Assembly (NCBI GenBank): GCA_052148155.1
Contig: JBKQIY010000144.1
Location: 547-64,546, forward strand
Origin: Acidimicrobiia bacterium
GTDB taxonomy: Bacteria > Actinomycetota > Acidimicrobiia > IMCC26256 > PALSA-610
Length of the DNA stretch: 64,000 nt
Direction: 5' to 3'
Shown here: piece after piece, positions 1 to 64,000 of the stretch
How positions within the stretch are numbered: the stretch's first letter is position 1
Layout of the letters: the number at the start of each line of letters is the position of its first letter
The notes under the pieces: model-generated
Told to the model about the DNA's origin: nothing
Database searches by the model: none
Seen by the model: only the letters and a program-made list of their open reading frames with translations
Translations under genes and position numbers: made by a program

Positions 1-1
1 G

Positions 2-643
2 TGGAAACTGAAAATCATTATCGGCACGACGCGGCCGACTCGGGCTGCAGATCTGGTGCACCCGTGGGTTGTCGGGCAGGCACGAGCGCACGGTGCGTTC
101 GACGTGGAGGTGCTTGACCTTCGCGACTGGCCGCTGCCCCTGTTTCAGGAACACATGGGTTCGATCGGCGACTTCACTGATCCCACGTATTCCGAACCGG
201 TCGTGCGGCAATGGAATCACAAGATCAAAGAGGCGGACGCCGTGCTCGTGATCACCGCTGAGTACTTGCACTCGGTGCCTGGCGTCCTCAAAAACGCGTT
301 GGACAGTATCTTCGTGAGCTTTGCGTTGCGGAACAAACCCATCGCCGGCGTTGGATACAGCGGAGGCGTTGCAGCCGGAACTCGCGCGATCGAGCATCTC
401 ATGGCGATAGCGATCGAGGCAGAAATGGTTCCCTTGCGCCAGACCGTCCTGATACCACACGTCAACGACGCCTTCGACGACGCGGGCGTGCCGATCGACC
501 CGGCAACCAACGTTGCAATGACCGTGATGCTCGATGATCTTGCGTGGTGGTCGGCGCTGCTGGCAAACGGACGAGCGCAGGGCGAACTCCCGCCCGCAGT
601 GTTCAGAATGAGAGCGGCGCTCGCCGCACTGCAGGCCGACTAG
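2..643 (+). CDS. NADPH-dependent FMN reductase family protein (5' end cut by window edge)
   Basis: Frame is open from the window edge (WKLKIIIGTTRPTRAADLVHPW...), so the start lies upstream of base 1; ORF-track 56..643 is the internal-start version. Core AVLVITAEYLHSVPGVLKNALD resembles the conserved E-Y-x-x-S-hPG-LKNAhD core of FMN_red proteins. Confidence 0.7.
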   Translation, partial: WKLKIIIGTTRPTRAADLVHPWVVGQARAHGAFDVEVLDLRDWPLPLFQEHMGSIGDFTDPTYSEPVVRQWNHKIKEADAVLVITAEYLHSVPGVLKNALDSIFVSFALRNKPIAGVGYSGGVAAGTRAIEHLMAIAIEAEMVPLRQTVLIPHVNDAFDDAGVPIDPATNVAMTVMLDDLAWWSALLANGRAQGELPPAVFRMRAALAALQAD

Positions 644-1100
644 CGCAGAAACGACGAGCTCAACCCGGGCGCACGGACACAATCCTCGACAGAATCGAAG
701 CACGCGGCGCGCCAGAACTGTCCGTCGCGCCGCTTCGGGCAGTGTCGGTGTGGCTTGGGCCGCCAGAGGCGCCCGGGATGGTGACCCGCCCGTCACACGT
801 GCGGACCACGCGGTGTGTGAATCGAAACCGCGGGCGCTCCGCAGACCACCTCTGGACCCATTGAGACAGCCCGGTTCCCTATGCGAATTCGCGAACCCGA
901 CGAAATCGGATCAGGGATGACGCGCCGTCACCTTTTTGGTGCGGCGATGGCCGGGACCCTGGGACTGTCGGCTGATCGTGCCGGTTGGGGGCGCGCGTTC
1001 GACAGACGCCTGTTCCCAAATCCCGCCTCGGGTGCCCCCGACCGGGACCGGGACGTTCCCGATCGCGGCGTGCCGTCGCAGAATGCGGCAAGCTGAGCGA

Positions 1101-2549
1101 ATGGAAATGCCGACCGTCGCTGACGCGGCGAAGCTCATCCGTGCGGGCCGGCTGTCTGCCGAGGAGCTGATGGTCGCGTGTCTCGACGAAATTGAGCGTG
1201 GCAACCCCGACCTCAACGCGTTCGTGTATATCGATGCCGAGCATGCGCTGGGAGCAGCCAGGGCGGTCGACGCGATGGTGCACGACCGACGATTGAGCGA
1301 ACTTGGGCCCTTGGCAGGCGTGCCGTTCGGGGTGAAGGACCTCGAGGATTGTGCCGGCATGCCGACAACGCGTGGGTCGCGCTGGTTTGCGGACGGTCCG
1401 GCGAAGGCGGCCGACTCGATCCACGTCGGCCGGCTGCGGGCCGCGGGCGCCATCCCGGTCGGTAAGACCGCGACACCCGAGTTTGGGGCGTGGGCCTATA
1501 CCGCCAGTCCGCTGCTCGGGGTCACGCGCAACCCGTGGAACCTCAGCTGCACACCGGGCGGGTCGAGTGGCGGCACTGCCGCCGCCGTGGCGTCGGCAAT
1601 GGTGCCGTTCGGTACGGCGAGCGACGGTGGTGGTTCGATCCGGACCCCGGCCAGCTTCACCGGGCTCGTAGGACTCAAGAGCACCTACGGGCGTATCCCT
1701 ACCTTCGGCGACACGCATCTCGCCCAGAACGCTGTGGTCGGATGCCTGACGACGACCGTGGCTGACACCGCCTTGTTGCTCGACGTCATGGCCGGACCCG
1801 ACGCCCGTGATCGCACATGCCTACCAGCCCCGACCGGCAGCTACCTCGACGCGCTCGACGCAGTCGGACTCCAAAGCTGTCGGGTCGCATGGTCCTTGGA
1901 CTTCGGCTTCGCAACCATCGACCATGAGGTGGGAGCCCTCTGCGAGCAAGCCGCGCAGGCCTTCGTCGGCGCAACGGGCGCGTCACTCGTCGACCGGCCA
2001 ATCCAGCTCGAGGATTACATCCGCACCTACGCCTTCGTCGAAGGTGTCGACAAGTTCGTCGGCATCGAACGCGACTTGTGGGAGAGCCGACTCGGCGAAC
2101 TCGACCCGCTGTCGGCGCCAGGTTGGACCCGCCTCAGCATGAAGACGTTGCCGTGGGCTGCGTCAGTGGAGTACGACCGTCGGCAGCTCGTCGCCGACGT
2201 TGCCGCGATCTTCGACGACGTCGACCTCATCGTTACGCCGATGTCTTCGATGCGACCATTTGCCGCGCAGGGACCGATGCCCACCAGCATCGACGGCACC
2301 GAGGTACACGGTGGCATGTCGGTCGTGCTCGCGATGCTCGCCAACCTCGTCAACCTGCCCGCCATTAGCGTTCCCGCTGGTCTGGTCGCAGACGGTCTCC
2401 CAGTCGGCCTCCAGATCATCGGACCGCGCTTTCGCGAGGACCTGGTCTTGGCCGCCGCCGCACGGTACGAGTCAGTACGACCCTGGCCCCGCCATAGCGC
2501 TCGCACATCACCTCCGTCAGCAGGCCGACGCGCGAACGAAACTACATAA
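1101..2549 (+). CDS. amidase (amidase-signature family)
   Basis: ORF 936..2549 trimmed to in-frame ATG 1101 (MEMPTVADAAKLIRAGRLSAEEL). Amidase-signature motifs GVPFGVKD, GGSSGGTAAAVA, DGGGSIRTPA. Confidence 0.85.
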   Translation: MEMPTVADAAKLIRAGRLSAEELMVACLDEIERGNPDLNAFVYIDAEHALGAARAVDAMVHDRRLSELGPLAGVPFGVKDLEDCAGMPTTRGSRWFADGPAKAADSIHVGRLRAAGAIPVGKTATPEFGAWAYTASPLLGVTRNPWNLSCTPGGSSGGTAAAVASAMVPFGTASDGGGSIRTPASFTGLVGLKSTYGRIPTFGDTHLAQNAVVGCLTTTVADTALLLDVMAGPDARDRTCLPAPTGSYLDALDAVGLQSCRVAWSLDFGFATIDHEVGALCEQAAQAFVGATGASLVDRPIQLEDYIRTYAFVEGVDKFVGIERDLWESRLGELDPLSAPGWTRLSMKTLPWAASVEYDRRQLVADVAAIFDDVDLIVTPMSSMRPFAAQGPMPTSIDGTEVHGGMSVVLAMLANLVNLPAISVPAGLVADGLPVGLQIIGPRFREDLVLAAAARYESVRPWPRHSARTSPPSAGRRANETT

Positions 2550-3257
2550 CTCGACGAGTGCTACGCGTCCGAAAGAGACGTCAGGCAAGACACCGATCGC
2601 CGGTCTCGAAGTACCAGCACACGCGCGGCTGAGCCTCGCGCTCCGGGCTGTCGCCTGCGGCTGGGTCGCTCGTTTTGCTCCGCTCGGCCGGGTTCAGTGC
2701 GGCGACGGCAGGCGGCGTGCGTGGTGGTGTCGGGCCGCCGGAGCCGGCATTGTGCCGTTGCGTTGCGGGCTGGAGACATGTCGTGTTGCCGCCGACGCGG
2801 ACGTGTAGGGATCGGTTCGTTCGACTTAAGAGCCTCGGAATCAGATCACGGGAAGGTTGGGAATGCGCGACCGGATGTTCTTCATGCCTGCGATGACGGC
2901 CCGAGGAACCGGTCGGGGTCTCCGAGGAGGGGACGCGCGTCGAGAGACGGACACGGAACTGCCGACGATCCGCGGCCAAGGTTGACACGACCCCGACCGA
3001 CCGTTAAACGGTCGGTCGGCGGGTATGGGACGAGCGCGTGGCGAGCACTGATGAGAAGCGTTCGAGGCGTCGGTCGAGGAGGCGCTTGTTGAGGTCAGGA
3101 TCCGTCGGCGAGCGTGGACCGGCTGCGGTTGCGGTTTCGGTGTCGGCCCGGTCTCACCAGCTTCGCCGTGCGCCGTCGTCGCCGATCCTCGACGACCGAA
3201 CAGTGCGGTCTGGTGACTGACCGACCGTTCGGTGACGCGGGTCGGCGGCTCGCGGGT

Positions 3258-4058
3258 ATGGCTCGCGCCGTCGCGCACGATCCGTACGAGGCACGCGAGC
3301 GCGTTCTCGAACGCCTCGACGAATGGAAGGAGCGTCGCCGAGCCCCCTTTCAGCCTCCGATCGTCGGCGGATGGGAAGAGGAGTTCCACGGATTGTTGGG
3401 CGAGCCGTGGCCGTGCCCCGCGCACGACGAGTTCTCGGCGTTGTACCAAGAGGTGATGGCGTCGTTGACGACTCGGGGTCTGCAGGTCGGCCGCGGTGCC
3501 TACGGCGGCTGGGACGACGGTGATGCAGCCCTCGCGCGAACCGCGTGGTGCGCGACGTTGCACACGCGACCTGAGCACGCGATCGAAACCGGCGTGGCAC
3601 GAGGTGTCACATCGCGAATGGTGCTCGAGGCATTCGAACGAAACGGCTTCGGTCACCTGTGGAGCATCGATATCCCACCGTTAATCGAGACGGGCCTGCA
3701 GGCGGAAACCGCGCTCGCGGTGCCCGCAGGCTTGCGCCGACGTTGGCGCTATCTCGCAGGATCGAGCCGCCGCCGCCTTCCCGGACTCGTTTCGATTCTC
3801 GGAACGGTCGATCTCTTCGTTCACGACAGCATGCACACGACCCGCAACGTCGGGTTCGAACTCGCGCAGGTATGGCCGGCGCTGCGCGACGGTGGAGTGG
3901 TTGTCGTCGACGACGTCGAACGCAACTCGGCCTTCGCGGCGTTCGGTGGCGCGACACGCGACTGGCGCGCCGTTGCCGGGAAGGCTGACGACGACCGCGC
4001 AATCGTCGGCGTCGCGCTGAAACGCGCGCCGCCGTCGAGGTCGGTTCCGACTCATTGA
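3258..4058 (+). CDS. class I SAM-dependent methyltransferase-like protein
   Basis: ORF 3114..4058 trimmed to ATG 3258 (MARAVAHDPYE). IETGVARGVTSRMVLEA ... LWSIDI ... DLFVHDSMHT ... GGVVVVDDV resembles a Methyltransf_24/CmcI-like Rossmann methyltransferase. Family call is by eye only. Confidence 0.55.
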   Translation: MARAVAHDPYEARERVLERLDEWKERRRAPFQPPIVGGWEEEFHGLLGEPWPCPAHDEFSALYQEVMASLTTRGLQVGRGAYGGWDDGDAALARTAWCATLHTRPEHAIETGVARGVTSRMVLEAFERNGFGHLWSIDIPPLIETGLQAETALAVPAGLRRRWRYLAGSSRRRLPGLVSILGTVDLFVHDSMHTTRNVGFELAQVWPALRDGGVVVVDDVERNSAFAAFGGATRDWRAVAGKADDDRAIVGVALKRAPPSRSVPTH

Positions 4059-5274
4059 CGTCAACGCGAACGGAATTCCGTACCGCTTTGCGTGTCCCTC
4101 CGGCTCGCCGACGCGCCGATGTGGCCGGCATGTCACGGCAGACTGCGACGTATGGTCCGGTATCGGTCGGCAACGATCGCGGACCGGTTCTGGGAACCGA
4201 CGAGAACGTTCGCGCTGTCGTGGAGGTGTTGCGCGGCTGCGCGGTGGCCTTCACGGTTCCGATACGGGAGGGGCATCATCGGCCGCTCAATGCGCCGTGA
4301 GATCAGGCGACGTTCGACGCGGCTCGGCTGTCAGTCGCGGAAATTGCTCCCGGATGGTGGTCCTGTGCGAGTGTGCAAGGCGCACCGTCAGGATCCCCAG
4401 TTCGGCAATCGCACGGCCGCCGGAGCGGTCGAGGCCTCGGGTCTCGCGGATCCGTGAGCGTGGTTCGGACACTCCGTGCGAACAGACGCCGCGGTTCGGA
4501 CTGCGGCCTATGTCGAGGCATATGGGCGTTCTGAACTCTGATCGGGTTGTCGCCGACACCACCCACCCAAACGAGGGGACGAAGACGCCGGCTCACCTCT
4601 GCATGGTGTCGACCGGCGACGACCCCGATCGAGTTGGAGCGGTGTACTCATACGAATACGGCGGCTGGGTCGAATGAGTGTCCCGGGCGCCCAGGCTGCC
4701 GCGGGCAGGTGGGAGTGCATCACGGACCGTCGCGCGCGTCGCGCGCGGCATCGAACCCAGCTGCTCGGCCTCGGCGGGTGTCGACGCGATCAACCGCCTG
4801 CGACGGTGCGTCAGCCGTGGCCTCGCCGGTGACGTCTCAGGCTGATCTTGTGAAGTGGGCCCGGAAGCTGACAACGAGGGAACCACACCTACAGCTCAAT
4901 CGAGCATCGCCAAGGCGGCCGGCTCACACCCTCGAGGCCGGCTCTTCGGTCGGTCATGTTTCCGGAACCGCATCCGATTCTACGGCGACGGGGGCTCGCG
5001 GGGAAGCGGCATATCGCACCATCTGGGCGACGGCGCGCGGCGACGGAAGCGTCGACGTCATGTGAGACGAGGACCGAATCAGGGCGGCCGCTGCCGGGAA
5101 AGCTGGTCGACGTGAACTGGCAGCGAGGAAGATTGGGAGCGCCGACGTCGGAACGGAGCAACCCGACGGGATCGGCGTTTTCGGTGGTTCATACAGCCGC
5201 GTCGCGCTGTGCGGTCCGCTCTTCGAACGGACCCGATGCCGGCCGCCGTCCAGACGCTGACCGGGTCCGGCCTG

Positions 5275-5856
5275 TCACGTCAGGTTCCGGCTGGCGACGT
5301 AGCGTTCGAATGCGTCGTTGACGCCGTCTGTGTCTCCGGTCGCGAGGAGATCGAGGAGCAGTCCCCGGATGACCGCGACACCAAGGCGCGCCTCGGTACG
5401 GGCGACGTCCTCGGCCACGCCGTTGTCGATGAGGGCGCCGGCCACGGCGTCGATCCAGGAGTCGACGATGTCATCGAGGAGAGAAAGCGCGTAGGGACGG
5501 CCCTGCAACGCGAGGCTGTAAACCTCGAAGAACAGTCGCTCGTGAGGAGCGAGCAAAGGGTCGCTGAGCTGACGCCAGAACCGCCGGGCGACGTCGCCGA
5601 CTGAATCGGCAGACTCGACGAGTTGGGACAGCACGAGTCGTTGGCGGTGTTCCATGCTCCGCACGACCTCGACGAGGAGCGCTTGTTTCGATCCAAAGTG
5701 GTAGATGAGCATTCGGTGGCTCGTGCCCGCCGCGGCGGCAAGTTCGCGTAGCGACAGATCGCTCATCCCGCGTTCGCTGACGTAGTCGATCGTCCGTTCG
5801 AGCAATTGTTGTCTGGGGTTGGTGACGTCGCTGAGCGTCGACTCTGCTATTGCCAT
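5275..5856 (-). CDS. TetR family transcriptional regulator
   Basis: ORF 5275..6300 trimmed to ATG at 5856 (MAIAESTLSDV...). TetR HTH: MSDLSLRELAAAAGTSHRMLIYHFGSKQALL. Start codon abuts the inverted repeat at 5857. Confidence 0.85.
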   Translation of the reverse strand: MAIAESTLSDVTNPRQQLLERTIDYVSERGMSDLSLRELAAAAGTSHRMLIYHFGSKQALLVEVVRSMEHRQRLVLSQLVESADSVGDVARRFWRQLSDPLLAPHERLFFEVYSLALQGRPYALSLLDDIVDSWIDAVAGALIDNGVAEDVARTEARLGVAVIRGLLLDLLATGDTDGVNDAFERYVASRNLT

Positions 5857-5902
5857 GTTCCGTATGGTACATGAAACGTATGGTTCATGTACCATACGGA
5901 AC
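5857..5902. promoter_or_regulatory. perfect 19-bp inverted repeat (8-bp spacer), candidate TetR operator in the divergent promoter region
   Basis: GTTCCGTATGGTACATGAA (5857-5875) / acgtatgg / TTCATGTACCATACGGAAC (5884-5902). It lies between the TetR start (5856, minus) and the SRPBCC gene start (5933, plus). Confidence 0.65.
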
Positions 5903-5932
5903 AGATGAGTAGCTGCTCGCGGGGAAGCCAGT

Positions 5933-6370
5933 GTGGAGCATGACATCACCGTCGAGATAGACGCCGGGCTTGACGCAGTCTGGACGGTGCTAACCGACGT
6001 CGAACGTTGGCCCGAGTGGACCCGCTCGACGCAGAACATCGTCGTTCTCGGCGACGGGAGGGAGTTGCAGGTCGGCACCAGGGCGCGGGTGAAGCAACCC
6101 CGTCTTCCCGCAGTGGTGTGGGAGGTCACCGTCTTCGAACCTTCGCAGACGTTCGTCTCGCAAACCAGGGCCGGCGGGGTCGCCTCCGTCGCCGCACATC
6201 GCCTCAAGGTTGGTGACCGGGGAACCGTGGTCGTGGATCTTGCGATTCGCCAGTCCGGTCCCTTGGCGCCGCTGGCCGCGCGTCCCATGTCGCGGCTCAC
6301 GCGTCGCTATCTGCGTATGGAAGCCGACGGCCTCAAGCTTCGCAGCGAAACTGGAGACAGTTGCTCCTGA
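5933..6370 (+). CDS. SRPBCC (polyketide cyclase/dehydrase, START-like) family protein
   Basis: ITVEIDAGLDAVWTVLTDVERWPEWT is the typical SRPBCC N-terminal pattern. Divergent from the TetR gene. Confidence 0.75.
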   Translation: MEHDITVEIDAGLDAVWTVLTDVERWPEWTRSTQNIVVLGDGRELQVGTRARVKQPRLPAVVWEVTVFEPSQTFVSQTRAGGVASVAAHRLKVGDRGTVVVDLAIRQSGPLAPLAARPMSRLTRRYLRMEADGLKLRSETGDSCS

Positions 6371-6497
6371 TGTGGTGGCGTGTCGTTGATGAGACCACAG
6401 CGGCCGCCGGGAATCGTCCCCCGCCAGTCGACGTCGTCGGGCCCGAACGCCGTTTAGGATCGGACGTTGTGTCAATGGGCGACTCGTCTGGTGATGG

Positions 6498-8102
6498 ATG
6501 GCCTGGAACATCGCAGATCTCACGGAGCACGTCGTCGATTCAGTGCCCAATCGCGTCGCCTTGATCGTCCGGGACGAGCCGCGTACGTTCATCGAGCTTG
6601 AGCGACGCGCGAACCGGTTGGCTCACCACCTTGCCGCGCAGGGGATCGGGGTGGGCGATCACGTCGGGATCTATGGACTGAACAGTCACGCGTTCGTCGA
6701 AACGATCTTCGCGGCCTACAAATTGCGCGCGGTGCCGGTGAACGTGAACTACCGCTACGTCGAAGGCGAGCTGCGGTATCTTTTCGACAACGCCGATCTT
6801 GTCGCGCTCGTACATGACGCGCAGTTCGCGCCGCGCATCCGAGCGGTACGCGATTCGCTGCCGATGTTGCGCCACCTGATCGTGAACGACGACGGCTCGA
6901 ACGAAGACGCCTCGACGATCGGATCTGTTCTCTACGAGGACGCACTTGCGAGTCGAGCGCCAGAGCGTGACTTCGCTGGTAGATCCGGCGACGATATCTA
7001 CATGCTGTACACCGGCGGCACGACCGGCATGCCGAAGGGTGTCGTGTGGCGTCAAGAGGACGTGTTGTGCGTTCTCGGTGGTCTTGTCAACTTCGACACC
7101 GGCGTGCGCGTCGAAGACGAGTGGGAGTTCGCGAACGCCGCTGCCAGGGCGTCTGACGATGTTGGCCTCGGCGTTGTGATCGCGCCGCTGATGCACGGTG
7201 CCGCGCAGTGGGGGACCATCAACGGATTGATCAACGGCCGCACGACGGTATTGATGGCCAGGTTTGATCCGCACGAGGTGTGGAAGGCGATCGAGAAGTA
7301 CCGCATTGCGACGCTCGGCCTTACCGGCGACGCGATGGGTCGGCCGCTCATCGAAGCACTCGATGATGGAGAGTACGACGCGTCCTCGCTCGTCGCGATC
7401 GCTTCGACAGCCGCGATTTTCAGCCCAACGGTGAAAGAACAGTTCCGCGAACGCTTCCCGAACCTGGTCATCGCCGACGCCGTCGGTTCCACCGAGACCG
7501 GCTACAACGGCGTGCAGGTGAGCACGAAGGGCGGAAGCGAGAAGCTCGGCCTTCCGACGGTGCGGATGGGTCCGGACACCGTGGTGCTCGACGACGACAT
7601 GAACGTCGTACAGCCAGGTTCGGGGGTGGTCGGACGCATGGCACGCGGTGGCAACGTGCCGTTGCGATACCACAAGGATCCCGACAAATCAGCGGCAACG
7701 TTTGTGACCGTCGACGGCCGACGCTACGCGATTTCCGGAGACTCGGCGATCGTGGAGGCCGACGGAACGATGACGTTGCTCGGCCGCGGTTCTGAATGCA
7801 TCAACTCTGGCGGCGAGAAGATCTACCCCGAAGAGGTGGAGGCCGCGCTGAAAGCTCACCCGGCCGTGTTCGACGCAGTCGTTGTCGGCGTGCCCGACGA
7901 ACGTTGGGGCGAACGTGTGGCCGCGGTGATCGAGGTGCGGCCCGGTCACGTCGTATCGCTCGAGGACCTTGCCACGCATGCCCGAAACCATGTCGCGGGC
8001 TACAAGGTGCCACGCGAGCTGCACGTTGTCGTTAAAATTGAACGTTCGCCGAGCGGCAAACCGGATTACCCGTGGGCCAAGAACGTCGCGACCGGCGCCT
8101 AA
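6498..8102 (+). CDS. acyl-CoA synthetase / AMP-dependent ligase (FadD-like)
   Basis: AMP-binding motif [17 protein letters not shown]..., GGEKIYPEEVE, C-terminal GYKVPRE...SPSGKPDY. Paralog of 39037..40656. Confidence 0.9.
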   Translation: MAWNIADLTEHVVDSVPNRVALIVRDEPRTFIELERRANRLAHHLAAQGIGVGDHVGIYGLNSHAFVETIFAAYKLRAVPVNVNYRYVEGELRYLFDNADLVALVHDAQFAPRIRAVRDSLPMLRHLIVNDDGSNEDASTIGSVLYEDALASRAPERDFAGRSGDDIYMLYTGGTTGMPKGVVWRQEDVLCVLGGLVNFDTGVRVEDEWEFANAAARASDDVGLGVVIAPLMHGAAQWGTINGLINGRTTVLMARFDPHEVWKAIEKYRIATLGLTGDAMGRPLIEALDDGEYDASSLVAIASTAAIFSPTVKEQFRERFPNLVIADAVGSTETGYNGVQVSTKGGSEKLGLPTVRMGPDTVVLDDDMNVVQPGSGVVGRMARGGNVPLRYHKDPDKSAATFVTVDGRRYAISGDSAIVEADGTMTLLGRGSECINSGGEKIYPEEVEAALKAHPAVFDAVVVGVPDERWGERVAAVIEVRPGHVVSLEDLATHARNHVAGYKVPRELHVVVKIERSPSGKPDYPWAKNVATGA

Positions 8103-8261
8103 AGACATCTGAAATTAAGACCGGCGTTCGTCGAGGACCTGGCTGCACCGTCCACCTTGACACGTCCCCCTCGACCCGGCGCACGATGTCGGTTCTATGT
8201 CGTCCACGAGCTGACCGGCCAACGTCGGGCGGGTTCGCCCTGTCCACCATAAGCTTGTGCG

Positions 8262-8438
8262 GTGCCGACGCCTGTCGGTCCGCTAGGACCCGAAGAGATC
8301 GACCCGAATGATCCCGACCACTGGGACTGGGACGCGCAAGCGCCGCTATCAGTCGCACGGCCACCATGGATCCGCTTCACGGCGTTGGCGATCGCCGTGA
8401 TCCTCGTCCTGTTTGTGATCGCGGAATTCTCTCGGTGA
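8262..8438 (+). CDS. possible small membrane protein (58 aa, below ORF-track cutoff)
   Basis: Own translation from GTG 8262: VPTPVGPLGPEEIDPNDPDHWDWDAQAPLSVARPPWIRFTALAIAVILVLFVIAEFSR*. It has an acidic N-terminus and one C-terminal hydrophobic helix. Third-position GC is only moderate and no RBS was identified. Confidence 0.3.
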   Translation: MPTPVGPLGPEEIDPNDPDHWDWDAQAPLSVARPPWIRFTALAIAVILVLFVIAEFSR

Positions 8439-8531
8439 GCATCGACTCGTACGTCTGACGTCGTCCAGCACTTCTTGTTGGCGACACCGGCGCAAGCCCA
8501 TCGTCGGCCGTACTGGCCGGGTCGTGGAACC

Positions 8532-8549
8532 GCCGGTTTCGAAACCGGC
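8532..8549. repeat. 18-bp perfect palindrome GCCGGTTTCGAAACCGGC in a non-coding-looking stretch
   Basis: Read directly; it is its own reverse complement. Function unknown (protein-binding site or hairpin). Confidence 0.5.
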
Positions 8550-8932
8550 TGGACCAACATTTCGATGTCGAGCCGACGCGTTCGAGGGCCAGCGGCCGAC
8601 GCGTTCGGGGGAGATGTGGATGAAGACTCGAGGCCCGCTGATGGCTTCGGCGCGGCCTGCGATCTCGATCGCTCACGGGTGAGAACCGTCCCCGGCCGCG
8701 ATGCCGTCGATCACGATCGTGGCGCGCCGGCGTGTGTTACGTCTTGGACCGTGAGGTATCAACCGGGCCAGGGTATGAACGTGAGCTGACTGACCACGCC
8801 GCGCGCACAGGTCGTTCGGTCCTCGCGCGGTCCTGCTAGTAGGCATGGCGGTTTGCGGCCAACGCCTCGAACGTGATGACTTGACCCGTCGACGAATGTC
8901 TCCGTGACGGACCGACGAGCGAGAAGGTAGCC

Positions 8933-9535
8933 ATGGGCAACGTCGTAGTCGCACTCTCGATGTCGCTGGACGGGTTCATCGCCGGACCTCACGACGGTCC
9001 CGCCAATCCGCTCGGTGACGGCGGAGCGAGGCTCTTCGACTGGTGGTCAGCCGGCACCGAGCGCGTCGGTGCCGACGACCGCTTCAAGCCGCCGGCGCGC
9101 AGTCGCGCGATCGTGAAAGAAATGTTCGACTGCGGCGCGATCATCACTGGTCGGCGTACCTTCGACATCGCCAACGGCTGGGGCGGGCACCATCCCGTCG
9201 GCGTCCCGTTCTTCTTACTCACCCACGACGCGCCCAGCCGGTACGTGGGAGTAGGTACCGGCGGAACGGTCGTCACCGACGGCATCGAGAGCGCACTTGA
9301 CCAGGCACGCGCGGTGGCCGATGGGCGCGACATTGCCGTCTGTGCTGCTGATGTAGCCCAGCAGTACCTCAAAGCCGGCCTGCTCGACGAAGTCCACGTG
9401 AGTCTTGTTCCCGTGCTGCTCGGCAGCGGTGTGCGGCTCTTCGCGAATATCGAAGACCGCCAGTTCTGCCTCGAATGCACCCGAGTGGTCGAATCCGACG
9501 GCGTCACCCACCTCCGCTACCACGTCGCGAAATAG
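8933..9535 (+). CDS. dihydrofolate reductase family protein (RibD C-terminal domain type)
   Basis: MGNVVVALSMSLDGFIAGP...LFDWW...TGRRTFD...PVFLLTH pattern typical of RibD_C/YwjB-like reductases. Confidence 0.8.
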   Translation: MGNVVVALSMSLDGFIAGPHDGPANPLGDGGARLFDWWSAGTERVGADDRFKPPARSRAIVKEMFDCGAIITGRRTFDIANGWGGHHPVGVPFFLLTHDAPSRYVGVGTGGTVVTDGIESALDQARAVADGRDIAVCAADVAQQYLKAGLLDEVHVSLVPVLLGSGVRLFANIEDRQFCLECTRVVESDGVTHLRYHVAK

Positions 9536-9804
9536 CCAGCGCGAGAGGCGGGACATGGGCAGTTCGTGTGGATTGCGAAGCGTGAAGCTGCGGCTGCGGC
9601 TTGCCACGGCTTGGGCGGTTTCGGTTTCGGGCACGCGCACGCGTCGTGAACCCCGGGCCGGCAATCGATCGACATGTGTTGATGCCAACACGCCTCGGCC
9701 GCCGAAGCCGTGGCAACTTGTCGTCTCGGTAAACAAAGCGTGAAGGACAGGAGATCGGGCGGACTATCGTGCGCGAGCGGTGTACCGCGTGCGAGGCTCA
9801 TGTG

Positions 9805-10161
9805 ATGGCAGAGATCCACATTTTCGCGCGGGCCCGAGACAAGATGGCGGTCCAGGCGGGCGAGGTCGTCTTCAGCCAAGGCGACGCCGGCGACGCGATG
9901 TACGCCGTACTCGACGGAGCCGTTGACATTTCGTTGGGCGGTGTCGCGGTGGAGACGGTCGGCCCGAGCGGAATATTTGGGGAACTTGCACTCGTGGACG
10001 CGAGCCCTCGCAGCGCGACCGCGATCGCGCGTGTCGAGTCGCAGCTCGCTCGGGTGGATCGAAGAGAGTTCATGTTCTTGGTGCAGGAGCATCCGACTTT
10101 CGCACTTCAAGTGATGCAGGTGCTCGCGGAACGTATTCGGCACGCGAACGAATCCCACTAG
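9805..10161 (+). CDS. stand-alone cyclic nucleotide-binding (CNB) domain protein
   Basis: ORF 9769..10161; ATG 9805 preferred (MAEIHIF...). Phosphate-binding cassette FGELALVDASPRSATAIA. At about 118 aa there is no room for an output domain. Confidence 0.8.
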   Translation: MAEIHIFARARDKMAVQAGEVVFSQGDAGDAMYAVLDGAVDISLGGVAVETVGPSGIFGELALVDASPRSATAIARVESQLARVDRREFMFLVQEHPTFALQVMQVLAERIRHANESH

Positions 10162-10443
10162 CTCTCCGGGCCGTGTTGCCGGTCCGGCGTTTTCGGCGTC
10201 GTACGGGTCGGTTGTTGGCTCGGCGAGGAGATCGCGGGTCTTGAGCCGTCGTGGGCCAAGCCGGCACTGTCGGGCGCCCAAGACGGAACGTTGAACACAG
10301 CAAGGCAACGCCCATGTGCGTGACTGCACCGGCATGCTCGCGCGGCCGGTCGTCGCGGTTGGTCTCCCGGCTCGCCGTAGCAGCGCTGACGTAAGATCGG
10401 ATGGTTGCTGGCTGACCGGACACCCAACTCGAAGGAGGCTTGG

Positions 10444-12285
10444 TTGTCGTCGGTCGTCGACGCGGAGCGTCGCGGTGAGCTTTTGCTCGCCTTCGACCTC
10501 GTGGAACGCGCGCTGGTCGAATTCCCGGGCGATGTCGAACTCCAATTCCGGGCCGTCCTCGCACTCGCGCGGTCCGGCTCGACGGGAGAGGCGGCTCGCA
10601 GGTTCGACGAGTATGAGCTCGGGATCGTCAAAGATGAAGACACGCAGGCGCTGTCGGCGCGACTGAAAAAGGATGCTGCCCTCGTCGCCGATGGTGACGA
10701 AGGACAGCGACTCGCTCTGCAAGCTGCCCTCGAGTATCGGATGATCTATGAGCAGACCGGCGGCTATTTCCCTGCGGTGAATGCGGCGACGTTAAGTTTC
10801 CTTGCCGGCGATCGCGACGGGGGAGTTGCGTTGGCTGGCGATGCGCTCCGAGCCGTCGTCGCTTCGCACGACGATTCTTACTACGCGTTGGCGACTGAAG
10901 CCGAAGCGCACCTGCTTCGGGGCGAGGTCGAAAGCGCACGGAGTGCGCTCGAGCGTGCGGCCCGTGCGAACAAGGGTGACTACGGCGCGCTCGCGACGAC
11001 GCGCCGCCAGTTACGCATGATCTGCCAGACCGCCGGAATCGATACGGAGGTCCTTGCGGCTGTGGCTGGACCAGCAGTCGTTCATTTCTGCGGTCACCGG
11101 ATCGATGTCGATGACCGTGGACCGTTCCGGTCGACGGACGAACGCCATGTTGGTGGCCTGATCGTGGACGTGGTCGCGAGACACAACGTCGGGTTCGCCT
11201 ATGGGTCGCTGGCGAGTGGCGGAGACATCTTGTGGGCCGAGGCGCTTCTCGCCCGCGGCGTCGAACTCCATATCGTCTTGCCGTTTGCGCTCGAAGAGTT
11301 CGTCGAGTGCTCGGTCGCCCCTTCCGGACACTCGTGGGTCGAACGGTTTTCGCAATGCCTCGATCGGGCTGCGTCGGTGACCTACGGCACCAGTGACGCC
11401 TTCCTCGGCGATGACGTCCTGTACCGATACTGCTCCGAAATTGCGATGGGACTCACCCTGGTGCGTGCACGCTGGCTCGACGCCGAGGTGCACCAATTCG
11501 CGTTGTGGGACGGTAAGCCGGCCCGCGGCGAGGCCGGTACCGCAATCGACGTCGCTCTGTGGCAGAGCACCGGTCATCCGGTCACGATCGTCCGACCTCC
11601 CACTGTCGACGGCCCGCCGATCATCACGGACTCGGGCCAGCGGTCAGTACCGGGCCCGACCGTCGCGCGTCACGACCGGGCCGTGGAGGCAGGTTCGGGG
11701 CGCGTCATCCGGGCGATGTTGTTCGCCGACGTACGCGGGTTCTCGAAACTCACTGACGAGCAACTTCCGACGTTTGCACAATATGTGTTCGGGTCTTTCG
11801 CCGAGGTGCTCGACCGATACCGCACCGTTGTGGAGTACAGCAACACGTGGGGGGATGCGCTCTACGCGGTCATCACCGATGCTGTGTCGGCGGCCGCGTG
11901 TGCGCTCGACCTCCAACACGCCATCGAGCATTTGGCTCCCGAGACGGTTGGGCTCCCGGCCGATCTCGCGCTCCGTCTTGGCGGACACGTCGGTCCGATC
12001 TTCCCTGTCGCCGATCTCATCCTCAAACGGCGATCGTTCGTCGGCTCGCACGTGAACCGCACGGCGCGTATCGAGCCCGTCACACCGCCGGGTGCCGTCT
12101 ACGTCACATCACCGTTCGCGGCTGCGCTCGAACTCACCGACGGACACCCATTCGCCTGCGACTACGTCGGACATCGGCCCGCCGCGAAAGATTACGGGTC
12201 GCTGCGCATGTATCGACTCCGACTGGCGAATACGACTCCGGCCGACTTGTCGGGCGGAGGGCGCGCGGGCACGCCCGTCTCGTAG
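10444..12285 (+). CDS. multidomain class III adenylate/guanylate cyclase (N-terminal helical repeats + SLOG-like Rossmann domain + cyclase)
   Basis: ORF 10405..12285; TTG 10444 preferred because GAAGGAGG lies 5-6 nt upstream. C-terminal cyclase motifs: MLFADVRGFSKL, NTWGDALYAV, GSHVNRTARIE. Middle region: VVHFCGHRI...GFAYGSLASGGDILWAEALLARGVELHIVLPF. Confidence 0.85.
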   Translation: MSSVVDAERRGELLLAFDLVERALVEFPGDVELQFRAVLALARSGSTGEAARRFDEYELGIVKDEDTQALSARLKKDAALVADGDEGQRLALQAALEYRMIYEQTGGYFPAVNAATLSFLAGDRDGGVALAGDALRAVVASHDDSYYALATEAEAHLLRGEVESARSALERAARANKGDYGALATTRRQLRMICQTAGIDTEVLAAVAGPAVVHFCGHRIDVDDRGPFRSTDERHVGGLIVDVVARHNVGFAYGSLASGGDILWAEALLARGVELHIVLPFALEEFVECSVAPSGHSWVERFSQCLDRAASVTYGTSDAFLGDDVLYRYCSEIAMGLTLVRARWLDAEVHQFALWDGKPARGEAGTAIDVALWQSTGHPVTIVRPPTVDGPPIITDSGQRSVPGPTVARHDRAVEAGSGRVIRAMLFADVRGFSKLTDEQLPTFAQYVFGSFAEVLDRYRTVVEYSNTWGDALYAVITDAVSAAACALDLQHAIEHLAPETVGLPADLALRLGGHVGPIFPVADLILKRRSFVGSHVNRTARIEPVTPPGAVYVTSPFAAALELTDGHPFACDYVGHRPAAKDYGSLRMYRLRLANTTPADLSGGGRAGTPVS

Positions 12286-12326
12286 GTCTGCAACCTCGCT
12301 CGGTCCGGTGGACTCGACGGTGAGAT

Positions 12327-15300
12327 CTAGCTTTTCGAGGTGGTCGTCGCGTCGGGAACCGCGGAGGACAATCTCGCCGGAACGTCGGTTGGACGGGCCG
12401 CGATGCCGGCCGAGCCGTACAGAGTCTTACGGTTCGGCCGTCGGCACCGTGGACGGTGAGGCGTCTCGCCCATCGCAGGACAGCCCGACGGGCTCTCGTT
12501 CACCGGCCCCGAAGATGGGAGCTCGGCACGGACCGGCAATGGTTTCGCGGTCCGCACCACAGATGGCCGCGCGATCGGCGGGGACGCGTTGATGTTCCAT
12601 GTGGCGGTGGTCTGAGCCGGCGAACACGCGGGTGCGTAGGTCTCGCCGGGAAAGTATGTCTGCCACTCGTCTGGGGTCAGCGCCCGCGGGGCGGCGGCAC
12701 AGAGCTGGCTGAGCAGCGTGGCGGGTGACGCACCCCACGAGTCGGTGAAGAAACGCGAACCGTGGAAATCGATGGCGACCGCGGCGATTTCACCGTCAGC
12801 GGGCATCCCCACAGATATCTGCCCTTCGACCTGGCCGACAGCCGGCGTGACGTCTCGCGCGATTCCCAGCGGCTGCAAGAATCGGCCCAACTCGTCGCCG
12901 GTCACCACGACATCGGTGCCGTCACCGCGGACGTCGTTGTAGAAGTTCAGGCCTACCGTCGCGACCTCCCCGTTGTCTGAAATCGCCAGCGCGGTCGGAT
13001 CGAACGTGGACGATGAGGTCAGCACGACATCCGATGCCACGTCTTGCGTGTTCGACGTTGACCCGAGATTCCAGATCGCGACGGTCCCGCCGGCATTGAA
13101 GGCGAGAAGCTGGCCGTTCGGGCTGAACCGGAGGGCATAACCGTCGTTTCCGAAGCTGCCGCTGCCGAGGGCAACGACCCCGGCGCTCATGCTCAGCGTG
13201 TGGAGTATCGCTCCGCTGCGCGCATCCAACAGCACGCCGCCGACTTCGCCGGAAGAACCCTGCGTTGCCACAAGCGCGACGACGTCGGTGCCGGGTTGAA
13301 AGGCCGGTACGGACACGGTCTGCTCGCCCAGCCCGACCGACTGGTTGTCGATCACCTGGAGTGGTTGACCGGTCGCGACGGAATAGGTCACCAGCGCGCA
13401 GCTGTGCGGTCCGGACGTCCCGTGCGCGTTGTCGTCGAAGGTCACGGCGACGACGTCGGTGGCGTCACTCAATGACACACCGACGGGGATGTCGTCGGGT
13501 ATGCGAGCCAGGGGGGTCGCGCCCAACTGCGTGCTGTCGACGATGGTGCCGGTCGCCGCGTCGAGGATCAGCACGCGGCACGGGCATCCGCCGGTGTGTC
13601 CGATGATCGCGACCGCGTCTGTCCCGCTGGGATCAAAGCTGACCGCGTTGATCGCTTCGTCGGGTCCGAGGGGCACGGATAGGCGACGTTCGGTGTGAGC
13701 GGCTCCGTCGATCATGGCGAGGGAGTGTGCACTCCAGGCGAGCGCGGTCTGGCCGGTCGGTGCCTCGACGACGGTCGTCCCCGCGGGCACAGCACCGTTG
13801 CTGGGCACGATGGCGGACGAGGTACTGGCCGGTGACTGCAGGTCGATGATCTGCAATGCCGTCAGGCTCGACGCGACCAGGCTGGTTCCGTTCGGACTGA
13901 TCGACAGATTGCAGAAGTACGACGCGCATAACTCGAGCGGTACGACACCCTGCGTCGTCCATTTCGCCGCGGTGAGGTTCCACACCTGGTAGGTCGGGAC
14001 CGACCCGATCGAGTTGAGCAGCACGACCGCGCGGCCGTCCGGGGTCGAGGTCACGAGCGTGTTGAGGTTGCCGCCACCAAGCGCGGCCGGAATAGGCCGC
14101 GTCAGTTCGAACTGTGCACGGGGCGCCGAGGCCCCGGCAACCACTTGCAGTTCGACGTGCCGTTCGTTGTTATACACCCACACGGTCGGGCCGGTGGGCG
14201 CGAACTCCACCGCGGGCGGGTCGGCGGTCTCGTCTGGCGAGATCCGCGGCGGGTTGACCCAGCTGCTCAACTCCGGTGTCGCGAAACTGCCGATCTTGTA
14301 GGCGGCGCCGGCCTTGCCGGTCGCGACGTCGATCGGGACCAACGCGTAGTCGTCGCCTCCGGTGTAGACGAGCGCAGTGGCGAGTGAGCCGTCCTCGTTG
14401 ATCGCGACACCGACCGGCTGGTGGGGGAGTGCGATTCGGCGCGGGGGTGATTGACCGGTTGATATGTCCACCGCCTTCGCGCCGTTCGGGGCGAGCCACG
14501 CGAGCACGTCGCCGTTTCCCGACAGCGCAGGGCGCCGTCCGGTCAGACCGTTGCCGCTGTCCGGTTCTTGAGAGGCGACCGACCATGCCGAGACGGTGCC
14601 GTCGCCGCTCGCGGCGTTCGACGTCAGCGCCAAGACGTTGCCGTCGCCCGAGAGGGCGCTTTCGGAAGTCAGGCCGGTGCTACTCGTCGCGTTCGCCGCC
14701 AGTGAGCCGTCGGCGTTCCACACCTGCACGACGTCGGGCCGGCTCGATTGTGCCGATGAATACGTCGCGAAGCGCTGGCTGTCCGATGACCATGACACGG
14801 GATACGGCTGCGCCGACAGGAGATCTGACGTCGATCCGGCGAGCTGGCCGGTCACGAAGCGGCCGCCGGCATTCGCGAGTGCGTCCAGTGCACTGTTCGC
14901 AACTGAACCGTCGATCTGGATATCAGGCTGTTCGCAGCCGCTGTCTGGATACGAGGCGGTGTTCGAGGTCGAGTTCGGGTTGATCGCGCTGCTCGCACAT
15001 GCGTGGCGTACGGCCTCCGCCGCGAGGAGGACGCCCAGCTGGTAGGTCTGGTCACCCGAGCTCATCAGTTGTTCGCTGCGACGGGCAGCAAGTCTCGCCT
15101 CGGCGAGGAGGGTCGATTGCTGCAGCGCGAGGCTGCCCTTGACCAAGTTCGAGTTCGCGGTGTCGAGATTCGCGTTGGTGATGGAGAGTTCTTGCGCGCG
15201 GCTCTCGGCCAGGGTGCGCTGCTGGGAGGCTTCGATGGCACTGAGCTCGGCTTCATGCTGGCGGGCGAAAGCCAAACCACGCTGCTGGTCTGCCTCCATG

Positions 15301-16091
15301 CGCTGCTGGTCCGCCACAAGGCTGGCCCTGGTCGCCTTTCCGCGCGCGACAATCGCCTTTTCGCTCGCGATGAGTGCGAGCCCCTTTTGGACATCGGCGA
15401 GGTGCTGTTCGGTTCGCGCCCGTGCCGCGCTGCGTCGAGCGGCTCCTGCCGCGTTGACCGCGAAGACGGACGTCGCGATCGATGCCAGGGTGAGAACCAC
15501 GAGCGCGACGCCCGCCGCGACCGCCTGCCGTAACGCTCGCCGATGCTGACGTACGTCTTCGCCAGTGAGTTCGTCCTTGGCCATCCCATGCGCGGGCGCG
15601 GCGAGGTCGGCGATGTGATCTCGGAACCGGCCGTCGGTCAGGTCGAGCTGGACTTCTGCACGTGCCCAGCGCATATCGACATGAAACGGCTCTTCCTGAA
15701 AACAGCCCGCGAACGCCGACCCCAGCGCGGTTGTGGCTTTCCAGTCGAAGTCGTTCGCGCTTTCGTCCCAGCGGATCTCGCCGTCAGTCAACAACACCAA
15801 GAGTCCGTCCGAGCCGTGCTTGGCCCGCCAGTGTTCGACCTCGCGTCCACACCACACCGACGCCGCCGCGTCGGGCGAGGCAAGGAACAGGAAGTACCGT
15901 GAGCTATCGATCGCGTCGGCGATGGAAGACCACAACCCCGGATTGGCCGACAGGGCTGTCCGGTCCCGGAACACGTCCAGTGCCCGGCGCCGGTACCACG
16001 GCTTGGCGAACTTCGACAGTCCGTCTTGCACGCGCTCCGATAACAGATCGTCGCCGCCATGGCTGTACGAAATGAAGACGTCGTAGCTCAT
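12327..16091 (-). CDS. TIR domain protein with one TM helix, coiled coil and large beta-propeller-like region
   Basis: ORF 12327..16106; ATG 16091 preferred (GGGAGG 5 nt upstream). N-terminus SYDVFISYSH...FLFLASPDAAASVWCGREVEHW (TIR). Hydrophobic AVAAGVALVVLTLASIATSVFAV. Q-rich heptad region. Repeated blade-like units (LSGDGNVLAL, LSGNGDVLAW, INEDGSLATA, STPDGRAVVL, ISPNGTSLVA, FSPNGQLLAF, ISDNGEVATV). Near-C-terminal LTPDEWQTYFPGETYAPAC. Confidence 0.85.
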   Translation of the reverse strand: MSYDVFISYSHGGDDLLSERVQDGLSKFAKPWYRRRALDVFRDRTALSANPGLWSSIADAIDSSRYFLFLASPDAAASVWCGREVEHWRAKHGSDGLLVLLTDGEIRWDESANDFDWKATTALGSAFAGCFQEEPFHVDMRWARAEVQLDLTDGRFRDHIADLAAPAHGMAKDELTGEDVRQHRRALRQAVAAGVALVVLTLASIATSVFAVNAAGAARRSAARARTEQHLADVQKGLALIASEKAIVARGKATRASLVADQQRMEADQQRGLAFARQHEAELSAIEASQQRTLAESRAQELSITNANLDTANSNLVKGSLALQQSTLLAEARLAARRSEQLMSSGDQTYQLGVLLAAEAVRHACASSAINPNSTSNTASYPDSGCEQPDIQIDGSVANSALDALANAGGRFVTGQLAGSTSDLLSAQPYPVSWSSDSQRFATYSSAQSSRPDVVQVWNADGSLAANATSSTGLTSESALSGDGNVLALTSNAASGDGTVSAWSVASQEPDSGNGLTGRRPALSGNGDVLAWLAPNGAKAVDISTGQSPPRRIALPHQPVGVAINEDGSLATALVYTGGDDYALVPIDVATGKAGAAYKIGSFATPELSSWVNPPRISPDETADPPAVEFAPTGPTVWVYNNERHVELQVVAGASAPRAQFELTRPIPAALGGGNLNTLVTSTPDGRAVVLLNSIGSVPTYQVWNLTAAKWTTQGVVPLELCASYFCNLSISPNGTSLVASSLTALQIIDLQSPASTSSAIVPSNGAVPAGTTVVEAPTGQTALAWSAHSLAMIDGAAHTERRLSVPLGPDEAINAVSFDPSGTDAVAIIGHTGGCPCRVLILDAATGTIVDSTQLGATPLARIPDDIPVGVSLSDATDVVAVTFDDNAHGTSGPHSCALVTYSVATGQPLQVIDNQSVGLGEQTVSVPAFQPGTDVVALVATQGSSGEVGGVLLDARSGAILHTLSMSAGVVALGSGSFGNDGYALRFSPNGQLLAFNAGGTVAIWNLGSTSNTQDVASDVVLTSSSTFDPTALAISDNGEVATVGLNFYNDVRGDGTDVVVTGDELGRFLQPLGIARDVTPAVGQVEGQISVGMPADGEIAAVAIDFHGSRFFTDSWGASPATLLSQLCAAAPRALTPDEWQTYFPGETYAPACSPAQTTATWNINASPPIARPSVVRTAKPLPVRAELPSSGPVNESPSGCPAMGETPHRPRCRRPNRKTLYGSAGIAARPTDVPARLSSAVPDATTTSKS

Positions 16092-16560
16092 GCTGGCCTC
16101 CCGCAATGCGGCCCACGGCCGCTTCCCGCATCGCTAGATCATGCCCGAACGCCCGGTCGGGTCGCGTTCGTGCCGCGGCAGTGCCGCCAGGTTCGATGTC
16201 CGTTCGGGGTCGGCTCGCGCGACACGTCGCGATCGTTTCGAGCGGGGAATCGCCTTCCCGGCGGCGAGCCGGACCCGTTTGTGTCGCGAACTCGACATTC
16301 GACACGCACGGCCGTTATGAGCCGATCTCTGGTCGTCGCCGGAAGCGTCGAGACCGCAAGAGCATGTTCGGTGTCGGCGGGACGAGCTGGGTCAGGAACG
16401 CTCGCCCGACGCGACTTCGGGATGTCACCCGAGTCCGAACCCGAGACGCTCCGGTGCGAGAAACGGTCCGTCGACCAGCAGGTCGGACGCGCGGGCTGCT
16501 CCGGTGCCGGTCAGGGGCCGGGGTGGCGCCCCGGGCCGGTGACGAACAAGACTCATCCTC

Positions 16561-17022
16561 ATGTACAACGTGATAGTGGTCGGGACGGACGGCTCGGAGA
16601 CGGCGGGCGTCGCGGTCCATCAGGCGACAGCGCTCGCAGCCCTCACCGGAGCGACACTCCACATCGTCAACGCCTACCGGACGATGTCGATCAGCAGCGT
16701 GGCGGTCGCCGCGACTGCTGGAGGAATGTCGAACATCGACGTCGAGGCACTGAATAAGAGTGTCGGCACCGAAAGCGCACAGGTGTGCGAGCATGCCGCC
16801 AGCGAGGCGCGCCAACTGGGTGTCTCGGTTGAGCTGCATGCGGTCCCCGTCGAGACCGCGGATGCGCTGGTCCGGGTCGCCGAAGATGTCGGCGCCGATC
16901 TGGTCGTTGTGGGCAACCGGGGAATGAGCGGCAAGAAACGCTTCGTGCTTGGCAGCGTCCCGAACAAGGTGTCGCACCACTGCCCGTGCAGCTTGCTCAT
17001 CGTTGACACGACGGCCGAGTGA
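16561..17022 (+). CDS. universal stress protein (UspA family)
   Basis: IVVGTDGSETA...LHIVNAY...DLVVVGNRGMSG...LGSVPNKVSHHCPCSLLIV. Confidence 0.9.
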   Translation: MYNVIVVGTDGSETAGVAVHQATALAALTGATLHIVNAYRTMSISSVAVAATAGGMSNIDVEALNKSVGTESAQVCEHAASEARQLGVSVELHAVPVETADALVRVAEDVGADLVVVGNRGMSGKKRFVLGSVPNKVSHHCPCSLLIVDTTAE

Positions 17023-17383
17023 CGTTCCGCAGGGTCGGTCTCAGTCGCGTCGGCGCGATCGCCCGTCCACCAAGAGGCACTCACACGAGCTGGAGGTAGG
17101 CAAGTCGCGTCGCGGCCCGACGACGATCGACGACGGGGACGGTGACGGTGACGCTCCGAAACGTGTCGAGGTTGGCGCTCGCGGGTTGCGTGCTCGGGTA
17201 CGGTCGGTCGTTCGAGCGCAATGGGATCGCACCGCGGTGGGGTGTGCGCCGTCGTCACGTCTGCGACCAAACGGGCCTCGAAGTCCGTCGCCGAGTGGCT
17301 CGATGACCCGATCCGGTTCGCCGACACGTCGACGAGGTTGACTGCAGCCAAGGTTGTGCGGGAGCGGCGTTGGCGTCCGGGTG

Positions 17384-18067
17384 TCAGCGTTCGCGGTTGT
17401 CGAACCGATATCCCATGCCTGGCTCGGTGATGAAGTACCGCGGTCGGGACGGTTCGGGTTCGAGCTTGTTTCGGATCTGGCTGATGTAGATGCGCAGATA
17501 GTGGGTCTTGTCGTCGTGTTCTGGCCCCCATGCGTGTTGGAGCATCTGCTGTTGCGTCACGAGCCTGCCGGGGTGGCGGACGAGCTGTTCGACGATCTGC
17601 CATTGCCTGGGCGTGAGACGAATCTCGCCGTCATTGCCGCGTATTTGCTTGGCTCGCAGATCGATCGTGAAGTCGTCGGTGACGACGACTGGTGCTGCTT
17701 CTGTGGTTGTTCCTCGCCGCAACACGGCGCGCAGTCGTGCGAGGAATTCATTGACGACGAACGGTTTCGTGACGTAGTCGTCTGCGCCTGCGTCGAGCGC
17801 TGCGACCTTCGCAGACTCGGTATCGACGGCCGACAGCGCCACGATGGGCACGTCAGTCCAGTCTCGCAACGCGGTCGCGACCATGACGCCGGCCATGTCG
17901 GGCAGATAGAGGTCGAGGATGACGGCGTCGGGATGTTCGCGTTCGGCGAGCGTCAGACCTTCGCTGCCTGTGGTCGCGATCACGACCTCGTACTCGTGGG
18001 CCTCGAGGAGGATCCGCAGCGCGCGCCCTAACGCGGTGTCGTCCTCGATGACGAGCAGCTTGGTCAC
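17384..18067 (-). CDS. kdpE: KdpE-like OmpR-family response regulator
   Basis: ORF 17384..18346 trimmed to GTG 18067 (VTKLLVIEDD; the alternative ATG at 18097 adds 10 aa). Receiver motifs DLYLPDMAG and DDYVTKPF. C-terminus THYLRIYISQIRNKLEPEPSRPRYFITEPGMGYRF closely resembles my recollection of E. coli KdpE. Confidence 0.85.
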   Translation of the reverse strand: MTKLLVIEDDTALGRALRILLEAHEYEVVIATTGSEGLTLAEREHPDAVILDLYLPDMAGVMVATALRDWTDVPIVALSAVDTESAKVAALDAGADDYVTKPFVVNEFLARLRAVLRRGTTTEAAPVVVTDDFTIDLRAKQIRGNDGEIRLTPRQWQIVEQLVRHPGRLVTQQQMLQHAWGPEHDDKTHYLRIYISQIRNKLEPEPSRPRYFITEPGMGYRFDNRER

Positions 18068-18200
18068 GGCTCTCGCACATTCGGACCGACCGGGCATCGT
18101 TGCGTTCCGGGCGGGTTCGGCGCATGTCTGGACCGTGCCGGTGGCTGGCGGGTGTGTGTCGCCGTTTCCTCTTGTCGTTGGGACGCCGTGAGGGCCTCCT

Positions 18201-18884
18201 CTAGTCGTGTCTGAGGTTGGACGCTGAATGTTGGAAGAGCCGTTCGATGTCCGCTTCGGTGGCGCTTTCCGTAACGAGGATGACTTCGTCGCCCGGCGCA
18301 AGTTGGAATGATCCGCCGGGGACGTTGGGTTCACCGCCTCGCACAACCGCAGCGATCATCGTGCCGGTGGGCATCGTGATATCGGCGAGCGTGCGTCCCG
18401 CAGCGTCGGAGTGTGCACCGATCGTCGTTTCGATGAGCCGCACGCCGGCACGGGCGAGTTGCAGCAGCCCGATCGTGTCAGCCGAGCCCGTTGCTTCCAT
18501 CACCAGCGACAAGAGGGTCGACGATGCGGAGACAGCGACGTCGATGCCCCAATGTTCATCGAAGAGCCACTGATTTTCAGGATTGTTCACGCGTGCAACG
18601 ATGCGTGGAATGTCGAAATAGCGTTTGGCGAGCAACGAGGTGACGAGATTGTCTTCGTCATCGCCGGTGGTCGCGACCAACACGTCGGCTTTGAGCGCGC
18701 CCGATCCTTCGAGGACGTTGGGGTCGCAGGCGTCACCCCACAAGACCTGGCATTTGAGGTTACCTTTGAGGCGTTCGACGAGTTCGTCGTCGATGTCGAT
18801 GAGGCTTACCTCGTGACGAGCCGCGGTCAGCGCGGTCGCGGTTTCGATACCGAGACGTCCGGCTCCGGTGATGATGACTCTCAT
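18201..18884 (-). CDS. trkA: TrkA-type RCK (K+ transport regulatory, NAD-binding) protein
   Basis: MRVIITGAGRLG Rossmann motif plus a C-terminal TrkA_C-like region. ATG 18884 overlaps the upstream stop (ATGA). Confidence 0.85.
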   Translation of the reverse strand: MRVIITGAGRLGIETATALTAARHEVSLIDIDDELVERLKGNLKCQVLWGDACDPNVLEGSGALKADVLVATTGDDEDNLVTSLLAKRYFDIPRIVARVNNPENQWLFDEHWGIDVAVSASSTLLSLVMEATGSADTIGLLQLARAGVRLIETTIGAHSDAAGRTLADITMPTGTMIAAVVRGGEPNVPGGSFQLAPGDEVILVTESATEADIERLFQHSASNLRHD

Positions 18885-19540
18885 CGTGGCCATTCCTTGT
18901 CCAAGAAGCTGCGAAGTCGTTGAAGAGAGGTTGCCGCGACGATGAAACTGATGATGTCTCCGTCTTCGATGGCGGTCGTCGTGGTCGGGATGAGGGATTG
19001 GCCCCCGCGGTTGATCTCGACGACGTGGATCTCGCTGTCGACGTTGAACTCGTTGACGTTACGTCCGGTGAGATAGATGGGCGCAGGCGCACGGACCAGA
19101 AGGTTTTCGCCGTTGCCGAAGACTTGTTCGGGTTCGAGCTCACGAAAGGAAAGGAGTTGATGGATCTCGTTGACGGTCCAACGCACAGAGGCGACGGTCG
19201 TGATGCCGAGGTCTCGGTAGATGTCGGCGCGGCGGGGGTCGTAGATGCGGGCGACGACTTTCGGAACGCGGTAGATATCTCGGGCGGTTCTCGCTCCGAC
19301 GATGTTGGAGTTATCGCCGGACGTGACCGCGATGAACGCGTCGGCTTCTTGAATGTTGACGGCTTCGAGAACGCGTTTGCTGAACCCGATTCCGGTCTGC
19401 GCGCGTCCCGAGAAGCGGCGCGACAGGCGGAGGAAGGCTTTGGGGTTCTTGTCGATCACGCAGACGGAGTGGCCTTCGCTGTCGAGCCGTTCCGCGATGC
19501 CGGCTCCGACGCGTCCGCAGCCCATGACGATGGCGTGCAT
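18881..19540 (-). CDS. trkA: TrkA-type RCK (K+ transport regulatory, NAD-binding) protein
   Basis: MHAIVMGCGRVGAGIA Rossmann motif, then DAFIAVTSGDNSNIV. GGAGAA RBS lies between the ATPase stop and this ATG. Confidence 0.85.
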   Translation of the reverse strand: MHAIVMGCGRVGAGIAERLDSEGHSVCVIDKNPKAFLRLSRRFSGRAQTGIGFSKRVLEAVNIQEADAFIAVTSGDNSNIVGARTARDIYRVPKVVARIYDPRRADIYRDLGITTVASVRWTVNEIHQLLSFRELEPEQVFGNGENLLVRAPAPIYLTGRNVNEFNVDSEIHVVEINRGGQSLIPTTTTAIEDGDIISFIVAATSLQRLRSFLDKEWPR

Positions 19541-19550
19541 GCTGGTTCTC

Positions 19551-22325
19551 CTAGGCGGTCGTCGGTTGGCGTCGTGATCGGATCCACAGTTTGCGCAGTT
19601 CGTCTGCGATCAGCAGGACGACACCGAACGCGATGAGCATGAGCCAGTCGTACACGGTGAGTGGCGCCGTGTGGAACACCGATTGCAGCAGTGGGACATA
19701 GCTGATCGCGGAGATGATCGCGATGCCGAGAAATTCTGCGCCGACCAGCGGGAGGTTGGACAGAAGCCCGACTCGGAACACGCTCTCCTCGTCGGTGCGG
19801 ACCGCGAAGCCGTTGAAGAACTGACTGACGACGATGCCGGCTTGGGTCATGGTCAGCGCTTCGCGGTAGGTGGGGTTGCTCGCGGTGAACTGACTGAACG
19901 GAATGTGTGCGGAATGGATCCGCCAGTAAAAGGCGAAGATCACACCAGCTGACTGGATGATGCCCAGAAACAAGAATCGGCGTACGACCGACCCCGAGAA
20001 CAGCCGTTCGGATGGAGGGCGAGGCGGACGGTCCATGATGCCAGGTTCGGGTGGCTCGGCGCCGAGCGCGAGGGCAGGCATGACGTCCGATCCAAGGTCG
20101 ATCGCGAGGACCTGCAGCGCGGTGAGCGGCACGAGCGGGAATCCGACGAACACACTGATCAGGATCGGGCTGAGTTCGGCAATGTTGTGACTGAACAGGT
20201 AGATGAGGAACTTACGGATGTTCTGGTACACCGAGCGTCCGAGCTCGACCGCCGAGACGATCGACGCGAACGAATCGTCGAGCAGGACCATCACAGCGGC
20301 TTCACGAGCGACGTCAGTGCCGGTGATGCCCATCGCGACACCAATGTCCGCGCGTTTGAGCGCCGGAGCATCGTTGACGCCGTCGCCGGTGACCGCGACG
20401 ATCTCGCCCATGTCTTTCAGGGCGCTCACGACTTGCATCTTGTGTTCGGGCCGTACCCGTGCGAACACGATCTCCCAATGCGCTCTGAGCACGTCCTTGA
20501 GGTCGTCGTCGGACATGGCTTCGAGATCGTTGCCGCTGACGACCTTGGCGTCATCGCCGACAACGATGCCGACCCGTCGAGCGATGGCTTCGGCGGTGAG
20601 GCCGTAGTCGCCGGTGACCATGATCACGCGGATGCCCGCACCGCGACACGCACGCACCGCATCGACCACTTCCGGGCGAGGAGGATCGAGCATCCCGACC
20701 AAGCCCAAAAACGCGAGTTCACGTTCGGCCTCCTCGACCGGCGCGTAGGCCTGGGAGACGGGTCTTGACGCGACACCCAGCACCCGCAACGCATCTCCGG
20801 CGAGCGCGTCGTTCGCGGCGGTGATCTCGTTGCGGAGCTCGTCGGTCAACGCGACGACGGACCCGTTCCAGCGTACGGTCGTACATCGCGCGAGGAGCTC
20901 TTGCGGAGAGCCCTTGACGAAGCTCTCGTAGCAGCCGTCGACATCGTGGATCGTCGACATCAGTTTGCGATCCGAATCGAAAGGGTGCTCACTGACCCGT
21001 GGGGTCTTCTCAGCCGCAGCTTCGATGTCGAAACCCGCCTTCGCGGCAGCGACCACGATCGCGCCTTCGGTTGTGTCCCCAAGGATCCGCCAGCCCTGGT
21101 CTGCCGTCGGTGCCAAGAGTCTCGCGTCCGCGCACAACGCAGCGGTCCGCAACAGGACAGATACGTCTTCATCGACGTCGTCGACAGCTCCTTCGGGCGC
21201 ATAGCCGACACCATGTACGCGGTGCACGATGCCGGACGCCCACGCTGCCTGTACTGTCATTTCGGCCTTGGTCAAGGTGCCGGTCTTGTCGGTACAGATG
21301 ACCGTCGTGGAGCCAAGTGTCTCCACCGCGAGCAGCTTTTTGATCAACGCATTGCGCTTCGCCATGCGACGTACGCCGATCGCCAACGAAACCGACAATG
21401 TGGCTGGGAGTCCCTCCGGAACGAGCGCGACCATGACGCCAAGCGCGAAGACGAACGCGTCCGTCACCTTCGAACCACTGGTTGTGGCACGCAACGCGAA
21501 CAAGACCGCACCAAGACCGATGGCCGCGACCGAAACCCGCTTGGCCATGATCGCGACCTGCCGTTGGAGTGGGCTTTTTTCTTCGTGGACCTCAGAGGTG
21601 AGTTGGAAGATCCGCCCGAACTCGGTTCCCAATCCGGTCGCGAAGATGACGGCCTTGCCGGTTCCGTTTACGACCGACGTCCCCATGAACACTGCGTTGC
21701 GGGCCTCGACGAGCTCCGTGCCGGGAGCCGCCTCGCTGTCGGTGCGTCCCACCGGGTCGCTCTCGCCGGTGAGCGCAATGTTGTTGACTGACAGCTCATG
21801 AGCCTCGACGACGCGAGCGTCCGCGGAGATCGCATCGCCCGCCTCGAGAACCACAACATCGCCAGGAACCAGGTCCCGTGCTGGCACCTCTACGCGCTCG
21901 CCATCGCGAATCACGCGACTCGATCGAGGCACCATCGCCTGCAGGGCCTCAGCCGTCCGTTCCGCGGAATACTCCTGGAAAAATCCGATCACGGCATTGA
22001 GCAATACGACACACAAGATCGCGATCGCCAGCTCCAAGTTGCCGGGATCGTGCGGCGTTTGGATGCCGTACGCCAAGAACGTGATCGCTGACGCAACGAT
22101 CAGCACTACCGCGAAAAGATCGGTGAACTGCGCGAAGAACCGAAAGATGATCGGGCGGTGCTTTGCGCGCGGCAGCTCGTTCGGACCGCACCGCACGAGC
22201 CGCGCTGCGGCCTCGTCGTTCGTGAGTCCACGCGGCGAACTGTCGAGCGCCGCGTACACATCCAGGCGCGACAACTCAATCGGCCCGTCCGCCACTGGCA
22301 ACTCCCGCTCCTGCGCGGTCGTCAA
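19551..22325 (-). CDS. cation-translocating P-type ATPase (P2-type)
   Basis: [10 protein letters not shown] phosphorylation motif, [23 protein letters not shown], and an N-terminal cation-ATPase domain ([19 protein letters not shown]). Start is TTG 22325 per the ORF track and is uncertain. Confidence 0.9.
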
Positions 22326-22711
22326 CCCGGCCTCTTCACGGTCATCGGGACCTCACGTCTAACGCGATTCCAACAAGGTCGTAACGCTCGTGGAACACGA
22401 ACTCACCCGACGAGCACAGCTACGCGATCTTTACGCTGGGTCCGGTGTTCTTTACGGCGTCTTAGCGCGACGGTGTGCGACGGACCGACGTGGCGCAAGA
22501 TCCCACGGTCCGGCCGCGCCGCCGGCGCGTCTGGTCGACCCGCCCACGCGCCGCGTCACCCGGTCAAGGACGCTGCGACGATCCGCGCCGCCGGTCCTGG
22601 CTGTCGGGGTGCACGTCCCGCCGGCCGCGCGGCCGTTCGAACGGTGGGTCATGCGCCGCTGAGGCCCGCTGAGGCCGTTGACGGGTCGTCGTTTCGGCGG
22701 ATGGTGGCGGT

Positions 22712-23713
22712 TCAGTCTGCGGCTTGGGCGAGAACCTTCATATCGCTCGGAAGCTGCGCCTTCTCCCGGAAGTCGCGCAGTCCGTAGCCGGTCAGGGTCG
22801 TCGGTCCGATTGCGCGGGCGGTCGCGCTGCGCCGCAAGCCGAACATGGGTGCGAGTTCGCCGAAGTAGCTGCCGACGTCTATGCGCGCGAGGTCTTCTTC
22901 GCTGCCGTCGTCGCGTGTACGCAGGATCTGGATCTGGCCTGTCTCCACGACGTAGACGAGGTCGCCGCGGTCGCCCTGGGTGAAGATGGCCTCGCCCGCC
23001 GCGAGTTGGATGGTTTCGGGATCGCGGGGTGAGGTGTCGGCACGTGGAGTCAGGTTTACGACACCGTCGGCGAGCGGAATCATCCGCTCGTCGTGTGTGG
23101 CGACGACGACTAACCGGCCGTCGTCGGCGAGCGCCCGCATCAGCTTCAGTACGCCGTCGACCTGGATGTAGTCGAGGTGGGCGGTGGGTTCGTCGGCGAG
23201 GATGACGGGCGGGTCGTGCGCGAGCGCCCGCGCGATGGCCACGCGCTGTTGTTGGCCGCCCGACATTCCCGAAGGTCGATGCTGGAGGCGGTGGCCGAGG
23301 TCCACTCGTTCGAGGAGTTCGGTGGCGCGGGCACGAGCCACGCGAGATCTCACTCCGGCTCCGCGCAGCGGCACCATCACGTTCTCGACTGCGGTCAAGG
23401 ACGGGACGAGGTTGAACGCTTGGAACACGACGCCGACGGTCTTGCGGCGATACTCGGTCAGTGACGCACCGTGGAGGGCGATGACATCAACTCCTGCGAC
23501 GGACACTTCGCCGGAGTGCGGGGTCAAAATCGCGGCGAGCACCGACAAGAGCGTCGTCTTGCCGCATCCCGACGCGCCGAGCAGCAAGACGAGCTCGCCG
23601 GCCGATGCTTCGACTGAAAGTCCGTCGATCGGCCGGATCGGATATCCCCCCGACGAGTACTCGATGACAAGATCGGTCACGCGCAGATCGGCCCGGGCGG
23701 TGGACACGCTCAC
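22712..23713 (-). CDS. ABC transporter ATP-binding protein with C-terminal cyclic nucleotide-binding domain
   Basis: ORF 22712..24043 trimmed to GTG 23713, which overlaps the permease stop (GTGA). Walker A GASGCGKTT, signature MSGGQQQR, Walker B VILADEPT. A C-terminal region of roughly 110 aa follows with GEAIFTQGDRGD...FGELAPMFGLRRSATARA (CNB phosphate-binding cassette). Confidence 0.85.
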   Translation of the reverse strand: MSVSTARADLRVTDLVIEYSSGGYPIRPIDGLSVEASAGELVLLLGASGCGKTTLLSVLAAILTPHSGEVSVAGVDVIALHGASLTEYRRKTVGVVFQAFNLVPSLTAVENVMVPLRGAGVRSRVARARATELLERVDLGHRLQHRPSGMSGGQQQRVAIARALAHDPPVILADEPTAHLDYIQVDGVLKLMRALADDGRLVVVATHDERMIPLADGVVNLTPRADTSPRDPETIQLAAGEAIFTQGDRGDLVYVVETGQIQILRTRDDGSEEDLARIDVGSYFGELAPMFGLRRSATARAIGPTTLTGYGLRDFREKAQLPSDMKVLAQAAD

Positions 23714-24813
23714 CCGCCGAACGCCAGGGCAGGATCGACGGTCACGGCTCGTCGCAACGCAACGAGCGACGACGCCAGACCGACCACAACCGCGACGATC
23801 GGTAGCACGACGTACGACGAGATCGGGACCGAGACCGCCATCGCCATCGCGGGTGTCAGGAGAAACGAGAGAATGTATGCGGCGACCGCGGCGGACAACG
23901 CCAGCACGATCGCTTGGAACGCCAAGCCGGACAGCAGTGTCCGCGTCGCGACGCCGGTCGCTTTGAACACTGCGAAGTCGCGGGATCGCTCGATGGCCTG
24001 CAAGTACAGGATCGAACCGATGATTCCCGCTGCCACGATCCACAGCAGAACGGTGATGAAGCTGATTGTCTGTGTCGCTTGGCTGATCGGTCGTTTGAGG
24101 TCAGCCTTCACCGCCTGGTTCGAGAGCAGCTGGTAGCCCGCGGGTGGCGACACGATCGAGCCTCGCACCGCGACAGTCGTGGCGAGCGGAGCGCCGTTCA
24201 GCGCTCCTTCTTGCAGGCTGGCTAGCGGCACGAATGCGACGGGAACGCCAGCGAAGTACGTCAGCCCTTTGGTGCGACCCACGATCGTGAACTCGCGGCC
24301 GAGCGCACGAACCGTCGAACCGAGCCGCAGGCCGAGCGAGGCATCAGCGATCATGTCGCCCGATGCGCGCAACGACCGACCGCCGGCAAGCTTCGGATTC
24401 ACCATCCCACCCGGCACGATCCCGATCACGTTGAGGTCGCGCACCGACGTCGTCGTGACGCTCGTGCGCATGAGTAGCACCGGCTCGGCGGCCTGTACGC
24501 CGGGGAGCGCGGCGATCTTGTGCGCTTCCGAAGCCGGAAATACCCGCGAACTCGTGAACGGTCCCGACACGCCGGCCGGCACAATCCACGAGTCGACATG
24601 GAAGGCCGCAACCGTGTGTTTGATCTCGTTTCCGAAGCTGGCGCTGACGCCGCTCATCAACAGCGTCAACGCGAAGACCAACCCGGCCGCAAGCACCCCG
24701 ATCAGAAACCGACGGCGCCGCCACTGCAGGTCACGCAAGCTCACGAACAGCAAGAACCTCGAGCTTAACGGCACCGTGGTTCCCCTCGCGGGCCGCGGGC
24801 ACTTCGAATTCAT
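23710..24813 (-). CDS. ABC transporter permease (FtsX/MacB-like)
   Basis: ORF 23710..25002 trimmed to ATG 24813. Order is N-terminal TM (FLIGVLAAGLVFALTLLM), a large loop, then three C-terminal TM segments (FITVLLWIVAAGIIGSILY..., LSGLAFQAIVLALSAAVAAY..., VVLPIVAVVVGLASSLVAL). Confidence 0.75.
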   Translation of the reverse strand: MNSKCPRPARGTTVPLSSRFLLFVSLRDLQWRRRRFLIGVLAAGLVFALTLLMSGVSASFGNEIKHTVAAFHVDSWIVPAGVSGPFTSSRVFPASEAHKIAALPGVQAAEPVLLMRTSVTTTSVRDLNVIGIVPGGMVNPKLAGGRSLRASGDMIADASLGLRLGSTVRALGREFTIVGRTKGLTYFAGVPVAFVPLASLQEGALNGAPLATTVAVRGSIVSPPAGYQLLSNQAVKADLKRPISQATQTISFITVLLWIVAAGIIGSILYLQAIERSRDFAVFKATGVATRTLLSGLAFQAIVLALSAAVAAYILSFLLTPAMAMAVSVPISSYVVLPIVAVVVGLASSLVALRRAVTVDPALAFGG

Positions 24814-25265
24814 CCGCGGACCGCGCGGCGCGCGCCGCCCTGAGATGACGTGACTCTCAGTCTCGGCGTCGGCCAGGATCGAGGGGATCCGTTTCCAGAG
24901 CGAAACGTGTTGCTCCTCGCATGTGGCGGCGCCTGTCGGGTAGCCGAGCCACGGTCGGAAACGATGCCGCGCGTGTTCGTCGCAGTCGCGGGCGTTTGTC
25001 ACATTTCGGGCCCGATGTTCTCGGAGCGTCCAACGTTTCGTTCAGTCCGAAGTGCGCTCGGCTGAACCGGTGAACCGCCGCCAAACGAGGCGTCCGCGGT
25101 CAGGCACACGCGCGTTGACGCTCGTGCCGGTGTTGTGAGCGCGGTCGCGGTAACGGCCTGAAAGTACGGAGACGTCGCACTCCAGGTCCGCTCGACCGTG
25201 GTGGGTCCGCTCGCAACGGTGCTTCTGGCCTCGGGCCCCCGTCTCGGCGTCGGGGAGGAGGATGG

Positions 25266-26105
25266 TCAGCGCAGACCCGGGCCCAGCGCATGCAGGCGAT
25301 GCAAGCCGGCTTCGCCGCGCGTCGAGAGACGAGCCAGCCGCAGGCAGCGCAAACCGCAGATCACGATCCAGCCGAGGTCGACTTGTGCGCCGCAGCCGAA
25401 GCGCGGGGAGTTCTCGGCGCAGTGATGGTTCCGGTGCCATCCTTCGCCGACCGTGAGCCACGCGATCACCGGCATGTTCGTCGCGTACCCGCCGAGTGTC
25501 CGTTCCGACACGCCTGCGTGACCGAAGCCGTTGATCGCACCTCCGGCCAGCAGGTAGTAGGCCGCGTGAAGACCAGACGCGGCAAGACCCGCGACGACAC
25601 CGACGGCGACACCGACCCAACCACCGACAATCCAGTGCCCAACGAACGCCATCGTCGTGCACGCAACTGCCACGCCGATCGCGAGTCCGAACTCACCGTG
25701 GTCGAACAGCAAACTGTCCCATCGATCTGGCGTCAGGTCGCGATACTTGTTGACGAGTTGCGGGTCGCGCGTGCTTTTGGTGTACAGCGGTCCGTTCCGC
25801 CAGAACACCCGCCACGCGCCTCGGCGCCCGCCTCCGAAGTTGCGCGGCGTGTGCGGGTCGTCGGGAGTGTCCTCGGCCAAATGGTGGTATCGATGCACTT
25901 GCGCCCATTGCCGAGGCTTCAACGCTGTGGTGATCCAAATGACGACGCGACTTGCGGCGCGAACCTCGGGCCGCAGTTCGATGCTTCCATGAGCGAGGAA
26001 ACGGTGGAGGTACACGGTCGTCGCAAACATCGCGAGTTGCGTCACCGCGAAGCCGACCAGCACGGTGGTGATGCCCATCACAAGGTAGGGAAGCGCAGCG
26101 CTCAA
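25266..26105 (-). CDS. membrane fatty acid (acyl-CoA/acyl-lipid) desaturase
   Basis: Three His boxes: HRFLAH, HRYHH, WHRNHH. Several hydrophobic segments. Confidence 0.85.
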   Translation of the reverse strand: MSAALPYLVMGITTVLVGFAVTQLAMFATTVYLHRFLAHGSIELRPEVRAASRVVIWITTALKPRQWAQVHRYHHLAEDTPDDPHTPRNFGGGRRGAWRVFWRNGPLYTKSTRDPQLVNKYRDLTPDRWDSLLFDHGEFGLAIGVAVACTTMAFVGHWIVGGWVGVAVGVVAGLAASGLHAAYYLLAGGAINGFGHAGVSERTLGGYATNMPVIAWLTVGEGWHRNHHCAENSPRFGCGAQVDLGWIVICGLRCLRLARLSTRGEAGLHRLHALGPGLR

Positions 26106-26360
26106 CGAAACCTCTCATCTCGGGACGATGGTGCGTGTGTCGACCGTCACGGTGTTCTATGAGTCGAGTTCAAGAATCAGGTAAGACATTCGAGTCGGGA
26201 CGGGACAGACGCTTGCCGTTCTGCACGGACGACAACACTGCCCATGTTCGACAGCGCACCCGAGGGGCAGCCGCGTCGTCGTCGACGCGTCGTTCGGCCC
26301 TCGGCGATAGGTGTCCGGTCATACGTGATCGTGGCTCGCGCGGTGATGCGGAGCCCGGGA

Positions 26361-26891
26361 TCAGGCTGGGTCGCGTCCGCGGGAGCGTTCGTGTTCTTGG
26401 GCGCCGACCAAAGCGTATCCCCGCAGGGTTCGAAACCGCATGCATGGATGCGGTGGTGGTTTGGTGTGGTGGTGGTGGTGGTGGTGGTGGTGTGGTGTTC
26501 GCTGCGGCGACGACGGGACGGAACCCCGAGGGTGCGCGAGTGACGTCGAGACGGTTCGAGCTCCCACTCGCGAGCGTGTGCGGTCCGAGATGCCCGGGCG
26601 GATCGGCGGCGAAGGTTGGCGTCGGCGACACCAGGCCTTGTTGTGCGGTTGGCCTGCGGTCGCCTCAGTCTTGACGGTGGAGTTCGCCGTGATCGACGTG
26701 GCGCGGTGTCGGCGCGACGAGTCGGCGACGTCGGATGTCGCCACGCCGACGAGGCGACGTTCGTCCCGGCGGTCGTTGCGCACGAACCGGTACGTGTCGG
26801 TTGTGTCGTGGTCGGTGCCATTTCGCCGACCCGGCCCGCCGAGACACGTGACGCCGAACTTGAGCTTGTTCTGTGGCGTGCGGTTGCTCAT
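26361..26891 (-). CDS. doubtful ORF: Arg-rich hypothetical protein with a (His)9 tract
   Basis: ATG 26891 (MSNRTPQNKLKFGV...), within ORF 26361..26993. The first ~80 codons show high third-position GC by my count. However, the sequence is low-complexity and all six frames are open across the repeat, so this may not be a gene. Confidence 0.2.
   Translation of the reverse strand: MSNRTPQNKLKFGVTCLGGPGRRNGTDHDTTDTYRFVRNDRRDERRLVGVATSDVADSSRRHRATSITANSTVKTEATAGQPHNKAWCRRRQPSPPIRPGISDRTRSRVGARTVSTSLAHPRGSVPSSPQRTPHHHHHHHHHTKPPPHPCMRFRTLRGYALVGAQEHERSRGRDPA
26452..26497. repeat. imperfect (GGT)n trinucleotide microsatellite, with a perfect (GGT)8 core at 26468-26491
   Basis: ggtggtggtttggtgtggtggtggtggtggtggtggtggtgtggtg, read directly. 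Confidence 0.9.
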
Positions 26892-27424
26892 GATCGTTGG
26901 CTCAATGTGGGTGGTGACGGACGCGGGCGCGGCGCGCATGTCGTGACGGAGTATGGCCGGCCAGTCCTGGCGGCCGTGCCTCACTGCGCGCACGGTGGGT
27001 CGCTAAGTTGCGTCTCGATGCGTGCGCGTGTTGGGTTGCAGATGTTCGTGCGGCGGGTGGTGGTCGTCGTGTACGCCGCCAGAGCCGGCGGCTTCGGCCA
27101 GTCGCCCGGTGCGGCCGATATGTTCGGCGGTGACGGACGCGTCGTTGTCGGCCGCGACTGGAACGCACGCAAACATCTCTTGACGAACCTTCCTCGAATG
27201 CGGCGATCGCCCCGAACGCCTGTTCCGTCGACCAGCACGACGCAGCTGCGACCGACCACGACGACGACCGTCGACGGGCGTTTCCTTCCGGTCAGTCCCA
27301 CGACCGGCGGCGTGCTTGTCGGCTGCCCCAAGCGATGTGACCGCCGACAACGCCAGTTCTTCACAGATCCTTAGGTTGCGATCGCAGCGGTGAGGTGGGT
27401 CACGCGTACAGTCGCGGGCGTCGC

Positions 27425-27985
27425 ATGAAACGCAGGTCTCGGAGGCCCTATTGGTCGAGACGCGGGCTGCTCGTCGCTGCCACGCTGGTCGTCGTGGTCG
27501 TCTGCGCGGGCTGCGATTCTGCGGCGAAGGCGAAGGCGGCGCCTTCGCCTGCCAGCTCGTCGTCGGTCACATCATCGTCGCTGGTGGTGGGCACATCGGT
27601 GACGCAGTCGAGGTACGCGACGCTGTATCTGCAGATCCTCGGACCCGCCGATGAAGCGAGCGGGAAGTTCTTTTCGGCACTCAAGGCGCTTCCGGCCAAC
27701 GCGACCGGGGCTCAAGCTCAGAGGATCGCCACGCCGGCCGCGGACGCGATCAGCACCGCTGATCAACGTCTGTTGCAGGTGTCATGGCCGCCCGATGTTG
27801 CTTCCGCGGTCAGCGCGCTCGTTCTTGTCGACGCACGGCTGGTCGAAGATCTCGGCGACCTCGGTCCGTTGAGTTATGTCACGTCCGGAGGTTGGAAGAG
27901 CCGCTTCGAGCGCGACGTGTCCGCGGTGAGCACTCAGGTGGCCGTTGTGGTTTCAGATCTCCAGCGACCGATCGCAACGAAGTGA
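27425..27985 (+). CDS. putative secreted protein or lipoprotein
   Basis: ORF 27395..27985; ATG 27425 preferred (MKRRSRRPYWSRRGLLVAATLVVVVVCAGCDS). Basic n-region, hydrophobic core and a degenerate lipobox-like CAGC. Ser/Ala-rich linker follows. Confidence 0.6.
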   Translation: MKRRSRRPYWSRRGLLVAATLVVVVVCAGCDSAAKAKAAPSPASSSSVTSSSLVVGTSVTQSRYATLYLQILGPADEASGKFFSALKALPANATGAQAQRIATPAADAISTADQRLLQVSWPPDVASAVSALVLVDARLVEDLGDLGPLSYVTSGGWKSRFERDVSAVSTQVAVVVSDLQRPIATK

Positions 27986-28133
27986 CGACTTCATCAAGGC
28001 TCTGTCAGGCATGGACGGCGGGTCGTGAACGAGCGAAGCCGCGAGCGCGAAGACAGGTCGACACAGCTGATGTACAGACTCGATCGCTAGACATGCCCGA
28101 ATTGCATCGGCGTCGTGGTTTTCGGAGTGCAAC

Positions 28134-29060
28134 ATGATCGAAGCCACGGCTTTGACGAAACGGTACCGAACAACGTTGGCCGTGGATCACCTGACGTTCA
28201 CCGTGGCCGACGGTCGCGTGACAGGCTTTTTGGGTCCGAACGGTGCCGGGAAATCCACGACGATGCGACTGATCGTCGGTCTCGATGCCGCGTCGTCGGG
28301 GACCGTCACCGTGAACGGGCGCTCGCTACGTGATCGGCGCTTCCCGTTGCACGAAGTCGGTGCGTTGTTGGAGGCGAAGGCCATTCATCCGAGTCGCACG
28401 GCCCGGAACCATTTGCATTGGCTTGCCCAGTCGAACGGGATCAGTTCCGGCCGTGTCGACGAAGTCCTCGAACAGGTCGGACTGACGTCAGTCGCGCGGA
28501 AGCGGGCGGGGACGTTCTCGCTCGGCATGAGCCAGCGCCTCGGCATTGCGGCCGCACTGCTCGGCGATCCCGAAGTCTTGTTGCTCGACGAACCGGTGAA
28601 CGGGCTCGACCCGGAAGGCATTCAGTGGGTGCGTCGGCTCCTACGTTCACTTGCGTCCGAAGGTCGCACCGTGTTCGTGTCCAGCCATCTGATGAGCGAG
28701 ATGGCGCTCACTGCCGATCACCTGATCGTGATCGGCAAAGGCCGGCTCATCGCCGACGCGAGCGTCGAAGAGGTCATCGCGCAGGCGTCCGCGAATCACG
28801 TGAAGGTCGTCTCACCTCAAGCCGATGCGTTGCGTTCGCGCGTCACCGCGGCCGGCGCCGATGTCGAGCGCGACGGCGCGGACACCCTGATCGTGACCGG
28901 GTTGGAGTGCCGAGATGTCGGGATTATCGCTGCCGGTGCCGGGATCACGCTCTATGAGCTGTCGCGCCAAGAGGCATCGCTCGAGGAGGCCTTCATGGAG
29001 ATGACCCGCGGCAGCGCCGAATACGTCTCAGACCCCGACGCCGCCGGGAGCACGGCATGA
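28134..29060 (+). CDS. ABC transporter ATP-binding protein (ABC-2 type)
   Basis: GPNGAGKSTT, LSLGMSQRLGIAAAL, LLLDEPVNGLDP. Confidence 0.9.
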   Translation: MIEATALTKRYRTTLAVDHLTFTVADGRVTGFLGPNGAGKSTTMRLIVGLDAASSGTVTVNGRSLRDRRFPLHEVGALLEAKAIHPSRTARNHLHWLAQSNGISSGRVDEVLEQVGLTSVARKRAGTFSLGMSQRLGIAAALLGDPEVLLLDEPVNGLDPEGIQWVRRLLRSLASEGRTVFVSSHLMSEMALTADHLIVIGKGRLIADASVEEVIAQASANHVKVVSPQADALRSRVTAAGADVERDGADTLIVTGLECRDVGIIAAGAGITLYELSRQEASLEEAFMEMTRGSAEYVSDPDAAGSTA

Positions 29061-29905
29061 GTACCGCCGAAACGATGGTCGTGCCTGCGGTCCGTCGGAA
29101 CCTGCCGTCACCATCGCCGCTCAGCCAGTTCGTCGCGGTGGTGCGCGCAGAGTGGACGAAGCTGTGGTCTGTCCGGTCCACCATCTGGTCGTTACTCGTC
29201 ACGATCGCGATCATTGTCGGACTCGGGGCGCTGTTCTGCGCCGCGAGAGTCGCACGAGCCAACCGCCTCGATCCTGGCGACCTGCGAAACTTCGATCCAA
29301 CCGGGTTCAGCCTCAACGGCATCTTCTTGGCGCAACTCGCGGTCGGCGTGCTCGGCGTGTTGGTCATCAGCTCCGAGTACGCGACCGGTCAGATCCGGGC
29401 AACCTTGGGCGCGACCCCGCAACGGAACGTGGTCCTCGCCGCGAAGGTCGTGGTGTTCATGGTCGTCGTCTTCGTCGTCGGTCTCGTCGCGTGCTTCGCG
29501 GCCTTCTTCATCGGTCAAGGCATTTTGAGCGGCTCGACGCGGTTCCACCACGCCTCGATCGGCGATCCCGGCGCGCTCCGCGCCGTCATCGGCGGCGCGA
29601 TGTACCTCTCGGTACTCGGCGCGCTCGGAATCGGGTTGGGAACGATCCTGCGCCGCACCGCGGGGGCGATCGCTGCGCTCGTCGGCTTGTTACTGATCCT
29701 GCCCATCCTCGTCAACTTCCTGCCGTCGCCGTGGAGTACCGATATCTCCAAGTTCTTGCCGTTGCAGGCCGGAAACAACGTGTTCCATACTGCGAGCCTG
29801 TCCAGCACCGACCTGTCGCTGTGGGTCGGATTCGCCGTGTTCTGCGCGTACGCGGTCGCGTCGTTGGCGGTCGGTGCCGTGCTCCTCGTCCGGCGTGACG
29901 CCTAG
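29057..29905 (+). CDS. ABC-2 family transporter permease
   Basis: ATGA overlap with the ATPase gene. Six hydrophobic segments, and WTKLWSVRST near the N-terminus typical of ABC-2 permeases. Confidence 0.85.
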   Translation: MSTAETMVVPAVRRNLPSPSPLSQFVAVVRAEWTKLWSVRSTIWSLLVTIAIIVGLGALFCAARVARANRLDPGDLRNFDPTGFSLNGIFLAQLAVGVLGVLVISSEYATGQIRATLGATPQRNVVLAAKVVVFMVVVFVVGLVACFAAFFIGQGILSGSTRFHHASIGDPGALRAVIGGAMYLSVLGALGIGLGTILRRTAGAIAALVGLLLILPILVNFLPSPWSTDISKFLPLQAGNNVFHTASLSSTDLSLWVGFAVFCAYAVASLAVGAVLLVRRDA

Positions 29906-29941
29906 GCCGAAACGCCCGCGTTCCGACCGCGCCGATCAGGC

Positions 29942-29965
29942 CGGACGACGCAGCCGGGTCGTCCG
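29942..29965. terminator. possible stem-loop between convergent genes (8-bp stem CGGACGAC/GTCGTCCG, 8-nt loop)
   Basis: Read directly. No U-tract, so function is uncertain. Confidence 0.2.
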
Positions 29966-30115
29966 AGACGTTGACCACGTGCGTTGTGGCGATTCGTTAG
30001 GTGCACCCTCGGCGGGTGGGAGGGCCGGATATTGCGTAGACCACGGCACCTTCGGACGACACGAACGCGACGGCGCGTTGCGGGCGTCGAAGGACGGCGC
30101 CGATGCCGCGCCCTT

Positions 30116-31840
30116 TCAATGCTGCGACAAGATGCTGTCGGGGATCTGCGCTTCGGGATGTGGTTGTGTCGGGCTCCCGTGGCCATGGCGCGCCGGCGGT
30201 GCGTGCCGTCGTGCGGCGGCGCACGCTTCCAGACCGGCGAGCGCCCATGTCGCCAGATCGTCGATGTTGGCTCGAGTTGCGGCTGTTGGTCCGATGTCGT
30301 GCACATAGACGACCGCGTCGGTGAACAGGGCGAACCGGTGACGGGTTGTCTGTTCGGCGTGGACGATGAGTTCCTCGTGCACCTTCGCCAACCGGACGAG
30401 ATCGCGCATGCGGTCGACCTCGACGATCGGCCGCCGGCCCGACAACGGGATCGCGTCCGCGTCGACGAGGAGGTACCGGTAGCGGGCGATCATCGCGGCC
30501 GCGGCGCCCTGACCGGCACGCCGACGATCGACGGCGAGCACCGACGCGGCCGTCATGAGGATCAGTGCGATGAGCACGATCGAGACCAACCGCGCGAGCG
30601 CGTCTGAGAACTGGACCGGCCCGACGATAAACGTCCGTGCCCGTTCGGCCGGCACCCGTACCGCGCCGGTCTTCGACACTGACGCGCCGGCCGCGAGTTC
30701 ACCGCCCGTGGCCGGAGGCGGCGTCGGCAACAGTTCCACGGGTGTCACCTGGAACGCGAACACGGGAACGAGGTCGACATCGAGACGGGTCGCGGCGGCG
30801 TCGCCTCCCACATGCAACCGCCAGGCGACCTGCAATGTCACATCGGGTGTGCTGAGTCCAGTCTCAGCAGTGAACGCGTGCTCCATTCGTTGCAGCGCGT
30901 CGAGGTCGAGCGTCGCAGTGGTGTGCAGCTGATCTCCGGCGAACCGGCGCGGCGCCGCGAGGACGAGCTCACGTTGCCAACCGGTGGCGCTCGACACGTC
31001 GGCGACGACCTGCGACGTTTCGAGTATCGCTCGGGGTGTGTCCGGGCTCAACGCGAACGTGAAATGGAGATCGACGGTGACCTGGTGTATCAGCCGTGTG
31101 AACAGCGGATCGCCACTTTGAATCTGACCTTGCGGATAGACCGCACCACGAGGGGCGAGCCCGGAGTAGCCGATCGTCGCGGTCTGTCGGTACGGCTCGG
31201 CGACAGTTGTCGTCTCCGTGCGCGGCGCGCACCAGACGGTGACGGCGACAAGCACCGCCGTGCTTGTGGCGATCGCGGCGCAAACGAGCACCCCGACGGC
31301 CCGCCGACCGAGCCGAGGTGTAGCCAAGCGTGGGAGTGGGGACCGCGGCCGGGCGCGTCGTTGTACTCGTTTGCGCCGCGATCGCCGGTTCCCGAACGCG
31401 AATCCGCCGAAGATGAACGCGAGCACGGGGAACAGCACGACCGGTCGGCCCGCCAGCGCCCGAACCTCTCCACCGTGAGGTACCCGGGCCACGAGCCTGC
31501 CGACGAGGAGATTCGCGGTCGGGTGATCAGGATCGGTGAAGTTGTTGTTGTCGCCTTTGAACGTGAATCGCCCGTCGTGTATCGCAATGATGCGATGCAG
31601 CACGACGGTGCGCAACGTCGCGCTGTGGTAGGCCGCGATCTCGCCGACGTGGTACGCCAAAGCCGGCTGCACGATCGCCAGATCGCCCGTGTGGAAGCGG
31701 GGGATCATGCTCGTCCCGTGGGTCGAGACGAACGTGGTGTTCCCGCCGAGGGTCGCCGGCCAGAACACGACCGCGACGGTGATGAGCGCGCCGGTCAGTG
31801 CGAGCTGCACCGTCGTCCGTAGCAAGCGCAGGGGGCGCAT
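30116..31840 (-). CDS. SipW-type (S26B, ER/archaeal-type) signal peptidase I fused to a ~400-aa membrane-flanked domain
   Basis: Peptidase boxes GTSMIP, GDLAIV, VLHRII (His rather than Lys base region), FKGDNNNFTDP. Then TM (VVLFPVLAFIFGGFAFG), a basic linker, TM (AVGVLVCAAIATSTAVLVAVTVW), about 260 aa, TM (LVSIVLIALILMTAASVLAV) and a ~130-aa tail. Confidence 0.8.
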   Translation of the reverse strand: MRPLRLLRTTVQLALTGALITVAVVFWPATLGGNTTFVSTHGTSMIPRFHTGDLAIVQPALAYHVGEIAAYHSATLRTVVLHRIIAIHDGRFTFKGDNNNFTDPDHPTANLLVGRLVARVPHGGEVRALAGRPVVLFPVLAFIFGGFAFGNRRSRRKRVQRRARPRSPLPRLATPRLGRRAVGVLVCAAIATSTAVLVAVTVWCAPRTETTTVAEPYRQTATIGYSGLAPRGAVYPQGQIQSGDPLFTRLIHQVTVDLHFTFALSPDTPRAILETSQVVADVSSATGWQRELVLAAPRRFAGDQLHTTATLDLDALQRMEHAFTAETGLSTPDVTLQVAWRLHVGGDAAATRLDVDLVPVFAFQVTPVELLPTPPPATGGELAAGASVSKTGAVRVPAERARTFIVGPVQFSDALARLVSIVLIALILMTAASVLAVDRRRAGQGAAAAMIARYRYLLVDADAIPLSGRRPIVEVDRMRDLVRLAKVHEELIVHAEQTTRHRFALFTDAVVYVHDIGPTAATRANIDDLATWALAGLEACAAARRHAPPARHGHGSPTQPHPEAQIPDSILSQH

Positions 31841-31915
31841 CGTCGTGGTTGCTCGCGCGCGGAGCAGAGGCCCGAGTGCTGGCCCCTACCCCGCTCGCGC
31901 GCTTCCCCCGGATCG

Positions 31916-32332
31916 CTAGTTGGAGACTGCGATGTCGGTTGCCTGGATGGTCGCGACGTCTTGCGCCAAGCTCGTGACGTCGCACGTGAACGTGGTCGAC
32001 GTCGAGCCGTCGTAGACGCCGACGCCGCAATCGACCGTCGGGCCCGGCGTCGCGCTCACCGTGAACCCGACGAAGCCGTGTTCTTGCGGTACGCCCGCCG
32101 TCAAGTCGCCCGCGGCCACGAACGTGACCGTGTCAACCGTCACGCCGTCGGACGCCAAGGTGTAGTGCATGCTCGTGACGTGGGCGCCCGACACGTTCTG
32201 CGTGCCGTAACCGAGCTGGTTGCCGGCGTGAGTGTCGAATGTGTTGCTCGCCGTGAACGCGGCGCCGACCGCGACGGCGATGAGCACCATGATCGCGAGC
32301 GCAAAGAAATTCGTACGTTGCCTACGTAACAT
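31916..32332 (-). CDS. small secreted protein with SipW-cognate-like (TasA/camelysin-type) signal peptide
   Basis: MLRRQRTNFFALAIMVLIAVAVGAAFTASNTF: the AAF-T/N junction resembles the B. subtilis TasA signal region (..GGGTWAAFND, as I recall it). The mature part is Thr/Val/Gly-rich and beta-like. Immediately upstream of the SipW-type peptidase on the same strand. Confidence 0.6.
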   Translation of the reverse strand: MLRRQRTNFFALAIMVLIAVAVGAAFTASNTFDTHAGNQLGYGTQNVSGAHVTSMHYTLASDGVTVDTVTFVAAGDLTAGVPQEHGFVGFTVSATPGPTVDCGVGVYDGSTSTTFTCDVTSLAQDVATIQATDIAVSN

Positions 32333-32482
32333 AATTGGGGCCTCCTTGCCCGTTTCAACACCTGGCCGTCCTGTTGGCCAACGGGTTGATCGGCTCGGAG
32401 GAGATGGGCCTTGAGGCCCTCCTGGGCGACACTTCGGGCGCGCCTCGGCCCAGACCCGATGTCGACGTGGTGACCGGTCGCG

Positions 32483-33820
32483 TCAGCGGTGGTCGGTGAT
32501 TCCGGCGATGCGATGCATCCGCAGGCGCCGGGTCCCTGCCTTGAAGTCAGCGAGTTCGCTGGTCACGAGCCAGAGCGCCAACGCGCTGAACACAAGCAAG
32601 CCGAGCAGGGCAGCGAGATTGAGGCCTGTCGCCAACGCGGACGTCGACCGTTTGACGAACGACGCCGGAACGAACGACAGCTGGCGCGAACCACGCGCCG
32701 CTTTGGTGGCCTTGTGGCCCCCTGCGAAGTAGCCGCCACCGGCGCCCGTATTGCCGGTTCCGGAACCGGCGGCCTGGGCCTTGGTTTTCGCAGGCTTGCC
32801 CTTGAGGGTGTACCTGGCGCCGCGCCGGGCCTTGGACCGGGCCTTTTGATGCTGCGCCGGATGGCCAACCTTGTGAGAGACCGGTCGATAGTGGGGGCGC
32901 ACCGACCCGCCTCCACCTCCGTTGCCGGCTGTCGGGACCGGCAGCGGCGGCAACGCGTTGCTCGACGTCGGGGTCGCCGACTCGGTGGTTGGCGTCGCGG
33001 CGGTGGTGGTCGGGCGCGGACGAGGCTGGGTCGGTGGCGGTGCTGCCGCGTAGGGAGCGGGAGTGAACGTGAGTGACAATACGACCGCCGGGACCGGCGG
33101 ACCGCTGTTCGGGTCGATCGTGGTGGCCGGCGCGGGTTGGTTGAACTGTGTGGTGGTCGTGGTGGTCGTGACCGGAAGGGAGAGCGCGCCGTTGATCGCG
33201 TTCTCGTATCCGCCACATCCGGAGGTCGCGGTCGGGATCGCGTTGACCGTGAAGTCGGGGTCAACCATCGAAACTGTTCCGGTGTCCGACGAGTACGGGA
33301 TCGCGCCCTGCGCGTTCGTGCGGGTCACGACCTGGAACGGCCCGACCGGACAGTTGTTCATGGTCGGTGACTGCGACCACAGCAATTCGATACTTCCGGA
33401 GAGGAACGCCGCACCGCTGGCCGGGTCGATGCCGCCTTCGAAGTTGCTGGTCGCGACGGCTTGCACGCTGACCACGGCGGGAGAGGTCGATGCCGAAGAA
33501 CTCGACGAGCCCGGCGAATCGGGCAGATTGACCTGTACTTCGACCGGCTGGAACGAAAGGCTCGACTGCGGGATCGTGATCAGGCCGTTCGGCGACACAT
33601 TGGCGGAGGCGGACCCCATGGTCGACATGCCCGCCACGGTGAACGTCGGGGTGAACACGGACAGGTGCATCGAGATGGTGACGTCACCCGCGTCGGCGAT
33701 GACAGCGCCGGCACTGGGGGCGATCATGGGCGCAATGACCGCGACTGCGAGCGCGACCGCAGCCGCGATGGCGAGTCGCCGCTTTTTGGCGCTCGAGGCC
33801 CGCAAGGTTACTTTCCCCAT
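32483..33820 (-). CDS. secreted, C-terminally membrane-anchored protein with poly-Thr and Pro/Thr-rich linker
   Basis: ORF 32483..34009 trimmed to ATG 33820 (MGKVTLRASSAKKRRLAIAAAVALAVAVIAPMIAPSAGA signal peptide). Followed by TTTTTTTQ, a PT-rich spacer, a Gly- and Lys/Arg-rich segment, a C-terminal TM (LNLAALLGLLVFSALALWLV) and a short basic tail. No LPXTG motif. Confidence 0.65.
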   Translation of the reverse strand: MGKVTLRASSAKKRRLAIAAAVALAVAVIAPMIAPSAGAVIADAGDVTISMHLSVFTPTFTVAGMSTMGSASANVSPNGLITIPQSSLSFQPVEVQVNLPDSPGSSSSSASTSPAVVSVQAVATSNFEGGIDPASGAAFLSGSIELLWSQSPTMNNCPVGPFQVVTRTNAQGAIPYSSDTGTVSMVDPDFTVNAIPTATSGCGGYENAINGALSLPVTTTTTTTQFNQPAPATTIDPNSGPPVPAVVLSLTFTPAPYAAAPPPTQPRPRPTTTAATPTTESATPTSSNALPPLPVPTAGNGGGGGSVRPHYRPVSHKVGHPAQHQKARSKARRGARYTLKGKPAKTKAQAAGSGTGNTGAGGGYFAGGHKATKAARGSRQLSFVPASFVKRSTSALATGLNLAALLGLLVFSALALWLVTSELADFKAGTRRLRMHRIAGITDHR

Positions 33821-34032
33821 TTTCCCCGCCACAGATAGGACAGAGTAGGACGAAACCGCTCTGTTATGCCAAGGGTCTATCGAACTACTGGCGTACGAGA
33901 TAGGGGCGGTCGCCAACTTTGACGCAAGCTTGCGGAAGCTTGACCGCTCCCCGCCGCTAATGTGAGAGTCCTGTTCGTCCCGTGCCCGCAGACGGTCTGG
34001 TACTGCCATACGAGGCGCTCGGGCTGATCGTC

Positions 34033-35835
34033 ATGGGGCTCGACCGGACCATGGATCCCGACACCCGCCCACCCGACCAGCACTCACGACTGCGCGTCGT
34101 CGACCTCCGCGTCGGTCCCGGCCGCGAGCTCCATCTGGGCGGACATCTGGCAGGGATCCTGGCCGACAGCCGAGAGCGCAGCGCCGCCGCATCCTGGATC
34201 TCGGCGACCGTCGCCGGGCCCCGGCCGGCCGATGCCGACGGCTCCATCGACGTCGACGGGACGGTCGTGTCGGTACATACGCTCCCGTCGCCGATGCTGG
34301 CACCGGGACAACCGCGAGTGGTCGACCAGGGCCTGCTCTGGACCCAGTGGCGGTCGAGCTGCGCCCGCCGCCGCGATGAACTCGCGGCGGCGCATGCGTC
34401 GCATCGTCTGGAGCGATATCGGATCGAGGCGGCGCTCGAGCGGGCGCGGACCCGCCCCGCCGCATCGACGCCCCGGCCCGAGCCGGCCCCGCGGCCCGAG
34501 CCCGATCGGGCGGCCGAACTGCCGTCCGGCCCCGAGCCGGAGACGGGACCCGAAGGCGAACCGGACGACAACGCGGCCCTGCGCAGCCAGGTGCAGTCCC
34601 TCATCGCGTCACTCGACGTGCTTCCCGCGGCGCCGCTGCCGGAAGGAGCGCTCCTCGCCGACGCATGGGATGCGCACGCGGCGCTGGTCCGGGTCCGCGA
34701 CGGCCTCGACGCGCTTCCTTCGGCTGACGTGGAAACGCTGGAGCAGCGCGTCGACGCGGCGCGCGCCAGCGTCGCCGAGACGTCGGCCGGCATCTCCGAC
34801 CAGGCACGACTGCAGATCGAAGAATGCCACCGCGGGGTGGTGGAGGCCGAGGCGGAACTCTTCGCGGCGAAACGTCGACATCGCTCGCGTGCGATCACGA
34901 ATTACGAACATGCTGTCGCCGCGGAACTTGTGACGCTCGCAGATGCCGGGCTCGATTCGCACGCGTCGTTCCTTGTCGCGGTCGACGAAGGCGCCGCCGC
35001 ATCCAATGCGGCCGCCAGACGGCTCGCACTGGCCGAACTCGCCGAAGCAAGAGCAGAGCTCGACGAGGCGCTGCAGGTTCCCGACATGCCGACGCGCGCC
35101 GAGCTCGAAGAACGTGAGGCCCAGATGGGCGCCCGCGCGTTCGAACTGCTTGGCTACGCGCCGGGAACCGATCCGGCCGCTGAGCTTCGCGCGTTGCGGG
35201 TCCCGACCGAAGGTCGCGCCGAACTGCTCGACGAGATCGCGCAGGTGTTGACGACCGCGGGCGTCGTGGTGATCGGCGATCTCGTGGATTGCGCTCGCGC
35301 ATTTGTTGCGCCGAGGTCGCGTCAGCCGCAGACCGCGGCGCGGGACAGACCCGCGACCTCGACACCTTCGGAACCGGTTCGTGTCGTGCCGGCCGCGGTC
35401 ACTTCGGTTCGCACCCTCGACGTCGAAACGCTGGAACAGCAGCGCTTCGCTCACGACCGCGCTCTCGAGCAGCTCGATACCGAACTCGCGGCGATCGACG
35501 CGGTCTACAACGCCGATCTGCGGACGCTCCCGGCCGCCGAGCTGACGCGGGCAGTCGAGGTGTTGCTCGATCGGTACCGATCGGGGGCCCTGTTGGCTGG
35601 TCGGCTCCCGCTTGTTCTCGACGGTGCGCTCGACGGGCTCACCCCTGCCGCACGCGAAGCGGCGGTGAAGGCCCTCGCAGGTGCCGATGACCTCCAGACG
35701 ATCGTGGTCAGCGACGATGTCGAGGTCATGCAGAGCCTGGCGCAGACCGGTGGCACCCTCGTGCGGTGGCCGGCGCCTGACCCGTCCAGGCGCGATGGCT
35801 CGCCGCGCCAGCCGACCCCGGCCGGCGGCGCATGA
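34033..35835 (+). CDS. coiled-coil protein with degenerate SMC/RecF-like ATPase head features
   Basis: ORF 33982..35835; ATG 34033 or 34051 plausible. N-terminus LRVVDLRVGPGRELHLGGHLAGILADS sits where a Walker A would be, but no GK[ST] is present. Long Ala/Glu/Arg helical middle. C-terminus LPLVLDGALDGL...LQTIVVSDD is a Walker-B/D-loop-like pattern without DE. Confidence 0.55.
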   Translation: MGLDRTMDPDTRPPDQHSRLRVVDLRVGPGRELHLGGHLAGILADSRERSAAASWISATVAGPRPADADGSIDVDGTVVSVHTLPSPMLAPGQPRVVDQGLLWTQWRSSCARRRDELAAAHASHRLERYRIEAALERARTRPAASTPRPEPAPRPEPDRAAELPSGPEPETGPEGEPDDNAALRSQVQSLIASLDVLPAAPLPEGALLADAWDAHAALVRVRDGLDALPSADVETLEQRVDAARASVAETSAGISDQARLQIEECHRGVVEAEAELFAAKRRHRSRAITNYEHAVAAELVTLADAGLDSHASFLVAVDEGAAASNAAARRLALAELAEARAELDEALQVPDMPTRAELEEREAQMGARAFELLGYAPGTDPAAELRALRVPTEGRAELLDEIAQVLTTAGVVVIGDLVDCARAFVAPRSRQPQTAARDRPATSTPSEPVRVVPAAVTSVRTLDVETLEQQRFAHDRALEQLDTELAAIDAVYNADLRTLPAAELTRAVEVLLDRYRSGALLAGRLPLVLDGALDGLTPAAREAAVKALAGADDLQTIVVSDDVEVMQSLAQTGGTLVRWPAPDPSRRDGSPRQPTPAGGA

Positions 35836-36227
35836 TTTCGCCGGAGCGGGTACGCGTGGTCGTCGATGCGTACGTGGAGGCGTATCGACGGAACGACAAA
35901 CAAGCGTGCCTGGACCTATTCGCGGCCGGGGCGGAGTGGCACGATCCGGTCGGGGAGCCGCCGCACGTCGGTCACGTCGGAGTGAGCGCGTTCTGGGAGC
36001 AAGCCCGAACGATGGCGGATGTCATCGAACTCGTCCCGAGCGACGTGATCGTGTGCGCCAACCAGGCGGCGATGGTGTTCGAGATCCACGTGACCGTGGG
36101 TGCGGCGGACGGCTCGTCGTCGACGATGGTGATGGATGCCGTCGACGTCTTCGTGCTCGACGACGATGGACTCATCGTCGAGCTCCGCGCGTATTGGGAC
36201 ATGACGCGCGCACGTACGCGCGCTTAG
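35832..36227 (+). CDS. SnoaL-like / NTF2-fold protein
   Basis: ERVRVVVDAYVEAYRRNDKQACLDLFAAGAEWHDPVG is the typical SnoaL/ketosteroid-isomerase-like start. ATGA overlap with the upstream gene. Confidence 0.7.
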   Translation: MISPERVRVVVDAYVEAYRRNDKQACLDLFAAGAEWHDPVGEPPHVGHVGVSAFWEQARTMADVIELVPSDVIVCANQAAMVFEIHVTVGAADGSSSTMVMDAVDVFVLDDDGLIVELRAYWDMTRARTRA

Positions 36228-36327
36228 CGCGATTCGATGCCGAAAACGCAACGAAAGGGCACGGCCGCGGGGCGCTGACCAGGCCGACTTTCGCCGGGAC
36301 ACCTGTTTCGGCCACAATCTATAAGCG

Positions 36328-37008
36328 ATGAACGTTGAATCCCGCGATTCCGTCTCGCTCAAGCCCGCAGAACTCGATGAGTTCGCTCAGATGCTCACCG
36401 TCAGCGGGCTCTCCCTGACCGACGAGCAGATCGACCTGCAGCTTGAAGCGTTCCCGCTCGCAGTCGTCGCGATGTTCGACAGCGAGGTCCAGGGCGTCAT
36501 GCTCGGCTCGCTCGAACGGATCGGTGGAACACCCGCGATCCTTTGGGGTCTCGGCGTGGCGCGCAAAGGCAAGCAGGCCGCGACCGCGCTGAAAGCGATG
36601 ACCGGCGAGTTGTCGCGCCGTGCCGCGATCTCGTTTCCCGACGAGGACGTGCTCGTCGCGACCCGCCTGTCGCAGCCGAGCTGTTATGCACTCCTCGCCA
36701 GCTACGCGAACCTCGTTCCCCGTCCCGGTTACGTTCCCAACGGCGAAGACCGCGCGTGGGGCCGGCGCCTCGCGAAGCGGTTCGGACTCGACCCCCATTT
36801 CGACGACCGCGGGTTCACGGTCGCGGTGAAGAGCCGCAAGCCGACCTGTGTCCCGATCCTCGACGCCAGTCCGGTCAAGGCGACCGGCGGTTCCAAGATC
36901 GTGTCCCTGGTCGGCGAACTCGACGCGACGCGCGGCAAAGCGATGATCGTGTTCGGGTGGGCGATCGCCGAAGAGCTCGCGGCCGGTTCGTACGTCGCCG
37001 CGTTCTAG
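36328..37008 (+). CDS. hypothetical protein (no motif recognised)
   Basis: Clean 226-aa ORF with protein-like composition. I could not assign a family. Confidence 0.55.
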   Translation: MNVESRDSVSLKPAELDEFAQMLTVSGLSLTDEQIDLQLEAFPLAVVAMFDSEVQGVMLGSLERIGGTPAILWGLGVARKGKQAATALKAMTGELSRRAAISFPDEDVLVATRLSQPSCYALLASYANLVPRPGYVPNGEDRAWGRRLAKRFGLDPHFDDRGFTVAVKSRKPTCVPILDASPVKATGGSKIVSLVGELDATRGKAMIVFGWAIAEELAAGSYVAAF

Positions 37009-37012
37009 GTGT

Positions 37013-39040
37013 TTAACCGGCGCGGTCTCGTAACACCGCATCGAGTTGCGTCCGCAACGCAACGGGCGTCGTGACCGGTTCGCGGCACGCGTAACGCTCA
37101 CACACGTACGCGGTTGGGACCTCGCGTGCGGGCCGATCGGCGAGGAGCGGAATCGTCTCGTCGGCGCCGGATGCGACGAGGGTCACTGACGCGGGGACGA
37201 GGCGGCCCACCACCTCGGACCGCAACGCGCGGCTCCGAGGATCGGACGGCTCGCCGACGATGACGATCTCGATCGGTGCGAGAACCTGACGTTCGAGTGC
37301 TCCGAGCAGATAAGCGAATCCGGTCGGGTGCGACGTCATCGGGCCGACGAGCATTTCAAGGATCGCGACGGCGGGCGCCGCGTACCGTTCGTCGCCGGTG
37401 AGCACACTCAGACGGAGCAGGCCGTTGGCGGCCAACGCGTTCGCGGATGGTGTCGCGTTGTCGAAGATGTCCTTCGGCCGTACCACCAGGGGTTCGGCGT
37501 CATGGCCAGTCGTGAAGAAGCCACCGACGTCACGATCGAAGAAGAGGCGCAGCAGATCGTCGGCGACGGCGCGCGCGTCGGCGAGCCAGGCGATGTCGTC
37601 GAGTTCGGTGAGGGTGACCAGCGCCTCCAGCAGCGCGCCGTAGTCTTCTGCGTACGCGAGGTACGGCGCGCGCCATGACCGACGGAAACGACCGTCGGCG
37701 TCGCGCAGCTCGCGCAGCAAGAACGTCGCGTTCGTGCGCGCCGCTGCCATCCAGTCGTCACGATCGAACGCCGCGGCTGCTTCGGCCATCGCGGCGAGGA
37801 ACAGCGAGTTCCAGCCGAGCAACACCTTGTCGTCGCGACTGGGACGGACTCGGCGGGTTCGGCGGGCCAACAGCGCCGGCCGGTGGCGGGCAACCGCGGC
37901 CGGCTCGGGCTCGTCGCGGACAGCGACGTGCAAGATGCTGCCCGCGAAGTTGGTGTGCGGGTCGACGAAATTCGGTGTGGCACTGACGCCGTAGTAGCGC
38001 ATCACTTCGTCGGCGTCGGCGCCGCAGACCTCGCCGATCTCGTCCGGCGACCACAGATAGAACTTGCCTTCGACACCCTCGGAGTCGGCATCTTCCGCCG
38101 CGTAGAAGCCGCCGGCGGGGTCGGCGAGATCGGTCAGCACGTACCCCACGATGTCTTCGACCACTGACCGGTACCGGATGTCACCGGTGACGAGGTAGCC
38201 GTGCGTGTAGGCACGGGTCAACAGTGCGTTGTCGTAGAGCATTTTCTCGAAGTGGGGGACTAACCACCTCTCGTCGGTCGAGTACCGGGCGAAGCCTCCG
38301 CCGAGCTGATCGTGGATCCCGCCTGCGGCCATCGCGTCGAGACTGGTTGTGATCATCTCGCGGATCTCAGCTGCGTCGGTGCGCACGAGCTCACGGCACA
38401 AGAAGGCGATCGTCATTGCCTGCGGAAACTTCGGAGCCCGGCCGAATCCGCCCCATTGGCGATCGAACCCCGCGCCTGTGTTCTGCGCTGCGGCTGCGAG
38501 CGTTCCGGCATCGAGGCCGCCGGATTGGGCGGGGCGTAGGACACGCTCGTCGATCGCATCGGTCAGTTTGGCGGCCTGTCCCTCGACGTCGTCGCGTTGT
38601 TCATTCCATGCTTGCGCGACGACCTCGCACACCTTCGCGAACGCCGGCATGCCGTGACGATCCTGGTCGGGGAAGTAGGTACCTCCGTAGAACGGACGAC
38701 CGTCGGGAGTCAGCCACACCGACATCGGCCACCCGCCTTGGCCGGTGAGCGCCTGCACGGCCTGCATGTACACCGCGTCGACGTCGGGCCGCTCTTCGCG
38801 GTCGACTTTCACGTTCACGAAAAGCCGGTTCATGATCTCGGCCATCGCCGGATCCTCGAACGATTCGTGGGCCATCACGTGACACCAGTGACAAGACGAA
38901 TAGCCGACCGACAAAAAAATGGGTTTGTCTTCGGTGCGCGCCTGTGCGAACGCCTCGTCGCCCCAGGGATACCAGTCGACGGGATTGTCGCGGTGTTGGT
39001 GGAGGTACGGGCTGGTTTCGGCGGCGAGGCGGTTGCTCAT
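37013..39040 (-). CDS. thioredoxin-domain protein (DUF255/YyaL, spermatogenesis-associated-20-like)
   Basis: [22 protein letters not shown]...[23 protein letters not shown] is the hallmark N-terminus, followed by a long (alpha/alpha)6-like C-terminal region. Confidence 0.9.
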
Positions 39041-40656
39041 CGGTTCGGCGAGCCGGACTCGATCGCGGTCGACTTGGCCCAGCGGTAGTCGGGTTTTCCG
39101 GCGGGCGACCGCACGATCGTTTCCACCAGCACGACCTCGCGTGGCAGTTTGTACCGCGCCAGGTGCGCCCGGGCGTGCTCATGGAGCGTTTCGAGGGTGG
39201 GCGCGGTCTCGGCGCGGGGTTGCACGATGGCGACGACACGCTCACCCCAACGTGCGTCGGGCACGCCGACGACCACCGCGTCGATCACCTCAGGGTGGGC
39301 TTTCAATACCGACTCGACCTCTTCGGGGTAGACCTTCTCGCCTCCGCTGTTGATCGAGACCGAACCGCGGCCGAGCAACGTGATCGATCCGTCGGCGTCG
39401 GCGATCGCGTGATCGCCCGGGACAGCCCACCGCACACCGTCGACGACCGGGAAGGTGGCGGCGGTCTTGTCGGGGTCCTTGTAGTAACCCAACGGGATCG
39501 GCCCACGGCGCGCGAGTCGACCGACGACGCCGGGCGGGGCGGGACGAAGATCGTCGCCCAGTACCACCGTGTCGTCGGACACCCGGAACCGCGGCGCGCT
39601 CGGAATGTCGCTGCCTGATACAACCACCGATTGGCCTTGTCCGCCGGTCTCGGACGCGCCGTATCCGTCGACGATGAGCACGCCGGGCAGCCGCTCGACC
39701 AGCTGACGTTTGAGAGCAGGCGAAAGGATCGCACCGCCGGAAAGCAAGACTCGTAGCCCGGAGACGTCGAGCGCGCGGCCGGCTTCGGTGTCGAGCGCGT
39801 CGAGGAGCGGGCGAGCGAACGCGTCGCCGACGATCACCATGAAGTTGGCCTGTTCGTGTTCGACGAGCTCCCACAGTTTCAGCGCGTCGAGTCGATGCTC
39901 GACCGGAATGACGACCGCGCCGCCGTTGAAGAGCGCGCTGAATGCCATCCAGTGCGCGGTTCCGTGCATGAACGGGCAGGCCGGAATGCAGCGGGTGCGT
40001 GCGTCGAGGCACCGCTCGGCGATCTCTTCCGGCGCGGTAATGGGTTTGCCGCCGCCCCCGGCACCGCCCATCGCCCCGAAGAACACGTCTTCGTGGCGCC
40101 ACATGACACCCTTGGGCATCCCGGTGGTGCCGCCGGTGTAGAGGATGTACAGATCGTCGGCGCTCCGGGCTGAGAACGTCCGCTCGGAGCTCGCGGCCGC
40201 CAGCGCCGATTCGTAGTCGATCGCACCGAGGTCAGAGCACGCCGCGTCGGTGCCGTCGTCGACGACGAGGTACGTGTGGAGCTTCGGCAACGACGGGGCG
40301 ATCGTTGCGAGTTTCGGTGCGAACTCGCGGTGGAACACGACCGCGCAGGCGTCGGCATCGTCGAGGAGATAGCGGAGCTCGTCTTCGACGTAGCGGTAGT
40401 TGACGTTGATCGGCACCGCGCGGAGCTTGAACGCGGCCAGCATCACCTCGAGATATTCGATCGAGTTGTACAAGTAGCAAGCGACGTGGTCGCCGGGGCC
40501 CACTCCTCGCTCGGCGAGCGCGTGGGCGAGTTGTGTGGCCCGCGTGTCTTCTTCGGCGAAGGTCAAACGCCGGGCGGCGCACACCATCGCTTCGTGATCG
40601 GGCACGGTGTCGGCGACGCGTTCCCACAGATCGGCGAGGTTGTACTCCATGTCCAA
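39037..40656 (-). CDS. acyl-CoA synthetase / AMP-dependent ligase (FadD-like), paralog of 6498..8102
   Basis: [44 protein letters not shown]...SPAGKPDY. Its stop overlaps the start of the downstream thioredoxin-domain gene 37013..39040 (ATGA). Confidence 0.9.
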
Positions 40657-40732
40657 CCTTCCGCGACGGTTCAGGGTCCTGGGCCGGACCGTAGTAGTGG
40701 GACGAGCCGGGCGTCGAACGGGCCGGTGCCCC

Positions 40733-41950
40733 TCAGACGCCGAGACTCGTGAGCGCGGCGTCGACCCGTTTGCCGGCGCGGATCATGAGCTCCTCATGGC
40801 GACCGGACGTGCCCGTGGCGTCGACCGCGTCGGCATCGACCCAAAGTTCGGCCTCCACCGGCGCGAGCCGTTGGCGAACGTCCCCAAGGGCATCCGGGTC
40901 GCGCTCGACGCGATCGCGAAGCCGGGCGAAGCGCTGCCATTGCGCGGGATCGCTCAGCATTGGGGGAACGAGCGGCGGGAAGAACGGAATGAACACACCT
41001 GCGCACGGACTGCCCAGACACGCCCAGGCGCGGGGCGGTGCGTCGACGCGCAATTCGACGACAAACGATGCGGTCGTGGCCTGATCGTTGCGCAGGTGCA
41101 TGCAGACCGTGACGTGACGATCGTCGTCGTGGTGGAATCTCGGAACCGCATTGGCGACACATGCTTGTTCGCGATCAGACGAGCCGGGCGTCCCCCATGG
41201 TCCGTGGCCGTGATCGCGTAGCGTTGCGACGACGTCGCCGACCGTCCCATGGCCGGTCGTCGGGTCGGTGAGGCCGGACGAACGTCGCGCGATGCAGGCA
41301 CGGGTTGCTGCCAGACGATGATCCGCGATCGAGGTTCGGATCGTGCGCGACCGCCACTGGTCGAAGTCGGTTCCGGGCGCGACGTCGGTCGAAGCGACGG
41401 TCCAATCGGCGGCCAGCGAGATCCGATTCGAGATCGCCGATCCATCACCGACCGGCCGTGCGGCCCAGCTTCGAGCGCTCGTTTCGAGCACCCATCCGCC
41501 GTGCGCGTCGGCGATCAAAAACGAAGAGAAATACGGTTCGGTTCGGTGCCGCTCGCCGCTGCCGCCCTGGCCGTGCTCGGCGATCGCTCCGGTCATGACC
41601 GCGAGGGCGTCGTCGGCCGATCGCGCTCGCTCCAGACCGAGTCGCACAAGATCCATCCCGATCAGGCCTGCGGTTTGGATCCGCGGGTCGTCGATCGTCC
41701 AGACCCGTTCGTTGCCTATGGCCACACCATGCTCGTTCACGCCGTGTTCGAGTCCCCACAGCCACGTGGGATGCGAGCCGACCAGCGCGTACGCGCCGCG
41801 GTCGGCGATCTCGAGGTACTGGGTGTGCAGCGTGGCGCCGGCAGGGCGGGCGCGGTGTGCGCACACGACCTGGGACTCTTCGGGCGGACGGTCAGAGTTC
41901 TTGGCGAAAACCATGCTGTCGTTCGTACGCACACAGAGCGTATCGCACAC
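40733..41950 (-). CDS. Ntn-hydrolase, C69 dipeptidase / secernin-like
   Basis: N-terminal MCDT (Cys2 nucleophile position), VFAKNSDRPP, HGVNEHGVAIGNE. Confidence 0.7.
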   Translation of the reverse strand: MCDTLCVRTNDSMVFAKNSDRPPEESQVVCAHRARPAGATLHTQYLEIADRGAYALVGSHPTWLWGLEHGVNEHGVAIGNERVWTIDDPRIQTAGLIGMDLVRLGLERARSADDALAVMTGAIAEHGQGGSGERHRTEPYFSSFLIADAHGGWVLETSARSWAARPVGDGSAISNRISLAADWTVASTDVAPGTDFDQWRSRTIRTSIADHRLAATRACIARRSSGLTDPTTGHGTVGDVVATLRDHGHGPWGTPGSSDREQACVANAVPRFHHDDDRHVTVCMHLRNDQATTASFVVELRVDAPPRAWACLGSPCAGVFIPFFPPLVPPMLSDPAQWQRFARLRDRVERDPDALGDVRQRLAPVEAELWVDADAVDATGTSGRHEELMIRAGKRVDAALTSLGV

Positions 41951-42000
41951 GGGCCACGGTCCCAGCTACGCGATGCGGGCGGATCGCGTGTTCCGTTCGG

Positions 42001-42348
42001 TCAGCGGAACCAGATGCGCTGGTAGTCGCGACTCATCGGGTGCAACAACAATCCGACGAGCGCACCGAAGAAGATGAGATCGATCAACCCGCCGAGATCG
42101 GTGAGCGTCGCCATGCCCAGATATCTGAACAGCACCAGCACCTGGACGATCGAACCTCCGACGGCGAGCGAGTAGCCCCACTTTTTCTCGTTCGCGATCC
42201 CGTAGGCGCCGCCGGCGAGCACGAATCCGATCAGCGTCAGGCCCGCGAGTCCGCCGAGGAGGTTGAAGAGGACGTCGATGTAACACAGGATCACCGCCAT
42301 GTAGAGAGTCTGCGGCTGTGACCGGTTGAGGAAGCGGCGCTCGTTCAC
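42001..42348 (-). CDS. small integral membrane protein
   Basis: ORF 42001..42666 trimmed to GTG 42348, which overlaps the rlmN stop (GTGA); ATG 42300 is an alternative. Three hydrophobic segments (LYMAVILCYIDVLFNLLGGLAGLTLIGFVLAGGAY..., YSLAVGGSIVQVLVLF, LIDLIFFGALVGLLL). Confidence 0.55.
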   Translation of the reverse strand: MNERRFLNRSQPQTLYMAVILCYIDVLFNLLGGLAGLTLIGFVLAGGAYGIANEKKWGYSLAVGGSIVQVLVLFRYLGMATLTDLGGLIDLIFFGALVGLLLHPMSRDYQRIWFR

Positions 42349-43424
42349 AGCACCATTCTTGCGGATCTGGCACCGATCTCGGCACCGGGGCCAGTTTTGG
42401 TGGCTCCGACCGCTTCCCGAGCCCGGAGTTGACCGCAGGCAGCGTCGATGTCGACCCCCCGATTGTGACGCACAGTGACCATGACTCCGGCGGCGGCGAG
42501 GTGAGCCGCGAAGCGGTTGATCCGGTCCCGGTCCGGCGGACGGCCGGCGAAGGCACCGGTCGGATTCAGCGGGATCAGGTTCACGTGGGTGCCGCCTCGC
42601 AGGCCCTGGAGCCGGCGGGCGAGCAGATCGGCCTGGGCGGGGTCGTCGTTGACGCCTGCGATGCACGCGTACTCGAACGTCACCCGCCGACCTTTGATCG
42701 CCGCGTAGGCCCGGGCGGCGTCGATCACGGCGGCGATCGGATACCGGTGGTTGAGCGGAACCAGCGTTTCGCGCAGCGTGTCGTCGGGCGCGTGGAGCGA
42801 CACCGCGAGCGTGACCGGCAGTGCGTGTTGCGCGAGGCGGTGCATGCCGGGCACGACACCGACGGTCGAGACGGTGAGGTGACGGGCCGACAGGCCCAGA
42901 TCGTCGTGCAACCGTTCGAGTGCCGCACAGACCGGTTCGATATTCGCCAGCGGCTCACCCATTCCCATGAACACGACGTGGGATACCCGCTGCGACGTCG
43001 TGTGCTGCGCCCGAACGACCTGTTCGACGATCTCGGCGGCGTCGAGGTGTCGTTCGAAGCCGCCCTGGCCGGTCGCACAGAACGTGCACCCCATGGCGCA
43101 ACCCGCTTGGGACGACACGCACACCGTGGCCCGTTGCGCGCTGAGCATCAACACGGTTTCGACCTGGGCACCGTCGTGGGTTCGCCACAGCCACTTGGTC
43201 GTCGCGGCGTCGCGGCTGGTCTGGGTGATCACCGGCGCGAGCGCGAGTGGGAGCGCGACGTCGAGTTGGCGACGCAACGTCTTCGGCAGTGTCGTGAGCG
43301 CATCGAGCGGAGTCCGCTGCGTCCACAGACCGTCGTAGAGCTGTCCGACCCGATAGGGCGCGGCGCCGTTGGCGGCGACGATCGCCGCGAGCTGTTCTCG
43401 TGACGCGCCGTAGCGGGTGGTCAT
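42345..43424 (-). CDS. rlmN: 23S rRNA/tRNA (adenine-C2)-methyltransferase RlmN (radical SAM)
   Basis: ORF 42345..44291 trimmed to ATG 43424 (MTTRYGASREQL...YRVGQLY). Radical-SAM CAMGCTFCATG, then GMGEPL, and C-terminal DIDAACGQL. Confidence 0.9.
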   Translation of the reverse strand: MTTRYGASREQLAAIVAANGAAPYRVGQLYDGLWTQRTPLDALTTLPKTLRRQLDVALPLALAPVITQTSRDAATTKWLWRTHDGAQVETVLMLSAQRATVCVSSQAGCAMGCTFCATGQGGFERHLDAAEIVEQVVRAQHTTSQRVSHVVFMGMGEPLANIEPVCAALERLHDDLGLSARHLTVSTVGVVPGMHRLAQHALPVTLAVSLHAPDDTLRETLVPLNHRYPIAAVIDAARAYAAIKGRRVTFEYACIAGVNDDPAQADLLARRLQGLRGGTHVNLIPLNPTGAFAGRPPDRDRINRFAAHLAAAGVMVTVRHNRGVDIDAACGQLRAREAVGATKTGPGAEIGARSARMVL

Positions 43425-44338
43425 GACCCCTCGATCTCGTCGTCGTAGGCGCGGTCGGTGCGATGCACCGAGAAGCCTAAAGACCGGTACAGCGACAGCG
43501 CGCTCGTGTTCGCAGCCGCACAGAAGAGCATCGCTTCGACCGCGCCCCGTTCGTGTACTGCGTGCAGTCCGGCGAGCGCCAACGCCCGACCGAGCCCCGT
43601 ACCTTGGGTTCGGGGATCGACGCCGATCACGTAGATCTCCCCGAGCTGCGGATCTGGGGGACGGGCCGGGTGCTGTTTCAACCAGTTGAAGCCGGCCATC
43701 CCGAGCGCGTCGAACGCGACGAGAAACAGTGCAGGGTCGAACCACGGTTCGGCCATCCGGCCCTGCAGGGTCGCGTCGGCCCAGCCGCCCTGATCGGCAT
43801 GTTCGGCGAACGCTCGGTTGTTGACGGCGAGCCAGTCGGCTTCGTCGCGGCCGGCGACGAAGCTCCGCACTTCGATGCCGGCCGGCCATCGGACCGGCTC
43901 CGACACGGGTAGCGGCGCGCGCATCTCGAACAATGTGCGGGTCGTTCGGAACCCGGCCCCGGCGAACGTCGAGTCGTCGGCGTCGGTCGCGCCCAGCACC
44001 CAGCACGTGAGTGTGCCCCCGCCGTGGTCGGCGACGTGTGCGGCCGCGGCGGTGACCAGCATCGTGGTGACGGAACGGTTTCGCATCTCGGGAAGGCGAA
44101 CGAGCCCCGCCGTCCAGGCCGACCTGGCCCCGTCGGCGCGCGTCAGATGCAGGTACGCACTCGCGTTCGCGACGAAACCGACCGAATCGGCACCAGGGTG
44201 CGCGAGGTCGCGCCACATGGCGTCGCCCAGCGAACTGTGCCCGTCGACTGCTCGCGCTGCCGCGTCGAGCGCGGCGACGGAGTCGCGCCACGTTGCGAAA
44301 TCCGAAGGATCGACGCGGGTCAGCGCCTCGGTCGTCAC
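43421..44338 (-). CDS. mshD: mycothiol synthase (tandem-GNAT acetyltransferase)
   Basis: ORF 43421..44530 trimmed to GTG 44338. Two GNAT halves. C-terminal GEIYVIGVDPRTQGTGLGRALALAGL...LFCAAANTSALSLYRSLGF resembles MshD. Its stop overlaps the rlmN start (ATGA). Confidence 0.75.
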   Translation of the reverse strand: MTTEALTRVDPSDFATWRDSVAALDAAARAVDGHSSLGDAMWRDLAHPGADSVGFVANASAYLHLTRADGARSAWTAGLVRLPEMRNRSVTTMLVTAAAAHVADHGGGTLTCWVLGATDADDSTFAGAGFRTTRTLFEMRAPLPVSEPVRWPAGIEVRSFVAGRDEADWLAVNNRAFAEHADQGGWADATLQGRMAEPWFDPALFLVAFDALGMAGFNWLKQHPARPPDPQLGEIYVIGVDPRTQGTGLGRALALAGLHAVHERGAVEAMLFCAAANTSALSLYRSLGFSVHRTDRAYDDEIEGS

Positions 44339-44361
44339 CGCCCCGAGGGTACTCTGCGTCG

Positions 44362-45006
44362 GTGGCCGGTCCCCGAGGTGCGAGGGCGCGCGCGGCCGCG
44401 GTTGTCGAGACGTTGGCTGAGCTCTATCCCGACGCGCGCTGCGCTCTGACGCACGACAACGCATACCAGCTGCTCGTCGCGACGATCCTTTCGGCGCAGT
44501 GCACTGACCAGCGGGTGAACATGGTGACACCCGCGCTGTTCGCCAAGTATCCGGGCCCGGCCGAGCTCGCCGTCGCGGATCCCGAAACCCTCGAGGAGTT
44601 GGTACGTTCGACCGGGTTTTTCCGATCGAAAGCGAAGAACCTCATCGGCATGGCGCAAGCCGTGATCGCTCGTTTCGACGGCGAGATCCCGACCGAGCTC
44701 GACGACTTCGTGACCCTTCCCGGCGTCGGCCGCAAGACCGCCAACGTCGTCCGTTCGGTGTGGTACGGGCTGGCGGGACTGCCGGTGGATACCCACGTCA
44801 CGCGTCTGTCACACCGGCTGCGTCTCACCGCGCACGACGATCCGGTGAAGATCGAATCCGACCTCGGTGCGATGGTTCCACCGGCGGCGTGGGGGATGTT
44901 GTCGCTGCGGCTCATCGAACACGGACGCCAGGTCTGCGACGCCCGCACACCACGCTGCGATGGGTGTGGTCTCGCGGCTATCTGCCCGTCGGCGGGCCGG
45001 GTGTAG
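44362..45006 (+). CDS. nth: endonuclease III
   Basis: ORF 44293..45006; GTG 44362 chosen to avoid overlapping the divergent mshD. YQLLVATILSAQCTD, HhH-GPD LPGVGRKTANVV, Fe-S cluster CDARTPRCDGCGLAAIC. Confidence 0.85.
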   Translation: MAGPRGARARAAAVVETLAELYPDARCALTHDNAYQLLVATILSAQCTDQRVNMVTPALFAKYPGPAELAVADPETLEELVRSTGFFRSKAKNLIGMAQAVIARFDGEIPTELDDFVTLPGVGRKTANVVRSVWYGLAGLPVDTHVTRLSHRLRLTAHDDPVKIESDLGAMVPPAAWGMLSLRLIEHGRQVCDARTPRCDGCGLAAICPSAGRV

Positions 45007-45210
45007 TCAGGACGTCTCGAGATACCCGCGGGCGCGATCCAAGGAGCGGCTCGCGCCGAAGACGCCACGCTCGGCGCCGTACAGTTCAGCCGCGACAGCC
45101 GAGTCGGGCGTCGCGCCGTAACGCTCGGCCATCTCGGTGATCCGATTGGCGATGTCTTCGAGTTGGGCGCCGATGCTCGACAAGAGGGCGAGGTCGCTGC
45201 TGGTGCTCAC
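45007..45210 (-). CDS. small hypothetical protein (67 aa)
   Basis: ORF fills exactly the gap between nth and the hisD leader. Helical, acidic composition (LEDIANRITEMAERYG). No family recognised. Confidence 0.4.
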   Translation of the reverse strand: MSTSSDLALLSSIGAQLEDIANRITEMAERYGATPDSAVAAELYGAERGVFGASRSLDRARGYLETS

Positions 45211-45296
45211 CGATGCAGCATGGCACGCGACCCGCGACCGACACCCGAATTCGTCTGCCGCCGCGAACGGCCGGCCGGTACGATGAGCGGCTCCCT

Positions 45297-46574
45297 ATGC
45301 TGGCCCGAGTCGATCTCCGCGGTTGTTCCGACGTGCGCGGCGCGCTCGCGCGGCGGCCGGGAGCCGGAGTCGATGTGGGAGGGCCCGTCGCGGCGATCAT
45401 CGCCGACGTACGAGAGCATGGAGATCGTGCCGTTCGTACATATACGGAACGGTTCGACGGCTGCCGGCTCGACGAGCTCGCGGTCGCCGGTTCGGAGATG
45501 GACGGGGCGCTCGACCGTGTGGATCGCCGTCTGCGCGCCGCGCTGGAAATGGCACGCGATCAGATCGTGGCATGGCACGAGGTCCAGGCCGGCTGCGAGA
45601 TCGAGCACGTCCGTTCGGGTGTTCGGATCCGGGAGCTGGCCGTCCCGGTCGAACGGGCCGGCTGCTATGTGCCCGGCGGTCGGGCCCCGCTCGCATCGTC
45701 GGTGCTGATGACGGCATTGCCGGCCCGGGTCGCTGGCGTCGAACACGTCGCGCTCTGTTCGCCGCCCGGTGTCGACGGCACCGTGCCCGACGCGATCCTG
45801 GCGGCCGCGGCGCTCGCCGAAGTCGCGGTGGTCTACCGCGTCGGTGGCGCGCAGGCGATCGCGGCCCTGGCGTACGGGACCGAGACGATCGACGCGGTGG
45901 ATGTCATCGTCGGGCCCGGCAATGCGTACGTCGCGGAAGCGAAACGTCAGGTCGCAGCGGATGTCGGCATCGACGGCTACGCCGGACCGTCCGAAGTCGC
46001 GGTGGTGGCCGACACGACGGTGGGAGCGACGCTCGTCGCGGCTGATCTGCTCGCCCAGGCCGAACACGGTCCGGGCGGGGCATCGGCGCTGATCACCTGG
46101 TCCGACGCGGTCGGCGTTGCCGTCGAACGTGAGCTCGAACGGTTGTTGGCGGGGACGCAGCATGCGGCGGAGACCGAAGCGGCACTCCGCGCCGGTGGGC
46201 GGCTGATCCTGGTGGATGGACGCGATCAGGCGTTGGCTGCCGTCAACCTGATCGCCCCCGAACATCTCGAGCTGCTGTGCGCAGACCCGGAGGCGCTGGT
46301 ACCGCTCGTCCGCAACGCGGGCGCGGTGTTCGTCGGTGCCGACACGTCGGCGGTGATCGGTGATTACGTCGCGGGCGTGAACCATGTCCTTCCGACGGGC
46401 GGGACCGCGCGTTTTGCCGATGCGTTGCGCGTCGACGACTTCCGCAAGCACGTACATGTTGTGTCGCTCGAACCGGGCGCATTGCATGCGTTGGCTCCGT
46501 TCGTGACGACGTTGGCCGAAGCTGAAGGGCTTCACGCGCATGCCGCCGCCATCCGACTCCGGGAACCGTCATGA
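45297..46574 (+). CDS. hisD: histidinol dehydrogenase
   Basis: ORF 45213..46574 trimmed to ATG 45297. GRAPLASSVLM, GPGNAYVAEAKR, AQAEHGP, GDYVAGVNHVLPT. Confidence 0.92.
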   Translation: MLARVDLRGCSDVRGALARRPGAGVDVGGPVAAIIADVREHGDRAVRTYTERFDGCRLDELAVAGSEMDGALDRVDRRLRAALEMARDQIVAWHEVQAGCEIEHVRSGVRIRELAVPVERAGCYVPGGRAPLASSVLMTALPARVAGVEHVALCSPPGVDGTVPDAILAAAALAEVAVVYRVGGAQAIAALAYGTETIDAVDVIVGPGNAYVAEAKRQVAADVGIDGYAGPSEVAVVADTTVGATLVAADLLAQAEHGPGGASALITWSDAVGVAVERELERLLAGTQHAAETEAALRAGGRLILVDGRDQALAAVNLIAPEHLELLCADPEALVPLVRNAGAVFVGADTSAVIGDYVAGVNHVLPTGGTARFADALRVDDFRKHVHVVSLEPGALHALAPFVTTLAEAEGLHAHAAAIRLREPS

Positions 46575-47668
46575 GCTCGGCGACCGGTGACCGTGTGCAG
46601 CCACGCGATGACCTGCGGGCACTCGCGGGATATCACTCACCGCAAGTCGACGTTGCAGTTCGGCTCAATACCAACGAAAGCCCGTACGCGCCGCCGCCGG
46701 GATTCGTCGCGCGCTACGTCGCCGCCCTGCAAGACGTCGCCTGGCATCGGTATCCCGATCGCACCGCGGGGGACCTTCGCGCTGCGCTCGGCGCATTTTT
46801 GGGTCAACCGGCCGAGCGGCTGCTGTGCGCGAACGGCAGCAACGAAGTGTTACAGACGTTGTTGCTCACGTACGGAGGTTTCGGCCGTCGCGCGGTCGTG
46901 TTCGAACCGACGTACGCGTTGCACGCGCAGATCGCGCGGACGACGGCAACCGACGTCGCGATCGGGGAGCGAGGACCGGATTACAGCATCGACGTCGACG
47001 CCGCCGCCGGGCTGCTCCGCTCGGCACGGCCGTCGGTGGTGTTCGTGTGCAGTCCGAACAATCCGACCGGAACTGTCGAAGCACGCGAGACCGTCGAGCA
47101 ACTCTTGTCGATTGCATCCGACATCGGTGCACTCCTCGTCGTCGACGAGGCGTACGGCGAGTTCGCACCTTGGAGCGCGCTCGAGCTTGTCGGCGACGAC
47201 CGTCCGCTCATCGTGGTGCGCACCTATTCGAAGGTGTGGTCACTGGCTGCGGTACGGCTCGGTTTCGCGGTCGCGCCGACATGGGTGATCGCCGAGCTCG
47301 ACAAAGTCCTGCTGCCGTACACGCTTTCGGTCCCCACCCAGGTCGCGGGCATCGTCGCGCTCGACTTCCGTCGCGAGATGGAAGAACGGATCGCGTCGCT
47401 GGTCGAAGAGCGCGGTCGGTTGTTCGCAGGTCTGGCCGACATGGCCGGTCTGACTCCCGTGCCGTCCGGTGCCAACTTCGTGCTGATCAGCGTCGACGGC
47501 GATGCGCACGAGTTATGGGTGCGCTTGCTCGAACGCGGGGTCCTCGTACGCGATTTCTCGTCGTGGCCGCGCGTCGAAGGATGTCTACGGGTGACGGTCG
47601 GCACGCCCGCCGAAAACGACGTATTTCTGGCCGCGCTCCGCGCGGCGTTGCCGGAGGTGGTCGGGTGA
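46571..47668 (+). CDS. hisC: histidinol-phosphate aminotransferase
   Basis: ATGA overlap with hisD. LNTNESPY, CSPNNPTG, RTYSKVWSLAAVRLGF (PLP-lysine region). Confidence 0.9.
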   Translation: MSSATGDRVQPRDDLRALAGYHSPQVDVAVRLNTNESPYAPPPGFVARYVAALQDVAWHRYPDRTAGDLRAALGAFLGQPAERLLCANGSNEVLQTLLLTYGGFGRRAVVFEPTYALHAQIARTTATDVAIGERGPDYSIDVDAAAGLLRSARPSVVFVCSPNNPTGTVEARETVEQLLSIASDIGALLVVDEAYGEFAPWSALELVGDDRPLIVVRTYSKVWSLAAVRLGFAVAPTWVIAELDKVLLPYTLSVPTQVAGIVALDFRREMEERIASLVEERGRLFAGLADMAGLTPVPSGANFVLISVDGDAHELWVRLLERGVLVRDFSSWPRVEGCLRVTVGTPAENDVFLAALRAALPEVVG

Positions 47669-48252
47669 TCCGCAAAGCCGAGCTACGACGAGAAACCAAA
47701 GAAACCAACATCGATCTCGTGCTCGTCGTCGACGGCCTGGGCACCACGACCATTTCGACCGGCATCCCTTTCTTCGATCACATGCTCGAACAGCTCGCCA
47801 AGCATGCCGGCTTCAACCTCGGAATCGACGCGCGGGGCGACCTCGAAGTCGACTTGCACCACACGGTCGAAGACGTCGGGATCGTGCTCGGCCAAGCGTT
47901 GCGCGAGGCCCTGGGCGACAAGCGCGGCGTCCGCCGTTTTGCCAACGCCCTGGTACCGCTCGACGAAGCACTGGTGCAGGTCGCGCTCGATCTGTCTGGT
48001 CGGCCGTTCCTGGTGTACGAGGTCGAGCCGGTCGCCGAATGGATCGGCACCTTCGATCCGCAGCTCGCCGAGGAGTTCTGGAAAGGTTTCGTGGATGGTG
48101 CCCGCGTCACGTTGCATATCCGCAGCGTTTCCGGAAAGAACGGCCATCACGTGATCGAAGCGTCGTTCAAGGGTGTCGCGCGGGCGTTGCACGACGCGGT
48201 GACGGTCGAGGGTGACGACGTGCCGTCCACGAAAGGAACGCTGTCGAGCTGA
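47665..48252 (+). CDS. hisB: imidazoleglycerol-phosphate dehydratase
   Basis: GTG 47665 overlaps the hisC stop (GTGA). RETKETNI, GIPFFDHML, DLHHTVEDVGI, GKNGHHVIEASFK. Confidence 0.92.
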   Translation: MIRKAELRRETKETNIDLVLVVDGLGTTTISTGIPFFDHMLEQLAKHAGFNLGIDARGDLEVDLHHTVEDVGIVLGQALREALGDKRGVRRFANALVPLDEALVQVALDLSGRPFLVYEVEPVAEWIGTFDPQLAEEFWKGFVDGARVTLHIRSVSGKNGHHVIEASFKGVARALHDAVTVEGDDVPSTKGTLSS

Positions 48253-48253
48253 C

Positions 48254-48865
48254 ATGACGATCGCGGTGGTCGACTACGGAATCGGGAATCTCCGCTCGGC
48301 GGAAAAGGCCCTGCAACATCTCGGAGCGGATGCGGGGCTGACGTCGAGCGCGGCGCAGATCGCGGATGCCGATGCTGTGGTCCTGCCCGGTGTCGGCAAC
48401 TTTGGTTCGTGCATGCGGGCGCTGCGGGCGAGCGGTTTGGAGGCGGTCACCCGCGCCGCCGCGACCGACGGCCGGCCGTTTCTCGGCATCTGCGTCGGCA
48501 TGCAGATGCTGTTCGACGGCAGCGACGAGTCACCCGACGTCGAGGGGCTCGGGGTTGTGGCCGGACGGATCACACGGCTTCCTGCCGGCGTTCGACTGCC
48601 GCAGATGGGTTGGAACACACTCGAACCGCGAGCCGGTGCCCGCCTCCTGGACGGTCTTCCCGAGCCGGCTTGGTGTTACTTCGTGCACACCTACGCGCCA
48701 GATCCGAACGACGAATCCGTCATTGCGGCGTGGTGCGACTACGGCCGCAGATTCGCGGCCGCGATCGAGCGGGGTTCGCTGTGGGCGACGCAGTTCCATC
48801 CCGAAAAGAGCGGCGCGGTCGGATTGGCGCTCCTCGCCAATTTCGTCGACGCGGCGGCCGCCTGA
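48254..48865 (+). CDS. hisH: imidazole glycerol phosphate synthase, glutamine amidotransferase subunit
   Basis: ATG 48254 (MTIAVVDYGIGNLRS). LPGVGNF, GICVGMQ (catalytic Cys), QFHPEKS. Confidence 0.92.
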   Translation: MTIAVVDYGIGNLRSAEKALQHLGADAGLTSSAAQIADADAVVLPGVGNFGSCMRALRASGLEAVTRAAATDGRPFLGICVGMQMLFDGSDESPDVEGLGVVAGRITRLPAGVRLPQMGWNTLEPRAGARLLDGLPEPAWCYFVHTYAPDPNDESVIAAWCDYGRRFAAAIERGSLWATQFHPEKSGAVGLALLANFVDAAAA

Positions 48866-48867
48866 CC

Positions 48868-49605
48868 GTGGACCTGTATCCCGCAATCGACATTCGTGGC
48901 GGCAGCGTCGTACAACTCCGTCAAGGCGACTACGAACGCGAAACGCACTATGACGATGATCCGGTCGCGGTCGCGCGCCGATTCGAGAGCAGTGGAGTTC
49001 GCTGGATCCATGTCGTGGATCTCGACGCGGCCCGCGACGGCGGCGACGCGAACCTCGACGTGATCGAATCGATCTGCGCCAACGTGTCGGTGCGGGTCCA
49101 GACCGGAGGCGGCGTTCGAACGATCGAAGATGCCGCCGACCGGTTCGCGGTCGGCGTCACCCGTGTGGTCATCGGAAGTGCCGCGGTGGAGCGCCCCGAG
49201 CTCGTTGATGAGCTCGCGACGATGCATCCGGGCCGGGTCGCCGTCGGCATCGACGCGCGCGGGCTCGACGTCGCCATCCATGGCTGGGCCAAAGCGACCG
49301 GCCACGACGCGGTCGCGCTCGCGAGGCGCTTCGACCGACCGGGCGTCGCGGCGTTGGTCGTCACCGAAATTGGGCGAGACGGCATGCTTGGAGGTCCCGA
49401 TCTCGATCAACTCCGGACGGTGCTCGCGGCGAGCCCGGTCCCGATCATCGCCAGCGGCGGGGTCGGGAGCCTCGATCATCTTCGGGCGCTCGCAGCATTG
49501 GAGGCGGGCGGCCGTCGGCTGTCCGGGGTGATCGCAGGAACCGCGATCTACGAACGGCGTTTCACCGTTGCCGAAGGAATCGTCGCGTGCTCGCCGTTCG
49601 AGTGA
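48868..49605 (+). CDS. hisA: ProFAR isomerase (HisA, PriA-like)
   Basis: GTG 48868 ([12 protein letters not shown]). [27 protein letters not shown]. Confidence 0.9.
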
Positions 49606-50357
49606 TCCCGTGCCTCGACGTTGACGCAGGCCGCGTCGTCAAAGGCGTGCGGTTCGTCGACATCCGCGACGCTGGCGATCCCGTCGAACTCGCGGCCCGG
49701 TACGACGCCGAAGGCGCCGACGAGCTTGTCTTCCTCGATATCACCGCCTCGTCGGACGATCGAGACACGATGGTGCACGTCGTCGAACGGGTGGCGGACC
49801 AGGTGTTCATTCCGTTCACCGTGGGCGGCGGAATTCGTACGGTCGAGGACGTCCGGCGCATGTTGCGCGCCGGTGCCGACAAAGTGTCGCTGAACACCGC
49901 GGCGGTGAACGACGTCGATCTGGTGTCGAGAGCAGCAGACGAGTTCGGAACGCAGTGCATCGTCGTCGCGATCGATGCGCGCCGTCTCCCCACCGACGGG
50001 CCGGACGTACGCTGGCAGGTCGTCACCCACGGCGGCCGTAGCGAGACGGACCTCGACGCGGTCGAATGGGCGGCGCACGCGTGCGCGCTCGGCGCCGGCG
50101 AATTGTTGGTCACGTCGATGGACCGTGACGGGACGAAGGTCGGCTACGACATCGAGTTGCTGCGCGCGGTGAGCGACGCGGTCGACGTGCCCGTCATCGC
50201 CAGCGGCGGGGTCGGCACCCTCGAACATCTTTGTGCGGGCGCGACCGAAGGGGCCGCGACCGGCCTGTTGGCTGCGTCGATTTTCCATTTTGGGCAGTAC
50301 ACGGTGCACGACGCCAAGACCGCGTTGGCTGCGCACGGCCTCACAGTTCGCCCCTGA
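49587..50357 (+). CDS. hisF: imidazole glycerol phosphate synthase, cyclase subunit
   Basis: [32 protein letters not shown]. Confidence 0.93.
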
Positions 50358-50472
50358 GCCGACTATCGGTCCAGGTGAGAGCGTTGCATGTCCAGGGAAG
50401 GATCCGGTAACGCGGTCGTAACGAGGAGATGGTTCCCCCCGGAGGCGGGCTGAGGTACCGTGACCTGACTGA

Positions 50473-50495
50473 GTGCCCGGCTCGGCGCCGGGCAC
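50473..50495 (+). terminator. GC-rich stem-loop (9-bp stem GTGCCCGGC/GCCGGGCAC, 5-nt loop) downstream of hisF
   Basis: Read directly. It sits just upstream of the GAAGGAGGG RBS of the 50513 ORF. No U-tract, so it could be a tail-less terminator or an RBS-proximal regulatory hairpin. Confidence 0.3.
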
Positions 50496-50512
50496 GGAGC
50501 GAAGGAGGGCCT

Positions 50513-50746
50513 ATGCCCGAGACACACGCTCTTGCGCACGGTGGTGCGGTCGATGATCACTTCTTCCGCCGCTACCGGGCGCTTCTCGATGCCGAAGATT
50601 GCGCGTTCGACGAACTCGAACACGCGTACGAGGACGGCGACCGCAGCGCCTTCGACTTCGACTACGAAGCCTGGTGCTCCGCGGTCATCCGCCGAAAGTC
50701 GTTCCTCGAGGGGAACGGTTTCGCGGCGGCACCGATGTTGGCTTAA
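50513..50746 (+). CDS. small acidic hypothetical protein (77 aa)
   Basis: ORF 50429..50746 trimmed to ATG 50513, with GGAGGG 4 nt upstream. No family recognised. Confidence 0.45.
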   Translation: MPETHALAHGGAVDDHFFRRYRALLDAEDCAFDELEHAYEDGDRSAFDFDYEAWCSAVIRRKSFLEGNGFAAAPMLA

Positions 50747-50757
50747 TCGTCACACCT

Positions 50758-51393
50758 TCACGGTGTGACGATGCGGGCGATACCGGCCAGCGTCTCGGTG
50801 ACGACGCGGTCGGTCCGACCGACGAAGAAGTGACTGGCGCCGGGAACAATCGCGACGGTGGTCGCAGTCCAGCCCGCCACCGCTTCTTCAACGTCGGCGG
50901 GCGCTCGGAACTCGTCGTTCGCGGCCAGCACAAGATGTTTGGGGCGTACGTCGGACGCCGCGAAATACGTCGGCCAGAATCGCAACGGCGGCGCGATCGC
51001 GACCCACCCTGCGACGCGGGGATCGACGACCGTCAACGACACATCTGCGCCGAACGACCAGCCGACGAGCGCGATCGGCAACCCCGCGACCGCGTCGGCC
51101 ATCGTCGCGACCGCGGCGAGCGCATCGAGTTGTTCGCCTTCACCGTCGGCGTAGGTGCCGGTGCTGGCCTCGACGCCCCTAAAGTTGAACCGAAGGCACG
51201 CGAAACCCGCGGCCGACAATTCCGCGAACAGCACCGAGATGACGAGGCTGCGCATCGTGCCGCCGTATTGCGGATGCGGATGGCACAGCACGATCCCCGC
51301 TCGGGGCGTGGCGTGGTCGCCCAACGTCAGTTCCGCTTCGAGTGCCGGCCCGTCATCGGTTTGGATGATGAGGTCGCGCGCGTCCGTGCTCAC
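50758..51393 (-). CDS. alpha/beta hydrolase
   Basis: GTG 51393 overlaps the ptrB stop (GTGA). VLCHPHPQYGG, nucleophile-elbow-like GWSFGA. Confidence 0.7.
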   Translation of the reverse strand: MSTDARDLIIQTDDGPALEAELTLGDHATPRAGIVLCHPHPQYGGTMRSLVISVLFAELSAAGFACLRFNFRGVEASTGTYADGEGEQLDALAAVATMADAVAGLPIALVGWSFGADVSLTVVDPRVAGWVAIAPPLRFWPTYFAASDVRPKHLVLAANDEFRAPADVEEAVAGWTATTVAIVPGASHFFVGRTDRVVTETLAGIARIVTP

Positions 51394-53453
51394 GCCTGCA
51401 CTCCGACCGTCGAGCACACGAACGCGAGGATCGCAGCCTCGTCACGCCACGCGTCGTAACGACCGGACGGACCGCTGTGACCCGCTCCCATCTCGGTACG
51501 CAAGAGGATCGGTTTGTCGGAAGTGGTGTGGACGCGAAGCTTGGCGACCCATTTCGCGGGCTCCCAATACTGCACGCGCGGATCGTTGAGGCCGGTCGTC
51601 ACGAACATCGCGGGATACGGACGCGCGTCAACGTTGTCGTACGGCGAGTACGCCTTCATCCGGGCGTACGCGTCGGGCTCGTGCGGATCGCCCCACTCTT
51701 CCCATTCGGTAATCGTGAGGGGCAGGTCGGCATCAAGCATCGTCGTGACGACGTCGACGAACGGTACCTCGGCAACGATCGCCGCGAACAGGTCGGGCCG
51801 CAAGTTCGCCACCGCGCCCATGAGCAGGCCGCCTGCGCTCCCTCCTCGGGCGACGAGGCGAGACGGTGTCGTAAAGCCGTGCTCGATCAGCGTCTGCGCG
51901 CACGCGACGAAGTCGCTGAACGTATTCGCCTTGTGTTCCAGACGGCCAGCTTCGTACCACGCACGTCCGAGTTCGCCGCCGCCCCGCACGTGTGCGATCG
52001 CGCAGACGAAGCCCCGATCGAGCAGCGACACACGTGACGCACGGAACGCCGGGTCGCTGGAATGCTCATAGGCGCCGTAGCCGCCGAGCAGCGCGGGGGC
52101 GCGACCGTCGAGGACGACGTCGCGCCGATGCACGACCGAGATCGGCACGAGGACACCGTCGGGGGCGGTCGCCCACAGACGCACCGACGTGTACAAGGTC
52201 GGGTCATAGCCACCGAGGACCGGTTGGACTCTGACCACGGTCGAGGTCGCGAGGTGGGGGTCGTAGTCGAGGTCGGTCACGGGGGCGATCAACGACGTGT
52301 AGCCGTAACGCACGACGTGGGTGTCGTATTCGGGGTTCGGTCCGAGCCATATGCTGTACACAGGATCGGAGACCGGCACCACCGTGTCGGATTCTTCGTC
52401 GAGGCGAAGGACGCGCAGCCGGTCGAGGCCGTCGGCGCGTTCGCTCAACACGAGATGTTCGACGAAGGCGTTGACCGCGTCGAGCCGGACGTCGTTGCGC
52501 GGCGACAGCACATCGACCCAGTTGACGCGGGCCGGATCGGCGACCGGTGCTGCGACCAACTTGAAGTTGCGTGCGCCGTCGCCGTTGGTGACGATGAGGA
52601 ACCGGTCGTGGTCGCGTTCGTTCCAATGATGCTCGACCGTATATTCGTGTTCGTGCTCGCGGGCGGCGACGAGCGTCGGGGGTTGAGTGGGGTCGTCGGT
52701 CGGAACGAACCATGTTTCCGACGTCAGTTTCGACGACGAGTCGATCAGGACAAAGCGGCCAGATCGTGTGCGTCCAATGTCGATGAAGAAGCGTTCGTCG
52801 TCCTCGCGGTACACGAGCGCGTCGTCAGACGTTGATGTTCCGAGCGTGTGACGCCACACCTCGTTCGGGCGCATCGCGTCGTCGGGCCGGACGTAGAAAC
52901 ACACCTCCGCGCGGTCGGCCCACGCGAGCCCGTAGGTGACGTCCTCGACGACATCGGCGAGGTCGGCGCCGGTGTCGAGGTCGCGGAACCGCAGCGTGTA
53001 CCGCTCGGCTCCCGAGAGGTCGGTCGTGTAGGCAAGGAGTCGGTGGTCGGGAGATATTTCGAACCCGCCCAACGAGAAATAGTCGTTCCCGGAGGCGAGC
53101 ACGTTCTCGTCGAGCAGGAGCTGGTCGGCGCCTCCCGTACGGGGCCGGCGGTAGTGCATCGCGTACTGCAGTCCCTCGACGGTACGAGAGAAGTAGCTCC
53201 AGTCGCCGTGCGGGACGGGAGCCGAATCATCGGATTCTTGGACTCGCGTTCGGATCTCACCGTAGATGCGTTCGCGCAGCTCGGCCACGGGTGCGAGCAC
53301 GGCTTCGGCGTAGGCGTTTTCGGCTTCGAGGTAGACGCGGACGCCAGGATCGTCGCGGTCGCGCAACCAATACCAGTCGTCCACGCGTTCGTCGCCGTGC
53401 AAGGAAAGCACGTGCGGGCGCCGGGGCGCTTGCGGCGGCGTCGGCGGACCCAT
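51390..53453 (-). CDS. ptrB: oligopeptidase B / S9A prolyl oligopeptidase family
   Basis: ORF 51390..53843 trimmed to ATG 53453 (MGPPTPPQAPRRPHVLSLHGDERVDDWYWLRDRD). Ser elbow GGSAGGLL. C-terminal GAGHSG. Confidence 0.85.
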   Translation of the reverse strand: MGPPTPPQAPRRPHVLSLHGDERVDDWYWLRDRDDPGVRVYLEAENAYAEAVLAPVAELRERIYGEIRTRVQESDDSAPVPHGDWSYFSRTVEGLQYAMHYRRPRTGGADQLLLDENVLASGNDYFSLGGFEISPDHRLLAYTTDLSGAERYTLRFRDLDTGADLADVVEDVTYGLAWADRAEVCFYVRPDDAMRPNEVWRHTLGTSTSDDALVYREDDERFFIDIGRTRSGRFVLIDSSSKLTSETWFVPTDDPTQPPTLVAAREHEHEYTVEHHWNERDHDRFLIVTNGDGARNFKLVAAPVADPARVNWVDVLSPRNDVRLDAVNAFVEHLVLSERADGLDRLRVLRLDEESDTVVPVSDPVYSIWLGPNPEYDTHVVRYGYTSLIAPVTDLDYDPHLATSTVVRVQPVLGGYDPTLYTSVRLWATAPDGVLVPISVVHRRDVVLDGRAPALLGGYGAYEHSSDPAFRASRVSLLDRGFVCAIAHVRGGGELGRAWYEAGRLEHKANTFSDFVACAQTLIEHGFTTPSRLVARGGSAGGLLMGAVANLRPDLFAAIVAEVPFVDVVTTMLDADLPLTITEWEEWGDPHEPDAYARMKAYSPYDNVDARPYPAMFVTTGLNDPRVQYWEPAKWVAKLRVHTTSDKPILLRTEMGAGHSGPSGRYDAWRDEAAILAFVCSTVGVQA

Positions 53454-53510
53454 CAGCGAAGAGCCTAAACGCCGGTCGGGGACCTCCACAGCCCGGTACG
53501 ATTTGCGTCG

Positions 53511-53894
53511 ATGTCTGCGCAGACGACCACGCCGATCCCGTACACCGCCGAGGAGCTCGATGCCGTCTCGTACGACGCCAAGGGATTGGTCCCGGCGATC
53601 GTGCAGGAGGCCGGCACCCACGACGTGCTCATGGTGGGGTGGATGAATCGCGAGGCGCTGGAACGCACGTTGCAGACCGGACGCACGTGGTTCTGGAGCC
53701 GCAGCCGCCAGGAGTACTGGTGCAAAGGTGAATCGTCGGGCGATCGGCAGTACGTACGCGACGCACGCTACGACTGCGACATGGACGTGTTGTTGTTCGT
53801 CGTCGAACAGGCCGGACGGGGAGCGTGCCACACCGGCCAACATTCCTGTTTCTTTCGCGCGTTCGGTGACGGGTCGGCCCCCGGCCCAGTGTGA
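53511..53894 (+). CDS. hisI: phosphoribosyl-AMP cyclohydrolase
   Basis: [50 protein letters not shown]. Confidence 0.9.
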
Positions 53895-55417
53895 ACAGCG
53901 GTTCGGCGACAGTTCACCCCACGTTCGAGACGTTCGCGGCTCAAGCGCGGGACTACACCGTCGTGCCGGTATGGCGCGAAGTGCTCGCCGATCTCGAGAC
54001 GCCGCTGTCGGCGTTCATGAAGTTGGTCGGCGACCGCGAAGGTTTCCTGCTCGAGTCGGTCGAGCATGCCGAACGGTGGGGTCGTTTCTCGTTCCTGGGT
54101 CGCGACCCGGCGCTCACGTTCGTCGCTCGCGGACGTCACCTCGAATGGATCGGAGGTGGTCCACCGCCTGATGTGCCTTCCGAGCAGGGGACACTCGCGG
54201 CGCTCGATGCGCTCCTCAAGCGATACCGTGCGCCCGCGCAGCCCGAGTTGCCGCCCTTTCACGGCGGGATCGTCGGATGGATCGGCTATGACACGGTCCG
54301 AGAGATCGAACGCCTTCCCGACGTCCCCCACGATGACCTCGGCCTCCCCGACGCGGTGTGTTCCCTCGCCGGACATGTCGCCGCGTTCGACCACTTTCGC
54401 CAACGCTTGTTCCTGATCGAGAACGTGTACCCCGAGCCGGGCTGCGACGAACCGACGCTGCGCCGCTACTACGACACGGCAGTCGGTCGGCTTTCCGACG
54501 CGGTCGACGACCTCGGAATGCCCCTCGCGTACGTTCCGGCCGTCCCACCGGCCGACGAGCTCGCCGAAATCCCGACGGTCCGGGCCAATGTCAGTGACGC
54601 ACAATGGACCGCGGCGGTCGAAGCCGCCAAGGAGCACATCCTCGAAGGCGACATTTTCCAGGTCGTCCTCGCCCAACGATTCGATCTGGTGGAACCGGTC
54701 GATCCGTTCTCGGTGTATCGGGTGCTGCGCCTGGTGAACCCGTCGCCGTACATGTACTTCTTACGTCATCCCGAAGCGACCCTGGTCGGGTCGTCACCGG
54801 AACCGATGGTGCAGGTACTCGGCGGGCGGGTGATCAGCCGTCCGATTGCGGGGACTCGACGGCGCGGGCGAACACCCGAACATGACCAACGTCTCGCAGC
54901 CGAGCTGGTGGAGCATCCCAAAGAACGTGCCGAACATGTGATGCTGGTCGACCTGGCCCGCAACGACGTCGGCCGCGTCGTGCGATTTGGCAGCGAACGG
55001 GTAGAAGAGTTGATGACCCTCGAACGCTATTCGCACGTGATGCACCTCACGAGTCAGGTCGCGGGCGAGCTCGCCTCGGATCACGGTCCGATCGACGTGC
55101 TCCGGGCGACGTTCCCCGCGGGCACCGTGAGCGGCGCACCCAAGGTTCGGGCGATGGAAATCATCGACGAACTGGAACCGACGAAGCGGGGCCCCTACGC
55201 CGGCGTTGTCGGCTACGTCGACTTCTCGGGCAATCTCGACACTGCGATCGCCATTCGGACCATGGTCTGGCGCGACGGCCAGGCCACGCTCCAGGCGGGA
55301 GCCGGGATCGTTGCCGACTCCGAACCTGACGACGAGGCCCTGGAATGCCGCAACAAGGCCCGGGCGTTGTTGACCGCGGCCGCGGCGGCCGCCCGACTGG
55401 ACCGAAACGAGGATTGA
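53891..55417 (+). CDS. trpE: anthranilate synthase component I
   Basis: GTGA overlap with his[28 protein letters not shown]-like [26 protein letters not shown]. Confidence 0.92.
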
Positions 55418-55423
55418 TCTCGT

Positions 55424-56290
55424 ATGACGCAGACATTTGTGTCGCGGGTGGACCGGGATGCGGTATTCGTCTCAGGTCCGGACGCGACGTCCTTTTTGCA
55501 AAGTCTCCTTTCGCAGGACCTCGACCCGGTCGTGGTGGGTGACAGCAGCCATGCGCTGCTGCTCCAGCCGCAGGGAAAGCTTGTCGTCGACCTGCGCGCA
55601 GTGCACGTACTCGCCGAGCAGTGGTGTTGCATCTGCGAAGCCGGCTTCGGGTCTGCACTCGTGCAGGGACTGAAACGATTTCGCATTCGCGTGAAGGTGG
55701 AGATCGAAGATCGTTCGGCGCTGACGGAAACGGTCGCGGTGCGCGGACCCGACGCGGCGGCGCTGGTCGCTTCTGTCGTCGATCCGGACGCCCTGATTGT
55801 CGCTCGTGCCGACTGGCCGACCGGCCCGGGCGTTGAAGTGTTGTGCGAGCCGTCCGCCGCGGCCCTCATCAGCCGCCTCGTCGAAGCCGGCGCGGTCGAG
55901 ATCGATGAGGCCGCGTTCGAGGCGTTACGGGTCGAAGCCGGCATACCCCGTCAAGGTTTCGACATCGACGACACCACGATCGCGCAAGAAGCATTTCTCG
56001 AACGCGACGCCGTGTCGTTCACCAAAGGCTGCTTCCTCGGTCAGGAACTGGTGTGCCGGATCGACAGTCGTGGTCACGTCAACCGGCTGCTCCGCCGGTT
56101 ACGGGCGACGGCGTCGCTCACGCGCGGCTCGACGGTCGTTGCCGACGGCAAGGAGGTCGGCCAGGTCACCAGCGTTGCCGGGAGCGTGGCGCTCGCCACC
56201 ATCCGCCGACAGGTCGAACCGGGCGTCGAGGTGCTGGTCCGGACAGCATCGGGAGATGTCTGCGCGCGCGTCGAGGCGGTCGACGTTTGA
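55424..56290 (+). CDS. YgfZ/GcvT-like folate-binding protein
   Basis: DRDAVFVSGPDATSFLQSLLSQDL..., FTKGCFLGQELVCRI (the K-G-C-[FY]-x-GQE motif of the YgfZ family). Confidence 0.7.
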   Translation: MTQTFVSRVDRDAVFVSGPDATSFLQSLLSQDLDPVVVGDSSHALLLQPQGKLVVDLRAVHVLAEQWCCICEAGFGSALVQGLKRFRIRVKVEIEDRSALTETVAVRGPDAAALVASVVDPDALIVARADWPTGPGVEVLCEPSAAALISRLVEAGAVEIDEAAFEALRVEAGIPRQGFDIDDTTIAQEAFLERDAVSFTKGCFLGQELVCRIDSRGHVNRLLRRLRATASLTRGSTVVADGKEVGQVTSVAGSVALATIRRQVEPGVEVLVRTASGDVCARVEAVDV

Positions 56291-56293
56291 TCG

Positions 56294-57766
56294 CTACGAC
56301 AAGGACGCTTCCGCCGCGATGTGGGCGGTGTGGCTCGGCAGACGCACGATGAAACGGGTTCCGCCTTCGGGAAGTGCTTCGACGGTCGCGACACCGCCCA
56401 TCGCGGTGGCGAGCTGGCGCACGATCGCCAACCCGAGCCCAGTCCCGACCGATCGTCCGGGTGTGGAACGTACCGTGTAGAGCCGATCGAAGACGTGCGC
56501 GACGTCGTCGGCAGGAATTCCGGGGCCGTCGTCGGTGACGGTGATCTCGTTGTGGTCGGCGTCGACCATGTTGGCCGACACGTCGATGCTTGAGGCCGCG
56601 TACTTCAACGCGTTTTCGACAAGGTTGGCGACAATTTGCGCCAACCGTTCGGGATCGAGCGCGACGGGGAGCGCGGCGCTGCTCGACGACCGCAGCCGCA
56701 GGCCGAGCGCCTGCGCCTGGGGCGCGAACGCTTCGGCGGCGTCGGTGACGATCTCCGCCAGATCGCACGGGCGCGACTTGAGGGAGAACTCGCGACTATC
56801 AAGTTTCGACAGGTCGAGGAGATCGTGCACGAGTCGTTCGAGCCGGCGCGCTTCGGCACCGATCACGGTGGCTGCCCGTTTCCGCGCGTCGGGTTCGGCG
56901 TCTTCGAGGGTGCCGTCGGCGAGCGCCTCGGCGTAGCCGCGTATCGACGTGAGCGGTGTCCGAAGGTCGTGCGAGATGGACAGGAGAAACGCCCGTTGAC
57001 TGCCGCGAGAGCGTTCGAGTTGCGACGCCATCTCGTTCAAGGTGCCGCCGAGTGCGGCGAGCTCGCCGTCGGTGCCGGGCGGAACGTCGGCCCGGGCCGC
57101 AAGATCTCCCGACGCGAGCTGAGCCGCGGCACGTTCGATCTCGCGGATCGGGCGGGTCAACCTTCGCGCGAGCGCGACCGCCACGACGATGGCTAAGCAC
57201 AACATGAGGAGCCCAGCGACGAGGAGGAGGGGCAGCGCGTCGGACAAGACCGTCGTTTCGACGCCGTCGGTTGCGACAACGACGAGGAGCTGGCGGCGGA
57301 TGGGCAGCGAACGGGCGGGGAGCGCGAGGAACACGGTGTTGCCGCGTCGGCCGCTGACGTCTTGCCCGTCGAGCAGTTGTTGCGGGTCGAGGTCAGATGG
57401 TTGCAGCGACGACGGCAGCGAGAAGACGGGACGTACACCGATGTTGGTGACCGTTCCGGCGGGGGAGACGAGCACGGCACTCATGTCGGTGATGCGCAGG
57501 CCCGCGCGGAGGTCGGTTTTGAGCCCGGCCAGTCCGGCGAGCAGCCCGGATCCGCGCAGCCCGGAGTCGACCGCGAGGCTCGCGACCAATGGCCTCAGTT
57601 CGGCGGTGCGCGACCGCAGGTTCGCGAGCGCGTTCTGCTGCAGTTCCCGTCGCACGAGTACATAGCTGGTCGCGTAGGAGAGCCCGAGCACAACCGCGGC
57701 GACTGCGACGATCGCTGCGACGAGCCGTGCCGTGAGCGTGCGACGTCGACGTCGCTCGCCGCTCAC
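56294..57766 (-). CDS. sensor histidine kinase (two TM, HAMP, HisKA, HATPase_c)
   Basis: ORF 56294..58453 trimmed to GTG 57766, which overlaps the regulator stop (GTGA). H-box SISHDLRTPLTSI, N-box NLVENALKY, DDGPGIP, GTGLGLAIV. Confidence 0.85.
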   Translation of the reverse strand: MSGERRRRRTLTARLVAAIVAVAAVVLGLSYATSYVLVRRELQQNALANLRSRTAELRPLVASLAVDSGLRGSGLLAGLAGLKTDLRAGLRITDMSAVLVSPAGTVTNIGVRPVFSLPSSLQPSDLDPQQLLDGQDVSGRRGNTVFLALPARSLPIRRQLLVVVATDGVETTVLSDALPLLLVAGLLMLCLAIVVAVALARRLTRPIREIERAAAQLASGDLAARADVPPGTDGELAALGGTLNEMASQLERSRGSQRAFLLSISHDLRTPLTSIRGYAEALADGTLEDAEPDARKRAATVIGAEARRLERLVHDLLDLSKLDSREFSLKSRPCDLAEIVTDAAEAFAPQAQALGLRLRSSSSAALPVALDPERLAQIVANLVENALKYAASSIDVSANMVDADHNEITVTDDGPGIPADDVAHVFDRLYTVRSTPGRSVGTGLGLAIVRQLATAMGGVATVEALPEGGTRFIVRLPSHTAHIAAEASLS

Positions 57767-58434
57767 GCCGGTTCGAGGCGATAGCCGACGCCCCGCACGG
57801 TGTCGATACGGACCGTGCCGTCGAGCTTCTTGCGAACCTGGGCGAGATGCACGTCGACGGTTCGAGCGTCGCCGAACCAGTCGTAGCCCCATACGCTGTC
57901 GAGGATCTGTTGGCGGCTCAGGGCCAGGCCGGGGCGTTCCGCCAGGAACCGGAACAGCTCGAACTCTTTGGTGGTGAACGCGACCGGCGTGTCGTGTACA
58001 CGGACCTCGCGTCGGCCCATGTCGATCGTCGCGGCGCCGACCTGGAGGATCTCCGCCGCGGCCGGACCGTCGGTGCGACGCAGGACCGCCTTGACCCGGG
58101 CGACGAGCTCGACCGGCGAGAAAGGTTTCGTGACGTAGTCGTCGGCGCCGAGCTCGAGGCCGAGCACCCGGTCGATCTCGCTGTCGCGTGCGGTCAGAAA
58201 GATGACCGGAATCGTCGACGTCTGACGGAGCCGGCGGCACACTTCGAGCCCGTCGACGTCGGGCAGACCGACGTCGAGGACAACCAGCCGCGGTCGGTGT
58301 TCGCCGACCGCCCGCACGCCGTCCTCGCCGGTGGTTGCCTTCACCACCCGAAACCCTTCGCGGGCGAGGTAGAGCTCGATCAGGTCGGCGATGTTCGGTT
58401 CGTCGTCGACGACGAGAATGGTCCCGCGTTCCAT
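57763..58434 (-). CDS. OmpR-family response regulator
   Basis: ILVVDDEP, VLDVGLPDVDG, DDYVTKPFS, and a winged-helix C-terminus GVGYRL. Confidence 0.9.
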   Translation of the reverse strand: MERGTILVVDDEPNIADLIELYLAREGFRVVKATTGEDGVRAVGEHRPRLVVLDVGLPDVDGLEVCRRLRQTSTIPVIFLTARDSEIDRVLGLELGADDYVTKPFSPVELVARVKAVLRRTDGPAAAEILQVGAATIDMGRREVRVHDTPVAFTTKEFELFRFLAERPGLALSRQQILDSVWGYDWFGDARTVDVHLAQVRKKLDGTVRIDTVRGVGYRLEPA

Positions 58435-58482
58435 ATGCCTTCAATCGTCGCATCCGAACGCCGGATGAAGGTGAGCGTTGTG

Positions 58483-59667
58483 TTATGGGACGGTCAAGTC
58501 GGGGAGACGGTTCGCTTTCGCCACGCTGCCCAACCAGGCGGCGCTGGGTTTCGGCGTCCGCACGAAGGTGTCACGGTCCACCGCGACCAGCCCGAATCGG
58601 GGCTTGTAGCCATCGGCCCACTCGAAGTTGTCGAGCAGCGACCAGTAGGTGTAGCCGCGCACGTCGAGGCCGTCGCTCACGCACCGGCCCAGACCCTGGA
58701 GCGCCTCGGTCACGAATCTGATCCGGGTCGTATCGTCGTCGATCCCGATACCGTTCTCGGTGACGTAGACGGGATTGCCGGTCACGGCGACGGCGTGGCG
58801 GATCGCGGCCTCGAGAGACTGCGGCCAGAATTCGTAGCCCATCGACTCGACCGTCGCACTGTCGGGGTCGGGATCGATGGGCAGGCCGTCCAGGCCGATG
58901 CGCGTCCGCGTGTAGGCCTGGACGCCGATGAAATCGTTGCCGCGGGTCGACTCGAGGAAGAAATCTTCGTGCATTGCCCGCGCCCGTTCCATCCCGGCTT
59001 CGCCGCCCTCGGGCGTCCACCAGTCCGACATGGACAAGGTCAGTCCGACCGGGAAGTCGCCTGGGCCGCCTTTCAAGATGTCGTACGCACGCTGGTGCGC
59101 GGCGCGCAGATGCTCATTGGCTTTCGCGTACAACGAGAAGTCCTGCCGGCCGGGCGGGAACCGTCCCATGAGATAGCCCAGGAGCGACACGACGTTCGGT
59201 TCGTTGATCGTGCAGGCCATGGCGATGAGGTCGCCGAAAGCGCTCACCGAGCGGTCACAGAACCGTCCGAATTTGTCGACGATCTCCGGCGCGGCCCAGC
59301 CGCCGCGGTCGGCCATCCAGCGCGGCGTGGTGAAATGGTGAAACGTCACCACCGGCGCGACGTCATGCTCGACACAGGTTGCGATCACCCGCCGGTAGTA
59401 GTCGAGCGCAGCACGCGAAAATTCGCCGTCTTCAGGTTCGATGCGGGACCACTCGATCGAAAACCGGTACGAACCGAAACCGAGGTCAGCGACGAGGGCG
59501 ATGTCGTCGGCGTAGCGGTGCAGGCTGTCGCAGCAGTCGCCCGACACCTCGACCGCGGCCGTCCCGGGCGTGTGCTCGAAGACCCACCAGTCGTTGTTCC
59601 AGTTGCCGCCCTCAATCTGGTGCGCGGCGCCGGCCACACCCCAGACGAATCCATCGGGAAGTGTCAC
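58483..59667 (-). CDS. GH1 beta-glucosidase
   Basis: FVWGVAGAAHQIEG, YRFSIEWSRIEP, acid/base TINEPN, nucleophile YVTENGIG. Confidence 0.9.
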   Translation of the reverse strand: MTLPDGFVWGVAGAAHQIEGGNWNNDWWVFEHTPGTAAVEVSGDCCDSLHRYADDIALVADLGFGSYRFSIEWSRIEPEDGEFSRAALDYYRRVIATCVEHDVAPVVTFHHFTTPRWMADRGGWAAPEIVDKFGRFCDRSVSAFGDLIAMACTINEPNVVSLLGYLMGRFPPGRQDFSLYAKANEHLRAAHQRAYDILKGGPGDFPVGLTLSMSDWWTPEGGEAGMERARAMHEDFFLESTRGNDFIGVQAYTRTRIGLDGLPIDPDPDSATVESMGYEFWPQSLEAAIRHAVAVTGNPVYVTENGIGIDDDTTRIRFVTEALQGLGRCVSDGLDVRGYTYWSLLDNFEWADGYKPRFGLVAVDRDTFVRTPKPSAAWLGSVAKANRLPDLTVP

Positions 59668-59725
59668 CGCCTGAGGCTAGAACGCCTGGGCGCGAACGTG
59701 GGGCCCATACACTTCTGCGCATCCT

Positions 59726-60529
59726 GTGACCGTTCTCGACGACATCCTCGCCCGCAAACGCGACGAGGTCACGCTCCTGCGACGACCGCAGACCCGTGAC
59801 CTGCTCCGGCGCCGCGCCCTCGACGCACCGCCGGTACGCGACTTCGCGGCGGCGTTGCGCCCCGTCGGGGACCACATCGCGGTGATCGGCGAACTCAAGC
59901 GTCGTTCCCCGTCGAAAGGCGATCTCGCACCCGATCTCGACCCGGTCGTCACCGCGACCGCCTACGAGTCGGGCGGAGCGGCCGCGCTGTCCGTATTGAC
60001 CGATGCCCCGTTCTTCGCGGGCCGCGTCGACGACCTGACCGCCGCGCGCGACGCGACGTCGCTGCCCGTGTTGCGCAAGGACTTCACGATCGACGAGGTC
60101 CAGGTCTACGAGTCGAGGGCGATCGGTGCCGACGCCATCCTCCTCATCGCCGCCGCGGTTCCCGACGACGAGTTGCTCGCAGATCTTCATGCTGTGGCCC
60201 ACGAGCTCGGTCTCGCGGTGGTCGTCGAGTGCCACAACGCACCCGAAATCGAACGGGCGTTACGTGCGGGTGCGGCGATCGTCGGTGTCAACAGTCGGGA
60301 TCTCGCCACCTTCAAAGAGGATCTCGGTGTCGGGGAGGCACTCGCGGCGCGGGTACCTCCGTCGGTGATCGCGGTCGCCGAGTCAGCGGTGCGTACCGCG
60401 GCGGACGCAGTCCGGCTCGGTGCCGTAGGGTTCGACGCGGTCCTCGTCGGCGAGGCGCTCGTCCGTGCCGCGGATCCTGCAGCTTTGGTGCGCGACCTCG
60501 GCGCCGCGCCGGTGAAACGGAGGTCGTGA
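59726..60529 (+). CDS. trpC: indole-3-glycerol phosphate synthase
   Basis: ILARKRDEV, IGELKRRSPSKG, LRKDFTIDE, NSRDLATF. Confidence 0.9.
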   Translation: MTVLDDILARKRDEVTLLRRPQTRDLLRRRALDAPPVRDFAAALRPVGDHIAVIGELKRRSPSKGDLAPDLDPVVTATAYESGGAAALSVLTDAPFFAGRVDDLTAARDATSLPVLRKDFTIDEVQVYESRAIGADAILLIAAAVPDDELLADLHAVAHELGLAVVVECHNAPEIERALRAGAAIVGVNSRDLATFKEDLGVGEALAARVPPSVIAVAESAVRTAADAVRLGAVGFDAVLVGEALVRAADPAALVRDLGAAPVKRRS

Positions 60530-60746
60530 TGGACACCTGCCTTCGTGGTCGCCCAGGACGAGGTTCCAGCCTCCGAGGCCGGACCTGCAGTCGGCGACCG
60601 AGCGACCATGCGCGGGCGGCGGCTGCCGCCGGACAGGCACGAGTGATGCGGCGCGACTCGTCGGGTCGGGGTACGTTCGACGTTCAGGTCGACGACGACG
60701 TCACCCACCATCGCCTGATCGACGTATGACGTTCCGGTAGCGACGC

Positions 60747-61481
60747 GTGTTCGTCAAGATCTGCGGCATCACGAACGAGGACGACGCACTGCTCGCGGTG
60801 GCGCTCGGCGCGGACGCGCTCGGCTTCGTCTTCGCGCCGAGCCGACGCCAGGTGAACCCCGACACGGTTCGCGACATCGTCAAGCGCTTGCCGCGCGAGG
60901 TCACAACTGTTGGCGTGTTCCGTGACGATCGGCCGGCGCACGTCGTAGATGTCGCGTCGCGTGTCGGTCTGCACGCGGTACAACTGCACGGTCGCGAGCC
61001 TCGCTCCGAGGTGCAGTGGATCCGCGAACGTGTGCGGTTCGTGATCCAAGCATTTGCGGCCGGAGATCCTGCGCTGGCCGCCGCCGCCAACAGTCCGGCG
61101 GATGTCATCTTGGTCGACTCGCCGAATCCGGGCTCGGGCCGGGTCTTCGACTGGCGTCTCGCCGAGGGCGCGCCGAGCGGTGTCCGATTGCTCGTCGCCG
61201 GCGGGCTCACCGCCCACAACGTCGGCGACGCCATTCGCGTGTTGCGACCATGGGGCGTCGACGTCTCGAGTGGGGTCGAGGTCGCGGCGGGCCGCAAGGA
61301 TCCCCGCAAGCTCCGACAGTTCATCGAAGCCGCGCGAGCGGCCGCGGTCGGCGTCGGCGACCTGAGTGTCGACCTGACCCGCGACGAGCCCACCAGGCAC
61401 GAACGAGCCGGGCATGACCACCGTGTCAGCGACGTCGCCGAGGCACAGATCCGTCCGTACGACTGGCAACTCGACGACTGA
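60747..61481 (+). CDS. trpF: phosphoribosylanthranilate isomerase with a C-terminal extension
   Basis: MFVKICGIT, ALGFVFAPSRRQV, VQLHG, ILVDS, GVDVSSGVE. About 40 extra C-terminal residues (DLSVDLTRDEP...PYDWQLDD). Confidence 0.8.
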   Translation: MFVKICGITNEDDALLAVALGADALGFVFAPSRRQVNPDTVRDIVKRLPREVTTVGVFRDDRPAHVVDVASRVGLHAVQLHGREPRSEVQWIRERVRFVIQAFAAGDPALAAAANSPADVILVDSPNPGSGRVFDWRLAEGAPSGVRLLVAGGLTAHNVGDAIRVLRPWGVDVSSGVEVAAGRKDPRKLRQFIEAARAAAVGVGDLSVDLTRDEPTRHERAGHDHRVSDVAEAQIRPYDWQLDD

Positions 61482-61621
61482 GCCCGCCGGGAGCACGGCA
61501 TGCACGCTGTGAAGATTCACAGAACTTCCTCGGTGTCCGACCTCTAACATGATGCGACCCGTTCCCGTGCCCCCGGCCGGTGCCGTCCCTCGCCGAAATC
61601 GAAACAGGAGTCGCGACGTCG

Positions 61622-62857
61622 ATGTCAGTTCCGCCGCGCGGTACGGTCGTCCATCTCGAGCCACCGGGCCCCGAACCCGCGGGACTCGGACGGTTCGGAG
61701 ACTTCGGCGGCAGGTTCGCGCCCGAAACCCTCGTCCCGGCGCTCGCCCAACTGGAGGTCAACTTCCGCGAGGCGTGGAGCGACCGCGCCTTTCGCGACGA
61801 GTACGCGTCGCTTTTGTCGAGCTACGTCGGCCGACCGACGCCCGTCACCGAGTGTGCACGCCTGTCGGAACGGCTCGGCGTGCGCGTGTTCCTCAAACGC
61901 GAGGACCTCGCGCATACCGGTTCGCACAAGATCAACAACGTGCTCGGACAGTGCCTCCTGACGCGACGAATGGGCAAACGACGCGTGATCGCCGAGACCG
62001 GTGCCGGCCAGCACGGCGTCGCCGCGGCGACCGGAGCCGCGCTGTTTGGGCTCGGCTGCACGGTCTACATGGGCGCAGTCGACGTCGAACGTCAAGCGCT
62101 CAACGTCTGGCGCATGAAACTTCTCGGAGCCGATGTCGTCCCGGTGCAGACGGGGAGCGCAACGCTGAAAGATGCCGTTAACGAAGCGATGCGCGCCTGG
62201 GTGGAGGCGGTCGAAACGACCCACTATTGCATCGGCTCCGCGATGGGTCCGCACCCGTTTCCATGGATGGTCCGCGAATTCCAGCGCGTCGTCGGCGACG
62301 AAGCACGTACCCAGACACGGGCGTTGCTCGACGGCAAAGATCCCGACGTTGTGCTCGCGTGCGTCGGCGGCGGCTCCAATGCGATCGGGACGTTCAGTGC
62401 CTTCATCGCCTCGGGCGCCCGCCTCGTCGGCGTCGAGGCTGGCGGGCTCGGCTTAGAAACCGGCCATCATGGCGCCGCGGTCAGTCGAGGTATCCCTGGC
62501 GTCGTGCACGGCATGCGTTCGCTGTTCCTACAAGACGAGTACGGTCAGGTACTCGAGGCCACGTCGATCAGCGCCGGACTCGACTATCCCGGCGTCGGAC
62601 CTGAACATGCGATGCTCGCCGCTGACGGCCGCGCCGAGTACTACTCCGCGACCGACACGGAAGCACTCGAAGGTTTTCAACTTCTGGCGGCGACGGAAGG
62701 CATCGTGCCTGCGCTCGAGCCCGCGCACGCGATCGGATGGCTCGCCCGCGAAGCCGGACATTCCGTCCCGGCCGGATCGACGGTACTGGTGACACTGTCC
62801 GGGCGGGGCGACAAGGATGCCGCCCAGGTCGCCGAACGTCTCGGCGAGACGACATGA
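61622..62857 (+). CDS. trpB: tryptophan synthase beta subunit
   Basis: ORF 61580..62857; ATG 61622 preferred (CAGGAG upstream). [34 protein letters not shown]. Confidence 0.92.
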
Positions 62858-62864
62858 GCGGCGC

Positions 62865-63650
62865 ATGAGCGCAGGTGTCGAACTCGAAACGCACCTACGT
62901 CAACGACGCGCCGGCGGGCACAAGCTGCTCGTTCCGTACGTCACCGGCGGGCTCGGCCGCGAGTGGTGCGAGGTCGTGCGAGCGGTGGTCCATGCCGGAG
63001 CCGACGCAGTCGAGATCGGCATCCCTTTCTCCGATCCGATCATGGACGGCCGCACCATCCAAGAGGCCAGCCAACGGGCGCTCGATCTCGGCGCAACACC
63101 GATCGGTGTGATCGACGCGCTCGCCGACATCGATGTCCCAGTCCCACTCATCGTGATGACCTACTACAACCTCATCGTCCGCCTCGGGCACACACGCGCC
63201 GCGCAAGCCCTGCAAGGCGTCGGCGTCACCGGTGCGATCATCCCCGATCTTCCCCTCGACGAACTCAACGGTTGGGGCGACGCCGCCGATGCGGCCGGTG
63301 TCGCCACCGTGCTCCTCGCGGCGCCGACAACCCCCGACGACCGTCTCGCTGCAATCTGCGAACGGTCGCGCGGCTTCGTGTACGGCGTGTCGTTACTCGG
63401 CGTGACCGGCGAGCGCAGCGCGCTCCCCGTCCACGCCGAACTGATGGGCGTGCGCTGCAAGGCGGTCACCGACCGGCCCGTCCTCCTCGGCGTCGGCATC
63501 TCGACTCCCGCGCAGGCCGCGCAGGCCGCCGCGAGCGCCGACGGCGTGATCGTCGGCAGCGCCCTGGTGCGACGTCTCCTCGAGGGCGGCGGCCCGGACG
63601 AAGCCGCCGCGTTCGTCGCGACCCTGCGCGCCGCGCTCGACGTCGGCTGA
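62865..63650 (+). CDS. trpA: tryptophan synthase alpha subunit
   Basis: ORF 62817..63650 trimmed to ATG 62865. EIGIPFSDPIMDG, YYN, GVTG. Confidence 0.92.
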   Translation: MSAGVELETHLRQRRAGGHKLLVPYVTGGLGREWCEVVRAVVHAGADAVEIGIPFSDPIMDGRTIQEASQRALDLGATPIGVIDALADIDVPVPLIVMTYYNLIVRLGHTRAAQALQGVGVTGAIIPDLPLDELNGWGDAADAAGVATVLLAAPTTPDDRLAAICERSRGFVYGVSLLGVTGERSALPVHAELMGVRCKAVTDRPVLLGVGISTPAQAAQAAASADGVIVGSALVRRLLEGGGPDEAAAFVATLRAALDVG

Positions 63651-63759
63651 GGCTCGGATCCCCGCTCGGATGTGACATTCGCCCTACAGCGGTTCGCGGC
63701 CACGGTCGATACCTCCCCGGGTACGGCAGGGACGCCGGGAATGGATCCAGGGAGGGACG

Positions 63760-64000
63760 ATGGAGAAGGGCTCACTGATCGGCATATCTGTTGCCGTCGT
63801 CGGCGTCTTCTTGAGCGCGACGCTTCACGGCATCAACGTGGTGTTCCTCTTCACCGAACTGCCGTCGATTCTGATCGTGTTCACCGGCTGCATCGGCGCC
63901 ACGATGGTCGCCTTTCCGATGGAAGCCACGTCCAACCTTCCCAAGTACGTCAAAAAGGTGATGAAGGGCGGCGAGGAGCACTCGGCGATGGAGACGATCA
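63760..64000 (+). CDS. motA: flagellar stator protein MotA-like (3' end beyond window)
   Basis: Own translation (no stop in window, so absent from the ORF track): MEKGSLIGISVAVVGVFLSATLHGINVVFLFTELPSILIVFTGCIGATMVAFPMEATSNLPKYVKKVMK. It lines up by eye with the B. subtilis MotA N-terminus (MDKTSLIGI...AAILIIIAGTISAVVIAFP, as I recall it). GGAGGG RBS lies 4 nt upstream. Confidence 0.7.
   Translation, partial: MEKGSLIGISVAVVGVFLSATLHGINVVFLFTELPSILIVFTGCIGATMVAFPMEATSNLPKYVKKVMKGGEEHSAMETI

Follow-up and report, generated by a model that had tools for sequence, protein, structure and literature searches.

In type VIII Thoeris, a TIR protein (ThsB) is paired with ThsI, which is annotated as "CMP hydrolase and TPR" (preprint 10.64898/2025.12.03.692087). 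The TPR domain of ThsI is predicted to join it to TIR signalling and is presumed to be a sensor of cADPR, which reportedly triggers both the SLATT effectors of type VII Thoeris and the TPR-containing effectors of type VIII (10.64898/2025.12.03.692087). We infer that the TPR domain of ThsI is the one that Pfam calls TPR-S. In type I Thoeris, the partner of ThsB is ThsA, a SIR2-SLOG protein whose SLOG fold binds the TIR product, and in type VII, a TIR protein is paired with the SLATT effector ThsH. Pycsar systems combine a cyclase (PycC) with an effector that is fused to a cyclic-nucleotide-binding (CNB) domain.

We analyzed a stretch of 64,000 nucleotides from an Acidimicrobiia bacterium (the window), in which a TIR-membrane protein and a sensor-cyclase are encoded next to each other. 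These two proteins recur together in dozens of genomes of soil Actinomycetota, often with CNB proteins. The three genes named in a preliminary description of this DNA are all open reading frames as described, and the second CNB module that it had placed about 7 kb away, on an ABC exporter ATPase, is present as well. The features are:

9805-10161, + strand: CNB-only protein, 118 aa (PF00027, E = 1.5e-19)
10162-10404, + strand: CNB–cyclase intergenic spacer, poorly conserved in comparison to relatives L081 and L082
10405-12285, + strand: TPR-S / SLOG-like / class III cyclase protein, 626 aa, with a TTG start at 10405
10444-11064, + strand: its N-terminal, all-helical TPR region, including TPR-S (PF20308, TPR_19, TPR_14; helices at residues 1-207 of the model)
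11068-11634, + strand: its Rossmann-like middle domain, "SLOG-like" (secondary structure of the model, Foldseek)
11704-12225, + strand: its class III nucleotidyl cyclase catalytic domain (PF00211, Foldseek)
12327-16091, - strand: TIR / transmembrane / beta-propeller-like receptor protein of 1254 aa; its gene and the cyclase gene converge, with 41 bp between them
12330-15455, - strand: its predicted extracytoplasmic region, in which a stretch that is coiled or of low complexity precedes a degenerate WD40-like propeller region (weak Pfam propeller matches)
15456-15512, - strand: its single transmembrane helix, aa 194-212 (hydropathy peak 2.29)
15522-16091, - strand: its N-terminal TIR domain (TIR_2, E = 9e-8; conserved Glu in the motif SVWCGREVEHW)
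22712-24043, - strand: ABC-transporter ATPase carrying a CNB domain at its C terminus; an FtsX permease is encoded next to it (23710-25002)

As the preliminary description had noted, the TIR and cyclase genes are convergent, so they are not co-transcribed in the window.

To see how often the two genes are found together, we collected 80 homologous cyclase loci, each from a different species. The cyclase proteins are 53-62% identical across these loci, which include metagenome-assembled genomes of Acidimicrobiia and Thermoleophilia. A TIR gene lies within 10 kb of the cyclase gene in 65 of the 80 loci and is directly adjacent (within 300 bp) in 49. All four orientations are represented among the adjacent pairs: the TIR gene is upstream on the opposite strand in 22 and upstream on the same strand in 15, and where it is downstream, it is on the opposite strand in 7 (the window's arrangement) and on the same strand in 5. 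In the first 500 bp from the cyclase genes, TIR domains have a density of 37 per 100 kb, which falls to about 0.8 per 100 kb at distances of 5-10 kb. Within 500 bp, we observed 29 TIR domains and about 0.7 were expected (P = 2e-36, Poisson). The adjacency is thus far beyond chance. The other 15 loci, including one relative with 72% identity, lack a TIR gene out to 10 kb.

Starting instead from the TIR protein, a cyclase gene adjoins it in 4 of 8 independent contigs. In one of the eight (L087), a SLATT/DUF4231 gene takes the place of the cyclase. Another TIR relative adjoins a PIN/MazE module and an IS1595 element. Outside of Actinomycetota, a mobilizable Caballeronia plasmid has an operon of DUF4231, TIR, and WD40 genes beside a homolog of the cyclase protein, with an IS3 element nearby, and in Novosphingobium a TIR open reading frame lies ~540 bp upstream of such a homolog. 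In the relatives with 84% identity, the triad of CNB, cyclase, and TIR genes is identical. The neighborhood comparison that the preliminary description had proposed as a check therefore shows that the genes for the TIR-TM-propeller protein and the cyclase protein are a conserved pair, mainly in Actinomycetota, with CNB genes enriched beside them.

The TIR domain from the window is 50-55% identical to cyclase-adjacent TIR domains from six other loci (L005, L018, L019, L038, L041, and L051). Its catalytic glutamate (E84) is invariant in alignment A3 and in both TIR subfamilies. Nearly all of the partner TIR proteins have a TIR-TM-WD40 layout with the catalytic glutamate retained and one transmembrane helix at about aa 193-225; all 10 of the partners that we scanned have TIR_2 and WD40 propellers. 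The propeller signal is weak in the window protein, whose C-terminal region has weak PDB matches, all to WD40 proteins, but its relatives have clear double WD40 propellers. The Arg-rich, positive side of the helix is N-terminal in 57 of 62 TIR proteins, while both flanks are Arg-rich in the window protein. By the positive-inside rule, which is the sole basis for this topology, the propellers are predicted to face outwards. The helix, along with the N-terminal positive charge in the partners, agrees with the earlier reading of this protein as a membrane receptor.

The public annotation of the cyclase protein begins at 10444 (613 aa), and conservation of the coding sequence with relatives begins again at the TTG codon at 10405. 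The protein's three-domain structure was modeled with confidence (pLDDT 83.5, pTM 0.84). Its N-terminal TPR-S domain, which the preliminary description had missed, scores 36.8 bits against a cutoff of 27.6. The middle domain is a Rossmann-like alpha/beta domain in the confident model. The preliminary description had called it a SLOG-like receiver, and the resemblance holds at the level of the fold only: the best Foldseek matches in PDB, obtained with a middle-domain model of pLDDT 73, are to DprA, LOG, TM1055, and ShosA, with marginal E-values (2.8e-3 and worse) and a TM-score of ~0.49. By sequence, the domain has no match in PDB and none in Pfam, even at E ≤ 10. It has many invariant polar residues, and its invariant motifs include HFCGH, YGSLAxGxD, ELHxVLPF, and GxAGT.

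The analysis confirmed the class III cyclase fold. PF00211 scores 32.4 bits (cutoff 21.9), and the modeled fold matches Cya2, Rv1900c, and CyaB with target-normalized TM-scores of 0.7-0.8. Both metal-binding aspartates, the arginine, and the transition-state asparagine are present, and the aspartates and the arginine are invariant in 36 homologs. The cyclase looks catalytically competent. Because the transition-state asparagine is serine in most homologs, and because the substrate-binding lysine is replaced by asparagine in the window (motif NTWGD), its activity and specificity are uncertain. Rv1900c also has asparagine at the lysine position. In some homologs of the cyclase protein, a SARP DNA-binding module and a CNB domain are fused ahead of TPR-S.

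The 118-aa protein contains PF00027 and the motif FGELALVDASPRSATAIA, and a domain search found no second domain, as expected from its description as CNB-only. It is a real gene, since it is kept with the same position and length in the 84%-identity relatives L081 and L082. It does not continue into a helix-turn-helix: compared to these relatives, the DNA downstream is poorly conserved, with indels that are not multiples of three. The gap to the cyclase gene, previously put at about 280 bp, is 282 bp to the annotated start or 243 bp to the TTG codon. We found no Rfam match and no sigma-70-like promoter in this spacer. The ABC ATPase with a CNB domain, 6.6 kb away, is also found in L081. It is a candidate peripheral reader of cyclic nucleotides and a putative member of the module. 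Across the homologous loci, the density of CNB domains is 14 per 100 kb in the 500 bp nearest to the cyclase gene, compared with 0-1.5 per 100 kb at 7-10 kb (P = 7e-6). The CNB partners beside the pair include CNB-patatin (in L008 and L061), CNB-oxidoreductase, MFS-CNB, and CNB-ABC proteins, and most commonly CRP-type regulators.

The genes and their domains, the catalytic residues, the signals of membrane topology, the repeated adjacency, and the fused domains are all observed; we infer which messengers are used, in which direction the signal flows, and what the module does for the cell. The first component would be a single-pass membrane protein with a catalytic TIR domain in the cytoplasm and C-terminal beta-propellers outside; the second would be a soluble protein in which TPR-S and a SLOG-like Rossmann domain precede the cyclase. 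An extracytoplasmic cue would cluster the receptor, and the TIR domains would then cleave NAD+ to form a nucleotide derived from ADP-ribose (canonical cADPR is our leading guess). The TPR-S/SLOG-like module would bind this nucleotide and switch on the cyclase; we predict that the N-terminal TPR region is the sensor. The resulting cNMP (probably cAMP, although relaxed specificity is possible) would be read by nearby CNB proteins: in the window, these could be the 118-aa protein and perhaps the ABC ATPase. In short, the pairing suggests that the synthesis of cyclic nucleotides could be turned on by a signal derived from NAD. We give this conserved relay, which likely acts in regulation or a stress response rather than in cell killing, a probability of roughly 50%.

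Alternatively, the pair could be a true anti-phage variant of Thoeris: the TIR protein would sense infection, its product would activate the TPR-S protein, cNMP would amplify the alarm, and CNB-gated effectors such as patatin phospholipases would cause growth arrest or death. A TIR protein with a TPR-containing partner is the type VIII layout, and the pairing of TIR relatives with SLATT/DUF4231 recalls type VII. The CNB-patatin genes, the PIN/MazE module with its IS1595 element, and the mobilizable plasmid with IS3 in Caballeronia would also fit. The preliminary description had suggested a PADLOC search to confirm that this is not a known system. The cyclase protein has no match at all, including to PycC; but the CNB portion of the PycTIR models does match the CNB protein, and there is a marginal match to ThsB (E = 5.8e-4). 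Yet the window and most of the related loci lack a toxic effector. The neighboring genes are housekeeping genes, not a defense island, and we found no defense or phage genes near the locus, which fits the earlier suggestion of ordinary signaling rather than immunity. The predicted sensor faces outwards, while known ThsB proteins sense infection within the cell. The conservation of the cyclase protein across the 80 loci is unusually high for a defense gene, and the prevalence of CRP-type regulators among the CNB partners does not fit either. Also, no cyclase effector is listed in the searchable text and tables of a survey from 2025 that covers 29 putative Thoeris types. We consider an anti-phage role unlikely.

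A physical complex without a small molecule seems rather improbable. The TIR domain would serve as an adaptor and bind to the TPR repeats, in the manner of animal TLR-MyD88 signaling, and receptor clustering would activate the cyclase directly. TPR repeats are generic protein-binding scaffolds, the cyclase must dimerize and so clustering could suffice, and tight adjacency in any orientation would fit a stoichiometric partnership equally well. Against this, both TIR subfamilies have the catalytic glutamate as an invariant residue. The SLATT partners of the same TIR family lack TPRs, which a diffusible signal explains more easily. The TPR here is TPR-S, the presumed cADPR sensor if our equation with ThsI is correct, and the invariant polar residues of the SLOG-like domain suggest a ligand pocket.

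Signals could also flow in reverse or in parallel: the cyclase would answer another input, received by TPR-S or by the SLOG-like domain, and the TIR protein would be an NAD-depleting effector under the control of cNMP or of the CNB protein. TIR domains do act as NADase effectors in Pycsar and in some CBASS systems, where they respond to a nucleotide signal, and the enrichment of CNB proteins beside the pair is consistent with this. We think it very improbable: apart from the TIR domain, the TIR protein has only the helix and the propellers, with no CNB or other nucleotide-sensor domain, and large repeat domains on the outside are typical of sensors rather than effectors. Finally, the window's genes are convergent or 243 bp apart with no evident shared operon, but coincidental adjacency of three independent genes is effectively refuted by its recurrence, in all four orientations, among 49 of the 80 loci from different species, by the Poisson statistics, and by the Proteobacterial examples.

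Among known systems, the preferred relay from TIR product to cyclase resembles type VIII Thoeris in that a TIR gene adjoins a gene for a TPR-carrying protein, which in the window passes Pfam's cutoff for TPR-S. It differs in its output (a class III cyclase after a SLOG-like domain, instead of a CMP-hydrolase toxin), in its membrane-anchored TIR protein with WD40 propellers, in the accompanying CNB readers, and in its housekeeping context and its taxonomy (Actinomycetota, versus mostly Pseudomonadota for type VIII). As in type I, the TIR gene is beside a partner with a SLOG-type Rossmann fold, but the window's middle domain matches no Pfam SLOG family and weakly resembles DprA/LOG, there is no SIR2 domain, and the ThsB match is marginal. 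There is no SLATT gene in the window, unlike type VII; the SLATT/DUF4231 neighbors of TIR-WD40 relatives in L087 and on the Caballeronia plasmid link this family to a layout that reportedly signals with cADPR. The preliminary description had invoked Pycsar-type logic, and a nucleotide cyclase and CNB proteins do share one neighborhood, but the analogy is weak: the window's cyclase carries large sensor domains and does not match PycC, and its CNB protein lacks an effector domain. In its catalytic fold and residues, the cyclase agrees with actinobacterial multidomain class III adenylyl cyclases of cAMP-CRP signaling, such as Rv1900c (a top structural match), and CRP-type regulators adjoin many of the loci; but here TPR-S and a SLOG-like domain make up the regulatory module, and a TIR receptor is encoded as the partner. 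With outward repeats, one transmembrane helix, and a cytoplasmic signaling domain, the TIR protein is functionally analogous to Toll-like receptors (repeat ectodomain-TM-TIR) and PknD-type kinases (kinase-TM-beta-propeller); we do not claim homology of the whole architecture. Unlike Toll-like receptors, its order is reversed, with an N-terminal TIR domain that is probably an enzyme, not an adaptor, and its repeats are WD40 rather than LRR. The locus would thus be Thoeris-like TIR signaling with a cyclase as the output in place of a toxin.

The preliminary description had named three adjacent genes, and their open reading frames (ORFs) were confirmed in the window, where the G+C content is ~66%. 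The TIR gene is convergent with the cyclase gene, as that description had cautioned, and a second cyclic-nucleotide-binding (CNB) module was indeed found on an ABC ATPase. Though distant, this ATPase fits the CNB theme of the module.

Genes of the candidate module and the nearby ABC ATPase
9805-10161, + strand: gene 1, CNB-only protein, 118 aa (PF00027, E = 1.5e-19)
10405-12285, + strand: gene 2, cyclase gene
12327-16091, - strand: gene 3, TIR protein, 1254 aa, 41-bp gap from gene 2
22712-24043, - strand: ABC ATPase with a CNB domain, 6.6 kb off

Is the pairing of the TIR and cyclase genes conserved? We compared 80 cyclase loci that were found by scanning a single genome for each species. Their cyclases are 53-62% identical to the window protein, with one (L013) at 71%. 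The loci are from Acidimicrobiia, Thermoleophilia (Solirubrobacterales and Gaiellales), other metagenome-assembled genomes (MAGs) of Actinomycetota, and one MAG that is labelled as Burkholderiales. The Burkholderiales-labelled locus is L013 (contig CAZLEC010000135.1), which is nearer to the window protein than any Actinomycetota locus in the set. It looks like a binning error and not a genuine proteobacterial copy.

When we clustered all plausible ORFs from these loci, the dominant neighbour was a protein of ~940 aa, which is found in 66 loci. All 10 members of this cluster that were scanned contain TIR_2 and WD40 propellers. Using an HMM that was trained on verified TIR domains, we found a TIR gene within 10 kb of the cyclase gene in 65/80 loci and within 300 bp in 49/80, so the synteny that the preliminary description had proposed to look for is present. 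Within 500 bp of the cyclase gene, TIR domains reach a density of 37 per 100 kb, which falls to ~0.8 at a distance of 5-10 kb; in the nearer zone, 29 were observed and 0.7 were expected (p = 2e-36). The linkage of the TIR and cyclase genes is well supported.

The adjacent TIR genes are arranged in every possible way: on the opposite strand, 22 of the 49 lie upstream and 7 downstream (the layout of the window); on the same strand, 15 lie upstream, some of them only 2-4 bp away, and 5 downstream. That the adjacency lasts while the orientation varies points to selection for proximity, beyond inherited gene order. Among close relatives, two loci at 84% identity (L081 and L082) share the window's layout, with a 118-aa CNB gene, the cyclase gene, and a convergent TIR gene. 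The TIR protein has 1256 aa in L081 and is cut off by the end of the locus in L082. No TIR gene lies near the cyclase gene of one relative with 72% identity.

Some loci have two genes for proteins with TIR, a transmembrane (TM) helix, and WD40 near one cyclase gene: L010 (at 7138 and 15776), L036 (14242 and 17149), and L047 (5693 and 8585). In L036 and L047, the two genes stand in tandem. One cyclase may be fed by several receptors.

The module lies among housekeeping genes and not in a defence island. By domain scan, its neighbours on one side are a methyltransferase, a TetR regulator, an acyl-CoA-synthetase-like enzyme, and RibD_C, and on the other side Usp, an OmpR-type response regulator, TrkA, a P-type ATPase, and an ABC/FtsX pair. 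Generic families recur around the 80 loci (SDR, luciferase-like, MFS, methyltransferase, DUF2252, ECF sigma, and VKOR). These neighbours agree with the earlier caveat that the module could serve signalling rather than immunity. PADLOC, a check which had also been proposed, and NCBIfam gave domain-level matches alone for the window's proteins. Neither an Rfam family nor a sigma-70-like promoter was found in the 9-17 kb region of the window.

Two of these neighbours deserve comment. The Usp gene and the OmpR-type regulator lie directly past the TIR gene (window 16561-18346), and a Usp gene is likewise next in L081 and in L083, a relative at 72% identity. No histidine kinase was seen beside the OmpR-type regulator among the window proteins scanned. 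VKOR (vitamin K epoxide reductase) genes are present in L026 (11946-12431), L085 (4407-4895), and four other loci; ORF clustering places VKOR directly beside the cyclase gene in about five of the 80 loci, and it has this position in L085 too. The adjacency may reflect lineage synteny, or it may have to do with disulfide bonds that form in the exported propeller domain.

Three domains, one more than described before, make up the cyclase protein: TPR-S, a Rossmann-like middle domain, and a class III cyclase. TPR-S (PF20308) scores above its gathering cutoff at the N-terminus (36.8 bits versus 27.6), where Pfam finds ordinary TPR repeats as well, and PF20308 is precomputed for all 120 homologues among the matches listed. 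TPR-S was reportedly defined by Burroughs and Aravind in J Bacteriol in 2020; a literature search found no paper that combines "TPR-S" with "TIR". At the C-terminus, class III cyclase (PF00211) is above its curated cutoff (32.4 bits versus 21.9). A confident AlphaFold model built with 36 homologues (pLDDT 83.5, pTM 0.84) begins with helices (residues 1-207), which are followed by a Rossmann-like alpha/beta domain (209-397); a disordered linker connects this to the cyclase (421-594). In several family members, MAP3K_TRAF_bd (PF13281, the ASK1-type TPR region) also scores over the TPR-S stretch, which hints that TPR-S and this eukaryotic TPR might be related.

The cyclase part resembles Cya2, Rv1900c, and CyaB (Foldseek, target-normalised TM-scores of 0.7-0.8, E = 7e-9). 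Across the family, both metal-binding Asp residues (in LFADVRGFS and NTWGD) and the transition-state Arg (LRLGGH) vary little or not at all. The transition-state Asn (HVNRTAR) is kept in the window protein and is Ser in most homologues. In place of the substrate-specifying Lys, the family has an invariant Asn (in NTWGD); the active cyclase Rv1900c has Asn at this position too.

The middle domain has no match in Pfam at E <= 10, and comparing its sequence profile to the PDB gave only noise (PUF4, E = 1.1). In neither search did a curated SLOG family match its sequence. By structure, the best Foldseek match to the model of this domain (pLDDT 73) is DprA (E = 2.8e-3, probability 1.0, TM 0.49), followed by LOG, TM1055, and ShosA, all of which we take to belong to the SMF/DprA-LOG (SLOG) assemblage. 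The SLOG-like call of the preliminary description holds at most at the level of the fold, and the TPR-S domain, which had been missed, must be added to its putative receiver. Both TPR-S and the SLOG-like fold are observed in the gene that adjoins the TIR gene, and this adjacency is kept. The middle domain contains many invariant polar residues (in HFCGH, YGSLAxGxD, ELHxVLPF, and GxAGT), which would fit a ligand pocket or an active site.

The public annotation begins the cyclase protein at 10444 (613 aa). Coding conservation against the 84%-identity relatives restarts at a TTG at 10405, and an "EAWL" segment that is encoded upstream of 10444 is common to more distant homologues, so the true start is probably 10405 (626 aa). 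A database protein that equals the cyclase protein at 100% identity over 98% of its length is annotated as belonging to an Acidimicrobiia MAG. The family is large and well conserved, with 1736 matches in a word-indexed search; the middle domain alone was found in 2752 cluster representatives. Some full-length homologues have a SARP DNA-binding module and a CNB domain fused ahead of TPR-S. The SARP-type module (Trans_reg_C and BTAD) is N-terminal in the homologues P0174, P0198, P0203, P0269, and P0182, with or without CNB. In such proteins, a single polypeptide would bind DNA, sense cNMP, and also carry TPR-S, the SLOG-like domain, and the cyclase.

The TIR proteins that adjoin cyclase homologues appear to be membrane receptors, and here the preliminary description is upheld. 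Nearly all of them have one strong TM helix at about residues 193-225, right after the TIR domain. In 57 of 62 proteins, Lys and Arg are more abundant on the N-terminal side of the helix than on the C-terminal side (means of 4.6 versus 2.35), so by the positive-inside rule, the TIR domain should be cytoplasmic and the propellers outside.

In the window protein, an N-terminal TIR domain (TIR_2, E = 9e-8) precedes one strongly hydrophobic helix (residues 194-212) and a long C-terminal region with weak propeller signals. By sequence, this region matched only WD40 proteins in the PDB (E = 0.0036 and worse). Because both flanks of its helix are rich in Arg, we assigned its topology from its relatives. 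Its TIR domain is 50-55% identical to those of six other loci (L005, L018, L019, L038, L041, and L051) and falls into a subfamily marked by a short insertion. The equivalent of the catalytic Glu, Glu84, is invariant in both TIR subfamilies (SVWCGREVEHW in the window).

To view the pairing from the other side, we picked eight contigs by TIR similarity alone. A cyclase gene adjoins the TIR gene in four of these (L085, L086, L091, and L092), a SLATT_1/DUF4231 gene takes its place in one (L087), and the other three have neither. On the long contigs from ENA (L085-L092), many of the TIR-WD40 and cyclase genes are broken into two or three ORFs, probably through frameshift errors of long-read assembly and not because they are pseudogenes. 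Such split ORFs explain why a protein search with the TIR query returned mostly short fragments, which are unsuited to describing architectures.

Two further examples come from Proteobacteria. On a Caballeronia plasmid, an operon of DUF4231, TIR, and WD40 genes lies 3.4 kb from a TPR-S-cyclase homologue. At this locus (L095, plasmid pSBC2-4 of Caballeronia sp. SBC2, record positions 20529-33627), the TIR (539 aa) and WD40 (~1190 aa) proteins are encoded by separate genes, and the DUF4231 protein has 577 aa. The cyclase homologue, which overlaps a 463-aa protein without a known family, is followed by one of 112 aa; an IS3 transposase lies in the vicinity. In Novosphingobium, a cyclase homologue has a TIR ORF ~540 bp upstream.

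CNB domains are also concentrated near the cyclase gene, with 14 per 100 kb within 500 bp versus 0-1.5 per 100 kb at 7-10 kb (p = 7e-6). A second peak (9.9 per 100 kb) is at 4-5 kb, beyond the TIR gene. Full CRP-type genes are found in many related loci, and CRP/FNR-type regulators are immediately downstream of the cyclase gene in six (L002, L010, L024, L039, L091, and L092). Four loci with the window type of TIR (L018, L019, L041, and L085) encode CNB-Pyr_redox_2 proteins. Further partners are CNB-patatin, MFS-CNB, tandem-CNB ABC exporters, and a 337-aa protein with an N-terminal domain of no known family and a CNB domain. In L001 (5531-6541, - strand), the N-terminal domain of this protein has ~240 aa and no Pfam family, and the CNB domain is C-terminal. 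Proteins of this type are encoded directly downstream of TIR-WD40 in seven loci (L001, L006, L007, L011, L012, L033, and L059).

The window's CNB-only protein ends at the CNB domain; it has no helix-turn-helix (HTH), and no conserved relic of one lies downstream. We rejected the idea that the gene is a CRP with a decayed HTH: the spacer is poorly conserved and has indels that are not multiples of three relative to the 84%-identity relatives, which keep the 118-aa ORF, and a read-through alignment is only faintly suggestive. Nor is the protein especially similar to the CNB domains of the fused homologues; it matches MFS-CNB and other CNB proteins best. That it split off from such a fusion is a weak idea, with which gene order alone agrees.

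We propose that an extracytoplasmic cue would cluster the TIR-TM-propeller receptor, which would then make an NAD-derived nucleotide. This nucleotide would bind TPR-S and/or the SLOG-like domain and switch on the cyclase, and the resulting cNMP would be read by CNB proteins. The pattern of SLATT and TPR partners makes cADPR the leading guess for the nucleotide. We infer every arrow of this relay. Of the preliminary interpretation, the linkage and the receptor idea persist; its receiver lacked TPR-S, and its Pycsar analogy is weak.

In the boldest form of this proposal, to which we give roughly a 30% chance, Toll-like-receptor logic would operate in ordinary bacterial physiology. A propeller receptor that faces outward would sense an extracellular cue, and its cytoplasmic TIR enzyme would answer with an NAD-derived nucleotide for a dedicated cyclase. 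This two-tier cascade (ADPR-type to cNMP) would have CRP-type transcription factors, transporters, and other CNB proteins as its end points, and TIR signalling in these Actinomycetota would be regulatory instead of causing abortive infection. As far as we know, all characterised bacterial TIR signalling systems have a toxic effector at the end and a role in phage defence. Here, the TIR gene is stably paired with a second-messenger enzyme in a housekeeping setting, with CRP-type and other CNB proteins close by. If it is borne out, this relay would be the first bacterial cascade from an NAD-derived nucleotide messenger to a cyclic nucleotide messenger. It would also include a membrane receptor with TIR as its output domain, and it would use TIR signalling for regulation instead of killing. 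Furthermore, cNMP synthesis would provide an easily assayed output for what TPR-S and the SLOG-like domain bind.

There are three main rivals to the relay. The first is a true anti-phage variant of Thoeris, whose catalytic Glu the window TIR shares. A Thoeris partner would carry a toxic effector domain, whereas the output domain in the window is a class III cyclase, and the genes around it are housekeeping genes and not a defence island. The cyclase protein has no SIR2, TM pore, protease, nuclease, or hydrolase domain and the CNB protein is CNB only, as expected from the earlier remark that a killing effector is absent. The module fails membership in Thoeris on the toxic effector and on the defence context. 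In the second rival, the TIR and TPR proteins would form a purely physical complex. The third is reversed flow, from the cyclase towards the TIR protein.

As to specific types of Thoeris, a preprint of December 2025 (10.64898/2025.12.03.692087) describes two, type VII (TIR and SLATT) and type VIII (TIR and ThsI, "CMP hydrolase and TPR"), that both respond to canonical cADPR, which is why SLATT and TPR partners matter here. No cyclase effector appears in its text or in the searched part of its supplementary tables. From its description, we take the TPR of ThsI to be Pfam's TPR-S. The window protein would then share the TPR part of type VIII but not the CMP-hydrolase part, which is nucleoside deoxyribosyltransferase (NDT)-like: neither Pfam nor NCBIfam places a CMP-hydrolase/NDT family in the cyclase protein, and the 50 Foldseek matches listed for the middle domain include no NDT-type structure.

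The analogy to Pycsar that had been drawn is weak. Pycsar has a PycC-type cyclase, whereas the window cyclase protein matches 0 PADLOC families. Pycsar also has an effector in which CNB is joined to a killing domain (TIR or TM), whereas the 118-aa protein has only the CNB domain, and its PADLOC matches span just the CNB part of PycTIR models. The module probably works like a Thoeris front end that is coupled to a cyclic-nucleotide back end.

Follow-up and report, generated by a model that had tools for sequence, protein, structure and literature searches.

A TPR-S/SLOG-fold class III cyclase gene next to TIR and cNMP-binding genes: a candidate TIR/cyclase/CNB signalling cassette in bacteria

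Introduction

To our knowledge, all characterised bacterial TIR signalling, that is, the signalling of the Thoeris types, ends in a killing or starving effector. The closest kin of the locus described here are type I, which pairs the TIR protein ThsB with the SIR2-SLOG protein ThsA, and type VIII, in which a TIR protein is joined by ThsI, a CMP-hydrolase-TPR protein. The SLOG domains of ThsA sense cADPR isomers, and SLOG domains of the LOG clade are N-glycosidases (PMC9503650). ThsI is activated by TIR-made cADPR, and its TPR had been predicted for TIR signalling by Aravind and colleagues (preprint 10.64898/2025.12.03.692087). In the BcTir/Tpr pair of Bacillus cereus, NADase activity resides in the Rossmannoid domain that BcTpr carries fused to its TPR (preprint 10.1101/2023.05.26.542521). 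A TIR effector that is activated by cGMP is found in Pucsar (preprint 10.64898/2026.08.12.744502).

The gene analysed here encodes a three-domain cyclase protein and lies in the window, the whole stretch of 64,000 nucleotides that was analysed. As in Thoeris, a TIR gene with a catalytic Glu adjoins a gene in which sensor-type domains (SLOG fold and TPR-S) are fused to an output enzyme. Unlike in Thoeris, this output is a class III cyclase with regulators and transporters that carry cNMP-binding (CNB) domains as a third tier downstream, not an arresting, cell-killing or NAD- or nucleotide-depleting enzyme. The TIR protein also differs in being large, with a TM helix and WD40 propellers, the two genes often do not form one operon, no defence-island context was seen in the window, and PADLOC gave no match for the cyclase protein. 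With BcTir/Tpr the locus shares the pairing of a TIR gene with a Rossmannoid domain of nucleotide-processing type fused to TPR; in BcTpr, however, the domain order is the opposite, with a C-terminal TPR following an N-terminal glycosidase, and the protein is itself the NADase, with no cyclase present. Like Pycsar and Pucsar, the locus links a class III-type cyclase to CNB-domain proteins with varying output modules, but in this case TPR-S and SLOG sensor domains are part of the cyclase protein, the linked TIR gene has no CNB domain, and regulators and transporters take the place of TIR or 3TM killers as CNB partners.

We propose, with a probability of roughly 0.55, that the cyclase gene is the middle part of a conserved TIR/cyclase/CNB signalling cassette that works as a relay. 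A literature search returned no published description of such a cassette, and an earlier computational description is possible. Two eLife papers of the Aravind group do not describe the architecture of the cyclase protein, the main text and supplement text of a 2025 Thoeris survey list no class III cyclase among the effectors, and the text of the 2026 Pucsar paper, a survey of immune cyclases, does not describe the TIR/cyclase/CNB cassette.

Results and Discussion

The cyclase protein

The cyclase-protein ORF begins with a TTG start codon at 10444, with GAAGGAGG ahead of it (10431-10438), and ends with a stop at 12285. The protein and its domains are as follows.

10444..12285, + strand: three-domain protein of 613 aa, TPR-S + SLOG-fold + class III cyclase (ORF, Pfam, AF2 model)
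10444..11043, + strand: TPR-S domain of helical repeats (aa 1-200), which may sense an NAD-derived ligand (Pfam PF20308, conservation)
11065..11637, + strand: SLOG-fold (DprA-like) Rossmannoid domain, aa 208-398 (AF2, Foldseek, conservation; outside Pfam families)
11701..12234, + strand: class III nucleotidyl cyclase domain, aa 420-597 (Pfam PF00211, PDB profile, Foldseek)

A first-pass annotation of the DNA had divided this ORF into helical repeats, a SLOG-like Rossmann domain and a class III nucleotidyl cyclase. The ORF and all motifs that it quoted were recovered in place: YFPAVNAATLSFL at aa 108, VVHFCGHRI at aa 212, YGSLASGGD...HIVLPF at aa 253-281 and, in the cyclase domain, FADVRGFS at aa 427, NTWGDALY at aa 467 and GSHVNRTARIE at aa 534. 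The three-part layout was likewise borne out by Pfam and AF2 models as TPR-S, Rossmannoid domain and cyclase, and the full-length AF2 model reaches a pLDDT of 86.4 and a pTM of 0.87. More than 1,300 proteins match the cyclase protein, and among the matches listed most cover 95-100% of its length, so that the ORF is not a product of chance; relatives occur in at least 575 species-level genomes. An NCBIfam search of the protein returned nothing useful, and a promoter and terminator scan at the locus was uninformative.

Candidate sensor domains

The N-terminal domain was matched by Pfam TPR-S (PF20308) at aa 16-118, with 36.9 bits compared to a curated cut-off of 27.6, and further TPR extend to about aa 200. 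TPR-S is present in all relatives among the matches listed, with R73, K76, D77, Y98, N113 and E154 as conserved residues. The family profile also picks up the TPR region of human ASK1/MAP3K5 (PDB 5ulm, E 3e-4). The helical repeats of the first-pass annotation were found, and its suggestion of PF13281 was right in spirit: relatives match this family, one of them above its cut-off, but the Pfam family of the domain itself is TPR-S. As in ASK1 (PF13281; PDB 5ulm, 8qgy), a signalling enzyme follows a module of TPR-S type, although the output of ASK1 is a kinase, its domain order is another one and it has no cyclase. TPR-S was probably defined by Burroughs and Aravind 2020 (J Bacteriol 202:e00365-20); the name itself gave no match in our literature search. 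The association with TIR genes that goes with TPR-S membership is found here in the TIR neighbours of the cyclase gene. TPR-S has been predicted to be a sensor of NAD-derived signals, a prediction credited to Burroughs and Aravind 2020 (10.64898/2025.12.03.692087). As a candidate ligand site, it is equally good as the SLOG-fold domain or better.

The AF2 model of the middle domain (pLDDT 88.2) shows strands alternating with helices in a Rossmannoid alpha/beta fold of three layers, whose parallel sheet has at least five strands, as in the SLOG fold. The SLOG superfamily is reportedly defined in Burroughs et al. 2015 (NAR). Foldseek, one of the checks that had been recommended for this domain, returned SLOG members as the closest structures. 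The best PDB matches were DprA (1.5e-4), ShosA, LOG, TRPM2 and the Moco carrier protein; ThsA was absent among the 50 matches listed. In BFVD, the best viral matches were phage DprA-like and YspA-type SLOG proteins (E 1e-8 to 1e-9, TM 0.75-0.77), among them a phage DprA-like protein (E 1.4e-8, TM 0.77), with DUF2493 also represented.

Sequence profiles did not follow the fold. The Pfam scan of the cyclase protein placed no family on the middle domain, and when 38 diverse middle domains were scanned (E<=10), a single one matched DNA_processg_A at the noise level of E 0.05. A middle-domain profile gave chance-level matches alone against PDB sequences (E >= 0.17), none of them a SLOG protein. With hhalign, an enterobacterial DprA profile was aligned at a probability of 0.3%, which is a weak test, as the template is low in diversity (111 of 120 listed sequences, all at least 68% identical). 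Thus, of the earlier SLOG-like reading, the fold has stood (DprA, LOG, TRPM2, phage DprA/YspA) and the profile level (Pfam, hhalign, PDB) has not, and by its modelled fold only the domain is a putative SLOG member. On its own, it comprises 2,743 clusters at 50% identity and represents a large family without a Pfam model.

Conserved positions of the middle domain follow strand 1 (H214, G217, H218), lie in the loop YGSLAxGxD (G254, G259, D261) and follow strand 3 with its LPF/EF/SV pattern (P280, F286, S290); further conserved motifs are WDG (355-357) and AGTxxD (365-369). By eye, H214/G217/H218 after strand 1 and P280/F286/S290/V291 after strand 3 are placed as SLOG motifs are. The likeness to DprA, phage DprA-like proteins and YspA (YAcAr) comprises G-x-R after strand 1, an SGxAxGxD-like loop and LP after strand 3. 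In contrast to these proteins, the domain is flanked by TPR-S and a cyclase and shows no sign of DNA binding.

The conserved polar residues of the pocket in the model (H214, H218, D261, S290, D356, T366, D369) would also suit an enzyme. In such a reading, the SLOG-fold domain would make, convert or degrade the messenger as an N-glycosidase or an NAD/ADPR-processing enzyme, and TPR-S would be the sole sensor. Precedents are the BcTpr NADase with its Rossmannoid domain fused to TPR, the CMP-hydrolase-like domain joined to TPR in ThsI and the N-glycosidases of the LOG clade. However, the acidic residue E285 in the helix after strand 3 lacks strict conservation across diverse members, and Gly, Pro, Ser, Trp and His make up most of the invariant positions, a composition that we infer to be more typical of a binding pocket. 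We therefore consider an enzymatic role unlikely and prefer a TPR-S/SLOG module that binds a ligand.

TIR and CNB genes next to the cyclase gene

The features of the two neighbouring genes are listed below.

12327..16091, - strand: N-terminal TIR domain, one TM helix, coiled-coil-like stretch and propeller-like region; proposed to generate the signal (Pfam TIR_2, 9e-8)
15840..15842, - strand: codon of the catalytic Glu of the TIR domain (E84, motif WCGRE)
15456..15524, - strand: predicted single TM helix, aa 190-212 of the TIR partner (hydrophobicity scan)
9769..10161, + strand: small stand-alone CNB protein, which we propose to be the receptor for what the cyclase makes (Pfam cNMP_binding, E 2.1e-19)

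Both the TIR neighbour and the upstream CNB gene had been missed in the first-pass annotation.

The TIR gene starts with ATG at 16091, with GGGAGG ahead of it, and encodes a propeller-like region of about 1,000 aa. It is convergent with the cyclase gene in the window, so that the two are not co-transcribed. PADLOC gave a weak ThsB match for the TIR protein (5.8e-4). The catalytic Glu is kept in 57 of the 59 partner TIR domains, and nearly all TIR partners have a TM helix at about aa 200-234. Their usual layout is TIR, one TM helix and WD40 propellers; an alternative one combines TIR with NACHT and FGE-sulfatase domains, and none of the TIR partners has a CNB domain. Judged from the single hydrophobic helix alone, the WD40 region probably faces outward.

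A homologous TIR ORF lies within 600 bp of the cyclase gene at 45 of 84 loci, and a TIR ORF is found within 2 kb at 50 of 83, about 40% of loci having none. Per 100 kb there are 51 TIR ORFs at 0-500 bp and about 1 at 4-10 kb, which amounts to a roughly 50-fold enrichment of TIR genes adjoining the cyclase gene. The adjacency occurs in all four gene orientations and in Actinomycetota, Alpha-, Beta- and Gammaproteobacteria and one cyanobacterium. At two loci, L003 and L004, the same adjacency is seen in independent gene calls with Pfam labels. A close relative of the cyclase gene (L001) has no TIR neighbour.

The CNB gene of the window starts at GTG 9769 or ATG 9805 and lies 283 bp upstream of the cyclase gene; the phosphate-binding cassette FGELALVDASPRSATA of its product is intact. 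CNB proteins are common in the phyla that carry the cassette. Next to the cyclase gene they are enriched about 15-fold (83 loci), yet most loci have no nearby CNB gene. Per 100 kb there are 17 of them at 0-500 bp and 5.8 at 2-4 kb, a distance that corresponds to the other end of the TIR gene; further away the density is 0.4-1.1. The neighbours are of Crp, SARP, ABC, MFS, MMPL or stand-alone type. At one locus (L085), SARP, CNB, TPR-S, SLOG and cyclase domains form one ORF, with a TIR-TM-WD40 gene 4 bp downstream, and the same SARP-CNB-fused architecture recurs in three further proteins (P0189, P0203, P0256). All-against-all clustering of the neighbours yielded no conserved gene besides TIR/WD40 and CNB.

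The adjoining cyclase and TIR genes could also be read the other way round, on the model of Pycsar and Pucsar: sensing and signal generation would then both fall to the cyclase protein, and its cNMP would activate the TIR protein as an NAD-depleting effector. Cyclase-to-TIR systems do exist, Pucsar being an example. The TIR effectors of Pycsar and Pucsar, however, have a cNMP-binding domain, which the TIR partners here lack; CNB domains occur instead in separate proteins whose outputs are not TIR. Moreover, TPR-S and SLOG are small-molecule sensor types, and WD40 and NACHT are typical upstream sensors. We regard the reverse order as very unlikely and retain the order from TIR via cyclase to CNB.

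The class III cyclase domain

The identity of the C-terminal domain is supported by several lines of evidence. PF00211 matches aa 424-567 with 32.5 bits, above the curated cut-off of 21.9, and the family profile matches 47 PDB cyclases, the best at 8.7e-15. Foldseek found the cyclase fold, with TM (target) values of 0.78-0.80 to Rv1900c and Ma1120 (E 3.5e-8). Using 3mr7, 3et6 and 2w01, the catalytic set was mapped to the metal Asp D429 and D471, R511, N538 and R542. The call of a class III cyclase in the first-pass annotation is confirmed by these matches together with the conservation of the catalytic residues, and alignment argued against a degenerate catalytic site, since both metal Asp, both Arg and the Asn are kept. 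In diverse relatives, D429, D471, R511 and R542 show little or no variation; the transition-state Asn, present here as N538, is Thr or Ser in most of them.

The base-specifying positions are N467, which is nearly invariant, and S531, which varies in relatives. They do not correspond to the canonical pairs (Lys/Asp for ATP, Glu/Cys for GTP), as Asn replaces Lys/Glu; with such non-canonical residues the substrate is not readable from sequence, and activity could be low. This replacement, together with Thr or Ser at the transition-state position in most members, the modest Pfam score and the missing PF00211 match in the precomputed Pfam annotation of many relatives, would be in line with a pseudo-enzyme whose role is confined to dimerisation or nucleotide binding. 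We find this highly improbable, because both metal Asp and both Arg are so well conserved and because the persistent linkage and fusion to CNB domains argue for a cNMP product. Our preferred reading thus keeps an active cyclase as the second step of the relay.

The proposed relay

In the proposed relay, the TIR partner would be activated via its variable sensor region and would then convert NAD+ to an ADP-ribose-derived messenger, which would bind to the TPR-S/SLOG module. Class III cyclases work as dimers, and messenger binding may for this reason release or dimerise the cyclase domains. The activated cyclase would make a 3',5'-cNMP, to be read in the window by the neighbouring CNB protein. 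In other genomes, Crp-type regulators or CNB-transporters would take this part, or the cyclase protein would carry its own SARP-CNB module as a fusion. An NAD-derived signal would thereby become a cyclic-nucleotide signal. The conserved TIR neighbour lends strong contextual support to the idea that a SLOG domain may gate the cyclase, perhaps with a TIR-made ligand.

If the relay operates in this way, NAD-derived messengers feed classical cyclic-nucleotide signalling, and a bacterial TIR protein has a receptor-like membrane topology. A bolder version is a three-tier bacterial Toll-like pathway that runs from a WD40/TIR membrane receptor, whose WD40 sensor would face outward and whose TIR enzyme would lie in the cytoplasm, via the TPR-S/SLOG-gated cyclase to CNB transcription factors and transporters. 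We advance it tentatively and with some doubt. If true, it would be the first case in which one second messenger, derived from NAD, is converted into another, a cNMP, and it would put TIR signalling to use in physiological or envelope sensing, not in abortive infection. The cassette is experimentally convenient, with two or three genes, soluble domains and candidate ligands that are sold commercially, and it is useful for asking whether TPR-S, which is shared with human ASK1, binds ADPR-type ligands.

A housekeeping adenylate cyclase with TPR for protein contacts only and incidental TIR and CNB neighbours would fit the window neighbourhood (RibD_C, acyl-CoA ligase, TetR, OmpR regulator, TrkA and P-type ATPase genes; no defence island), the negative PADLOC result for the cyclase protein and the close relative without a TIR neighbour, but it deserves hardly any credence in view of the TIR and CNB enrichment across phyla and gene orders and of the fusion variants.

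A 401-aa ORF on the opposite strand (9517-10722) had no family match and was treated as a shadow ORF of GC-rich sequence. The long N-terminal extension seen in one further relative (L081) is an in-frame ABC ATPase and probably a separate gene.

A widespread three-domain cyclase family

Three neighbouring genes in the window make up the cassette considered here:

10444-12285, + strand: family gene, encoding a 613-aa protein with TPR-S, SLOG-fold and class III cyclase domains; TTG start, six bases past GAAGGAGG
9769 or 9805 to 10161, + strand: small cyclic-nucleotide (cNMP)-binding (CNB) protein, 283 bp upstream of the family gene, with an intact phosphate-binding cassette
12327-16091, - strand: TIR partner, convergent with and downstream of the family gene, beginning with a TIR_2 domain

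The family gene is real and widespread, which confirms what the first-pass annotation had observed. The 613-aa product is identical to an NCBI entry named 'tetratricopeptide repeat-containing protein' from an Acidimicrobiia MAG, and all motifs quoted in that annotation were found at the expected residues. Databases hold over 1,300 relatives of it; among the 120 relatives listed, identity ranges from 56% to 100%, with coverage of 95-100% of the length in almost all. In a survey limited to a single genome for each species, at least 575 carriers turned up, among them Actinomycetota (Acidimicrobiia, Thermoleophilia/Solirubrobacterales, Mycobacterium MAGs), Alpha-, Beta- and Gammaproteobacteria, one cyanobacterium and one acidobacterium. 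Opposite the CNB and cyclase genes, a 401-aa ORF (9517-10722, - strand) had zero matches in a family search and is probably a shadow ORF of the 65% GC sequence. Around one relative (locus L081, 8033-11752, + strand), an ABC-transporter ATPase lies directly upstream of the family gene in the same frame with no stop between them, which represents either a fusion or a stop-to-stop reading artefact.

The domains of the family protein were assigned with high confidence. TPR-S (PF20308) covers aa 16-118 above the curated Pfam cut-off, while weaker generic TPR matches reach approximately aa 185 and a match to PF13281 (MAP3K_TRAF_bd) is faint. When aa 1-205 of diverse relatives were made into a profile, it picked up the regulatory region in the centre of human ASK1/MAP3K5 (5ulm, 3e-4; also 8qgy), so that the earlier suggestion of PF13281 for this domain was apt. 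The C-terminal domain, previously read as a class III cyclase, bears out this reading: Guanylate_cyc exceeds its curated Pfam cut-off, a family profile retrieved 47 solved cyclase structures, and superposition of the complete model on Rv1900c and Ma1120 gave a target-normalised TM of 0.78-0.80. Alignment to the solved cyclases 3mr7, 3et6 and 2w01 identified D429 and D471 as the metal Asp pair, R511 as the phosphate Arg, and N538 and R542 as the transition-state pair. These Asp and Arg residues do not vary among the relatives; most of the relatives carry Thr or Ser in place of the transition-state Asn. N467, a near-invariant Asn, occupies the site of the adenylate cyclase Lys or guanylate cyclase Glu, and the second specificity position is variable. 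Judged from its sequence, which does not reveal the nucleotide preference, the domain looks catalytically equipped.

The SLOG-like middle domain proposed by the first-pass annotation was supported by its predicted fold, but not by sequence profiles. Pfam, NCBIfam and PDB sequences gave zero matches, hhalign against an enterobacterial DprA profile of poor diversity returned a probability of 0.3%, and PF02481 was touched by only one of 38 diverse middle domains (E 0.05). However, the AF2 model of aa 192-400 is confident (pLDDT 88.2) and Rossmannoid, and the top PDB match by Foldseek was DprA (E 1.5e-4, probability 1.0), ahead of ShosA, LOG, the N-terminal domain of TRPM2 and the Moco carrier protein, all members of SLOG, at a TM of only ~0.4. 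We therefore accept a predicted DprA-like SLOG fold as a structural assignment and claim no membership in a named SLOG family. Conserved residues after strand 1 (H214, G217 and H218) and after strand 3 (P280, F286, S290 and V291) coincide, on inspection, with the functional-residue positions described for the TIR-DrHyd-SLOG clade (PMC9503650); the YGSLAxGxD loop, WDG and AGTxxD are conserved as well. Predicted viral structures gave much better Foldseek matches than the PDB: a protein without a name (1.6e-9, TM 0.75), a 'DprA-like' protein of Streptomyces phage Mildred21 (1.4e-8, TM 0.77), several 'YspA cpYpsA-related SLOG' proteins, and DUF2493. The nearest structural relatives among these, A0A7G8LE34 and A0A222YVC8 (Streptomyces phage Mildred21), are viral proteins of 153-171 aa. 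Viral SLOG domains have been proposed as counter-measures against ADPR-type signals (PMC9503650), and by analogy these small proteins could serve such a function.

TIR and cNMP-binding partners

Independent gene calls place a TIR_2 protein directly downstream of the relative in locus L003 and divergently upstream in L004. When an HMM built from the window, L003 and L004 proteins was searched on the stop-to-stop ORFs of 84 loci, a TIR ORF was found within 600 bp of the family gene in 45 (17 same-strand upstream, 14 divergent, 9 same-strand downstream, 5 convergent). TIR ORFs number 51 per 100 kb at 0-500 bp from the family gene versus ~1 at 4-10 kb. Of 59 partner TIR domains, 57 retain the catalytic Glu of the WCxxE motif, which is E84 in the window protein. 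Nearly all partners continue from the TIR domain into one strongly hydrophobic helix and ~700 aa of WD40 propellers, a general layout that the window protein fits with a divergent propeller region. With the N-terminus in the cytoplasm and one helix only, the propellers would be expected on the outer side, as judged from hydrophobicity only. 

Several partners vary in architecture. In a cyanobacterial MAG (L078, 6170-9613, - strand), TIR, NACHT and FGE-sulfatase domains without a TM helix form a typical conflict-system architecture replacing TM and WD40. The L003 partner (5447-7786, + strand) also has no TM helix; its C-terminal ~600 aa carry a P-loop-like GRKGAGKT motif and had zero Pfam matches. 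Past the propellers, partner C-termini show a recurring C-x2-C, ~20 residues, LT-x2-E-x3-Y/F (L007, L013, L024; window about 12330-12600). Three 20-kb loci (L010, L048, L062) hold two TIR-TM(-WD40) paralogues each. Just past the window TIR gene, genes for an OmpR-type response regulator, TrkA and a P-type cation ATPase (17384-22325, - strand) look like an ion-homeostasis cluster.

CNB ORFs were likewise concentrated around the family gene, with 17 per 100 kb at 0-500 bp, 5.8 at 2-4 kb, a distance that lies across the ~3-kb TIR gene, and 0.4-1.1 beyond. The partner is a Crp-type regulator in L006 and L051, a C39-peptidase ABC exporter with two CNB domains (confirmed by Pfam in L018), or, in other loci, an MFS or MMPL transporter ending in a CNB domain or an MFS-CNB-patatin protein. 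The L085 protein carries SARP (DNA-binding) and CNB modules fused N-terminally to TPR-S-SLOG-cyclase, and a TIR-TM-WD40 gene starts 4 bp after the fused gene; the same fusion occurs in the relatives P0189, P0203 and P0256. Conserved neighbours besides TIR and CNB genes were looked for among the loci and none were found. A stop-free ORF directly downstream of the TIR partner in L008 (15247-20160, + strand) spans MFS, cNMP-binding and patatin phospholipase parts and may be one fusion protein or two same-frame genes. In the window, an ABC-transporter ATPase with a C-terminal cNMP-binding domain (22715-24100, - strand; ABC_tran 1.7e-33, cNMP_binding 9.4e-18) lies ~10 kb from the cyclase gene and is, by its Pfam domains, a possible second cNMP receptor.

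A proposed signalling relay

Together with the domain identities and catalytic residues, the persistent linkage between these three kinds of gene suggests a relay, to which we give slightly better than even odds (roughly 0.55). The variable sensor region would activate the TIR partner to convert NAD+ into an ADP-ribose-derived messenger; binding of this messenger to the TPR-S/SLOG module would release the cyclase domains or let them dimerise, and CNB proteins would read the resulting cNMP. The fusion of SARP-CNB to the cyclase protein argues that cNMP is the real output and that it acts on transcription in at least some cases. Each sensing step has precedent: the ThsA SLOG domain senses 3'cADPR (PMC9503650), and the type VIII Thoeris effector ThsI, for whose TPR domain a role in TIR signalling was predicted by Aravind and colleagues according to the ThsI authors, is activated by canonical cADPR from TIR (10.64898/2025.12.03.692087). 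The first-pass idea that a ligand-sensing SLOG domain gates the cyclase is partly supported, and the TIR and CNB neighbours strengthen it considerably; TPR-S and SLOG are both candidates for the ligand site.

By analogy, the SLOG-fold domain might itself be an enzyme, which stays a live rival because the Rossmannoid domain beside the TPR of BcTpr is an NADase (10.1101/2023.05.26.542521). However, conservation in the middle domain in our impression leans towards a binding pocket: Gly, Pro, Ser, Trp and His account for most invariant positions, and the acidic residue past strand 3 is not strictly kept.

Conflict system or ordinary signalling

The cassette may serve ordinary signalling or may be a conflict system. 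The membrane-receptor layout of the TIR partner, outputs consisting of Crp and SARP regulators and transporters, the metabolic and regulatory neighbours in the window, and the lack of a PADLOC match speak for ordinary signalling, whereas the variability of the TIR partner's sensor portion, outputs that include patatin and a peptide exporter, and the precedent of two anti-phage systems that combine TIR with a Rossmannoid-TPR protein speak for conflict.

The searchable literature, which excludes Burroughs and Aravind 2020 and Burroughs et al. 2015, contains no description of a TIR-linked TPR-S-SLOG-cyclase and no sign of an experimental test of the cassette. These two papers are the likeliest places for a mention, and an earlier computational study may well have pointed out the gene association. 

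The cassette resembles Thoeris in its first two proposed steps and cyclase/CNB systems in its last two. It is nevertheless neither of them, since its effector is a cyclase and not a killer, its TIR protein is without a CNB domain, and its genes are often not co-transcribed.

What the first reader, a model, noticed from the sequence alone, without database searches (positions are those of the whole stretch)
12327..16091. Single-pass membrane TIR protein with a ~1000-aa predicted extracytoplasmic coiled coil and beta-propeller region (Toll-like-receptor-style topology)
Seen in sequence: the N-terminal ~140 aa have TIR hallmarks. These are the DVFISYSH beta-A strand and FLFLASPDAAASVWCGREVEHW, an S-x-W-C-x-x-E stretch whose Glu sits where the catalytic Glu of NAD-cleaving TIR domains is expected. 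About 200 residues in there is one 23-residue hydrophobic helix (AVAAGVALVVLTLASIATSVFAV) and no N-terminal signal peptide. That should leave the TIR domain cytoplasmic and everything after the helix outside. The outside part starts with a Gln-rich heptad region (ADQQRMEADQQRGLAFARQHEAELSAIEASQQR...). At least nine blade-like units follow (S/D-x-D/N-G-x-h-h-A), and near its C-terminus it carries LTPDEWQTYFPGETYAPAC, followed by a ~110-aa low-complexity tail. I recall that motif from the C-termini of actinobacterial WD40-repeat proteins. Established knowledge: bacterial TIR proteins act in anti-phage systems (Thoeris ThsB, TIR-STING, TIR-SAVED, TIR-APAZ) and are normally cytosolic. A TIR wired to a very large extracellular sensor is not an architecture I know as characterised.
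Basis: partly seen in the sequence, partly recalled or inferred. Interest (0 to 1): 0.8.

Follow-up and report, generated by a model that had tools for sequence, protein, structure and literature searches.

The report
Membrane-anchored TIR receptor with a signalling partner
This gene encodes a bacterial protein with an immune-type TIR enzyme domain inside the cell, one membrane helix and probably a large double beta-propeller outside; it belongs to a large undescribed family that sits next to a nucleotide-sensor/cyclase gene, which suggests outside-to-inside alarm signalling.

Summary
It has a TIR_2 domain above Pfam's threshold. Its W80-x-x-x-E84 motif is invariant in the family and aligns with the catalytic Glu of plant TIRs. 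One 23-residue hydrophobic helix is conserved in 118/120 relatives. A long helical stalk follows, then a diverged tandem WD40-type propeller and a two-Cys C-terminal cap.

It is not a one-off. The TIR-helix module occurs in at least 463 loci of species-representative genomes, mostly Actinomycetota. The helix-WD40-cap module also follows STAND NTPases, other TIR families and a BTAD regulator.

New here: about a third of family loci carry an adjacent gene with an uncharacterised, SLOG/deoxyribosyltransferase-like domain. In this window it lies inside a convergent TPR-S/cyclase gene, beside a cNMP-binding gene.

Best reading: a Thoeris-like system whose TIR component is a transmembrane sensor that feeds a cyclic-nucleotide relay. 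Architecture and linkage are shown. Outside location, enzymology and any defence role are inferred. I found no published description.

The parts
12327..16091 (-). Gene for the 1254-aa TIR / membrane helix / helical stalk / tandem beta-propeller / Cys-cap protein (stop codon 12327-12329)
   Evidence: ORF and translation. Identical to a protein named 'MAG: TIR domain-containing protein [Acidimicrobiia bacterium]'. dN/dS below 1 throughout against the L001 orthologue.
16097..16102 (-). Shine-Dalgarno-like GGGAGG, 5 nt upstream of the ATG at 16091
   Evidence: Read directly from the sequence.
15582..16091 (-). TIR domain, aa 1-170 (betaA 3-8 to alphaE 154-168)
   Evidence: Pfam TIR_2 at 33.1 bits, above the cut-off of 28. 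AlphaFold2 model pLDDT 87. Top Foldseek PDB hits are all TIR domains. All profile hits in the PDB are TIR domains, but with marginal E-values.
15840..15842 (-). Codon of Glu84, the putative catalytic Glu of the W80-x-x-x-E84 motif at the start of alphaC
   Evidence: Aligns with the Glu of WC(L)xEL in RPP1, L6 and AtTIR. W80 and E84 are invariant in 118/119 family members.
15456..15524 (-). Single hydrophobic helix, aa 190-212 (putative transmembrane signal-anchor), preceded by the conserved R181-x-H-R-R-x-x-R188 cluster
   Evidence: Kyte-Doolittle mean 2.29. Present in 118/120 homologues. Lies within the continuous model helix 172-250. K+R is higher on the N-side flank in 69 sequences, equal in 41 and lower in 9.
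14994..15455 (-). Helical stalk, aa 213-366 (helices to 250, 259-344 and 349-366, the last with the family-conserved LLAAEA-type motif)
   Evidence: AlphaFold2 secondary structure. L356 is nearly invariant in the family. The heptad test is not significant. This is the most relaxed segment, dN/dS 0.47.
12735..14774 (-). Diverged tandem WD40-type beta-propeller region, aa 440-1119 (about 55 strands, about 14 blades)
   Evidence: AlphaFold2 model is all-beta with pLDDT 65.6. Best Foldseek hit is the double propeller 2ymu, E=7.6e-24, followed by Utp and Apaf-1 double propellers. Pfam sequence hits are sub-threshold only. Only 19 homologues of this region were found.
12624..12725 (-). C-terminal cap, aa 1123-1156: C1131 ... 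R-x-L-T-x-x-E-W-x-x-Y-x-P ... C1156
   Evidence: The family consensus is AC..A.R.LT..EW..Y.P...Y...C. Both Cys are invariant in 34/34 aligned caps. dN/dS is 0.04. The same cap ends many WD40 proteins that carry other N-terminal domains.
12330..12623 (-). Poorly conserved Pro/Arg-rich tail, aa 1157-1254
   Evidence: Column identity among orthologues is 0.2-0.4. dN/dS is 0.44.
10405..12285 (+). Convergent partner gene (ORF of 626 codons, start codon not settled). Domains: TPR-S (10489-10797), TPR, the uncharacterised 'A4' domain (11053-11613) and a class III nucleotide cyclase (11713-12144). Its stop lies 41 bp from the TIR gene's stop.
   Evidence: Pfam TPR-S E=6e-9 and Guanylate_cyc E=8.7e-8. 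The A4 HMM scores E=1.9e-79. The same gene lies next to family TIR genes in five other distinct loci from several lineages (L004, L008, L017, L058, L078) and, within the window's own orthologue clade, in L001, L086, L087 and at P0010. Both metal-binding Asp motifs are conserved.
9769..10161 (+). Small stand-alone cNMP-binding protein (130-codon ORF), a possible receiver of the cyclase product
   Evidence: Pfam cNMP_binding E=1.9e-19. cNMP-binding genes lie within a few kb in all 7 orthologue loci inspected.

Best explanation
The gene encodes a type II single-pass membrane protein. An enzymatically competent TIR domain sits on the cytoplasmic face, about 20 residues from the membrane. Beyond the membrane helix come a helical stalk, a tandem WD40-type beta-propeller and a Cys-capped C-terminus, most likely outside the cytoplasmic membrane.

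It belongs to a large, mainly actinobacterial family. In that family a very conserved TIR-plus-helix signalling module is joined to variable propeller sensors.

Proposed mechanism:
1. An extracytoplasmic cue binds the propellers. Candidates are a phage or epibiont at the envelope, envelope damage, or a foreign or kin surface molecule.
2. Binding clusters or re-orients the stalks.
3. The TIR domains come together into the composite active site that TIR NAD+ chemistry needs.
4. The TIR domains make an ADP-ribose-derived signal.
5. The genetically linked partner reads that signal through its TPR-S and/or SLOG/deoxyribosyltransferase-like 'A4' domain.
6. In this window the partner's fused class III cyclase then makes a cyclic mononucleotide.
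7. Neighbouring cNMP-binding proteins receive it. Here that is a stand-alone cNMP-binding protein; in a distant relative's locus it is cNMP-binding-patatin.

Shown: the domain anatomy, the conserved Glu, the conserved hydrophobic helix, the family size and the gene linkage.
Inferred: the outside location of the propellers, TIR catalysis and its product, the TIR-to-partner-to-cNMP relay, and a conflict or defence role.
For: TIR domain:
- Pfam TIR_2 is above its cut-off.
- The model is confident and its top PDB matches are TIR folds.
- The WxxxE Glu aligns with the plant catalytic Glu and is invariant in 118/119 relatives.

Membrane helix:
- It is present in 118/120 relatives.
- It follows a conserved RxHRRxxR cluster.
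- The N-side flank is the more basic in 69 sequences and the less basic in 9.

Outside location:
- Eight Cys are invariant in 12 orthologues, in four local pairs, all after the helix.
- The cap Cys pair is invariant across the family.
- Of 149 representative proteins that end in the last-WD40-blade-plus-cap profile, 133 have a hydrophobic segment before the first WD40 repeat.
- Their N-terminal domains need the cytoplasm: nSTAND1 and AAA NTPases, other TIR families, and a BTAD DNA-binding regulator.
- A surface WD40 propeller sensor has been reported in Actinobacteria, EsrA (PMC13622651).

Propellers.

Gene linkage:
- 28 of 86 family loci have an A4-domain gene within 3.5 kb. In 20 it is a stand-alone gene of about 157 aa; in 8 it is inside TPR-S-A4-cyclase.
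- Its orientation varies: convergent, divergent or co-directional. Hosts include Acidimicrobiia, Actinoplanes, and Alphaproteobacteria and Burkholderiales MAGs.
- 5 of the 7 loci inspected in the window's clade (the window plus six orthologues) keep the convergent pair although the wider gene context differs.
- Two A4 proteins picked from the other side both sit next to TIR-WD40 genes.

Partner identity:
- Sources name a few A4 proteins nucleoside 2-deoxyribosyltransferase, DprA-like or DUF1273, all SLOG/DrHyd-type names.
- The SLOG domain of ThsA senses TIR-made 3'cADPR.
- The type VIII Thoeris effector is 'TPR + CMP hydrolase' and is activated by TIR-made cADPR (preprint 10.64898/2025.12.03.692087).
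- TIR, DrHyd and SLOG are treated as one class of nucleotide-binding or nucleotide-processing domains (PMC9503650).
- The cyclase keeps both metal-binding Asp motifs.
Against: - Topology was not tested with a dedicated predictor or by experiment.
- The C-side flank of the helix is also basic, with a mean of 3.5 K+R in 15 residues.
- In classical STAND proteins the repeats contact the NTPase in cis. The same helix in nSTAND1-WD40 proteins is therefore hard to reconcile with a membrane between the two.
- The window's pair is convergent, not an operon.
- 49 of 86 family loci show no recognisable partner within 10 kb.
- The A4 domain matches no Pfam, NCBIfam, PADLOC or PDB sequence significantly. 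The best is Nuc_deoxyrib_tr, E=0.02, in 2 of 12 members.
- The window's surroundings are Usp, a response regulator, TrkA, a P-type ATPase and RibD_C. That is not a defence island.
- No copy was found in phages.
- The propellers are under purifying selection (dN/dS 0.25) rather than obvious diversifying selection, from one pair only.
- PADLOC's ThsB hit is weak, E=5.8e-4.
Confidence: 0.5

Rival explanations
1. A self-contained suicide or growth-arrest switch. The membrane TIR protein senses an envelope cue and simply depletes NAD+, as TIR-only abortive-infection effectors or SARM1 do. The neighbouring cyclase and cNMP genes are then an independent module that happens to travel nearby.
For: The invariant catalytic-type Glu fits a NADase. 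49 of 86 family loci have no recognisable partner within 10 kb. The window's two genes are convergent, so they are not co-transcribed.
Against: An A4-domain gene, from a rare family, lies next to a third of family loci, in several orientations and in several phyla. The reverse look-ups agree. The partner carries TPR-S and a SLOG-like domain, which are the domain types that read TIR products in Thoeris systems.
Confidence: 0.2
2. The hydrophobic helix does not put the propellers outside. The protein would be a membrane-tethered or peripheral but wholly cytoplasmic TIR-WD40 sensor, that is, an ordinary cytosolic-type pattern sensor held at the membrane.
For: Both flanks of the helix are basic. 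Canonical WD40 repeats and STAND NTPases usually work in the cytoplasm, and the same helix sits between nSTAND1 and WD40. No topology predictor was run.
Against: A 23-residue uncharged apolar helix conserved in 118/120 relatives can only cross the membrane once. A folded 190-aa N-terminal TIR without a signal peptide should stay inside. Paired invariant Cys are found only after the helix. A surface WD40 sensor has a precedent.
Confidence: 0.15
3. A physiological receptor rather than an immune one. The propellers sense an environmental or cell-envelope ligand. The TIR acts mainly as an oligomerising scaffold, or as a housekeeping ADPR-signal source, that regulates cNMP signalling in Acidimicrobiia.
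For: The window's neighbourhood is housekeeping-like: Usp, response regulator, TrkA, P-type ATPase. In orthologue loci the cNMP-binding domains are fused to glutaminase-STAS, MFS and ABC-type proteins. The ectodomain is conserved at 55-75% identity within the clade and is under purifying selection. No mobile-element genes lie nearby.
Against: Relatives show features typical of conflict systems: several paralogues per Actinoplanes genome and tandem duplicates, copies on plasmids flanked by transposases, sensor regions unrelated in sequence on a constant signalling module, patatin as a cNMP-binding output, and STAND-type sister architectures.
Confidence: 0.15

Closest known systems
Thoeris systems, especially type VIII (ThsB TIR plus the ThsI 'TPR + CMP hydrolase' effector, canonical cADPR signal) and type I (ThsB plus ThsA SIR2-SLOG); preprint 10.64898/2025.12.03.692087
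   Same: A TIR gene with the catalytic-type Glu lies next to a gene that combines a TPR-type sensor scaffold (Pfam TPR-S here) with a SLOG/deoxyribosyltransferase-like domain. These are the domain types that read TIR-made ADPR derivatives.
   Different: - The TIR protein is 1254 aa, membrane-anchored, and carries its own large propeller sensor. It is not a small cytosolic ThsB.
- The partner's output is a class III cyclase with cNMP-binding proteins downstream, which would be a second-messenger relay rather than a direct killing effector.
- The pair is convergent in this window.
- Neither WD40 nor a cyclase appears among the effectors in the parts of that survey's tables that are held; the two large tables were cut when stored.
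- Homology of A4 to the 'CMP hydrolase' domain was not established.
Toll-like receptors and IL-1 receptors of animals
   Same: The logic matches: a repeat-built ectodomain, one membrane helix, and a cytoplasmic TIR close to the membrane. Activation by ectodomain-driven TIR association is the natural model.
   Different: - The orientation is inverted: type II, with the TIR at the N-terminus.
- The ectodomain is a WD40-type propeller, not LRR or Ig.
- The TIR keeps the catalytic-type Glu, so it is probably enzymatic rather than an adaptor-recruiting scaffold.
- There is no sign of common descent of the whole architecture. This is an analogy, not membership.
Pycsar and Pucsar (class III-type cyclase plus cNMP-activated TIR or TM effectors); preprint 10.64898/2026.08.12.744502
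   Same: A class III-type nucleotide cyclase, cNMP-binding proteins and a TIR protein are encoded together.
   Different: - Here the TIR protein has no cNMP-binding domain, so it would act upstream of the cyclase, not downstream.
- The cyclase is a long TPR-S-A4-cyclase fusion.
- The base-specifying position before the second metal Asp is Asn (N-[TS]-W-G-D). The product is unknown.
EsrA-type surface beta-propeller threat sensors of Actinobacteria (PMC13622651) and PknD-type kinase-TM-propeller receptors (the latter from my own knowledge)
   Same: A beta-propeller displayed outside a monoderm actinobacterial cell acts as the sensing end of a signalling pathway.
   Different: EsrA is secreted through a signal peptide and signals through MoxR/vWA and a kinase. 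Here the propeller is fused through one helix to a TIR domain.
STAND/NLR-like bacterial conflict proteins with WD40 sensors (nSTAND1-WD40; Kaur et al. 2020, PMC7159879)
   Same: The linker, WD40 repeats and C-terminal Cys cap are shared, and even the hydrophobic helix before the repeats is the same. Actinoplanes genomes carry several paralogues.
   Different: This protein has no NTPase domain. The TIR takes the place of the STAND module.

Membership tests
TIR domain (Pfam TIR_2, PF13676) | Profile HMM match above the curated threshold | tested here: met
   33.1 bits against a cut-off of 28, E=8.9e-8, aa 5-103.
TIR domain (Pfam TIR_2, PF13676) | Flavodoxin-like TIR fold | tested here: met
   AlphaFold2 pLDDT 87. 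The top 49 Foldseek PDB hits are TIR domains, with L6 at E=2e-4 and probability 1.00.
NAD+-cleaving TIR enzymes | Catalytic Glu at the start of alphaC (WxxxE / SxWCxxE) | tested here: met
   E84 aligns with the Glu of WC(L)xEL in RPP1, L6 and AtTIR. W80 and E84 are invariant in 118/119 relatives. The PDB sequence E-values are marginal (0.003-0.03).
NAD+-cleaving TIR enzymes | NADase or ADPR-cyclase activity | not testable with these tools
   Needs biochemistry.
Single-pass (type II) membrane protein | One hydrophobic helix of about 20 residues, no signal peptide, N-terminus inside | tested here: inconclusive
   Helix: Kyte-Doolittle mean 2.29, conserved in 118/120. Orientation rests on a modest K+R bias, post-helix Cys pairs and the cytoplasm-requiring N-terminal domains of sister architectures. 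No DeepTMHMM or Phobius run, and no experiment.
WD40 beta-propeller | Sequence match to WD40 repeat models | tested here: not met
   PF00400 scores 14.4 bits against a cut-off of 27. Other propeller families are sub-threshold too.
WD40 beta-propeller | Tandem propeller fold of 4-stranded blades | tested here: met
   The model is all-beta with about 55 strands, at moderate confidence (pLDDT 65.6). Best match is 2ymu at E=7.6e-24, with many double WD40 propellers after it. Relatives with the same N-terminal module carry canonical WD40.
Thoeris (TIR signalling defence) | TIR gene adjacent to a gene with a domain that binds TIR products (SLOG, Macro, TPR) | tested here: inconclusive
   The adjacent gene has TPR-S and an A4 domain that a few sources name SLOG/NDT-like. 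A4 has no significant HMM or PDB sequence match. Linkage is seen in 28/86 loci.
Thoeris (TIR signalling defence) | Genes in one operon | tested here: not met
   The pair is convergent in the window and its clade. It is co-directional and adjacent only in some relatives, L008 and L058.
Thoeris (TIR signalling defence) | Protection against phage through a TIR-made signal | not testable with these tools
   Needs infection assays and LC-MS.
Pycsar / Pucsar | The effector TIR protein carries a cNMP-binding domain | tested here: not met
   The TIR protein has no cNMP_binding hit. cNMP-binding lies on separate neighbouring genes.
Toll-like receptors | N-terminal LRR ectodomain, TM helix, C-terminal TIR (type I) | tested here: not met
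   The TIR is N-terminal, the ectodomain is a propeller, and there are no LRR hits. This is an analogy of topology only.
STAND / NLR-like | Central P-loop NTPase | tested here: not met
   No NTPase domain was found. Sister proteins with the same C-terminal module do have nSTAND1.

The most novel reading that the evidence does not exclude
Bacteria possess a widespread class of true 'outside-in' TIR receptors. In these, an extracytoplasmic propeller senses a surface-level threat or partner, and a single helix transmits this to a catalytic TIR. The TIR's NAD+-derived product is read by a TPR-S/SLOG-like protein that switches on a cyclase. That would be a two-tier second-messenger cascade (ADPR derivative, then cNMP) that no described defence system uses. 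The same helix-WD40-cap module would also make transmembrane receptors out of STAND NTPases and BTAD regulators.
Probability: 0.3. Interest if true: 0.85.

Novelty: new variant of a known kind. Interest (0 to 1): 0.68.

Why it matters
Bacterial TIR systems described so far sense infection from inside the cell. A TIR wired through one helix to a large external sensor would give bacteria the receptor logic of animal Toll-like receptors, arrived at independently and with an enzymatic TIR.

The family is large and experimentally accessible; Actinoplanes and Streptomyces strains carry it. It comes with a candidate signal receiver.

The TPR-S/SLOG-like/cyclase partner also suggests that NAD+-derived and cyclic-mononucleotide signalling can be chained, which would link the Thoeris and Pycsar types of signalling.

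Finally, the hydrophobic helix recurs before WD40-cap modules on STAND NTPases, other TIR families and a BTAD regulator. That points to a general, unstudied class of single-pass WD40 receptors in Actinomycetota.

Tried and rejected
- The + strand reading of the given coordinates is full of stops. The gene is on the - strand.
- NCBIfam gives no family for the TIR protein. PADLOC gives only a weak ThsB hit.
- The look-up of encoding contigs has no record of the exact window protein, so orthologues were used instead.
- A GC3 filter for gene calling was too strict to be useful.
- The idea that all family members travel with a cyclase was rejected. Actinoplanes loci have no cyclase. They turned out to have the stand-alone A4 gene instead.
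- I tried to identify the A4 domain in four ways: a profile against PDB sequences (only chance CheY-like hits, E>1), Pfam, PADLOC and NCBIfam at E up to 10, and hhalign against the TIR profile (probability 0.1). None was conclusive.
- The heptad periodicity test for a coiled coil was not significant.
- No tRNA gene, Rfam family, sigma-70-like promoter or intrinsic terminator was found near the gene.
- No family member was found in the phage collection.
- Burroughs and Aravind 2020 (J Bacteriol), which defined the TPR scaffold predicted to read NAD+-derived signals, is not held. I cannot exclude that this gene pair is mentioned there.
- The C-terminal cap profile also picks up ordinary WD40 blades. 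The library counts therefore overstate the cap family. Only the top 149, whose best-scoring stretch mostly covers the whole profile near the C-terminus, were used.

Full report
**1. What is there.**
The finding's coordinates are correct, but the gene lies on the minus strand. The + strand translation is full of stops. The - strand carries one ORF, 12327..16106. Its ATG is at 16091, GGGAGG lies 5 nt upstream, and the product is 1254 aa. The window has about 66% G+C. The protein is identical to a database entry named 'MAG: TIR domain-containing protein [Acidimicrobiia bacterium]'. Against an 88%-identical orthologue, dN/dS by segment is as follows:

| Segment | dN/dS |
|---|---|
| TIR | 0.08 |
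| Hydrophobic helix | 0.22 |
| Stalk | 0.47 |
| Propellers | 0.25 |
| C-terminal cap | 0.04 |
| Tail | 0.44 |

The whole reading frame, tail included, is therefore a real gene.

**2. The TIR domain.**
Pfam TIR_2 matches aa 5-103 at 33.1 bits, above its cut-off of 28. PADLOC gives only a weak ThsB hit and NCBIfam gives nothing.

An AlphaFold2 model of aa 1-373, built on 59 family sequences, has a mean pLDDT of 87. It shows the TIR strand-helix order from betaA (aa 3-8) to alphaE (aa 154-168). Its best Foldseek matches in the PDB are L6, L7, Roq1 and RPS4 TIR domains, SPARTA TIR-APAZ, EcThsB and TLR1.

In pairwise and profile alignments to RPP1, L6 and AtTIR, the stretch S-V-W-C-G-R-E aligns with S-S-W-C-L-D-E. 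That puts E84 on the catalytic Glu. The sequence E-values are marginal, but all hits are TIR domains. W80 and E84 (a WxxxE motif) are invariant in 118 of 119 aligned family N-termini, and so are BB-loop residues F41-R42-D43, L47, L53 and W54. The domain is therefore a bona fide TIR with the residues expected of a NAD+-processing enzyme. Activity itself is untested.

**3. The hydrophobic helix and topology.**
Residues 190-212 are uncharged and strongly apolar, with a Kyte-Doolittle mean of 2.29 over 19 residues. A comparable single segment lies at the same relative position in 118 of 120 homologues, although its sequence drifts. That pattern is typical of membrane helices.

In the model it is part of one continuous helix, aa 172-250. 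The TIR is thus only about 20 residues from the membrane. A conserved R181-x-H183-R184-R185-x-x-R188 cluster precedes the helix.

Across 119 relatives, the 15 residues on the N-side hold a mean of 4.5 K+R and the 15 on the C-side hold 3.5. The N-side is the richer in 69 sequences, equal in 41 and poorer in 9. This bias is in the expected direction but modest.

Four further observations support 'TIR inside, rest outside'.
- There is no signal peptide, and a folded 190-aa domain precedes the helix.
- Eight Cys are invariant in 12 orthologues. They form four local pairs, all after the helix: 365/386, 722/727, 836/838 and 1131/1156. (The alignment-derived number 365 corresponds to Cys364 by direct count in the printed sequence, an off-by-one I did not resolve.) The cap pair is invariant in 34/34 diverse relatives.
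- A surface-exposed WD40 propeller sensor has been reported in Actinobacteria (PMC13622651).
- The module survey in section 5 points the same way.

No dedicated topology predictor was available. The outside location remains an inference; I put it at roughly 75%.

**4. The region after the helix.**
Residues 213-366 are predicted as long helices (213-250, 259-344, 349-366). My crude heptad test is not significant. I therefore call this a helical stalk, not a demonstrated coiled coil.

An AlphaFold2 model of aa 340-1160, built on only 17 sequences, has pLDDT 65.6. It is all-beta, with about 55 strands from aa 440 to 1119. Its best PDB match is the 14-repeat double WD40 propeller 2ymu (E=7.6e-24), followed by many double propellers such as Utp proteins and Apaf-1.

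By sequence the repeats are so diverged that Pfam's WD40 and PD40 models stay below threshold. A search with this region alone finds only 19 proteins, all close Acidimicrobiia-type orthologues or fragments.

The family consensus is A-C-x-x-A-x-R-x-L-T-x-x-E-W-x-x-Y-x-P-x-x-x-Y-x-x-x-C.

**5. It is a family, and the sensor module is shared.**
The first 190 residues are 50-60% identical to hundreds of proteins that continue with canonical WD40 repeats. Most are in Actinoplanes and relatives, often with several paralogues or tandem copies. Others are in Acidimicrobiia, Microthrixaceae, Solirubrobacteraceae and Mycobacteriaceae, and a few are in Proteobacteria, Acidobacteriota and Desulfobacteraceae MAGs. 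Copies lie on plasmids of Methylorubrum extorquens CM4 (two in tandem), Streptomyces and Mycobacterium. None was found in phages.

I then searched 1.84 billion representative proteins with a profile of the last blade plus cap. Of the top 149 proteins, 133 have a strongly hydrophobic segment before the first WD40 repeat, usually about 100-150 residues upstream; 20 belong to this TIR family and 82 of the others have a Walker A motif.

Pfam scans of 14 pre-helix regions gave nSTAND1 (6), other TIR_2 families (3), AAA_35 (1) and a BTAD transcriptional activator (1). One nSTAND1-helix-WD40-cap protein sits right next to a family TIR gene in L038.

So 'helix-linker-WD40-cap' is an exchangeable module placed behind domains that need the cytoplasm: ATP for the NTPases, NAD+ for the TIRs, DNA for BTAD. 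This supports the N-in orientation. The caveat is that in classical STAND proteins the repeats touch the NTPase in cis, which a membrane between them would forbid.

**6. The conserved partner (not in the original finding).**
A 626-codon ORF at 10405-12285 (+) is convergent with the TIR gene, with stops 41 bp apart. It holds TPR-S (PF20308), TPR repeats and a class III cyclase domain. Next to it lies a 130-codon cNMP-binding gene at 9769-10161.

The same TPR-S...cyclase protein is 38-52% identical over its full length in other loci. It lies immediately beside family TIR genes in several places:
- other Acidimicrobiia (L001, L058, L078, L086, L087, and the P0010 locus)
- a peat Actinomycetota MAG (L004)
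- an Alphaproteobacteria MAG (L008, 27 bp downstream on the same strand)
- a Burkholderiales MAG (L017)

Its orientation varies between these loci. It is accompanied by cNMP-binding proteins, including cNMP-binding-NTE_Ploop-patatin and cNMP-binding-Pyr_redox_2.

Within the window's own clade, counting the window and six orthologues, 5 of the 7 loci keep the convergent pair although the wider gene context differs. All 7 have cNMP-binding genes nearby.

Between the TPR and cyclase parts lies an unannotated domain of about 185 aa, which I call 'A4' (window 11053-11613). Its motifs are G-H-R, S-L-A-x-G-x-D, V-L-P and W-D-G-x-P-x-x-G-x-G-T.

The same domain occurs as a stand-alone gene of about 157 aa, immediately upstream-divergent or downstream of the TIR-WD40 gene, in about 20 Actinoplanes and Micromonosporaceae loci. 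In total, 28 of 86 distinct family loci have an A4 gene within 3.5 kb.

Two A4 proteins chosen from the other direction both sit beside TIR-WD40 genes.

A4 has no significant Pfam, NCBIfam, PADLOC or PDB sequence match. The best is Nuc_deoxyrib_tr, E=0.02, in 2 of 12 members. A few database sources name members 'nucleoside 2-deoxyribosyltransferase', 'DNA recombination-mediator protein A' or 'DUF1273'. All of these are SLOG/DrHyd-type Rossmannoid labels, so the assignment is a lead, not a result.

Other recurrent neighbours are TrkA_N...RyR-domain proteins (L017 in operon, L050, L072) and RyR+PGDYG proteins (L038, L064, L084).

**7. How it most likely works.**
Established knowledge:
- TIR enzymes need self-association to form their active site.
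- In Thoeris systems a TIR protein makes an ADPR-derived signal that is read by a SLOG, Macro or other domain of the neighbouring effector.
- The recently reported type VIII effector is 'TPR + CMP hydrolase' and is activated by TIR-made cADPR. [quoted passage not shown]
- From my own memory, the abstract of Burroughs and Aravind 2020 describes a TPR scaffold predicted to recognise NAD+-derived signals.
- TIR, DrHyd and SLOG are treated as one class of nucleotide-binding or nucleotide-processing domains (PMC9503650).

Putting this together with the anatomy gives the model. The propellers bind an extracytoplasmic cue. The stalk and helix transmit clustering to the membrane-proximal TIR. The TIR makes an ADPR derivative. 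The TPR-S/A4 part of the partner binds it and activates the fused cyclase. That cyclase keeps both metal-binding Asp motifs (F-x-D-x-x-G-F and W-G-D) and the Arg; the transition-state Asn is present here but is Thr in several relatives. The cNMP is then read by neighbouring cNMP-binding proteins. In Actinoplanes the stand-alone A4 protein would be the receiver, or a buffer or processor of the signal.

Only the anatomy, the conservation and the gene linkage are shown. Everything else is inference.

The main alternatives are:
- a self-contained NAD+-depleting switch
- a wholly cytoplasmic, membrane-tethered sensor
- a physiological cNMP-regulating receptor rather than a defence system

The window's surroundings (Usp, response regulator, TrkA, P-type ATPase, RibD_C) are not a defence island, and the propellers are under purifying selection.

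**8. Comparison with what is known, and novelty.**
The protein is a member of the TIR superfamily; sequence, fold and Glu were all tested and met.

It works most like a Thoeris ThsB, but it fails features of Thoeris as described so far. It is not a small cytosolic protein, and it is not in one operon with its partner in this window. The partner's output is a cyclase, which the parts of the Thoeris survey's tables that are held do not list.

It is not a Pycsar or Pucsar effector, because it has no cNMP-binding domain. It is only an analogue of Toll-like receptors, with inverted orientation and a propeller instead of LRR.

Full-text searches for bacterial TIR-TM-WD40 architectures returned nothing relevant. 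The TIR survey, the prokaryotic WD40 survey and the Kaur et al. conflict-system papers do not describe it. One possibly relevant paper could not be read.

I rate it a new variant of a known kind: TIR-based nucleotide signalling, with two unusual twists. One is a transmembrane sensor TIR. The other is a TPR-S/SLOG-like/cyclase receiver that may chain NAD+-derived signalling to cNMP signalling.

**9. Verdict.**
- Observation: confirmed.
- Interest: moderately high. The family is large, unstudied and directly testable, and the partner linkage gives a concrete mechanism to test.
- Limits on confidence: no topology prediction or experiment, the moderate quality of the propeller model, the unresolved identity of the A4 domain, and the fact that more than half of family loci show no recognisable partner.

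Noticed in passing
L038:5714-9940 (-), next to a family TIR gene in a Mycobacteriaceae MAG: A 1408-aa protein built as nSTAND1 NTPase, an RKRSR cluster plus a 22-aa hydrophobic helix, WD40 repeats, and the same Cys...LT..W...C C-terminal cap. The helix-WD40-cap module is therefore not specific to TIR. Of 149 top representatives that end in the last-WD40-blade-plus-cap profile, 133 have such a helix.
   Followed up: partly
window 11053-11613 (+), inside the cyclase ORF; stand-alone genes such as L024:9403-9915 (-): An uncharacterised domain family of about 160-185 aa ('A4'; motifs GHR, SLAxGxD, WDGxPxxGxGT), with more than 1600 database relatives. It has no Pfam, NCBIfam or PADLOC model. It may be SLOG/deoxyribosyltransferase-like.
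   Followed up: partly
L017:8346-10004 (+), L050:13632-15386 (-), L072:1208-3046 (-); L084:13253-15655 (-), L038:3345-5717 (+), L064:7616-9613 (+): Proteins with TrkA_N plus a RyR domain, or with RyR plus PGDYG, recur next to family TIR genes in loci that mostly lack an A4 gene (L017 has both). In L017 the gene overlaps the TIR start by 4 bp. They could be alternative receivers of a TIR product.
   Followed up: partly
P0044 (975 aa, metagenome protein): A relative with sigma-70 regions 2 and 4 fused in front of the TIR domain, and the hydrophobic helix at aa 497-515.
   Followed up: no
L002:5733-7763, L086:11777-13426, L087:11404-13146; the P0010 locus: Large He_PIG/HYR or NIDO (Ig-like, probably extracellular) proteins lie beside the TIR/cyclase pair in several orthologue loci, but not in the window.
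   Followed up: no
L090 (Streptomyces cynarae plasmid) 6586-11530; L089 (Methylorubrum extorquens CM4 pCMU01) 4878-10844: Plasmid-borne family members. In Streptomyces the gene has a NUDIX hydrolase and two small hypothetical genes around it and is flanked by transposases. In Methylorubrum there are two tandem TIR-WD40 genes.
   Followed up: partly
window 16561-17022 (+): A universal stress protein gene lies divergent from the TIR gene, both here and in the 88% orthologue locus. Further upstream are a response regulator, two TrkA genes and a P-type ATPase. Linkage was not tested beyond these two loci.
   Followed up: no
L001:13807-15429 and L091:6481-8278: In some long-read metagenome assemblies the cyclase gene and the TIR-WD40 gene are split or shortened by apparent frameshifts. 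In L091 the cyclase gene is called as three pieces of 185, 221 and 171 aa, and the TIR (233 aa) is called apart from the WD40 part (692 aa). Protein lengths from those sources should be used with care.
   Followed up: no
window 1-64000: The whole window has no tRNA gene and no Rfam family at gathering score.
   Followed up: yes
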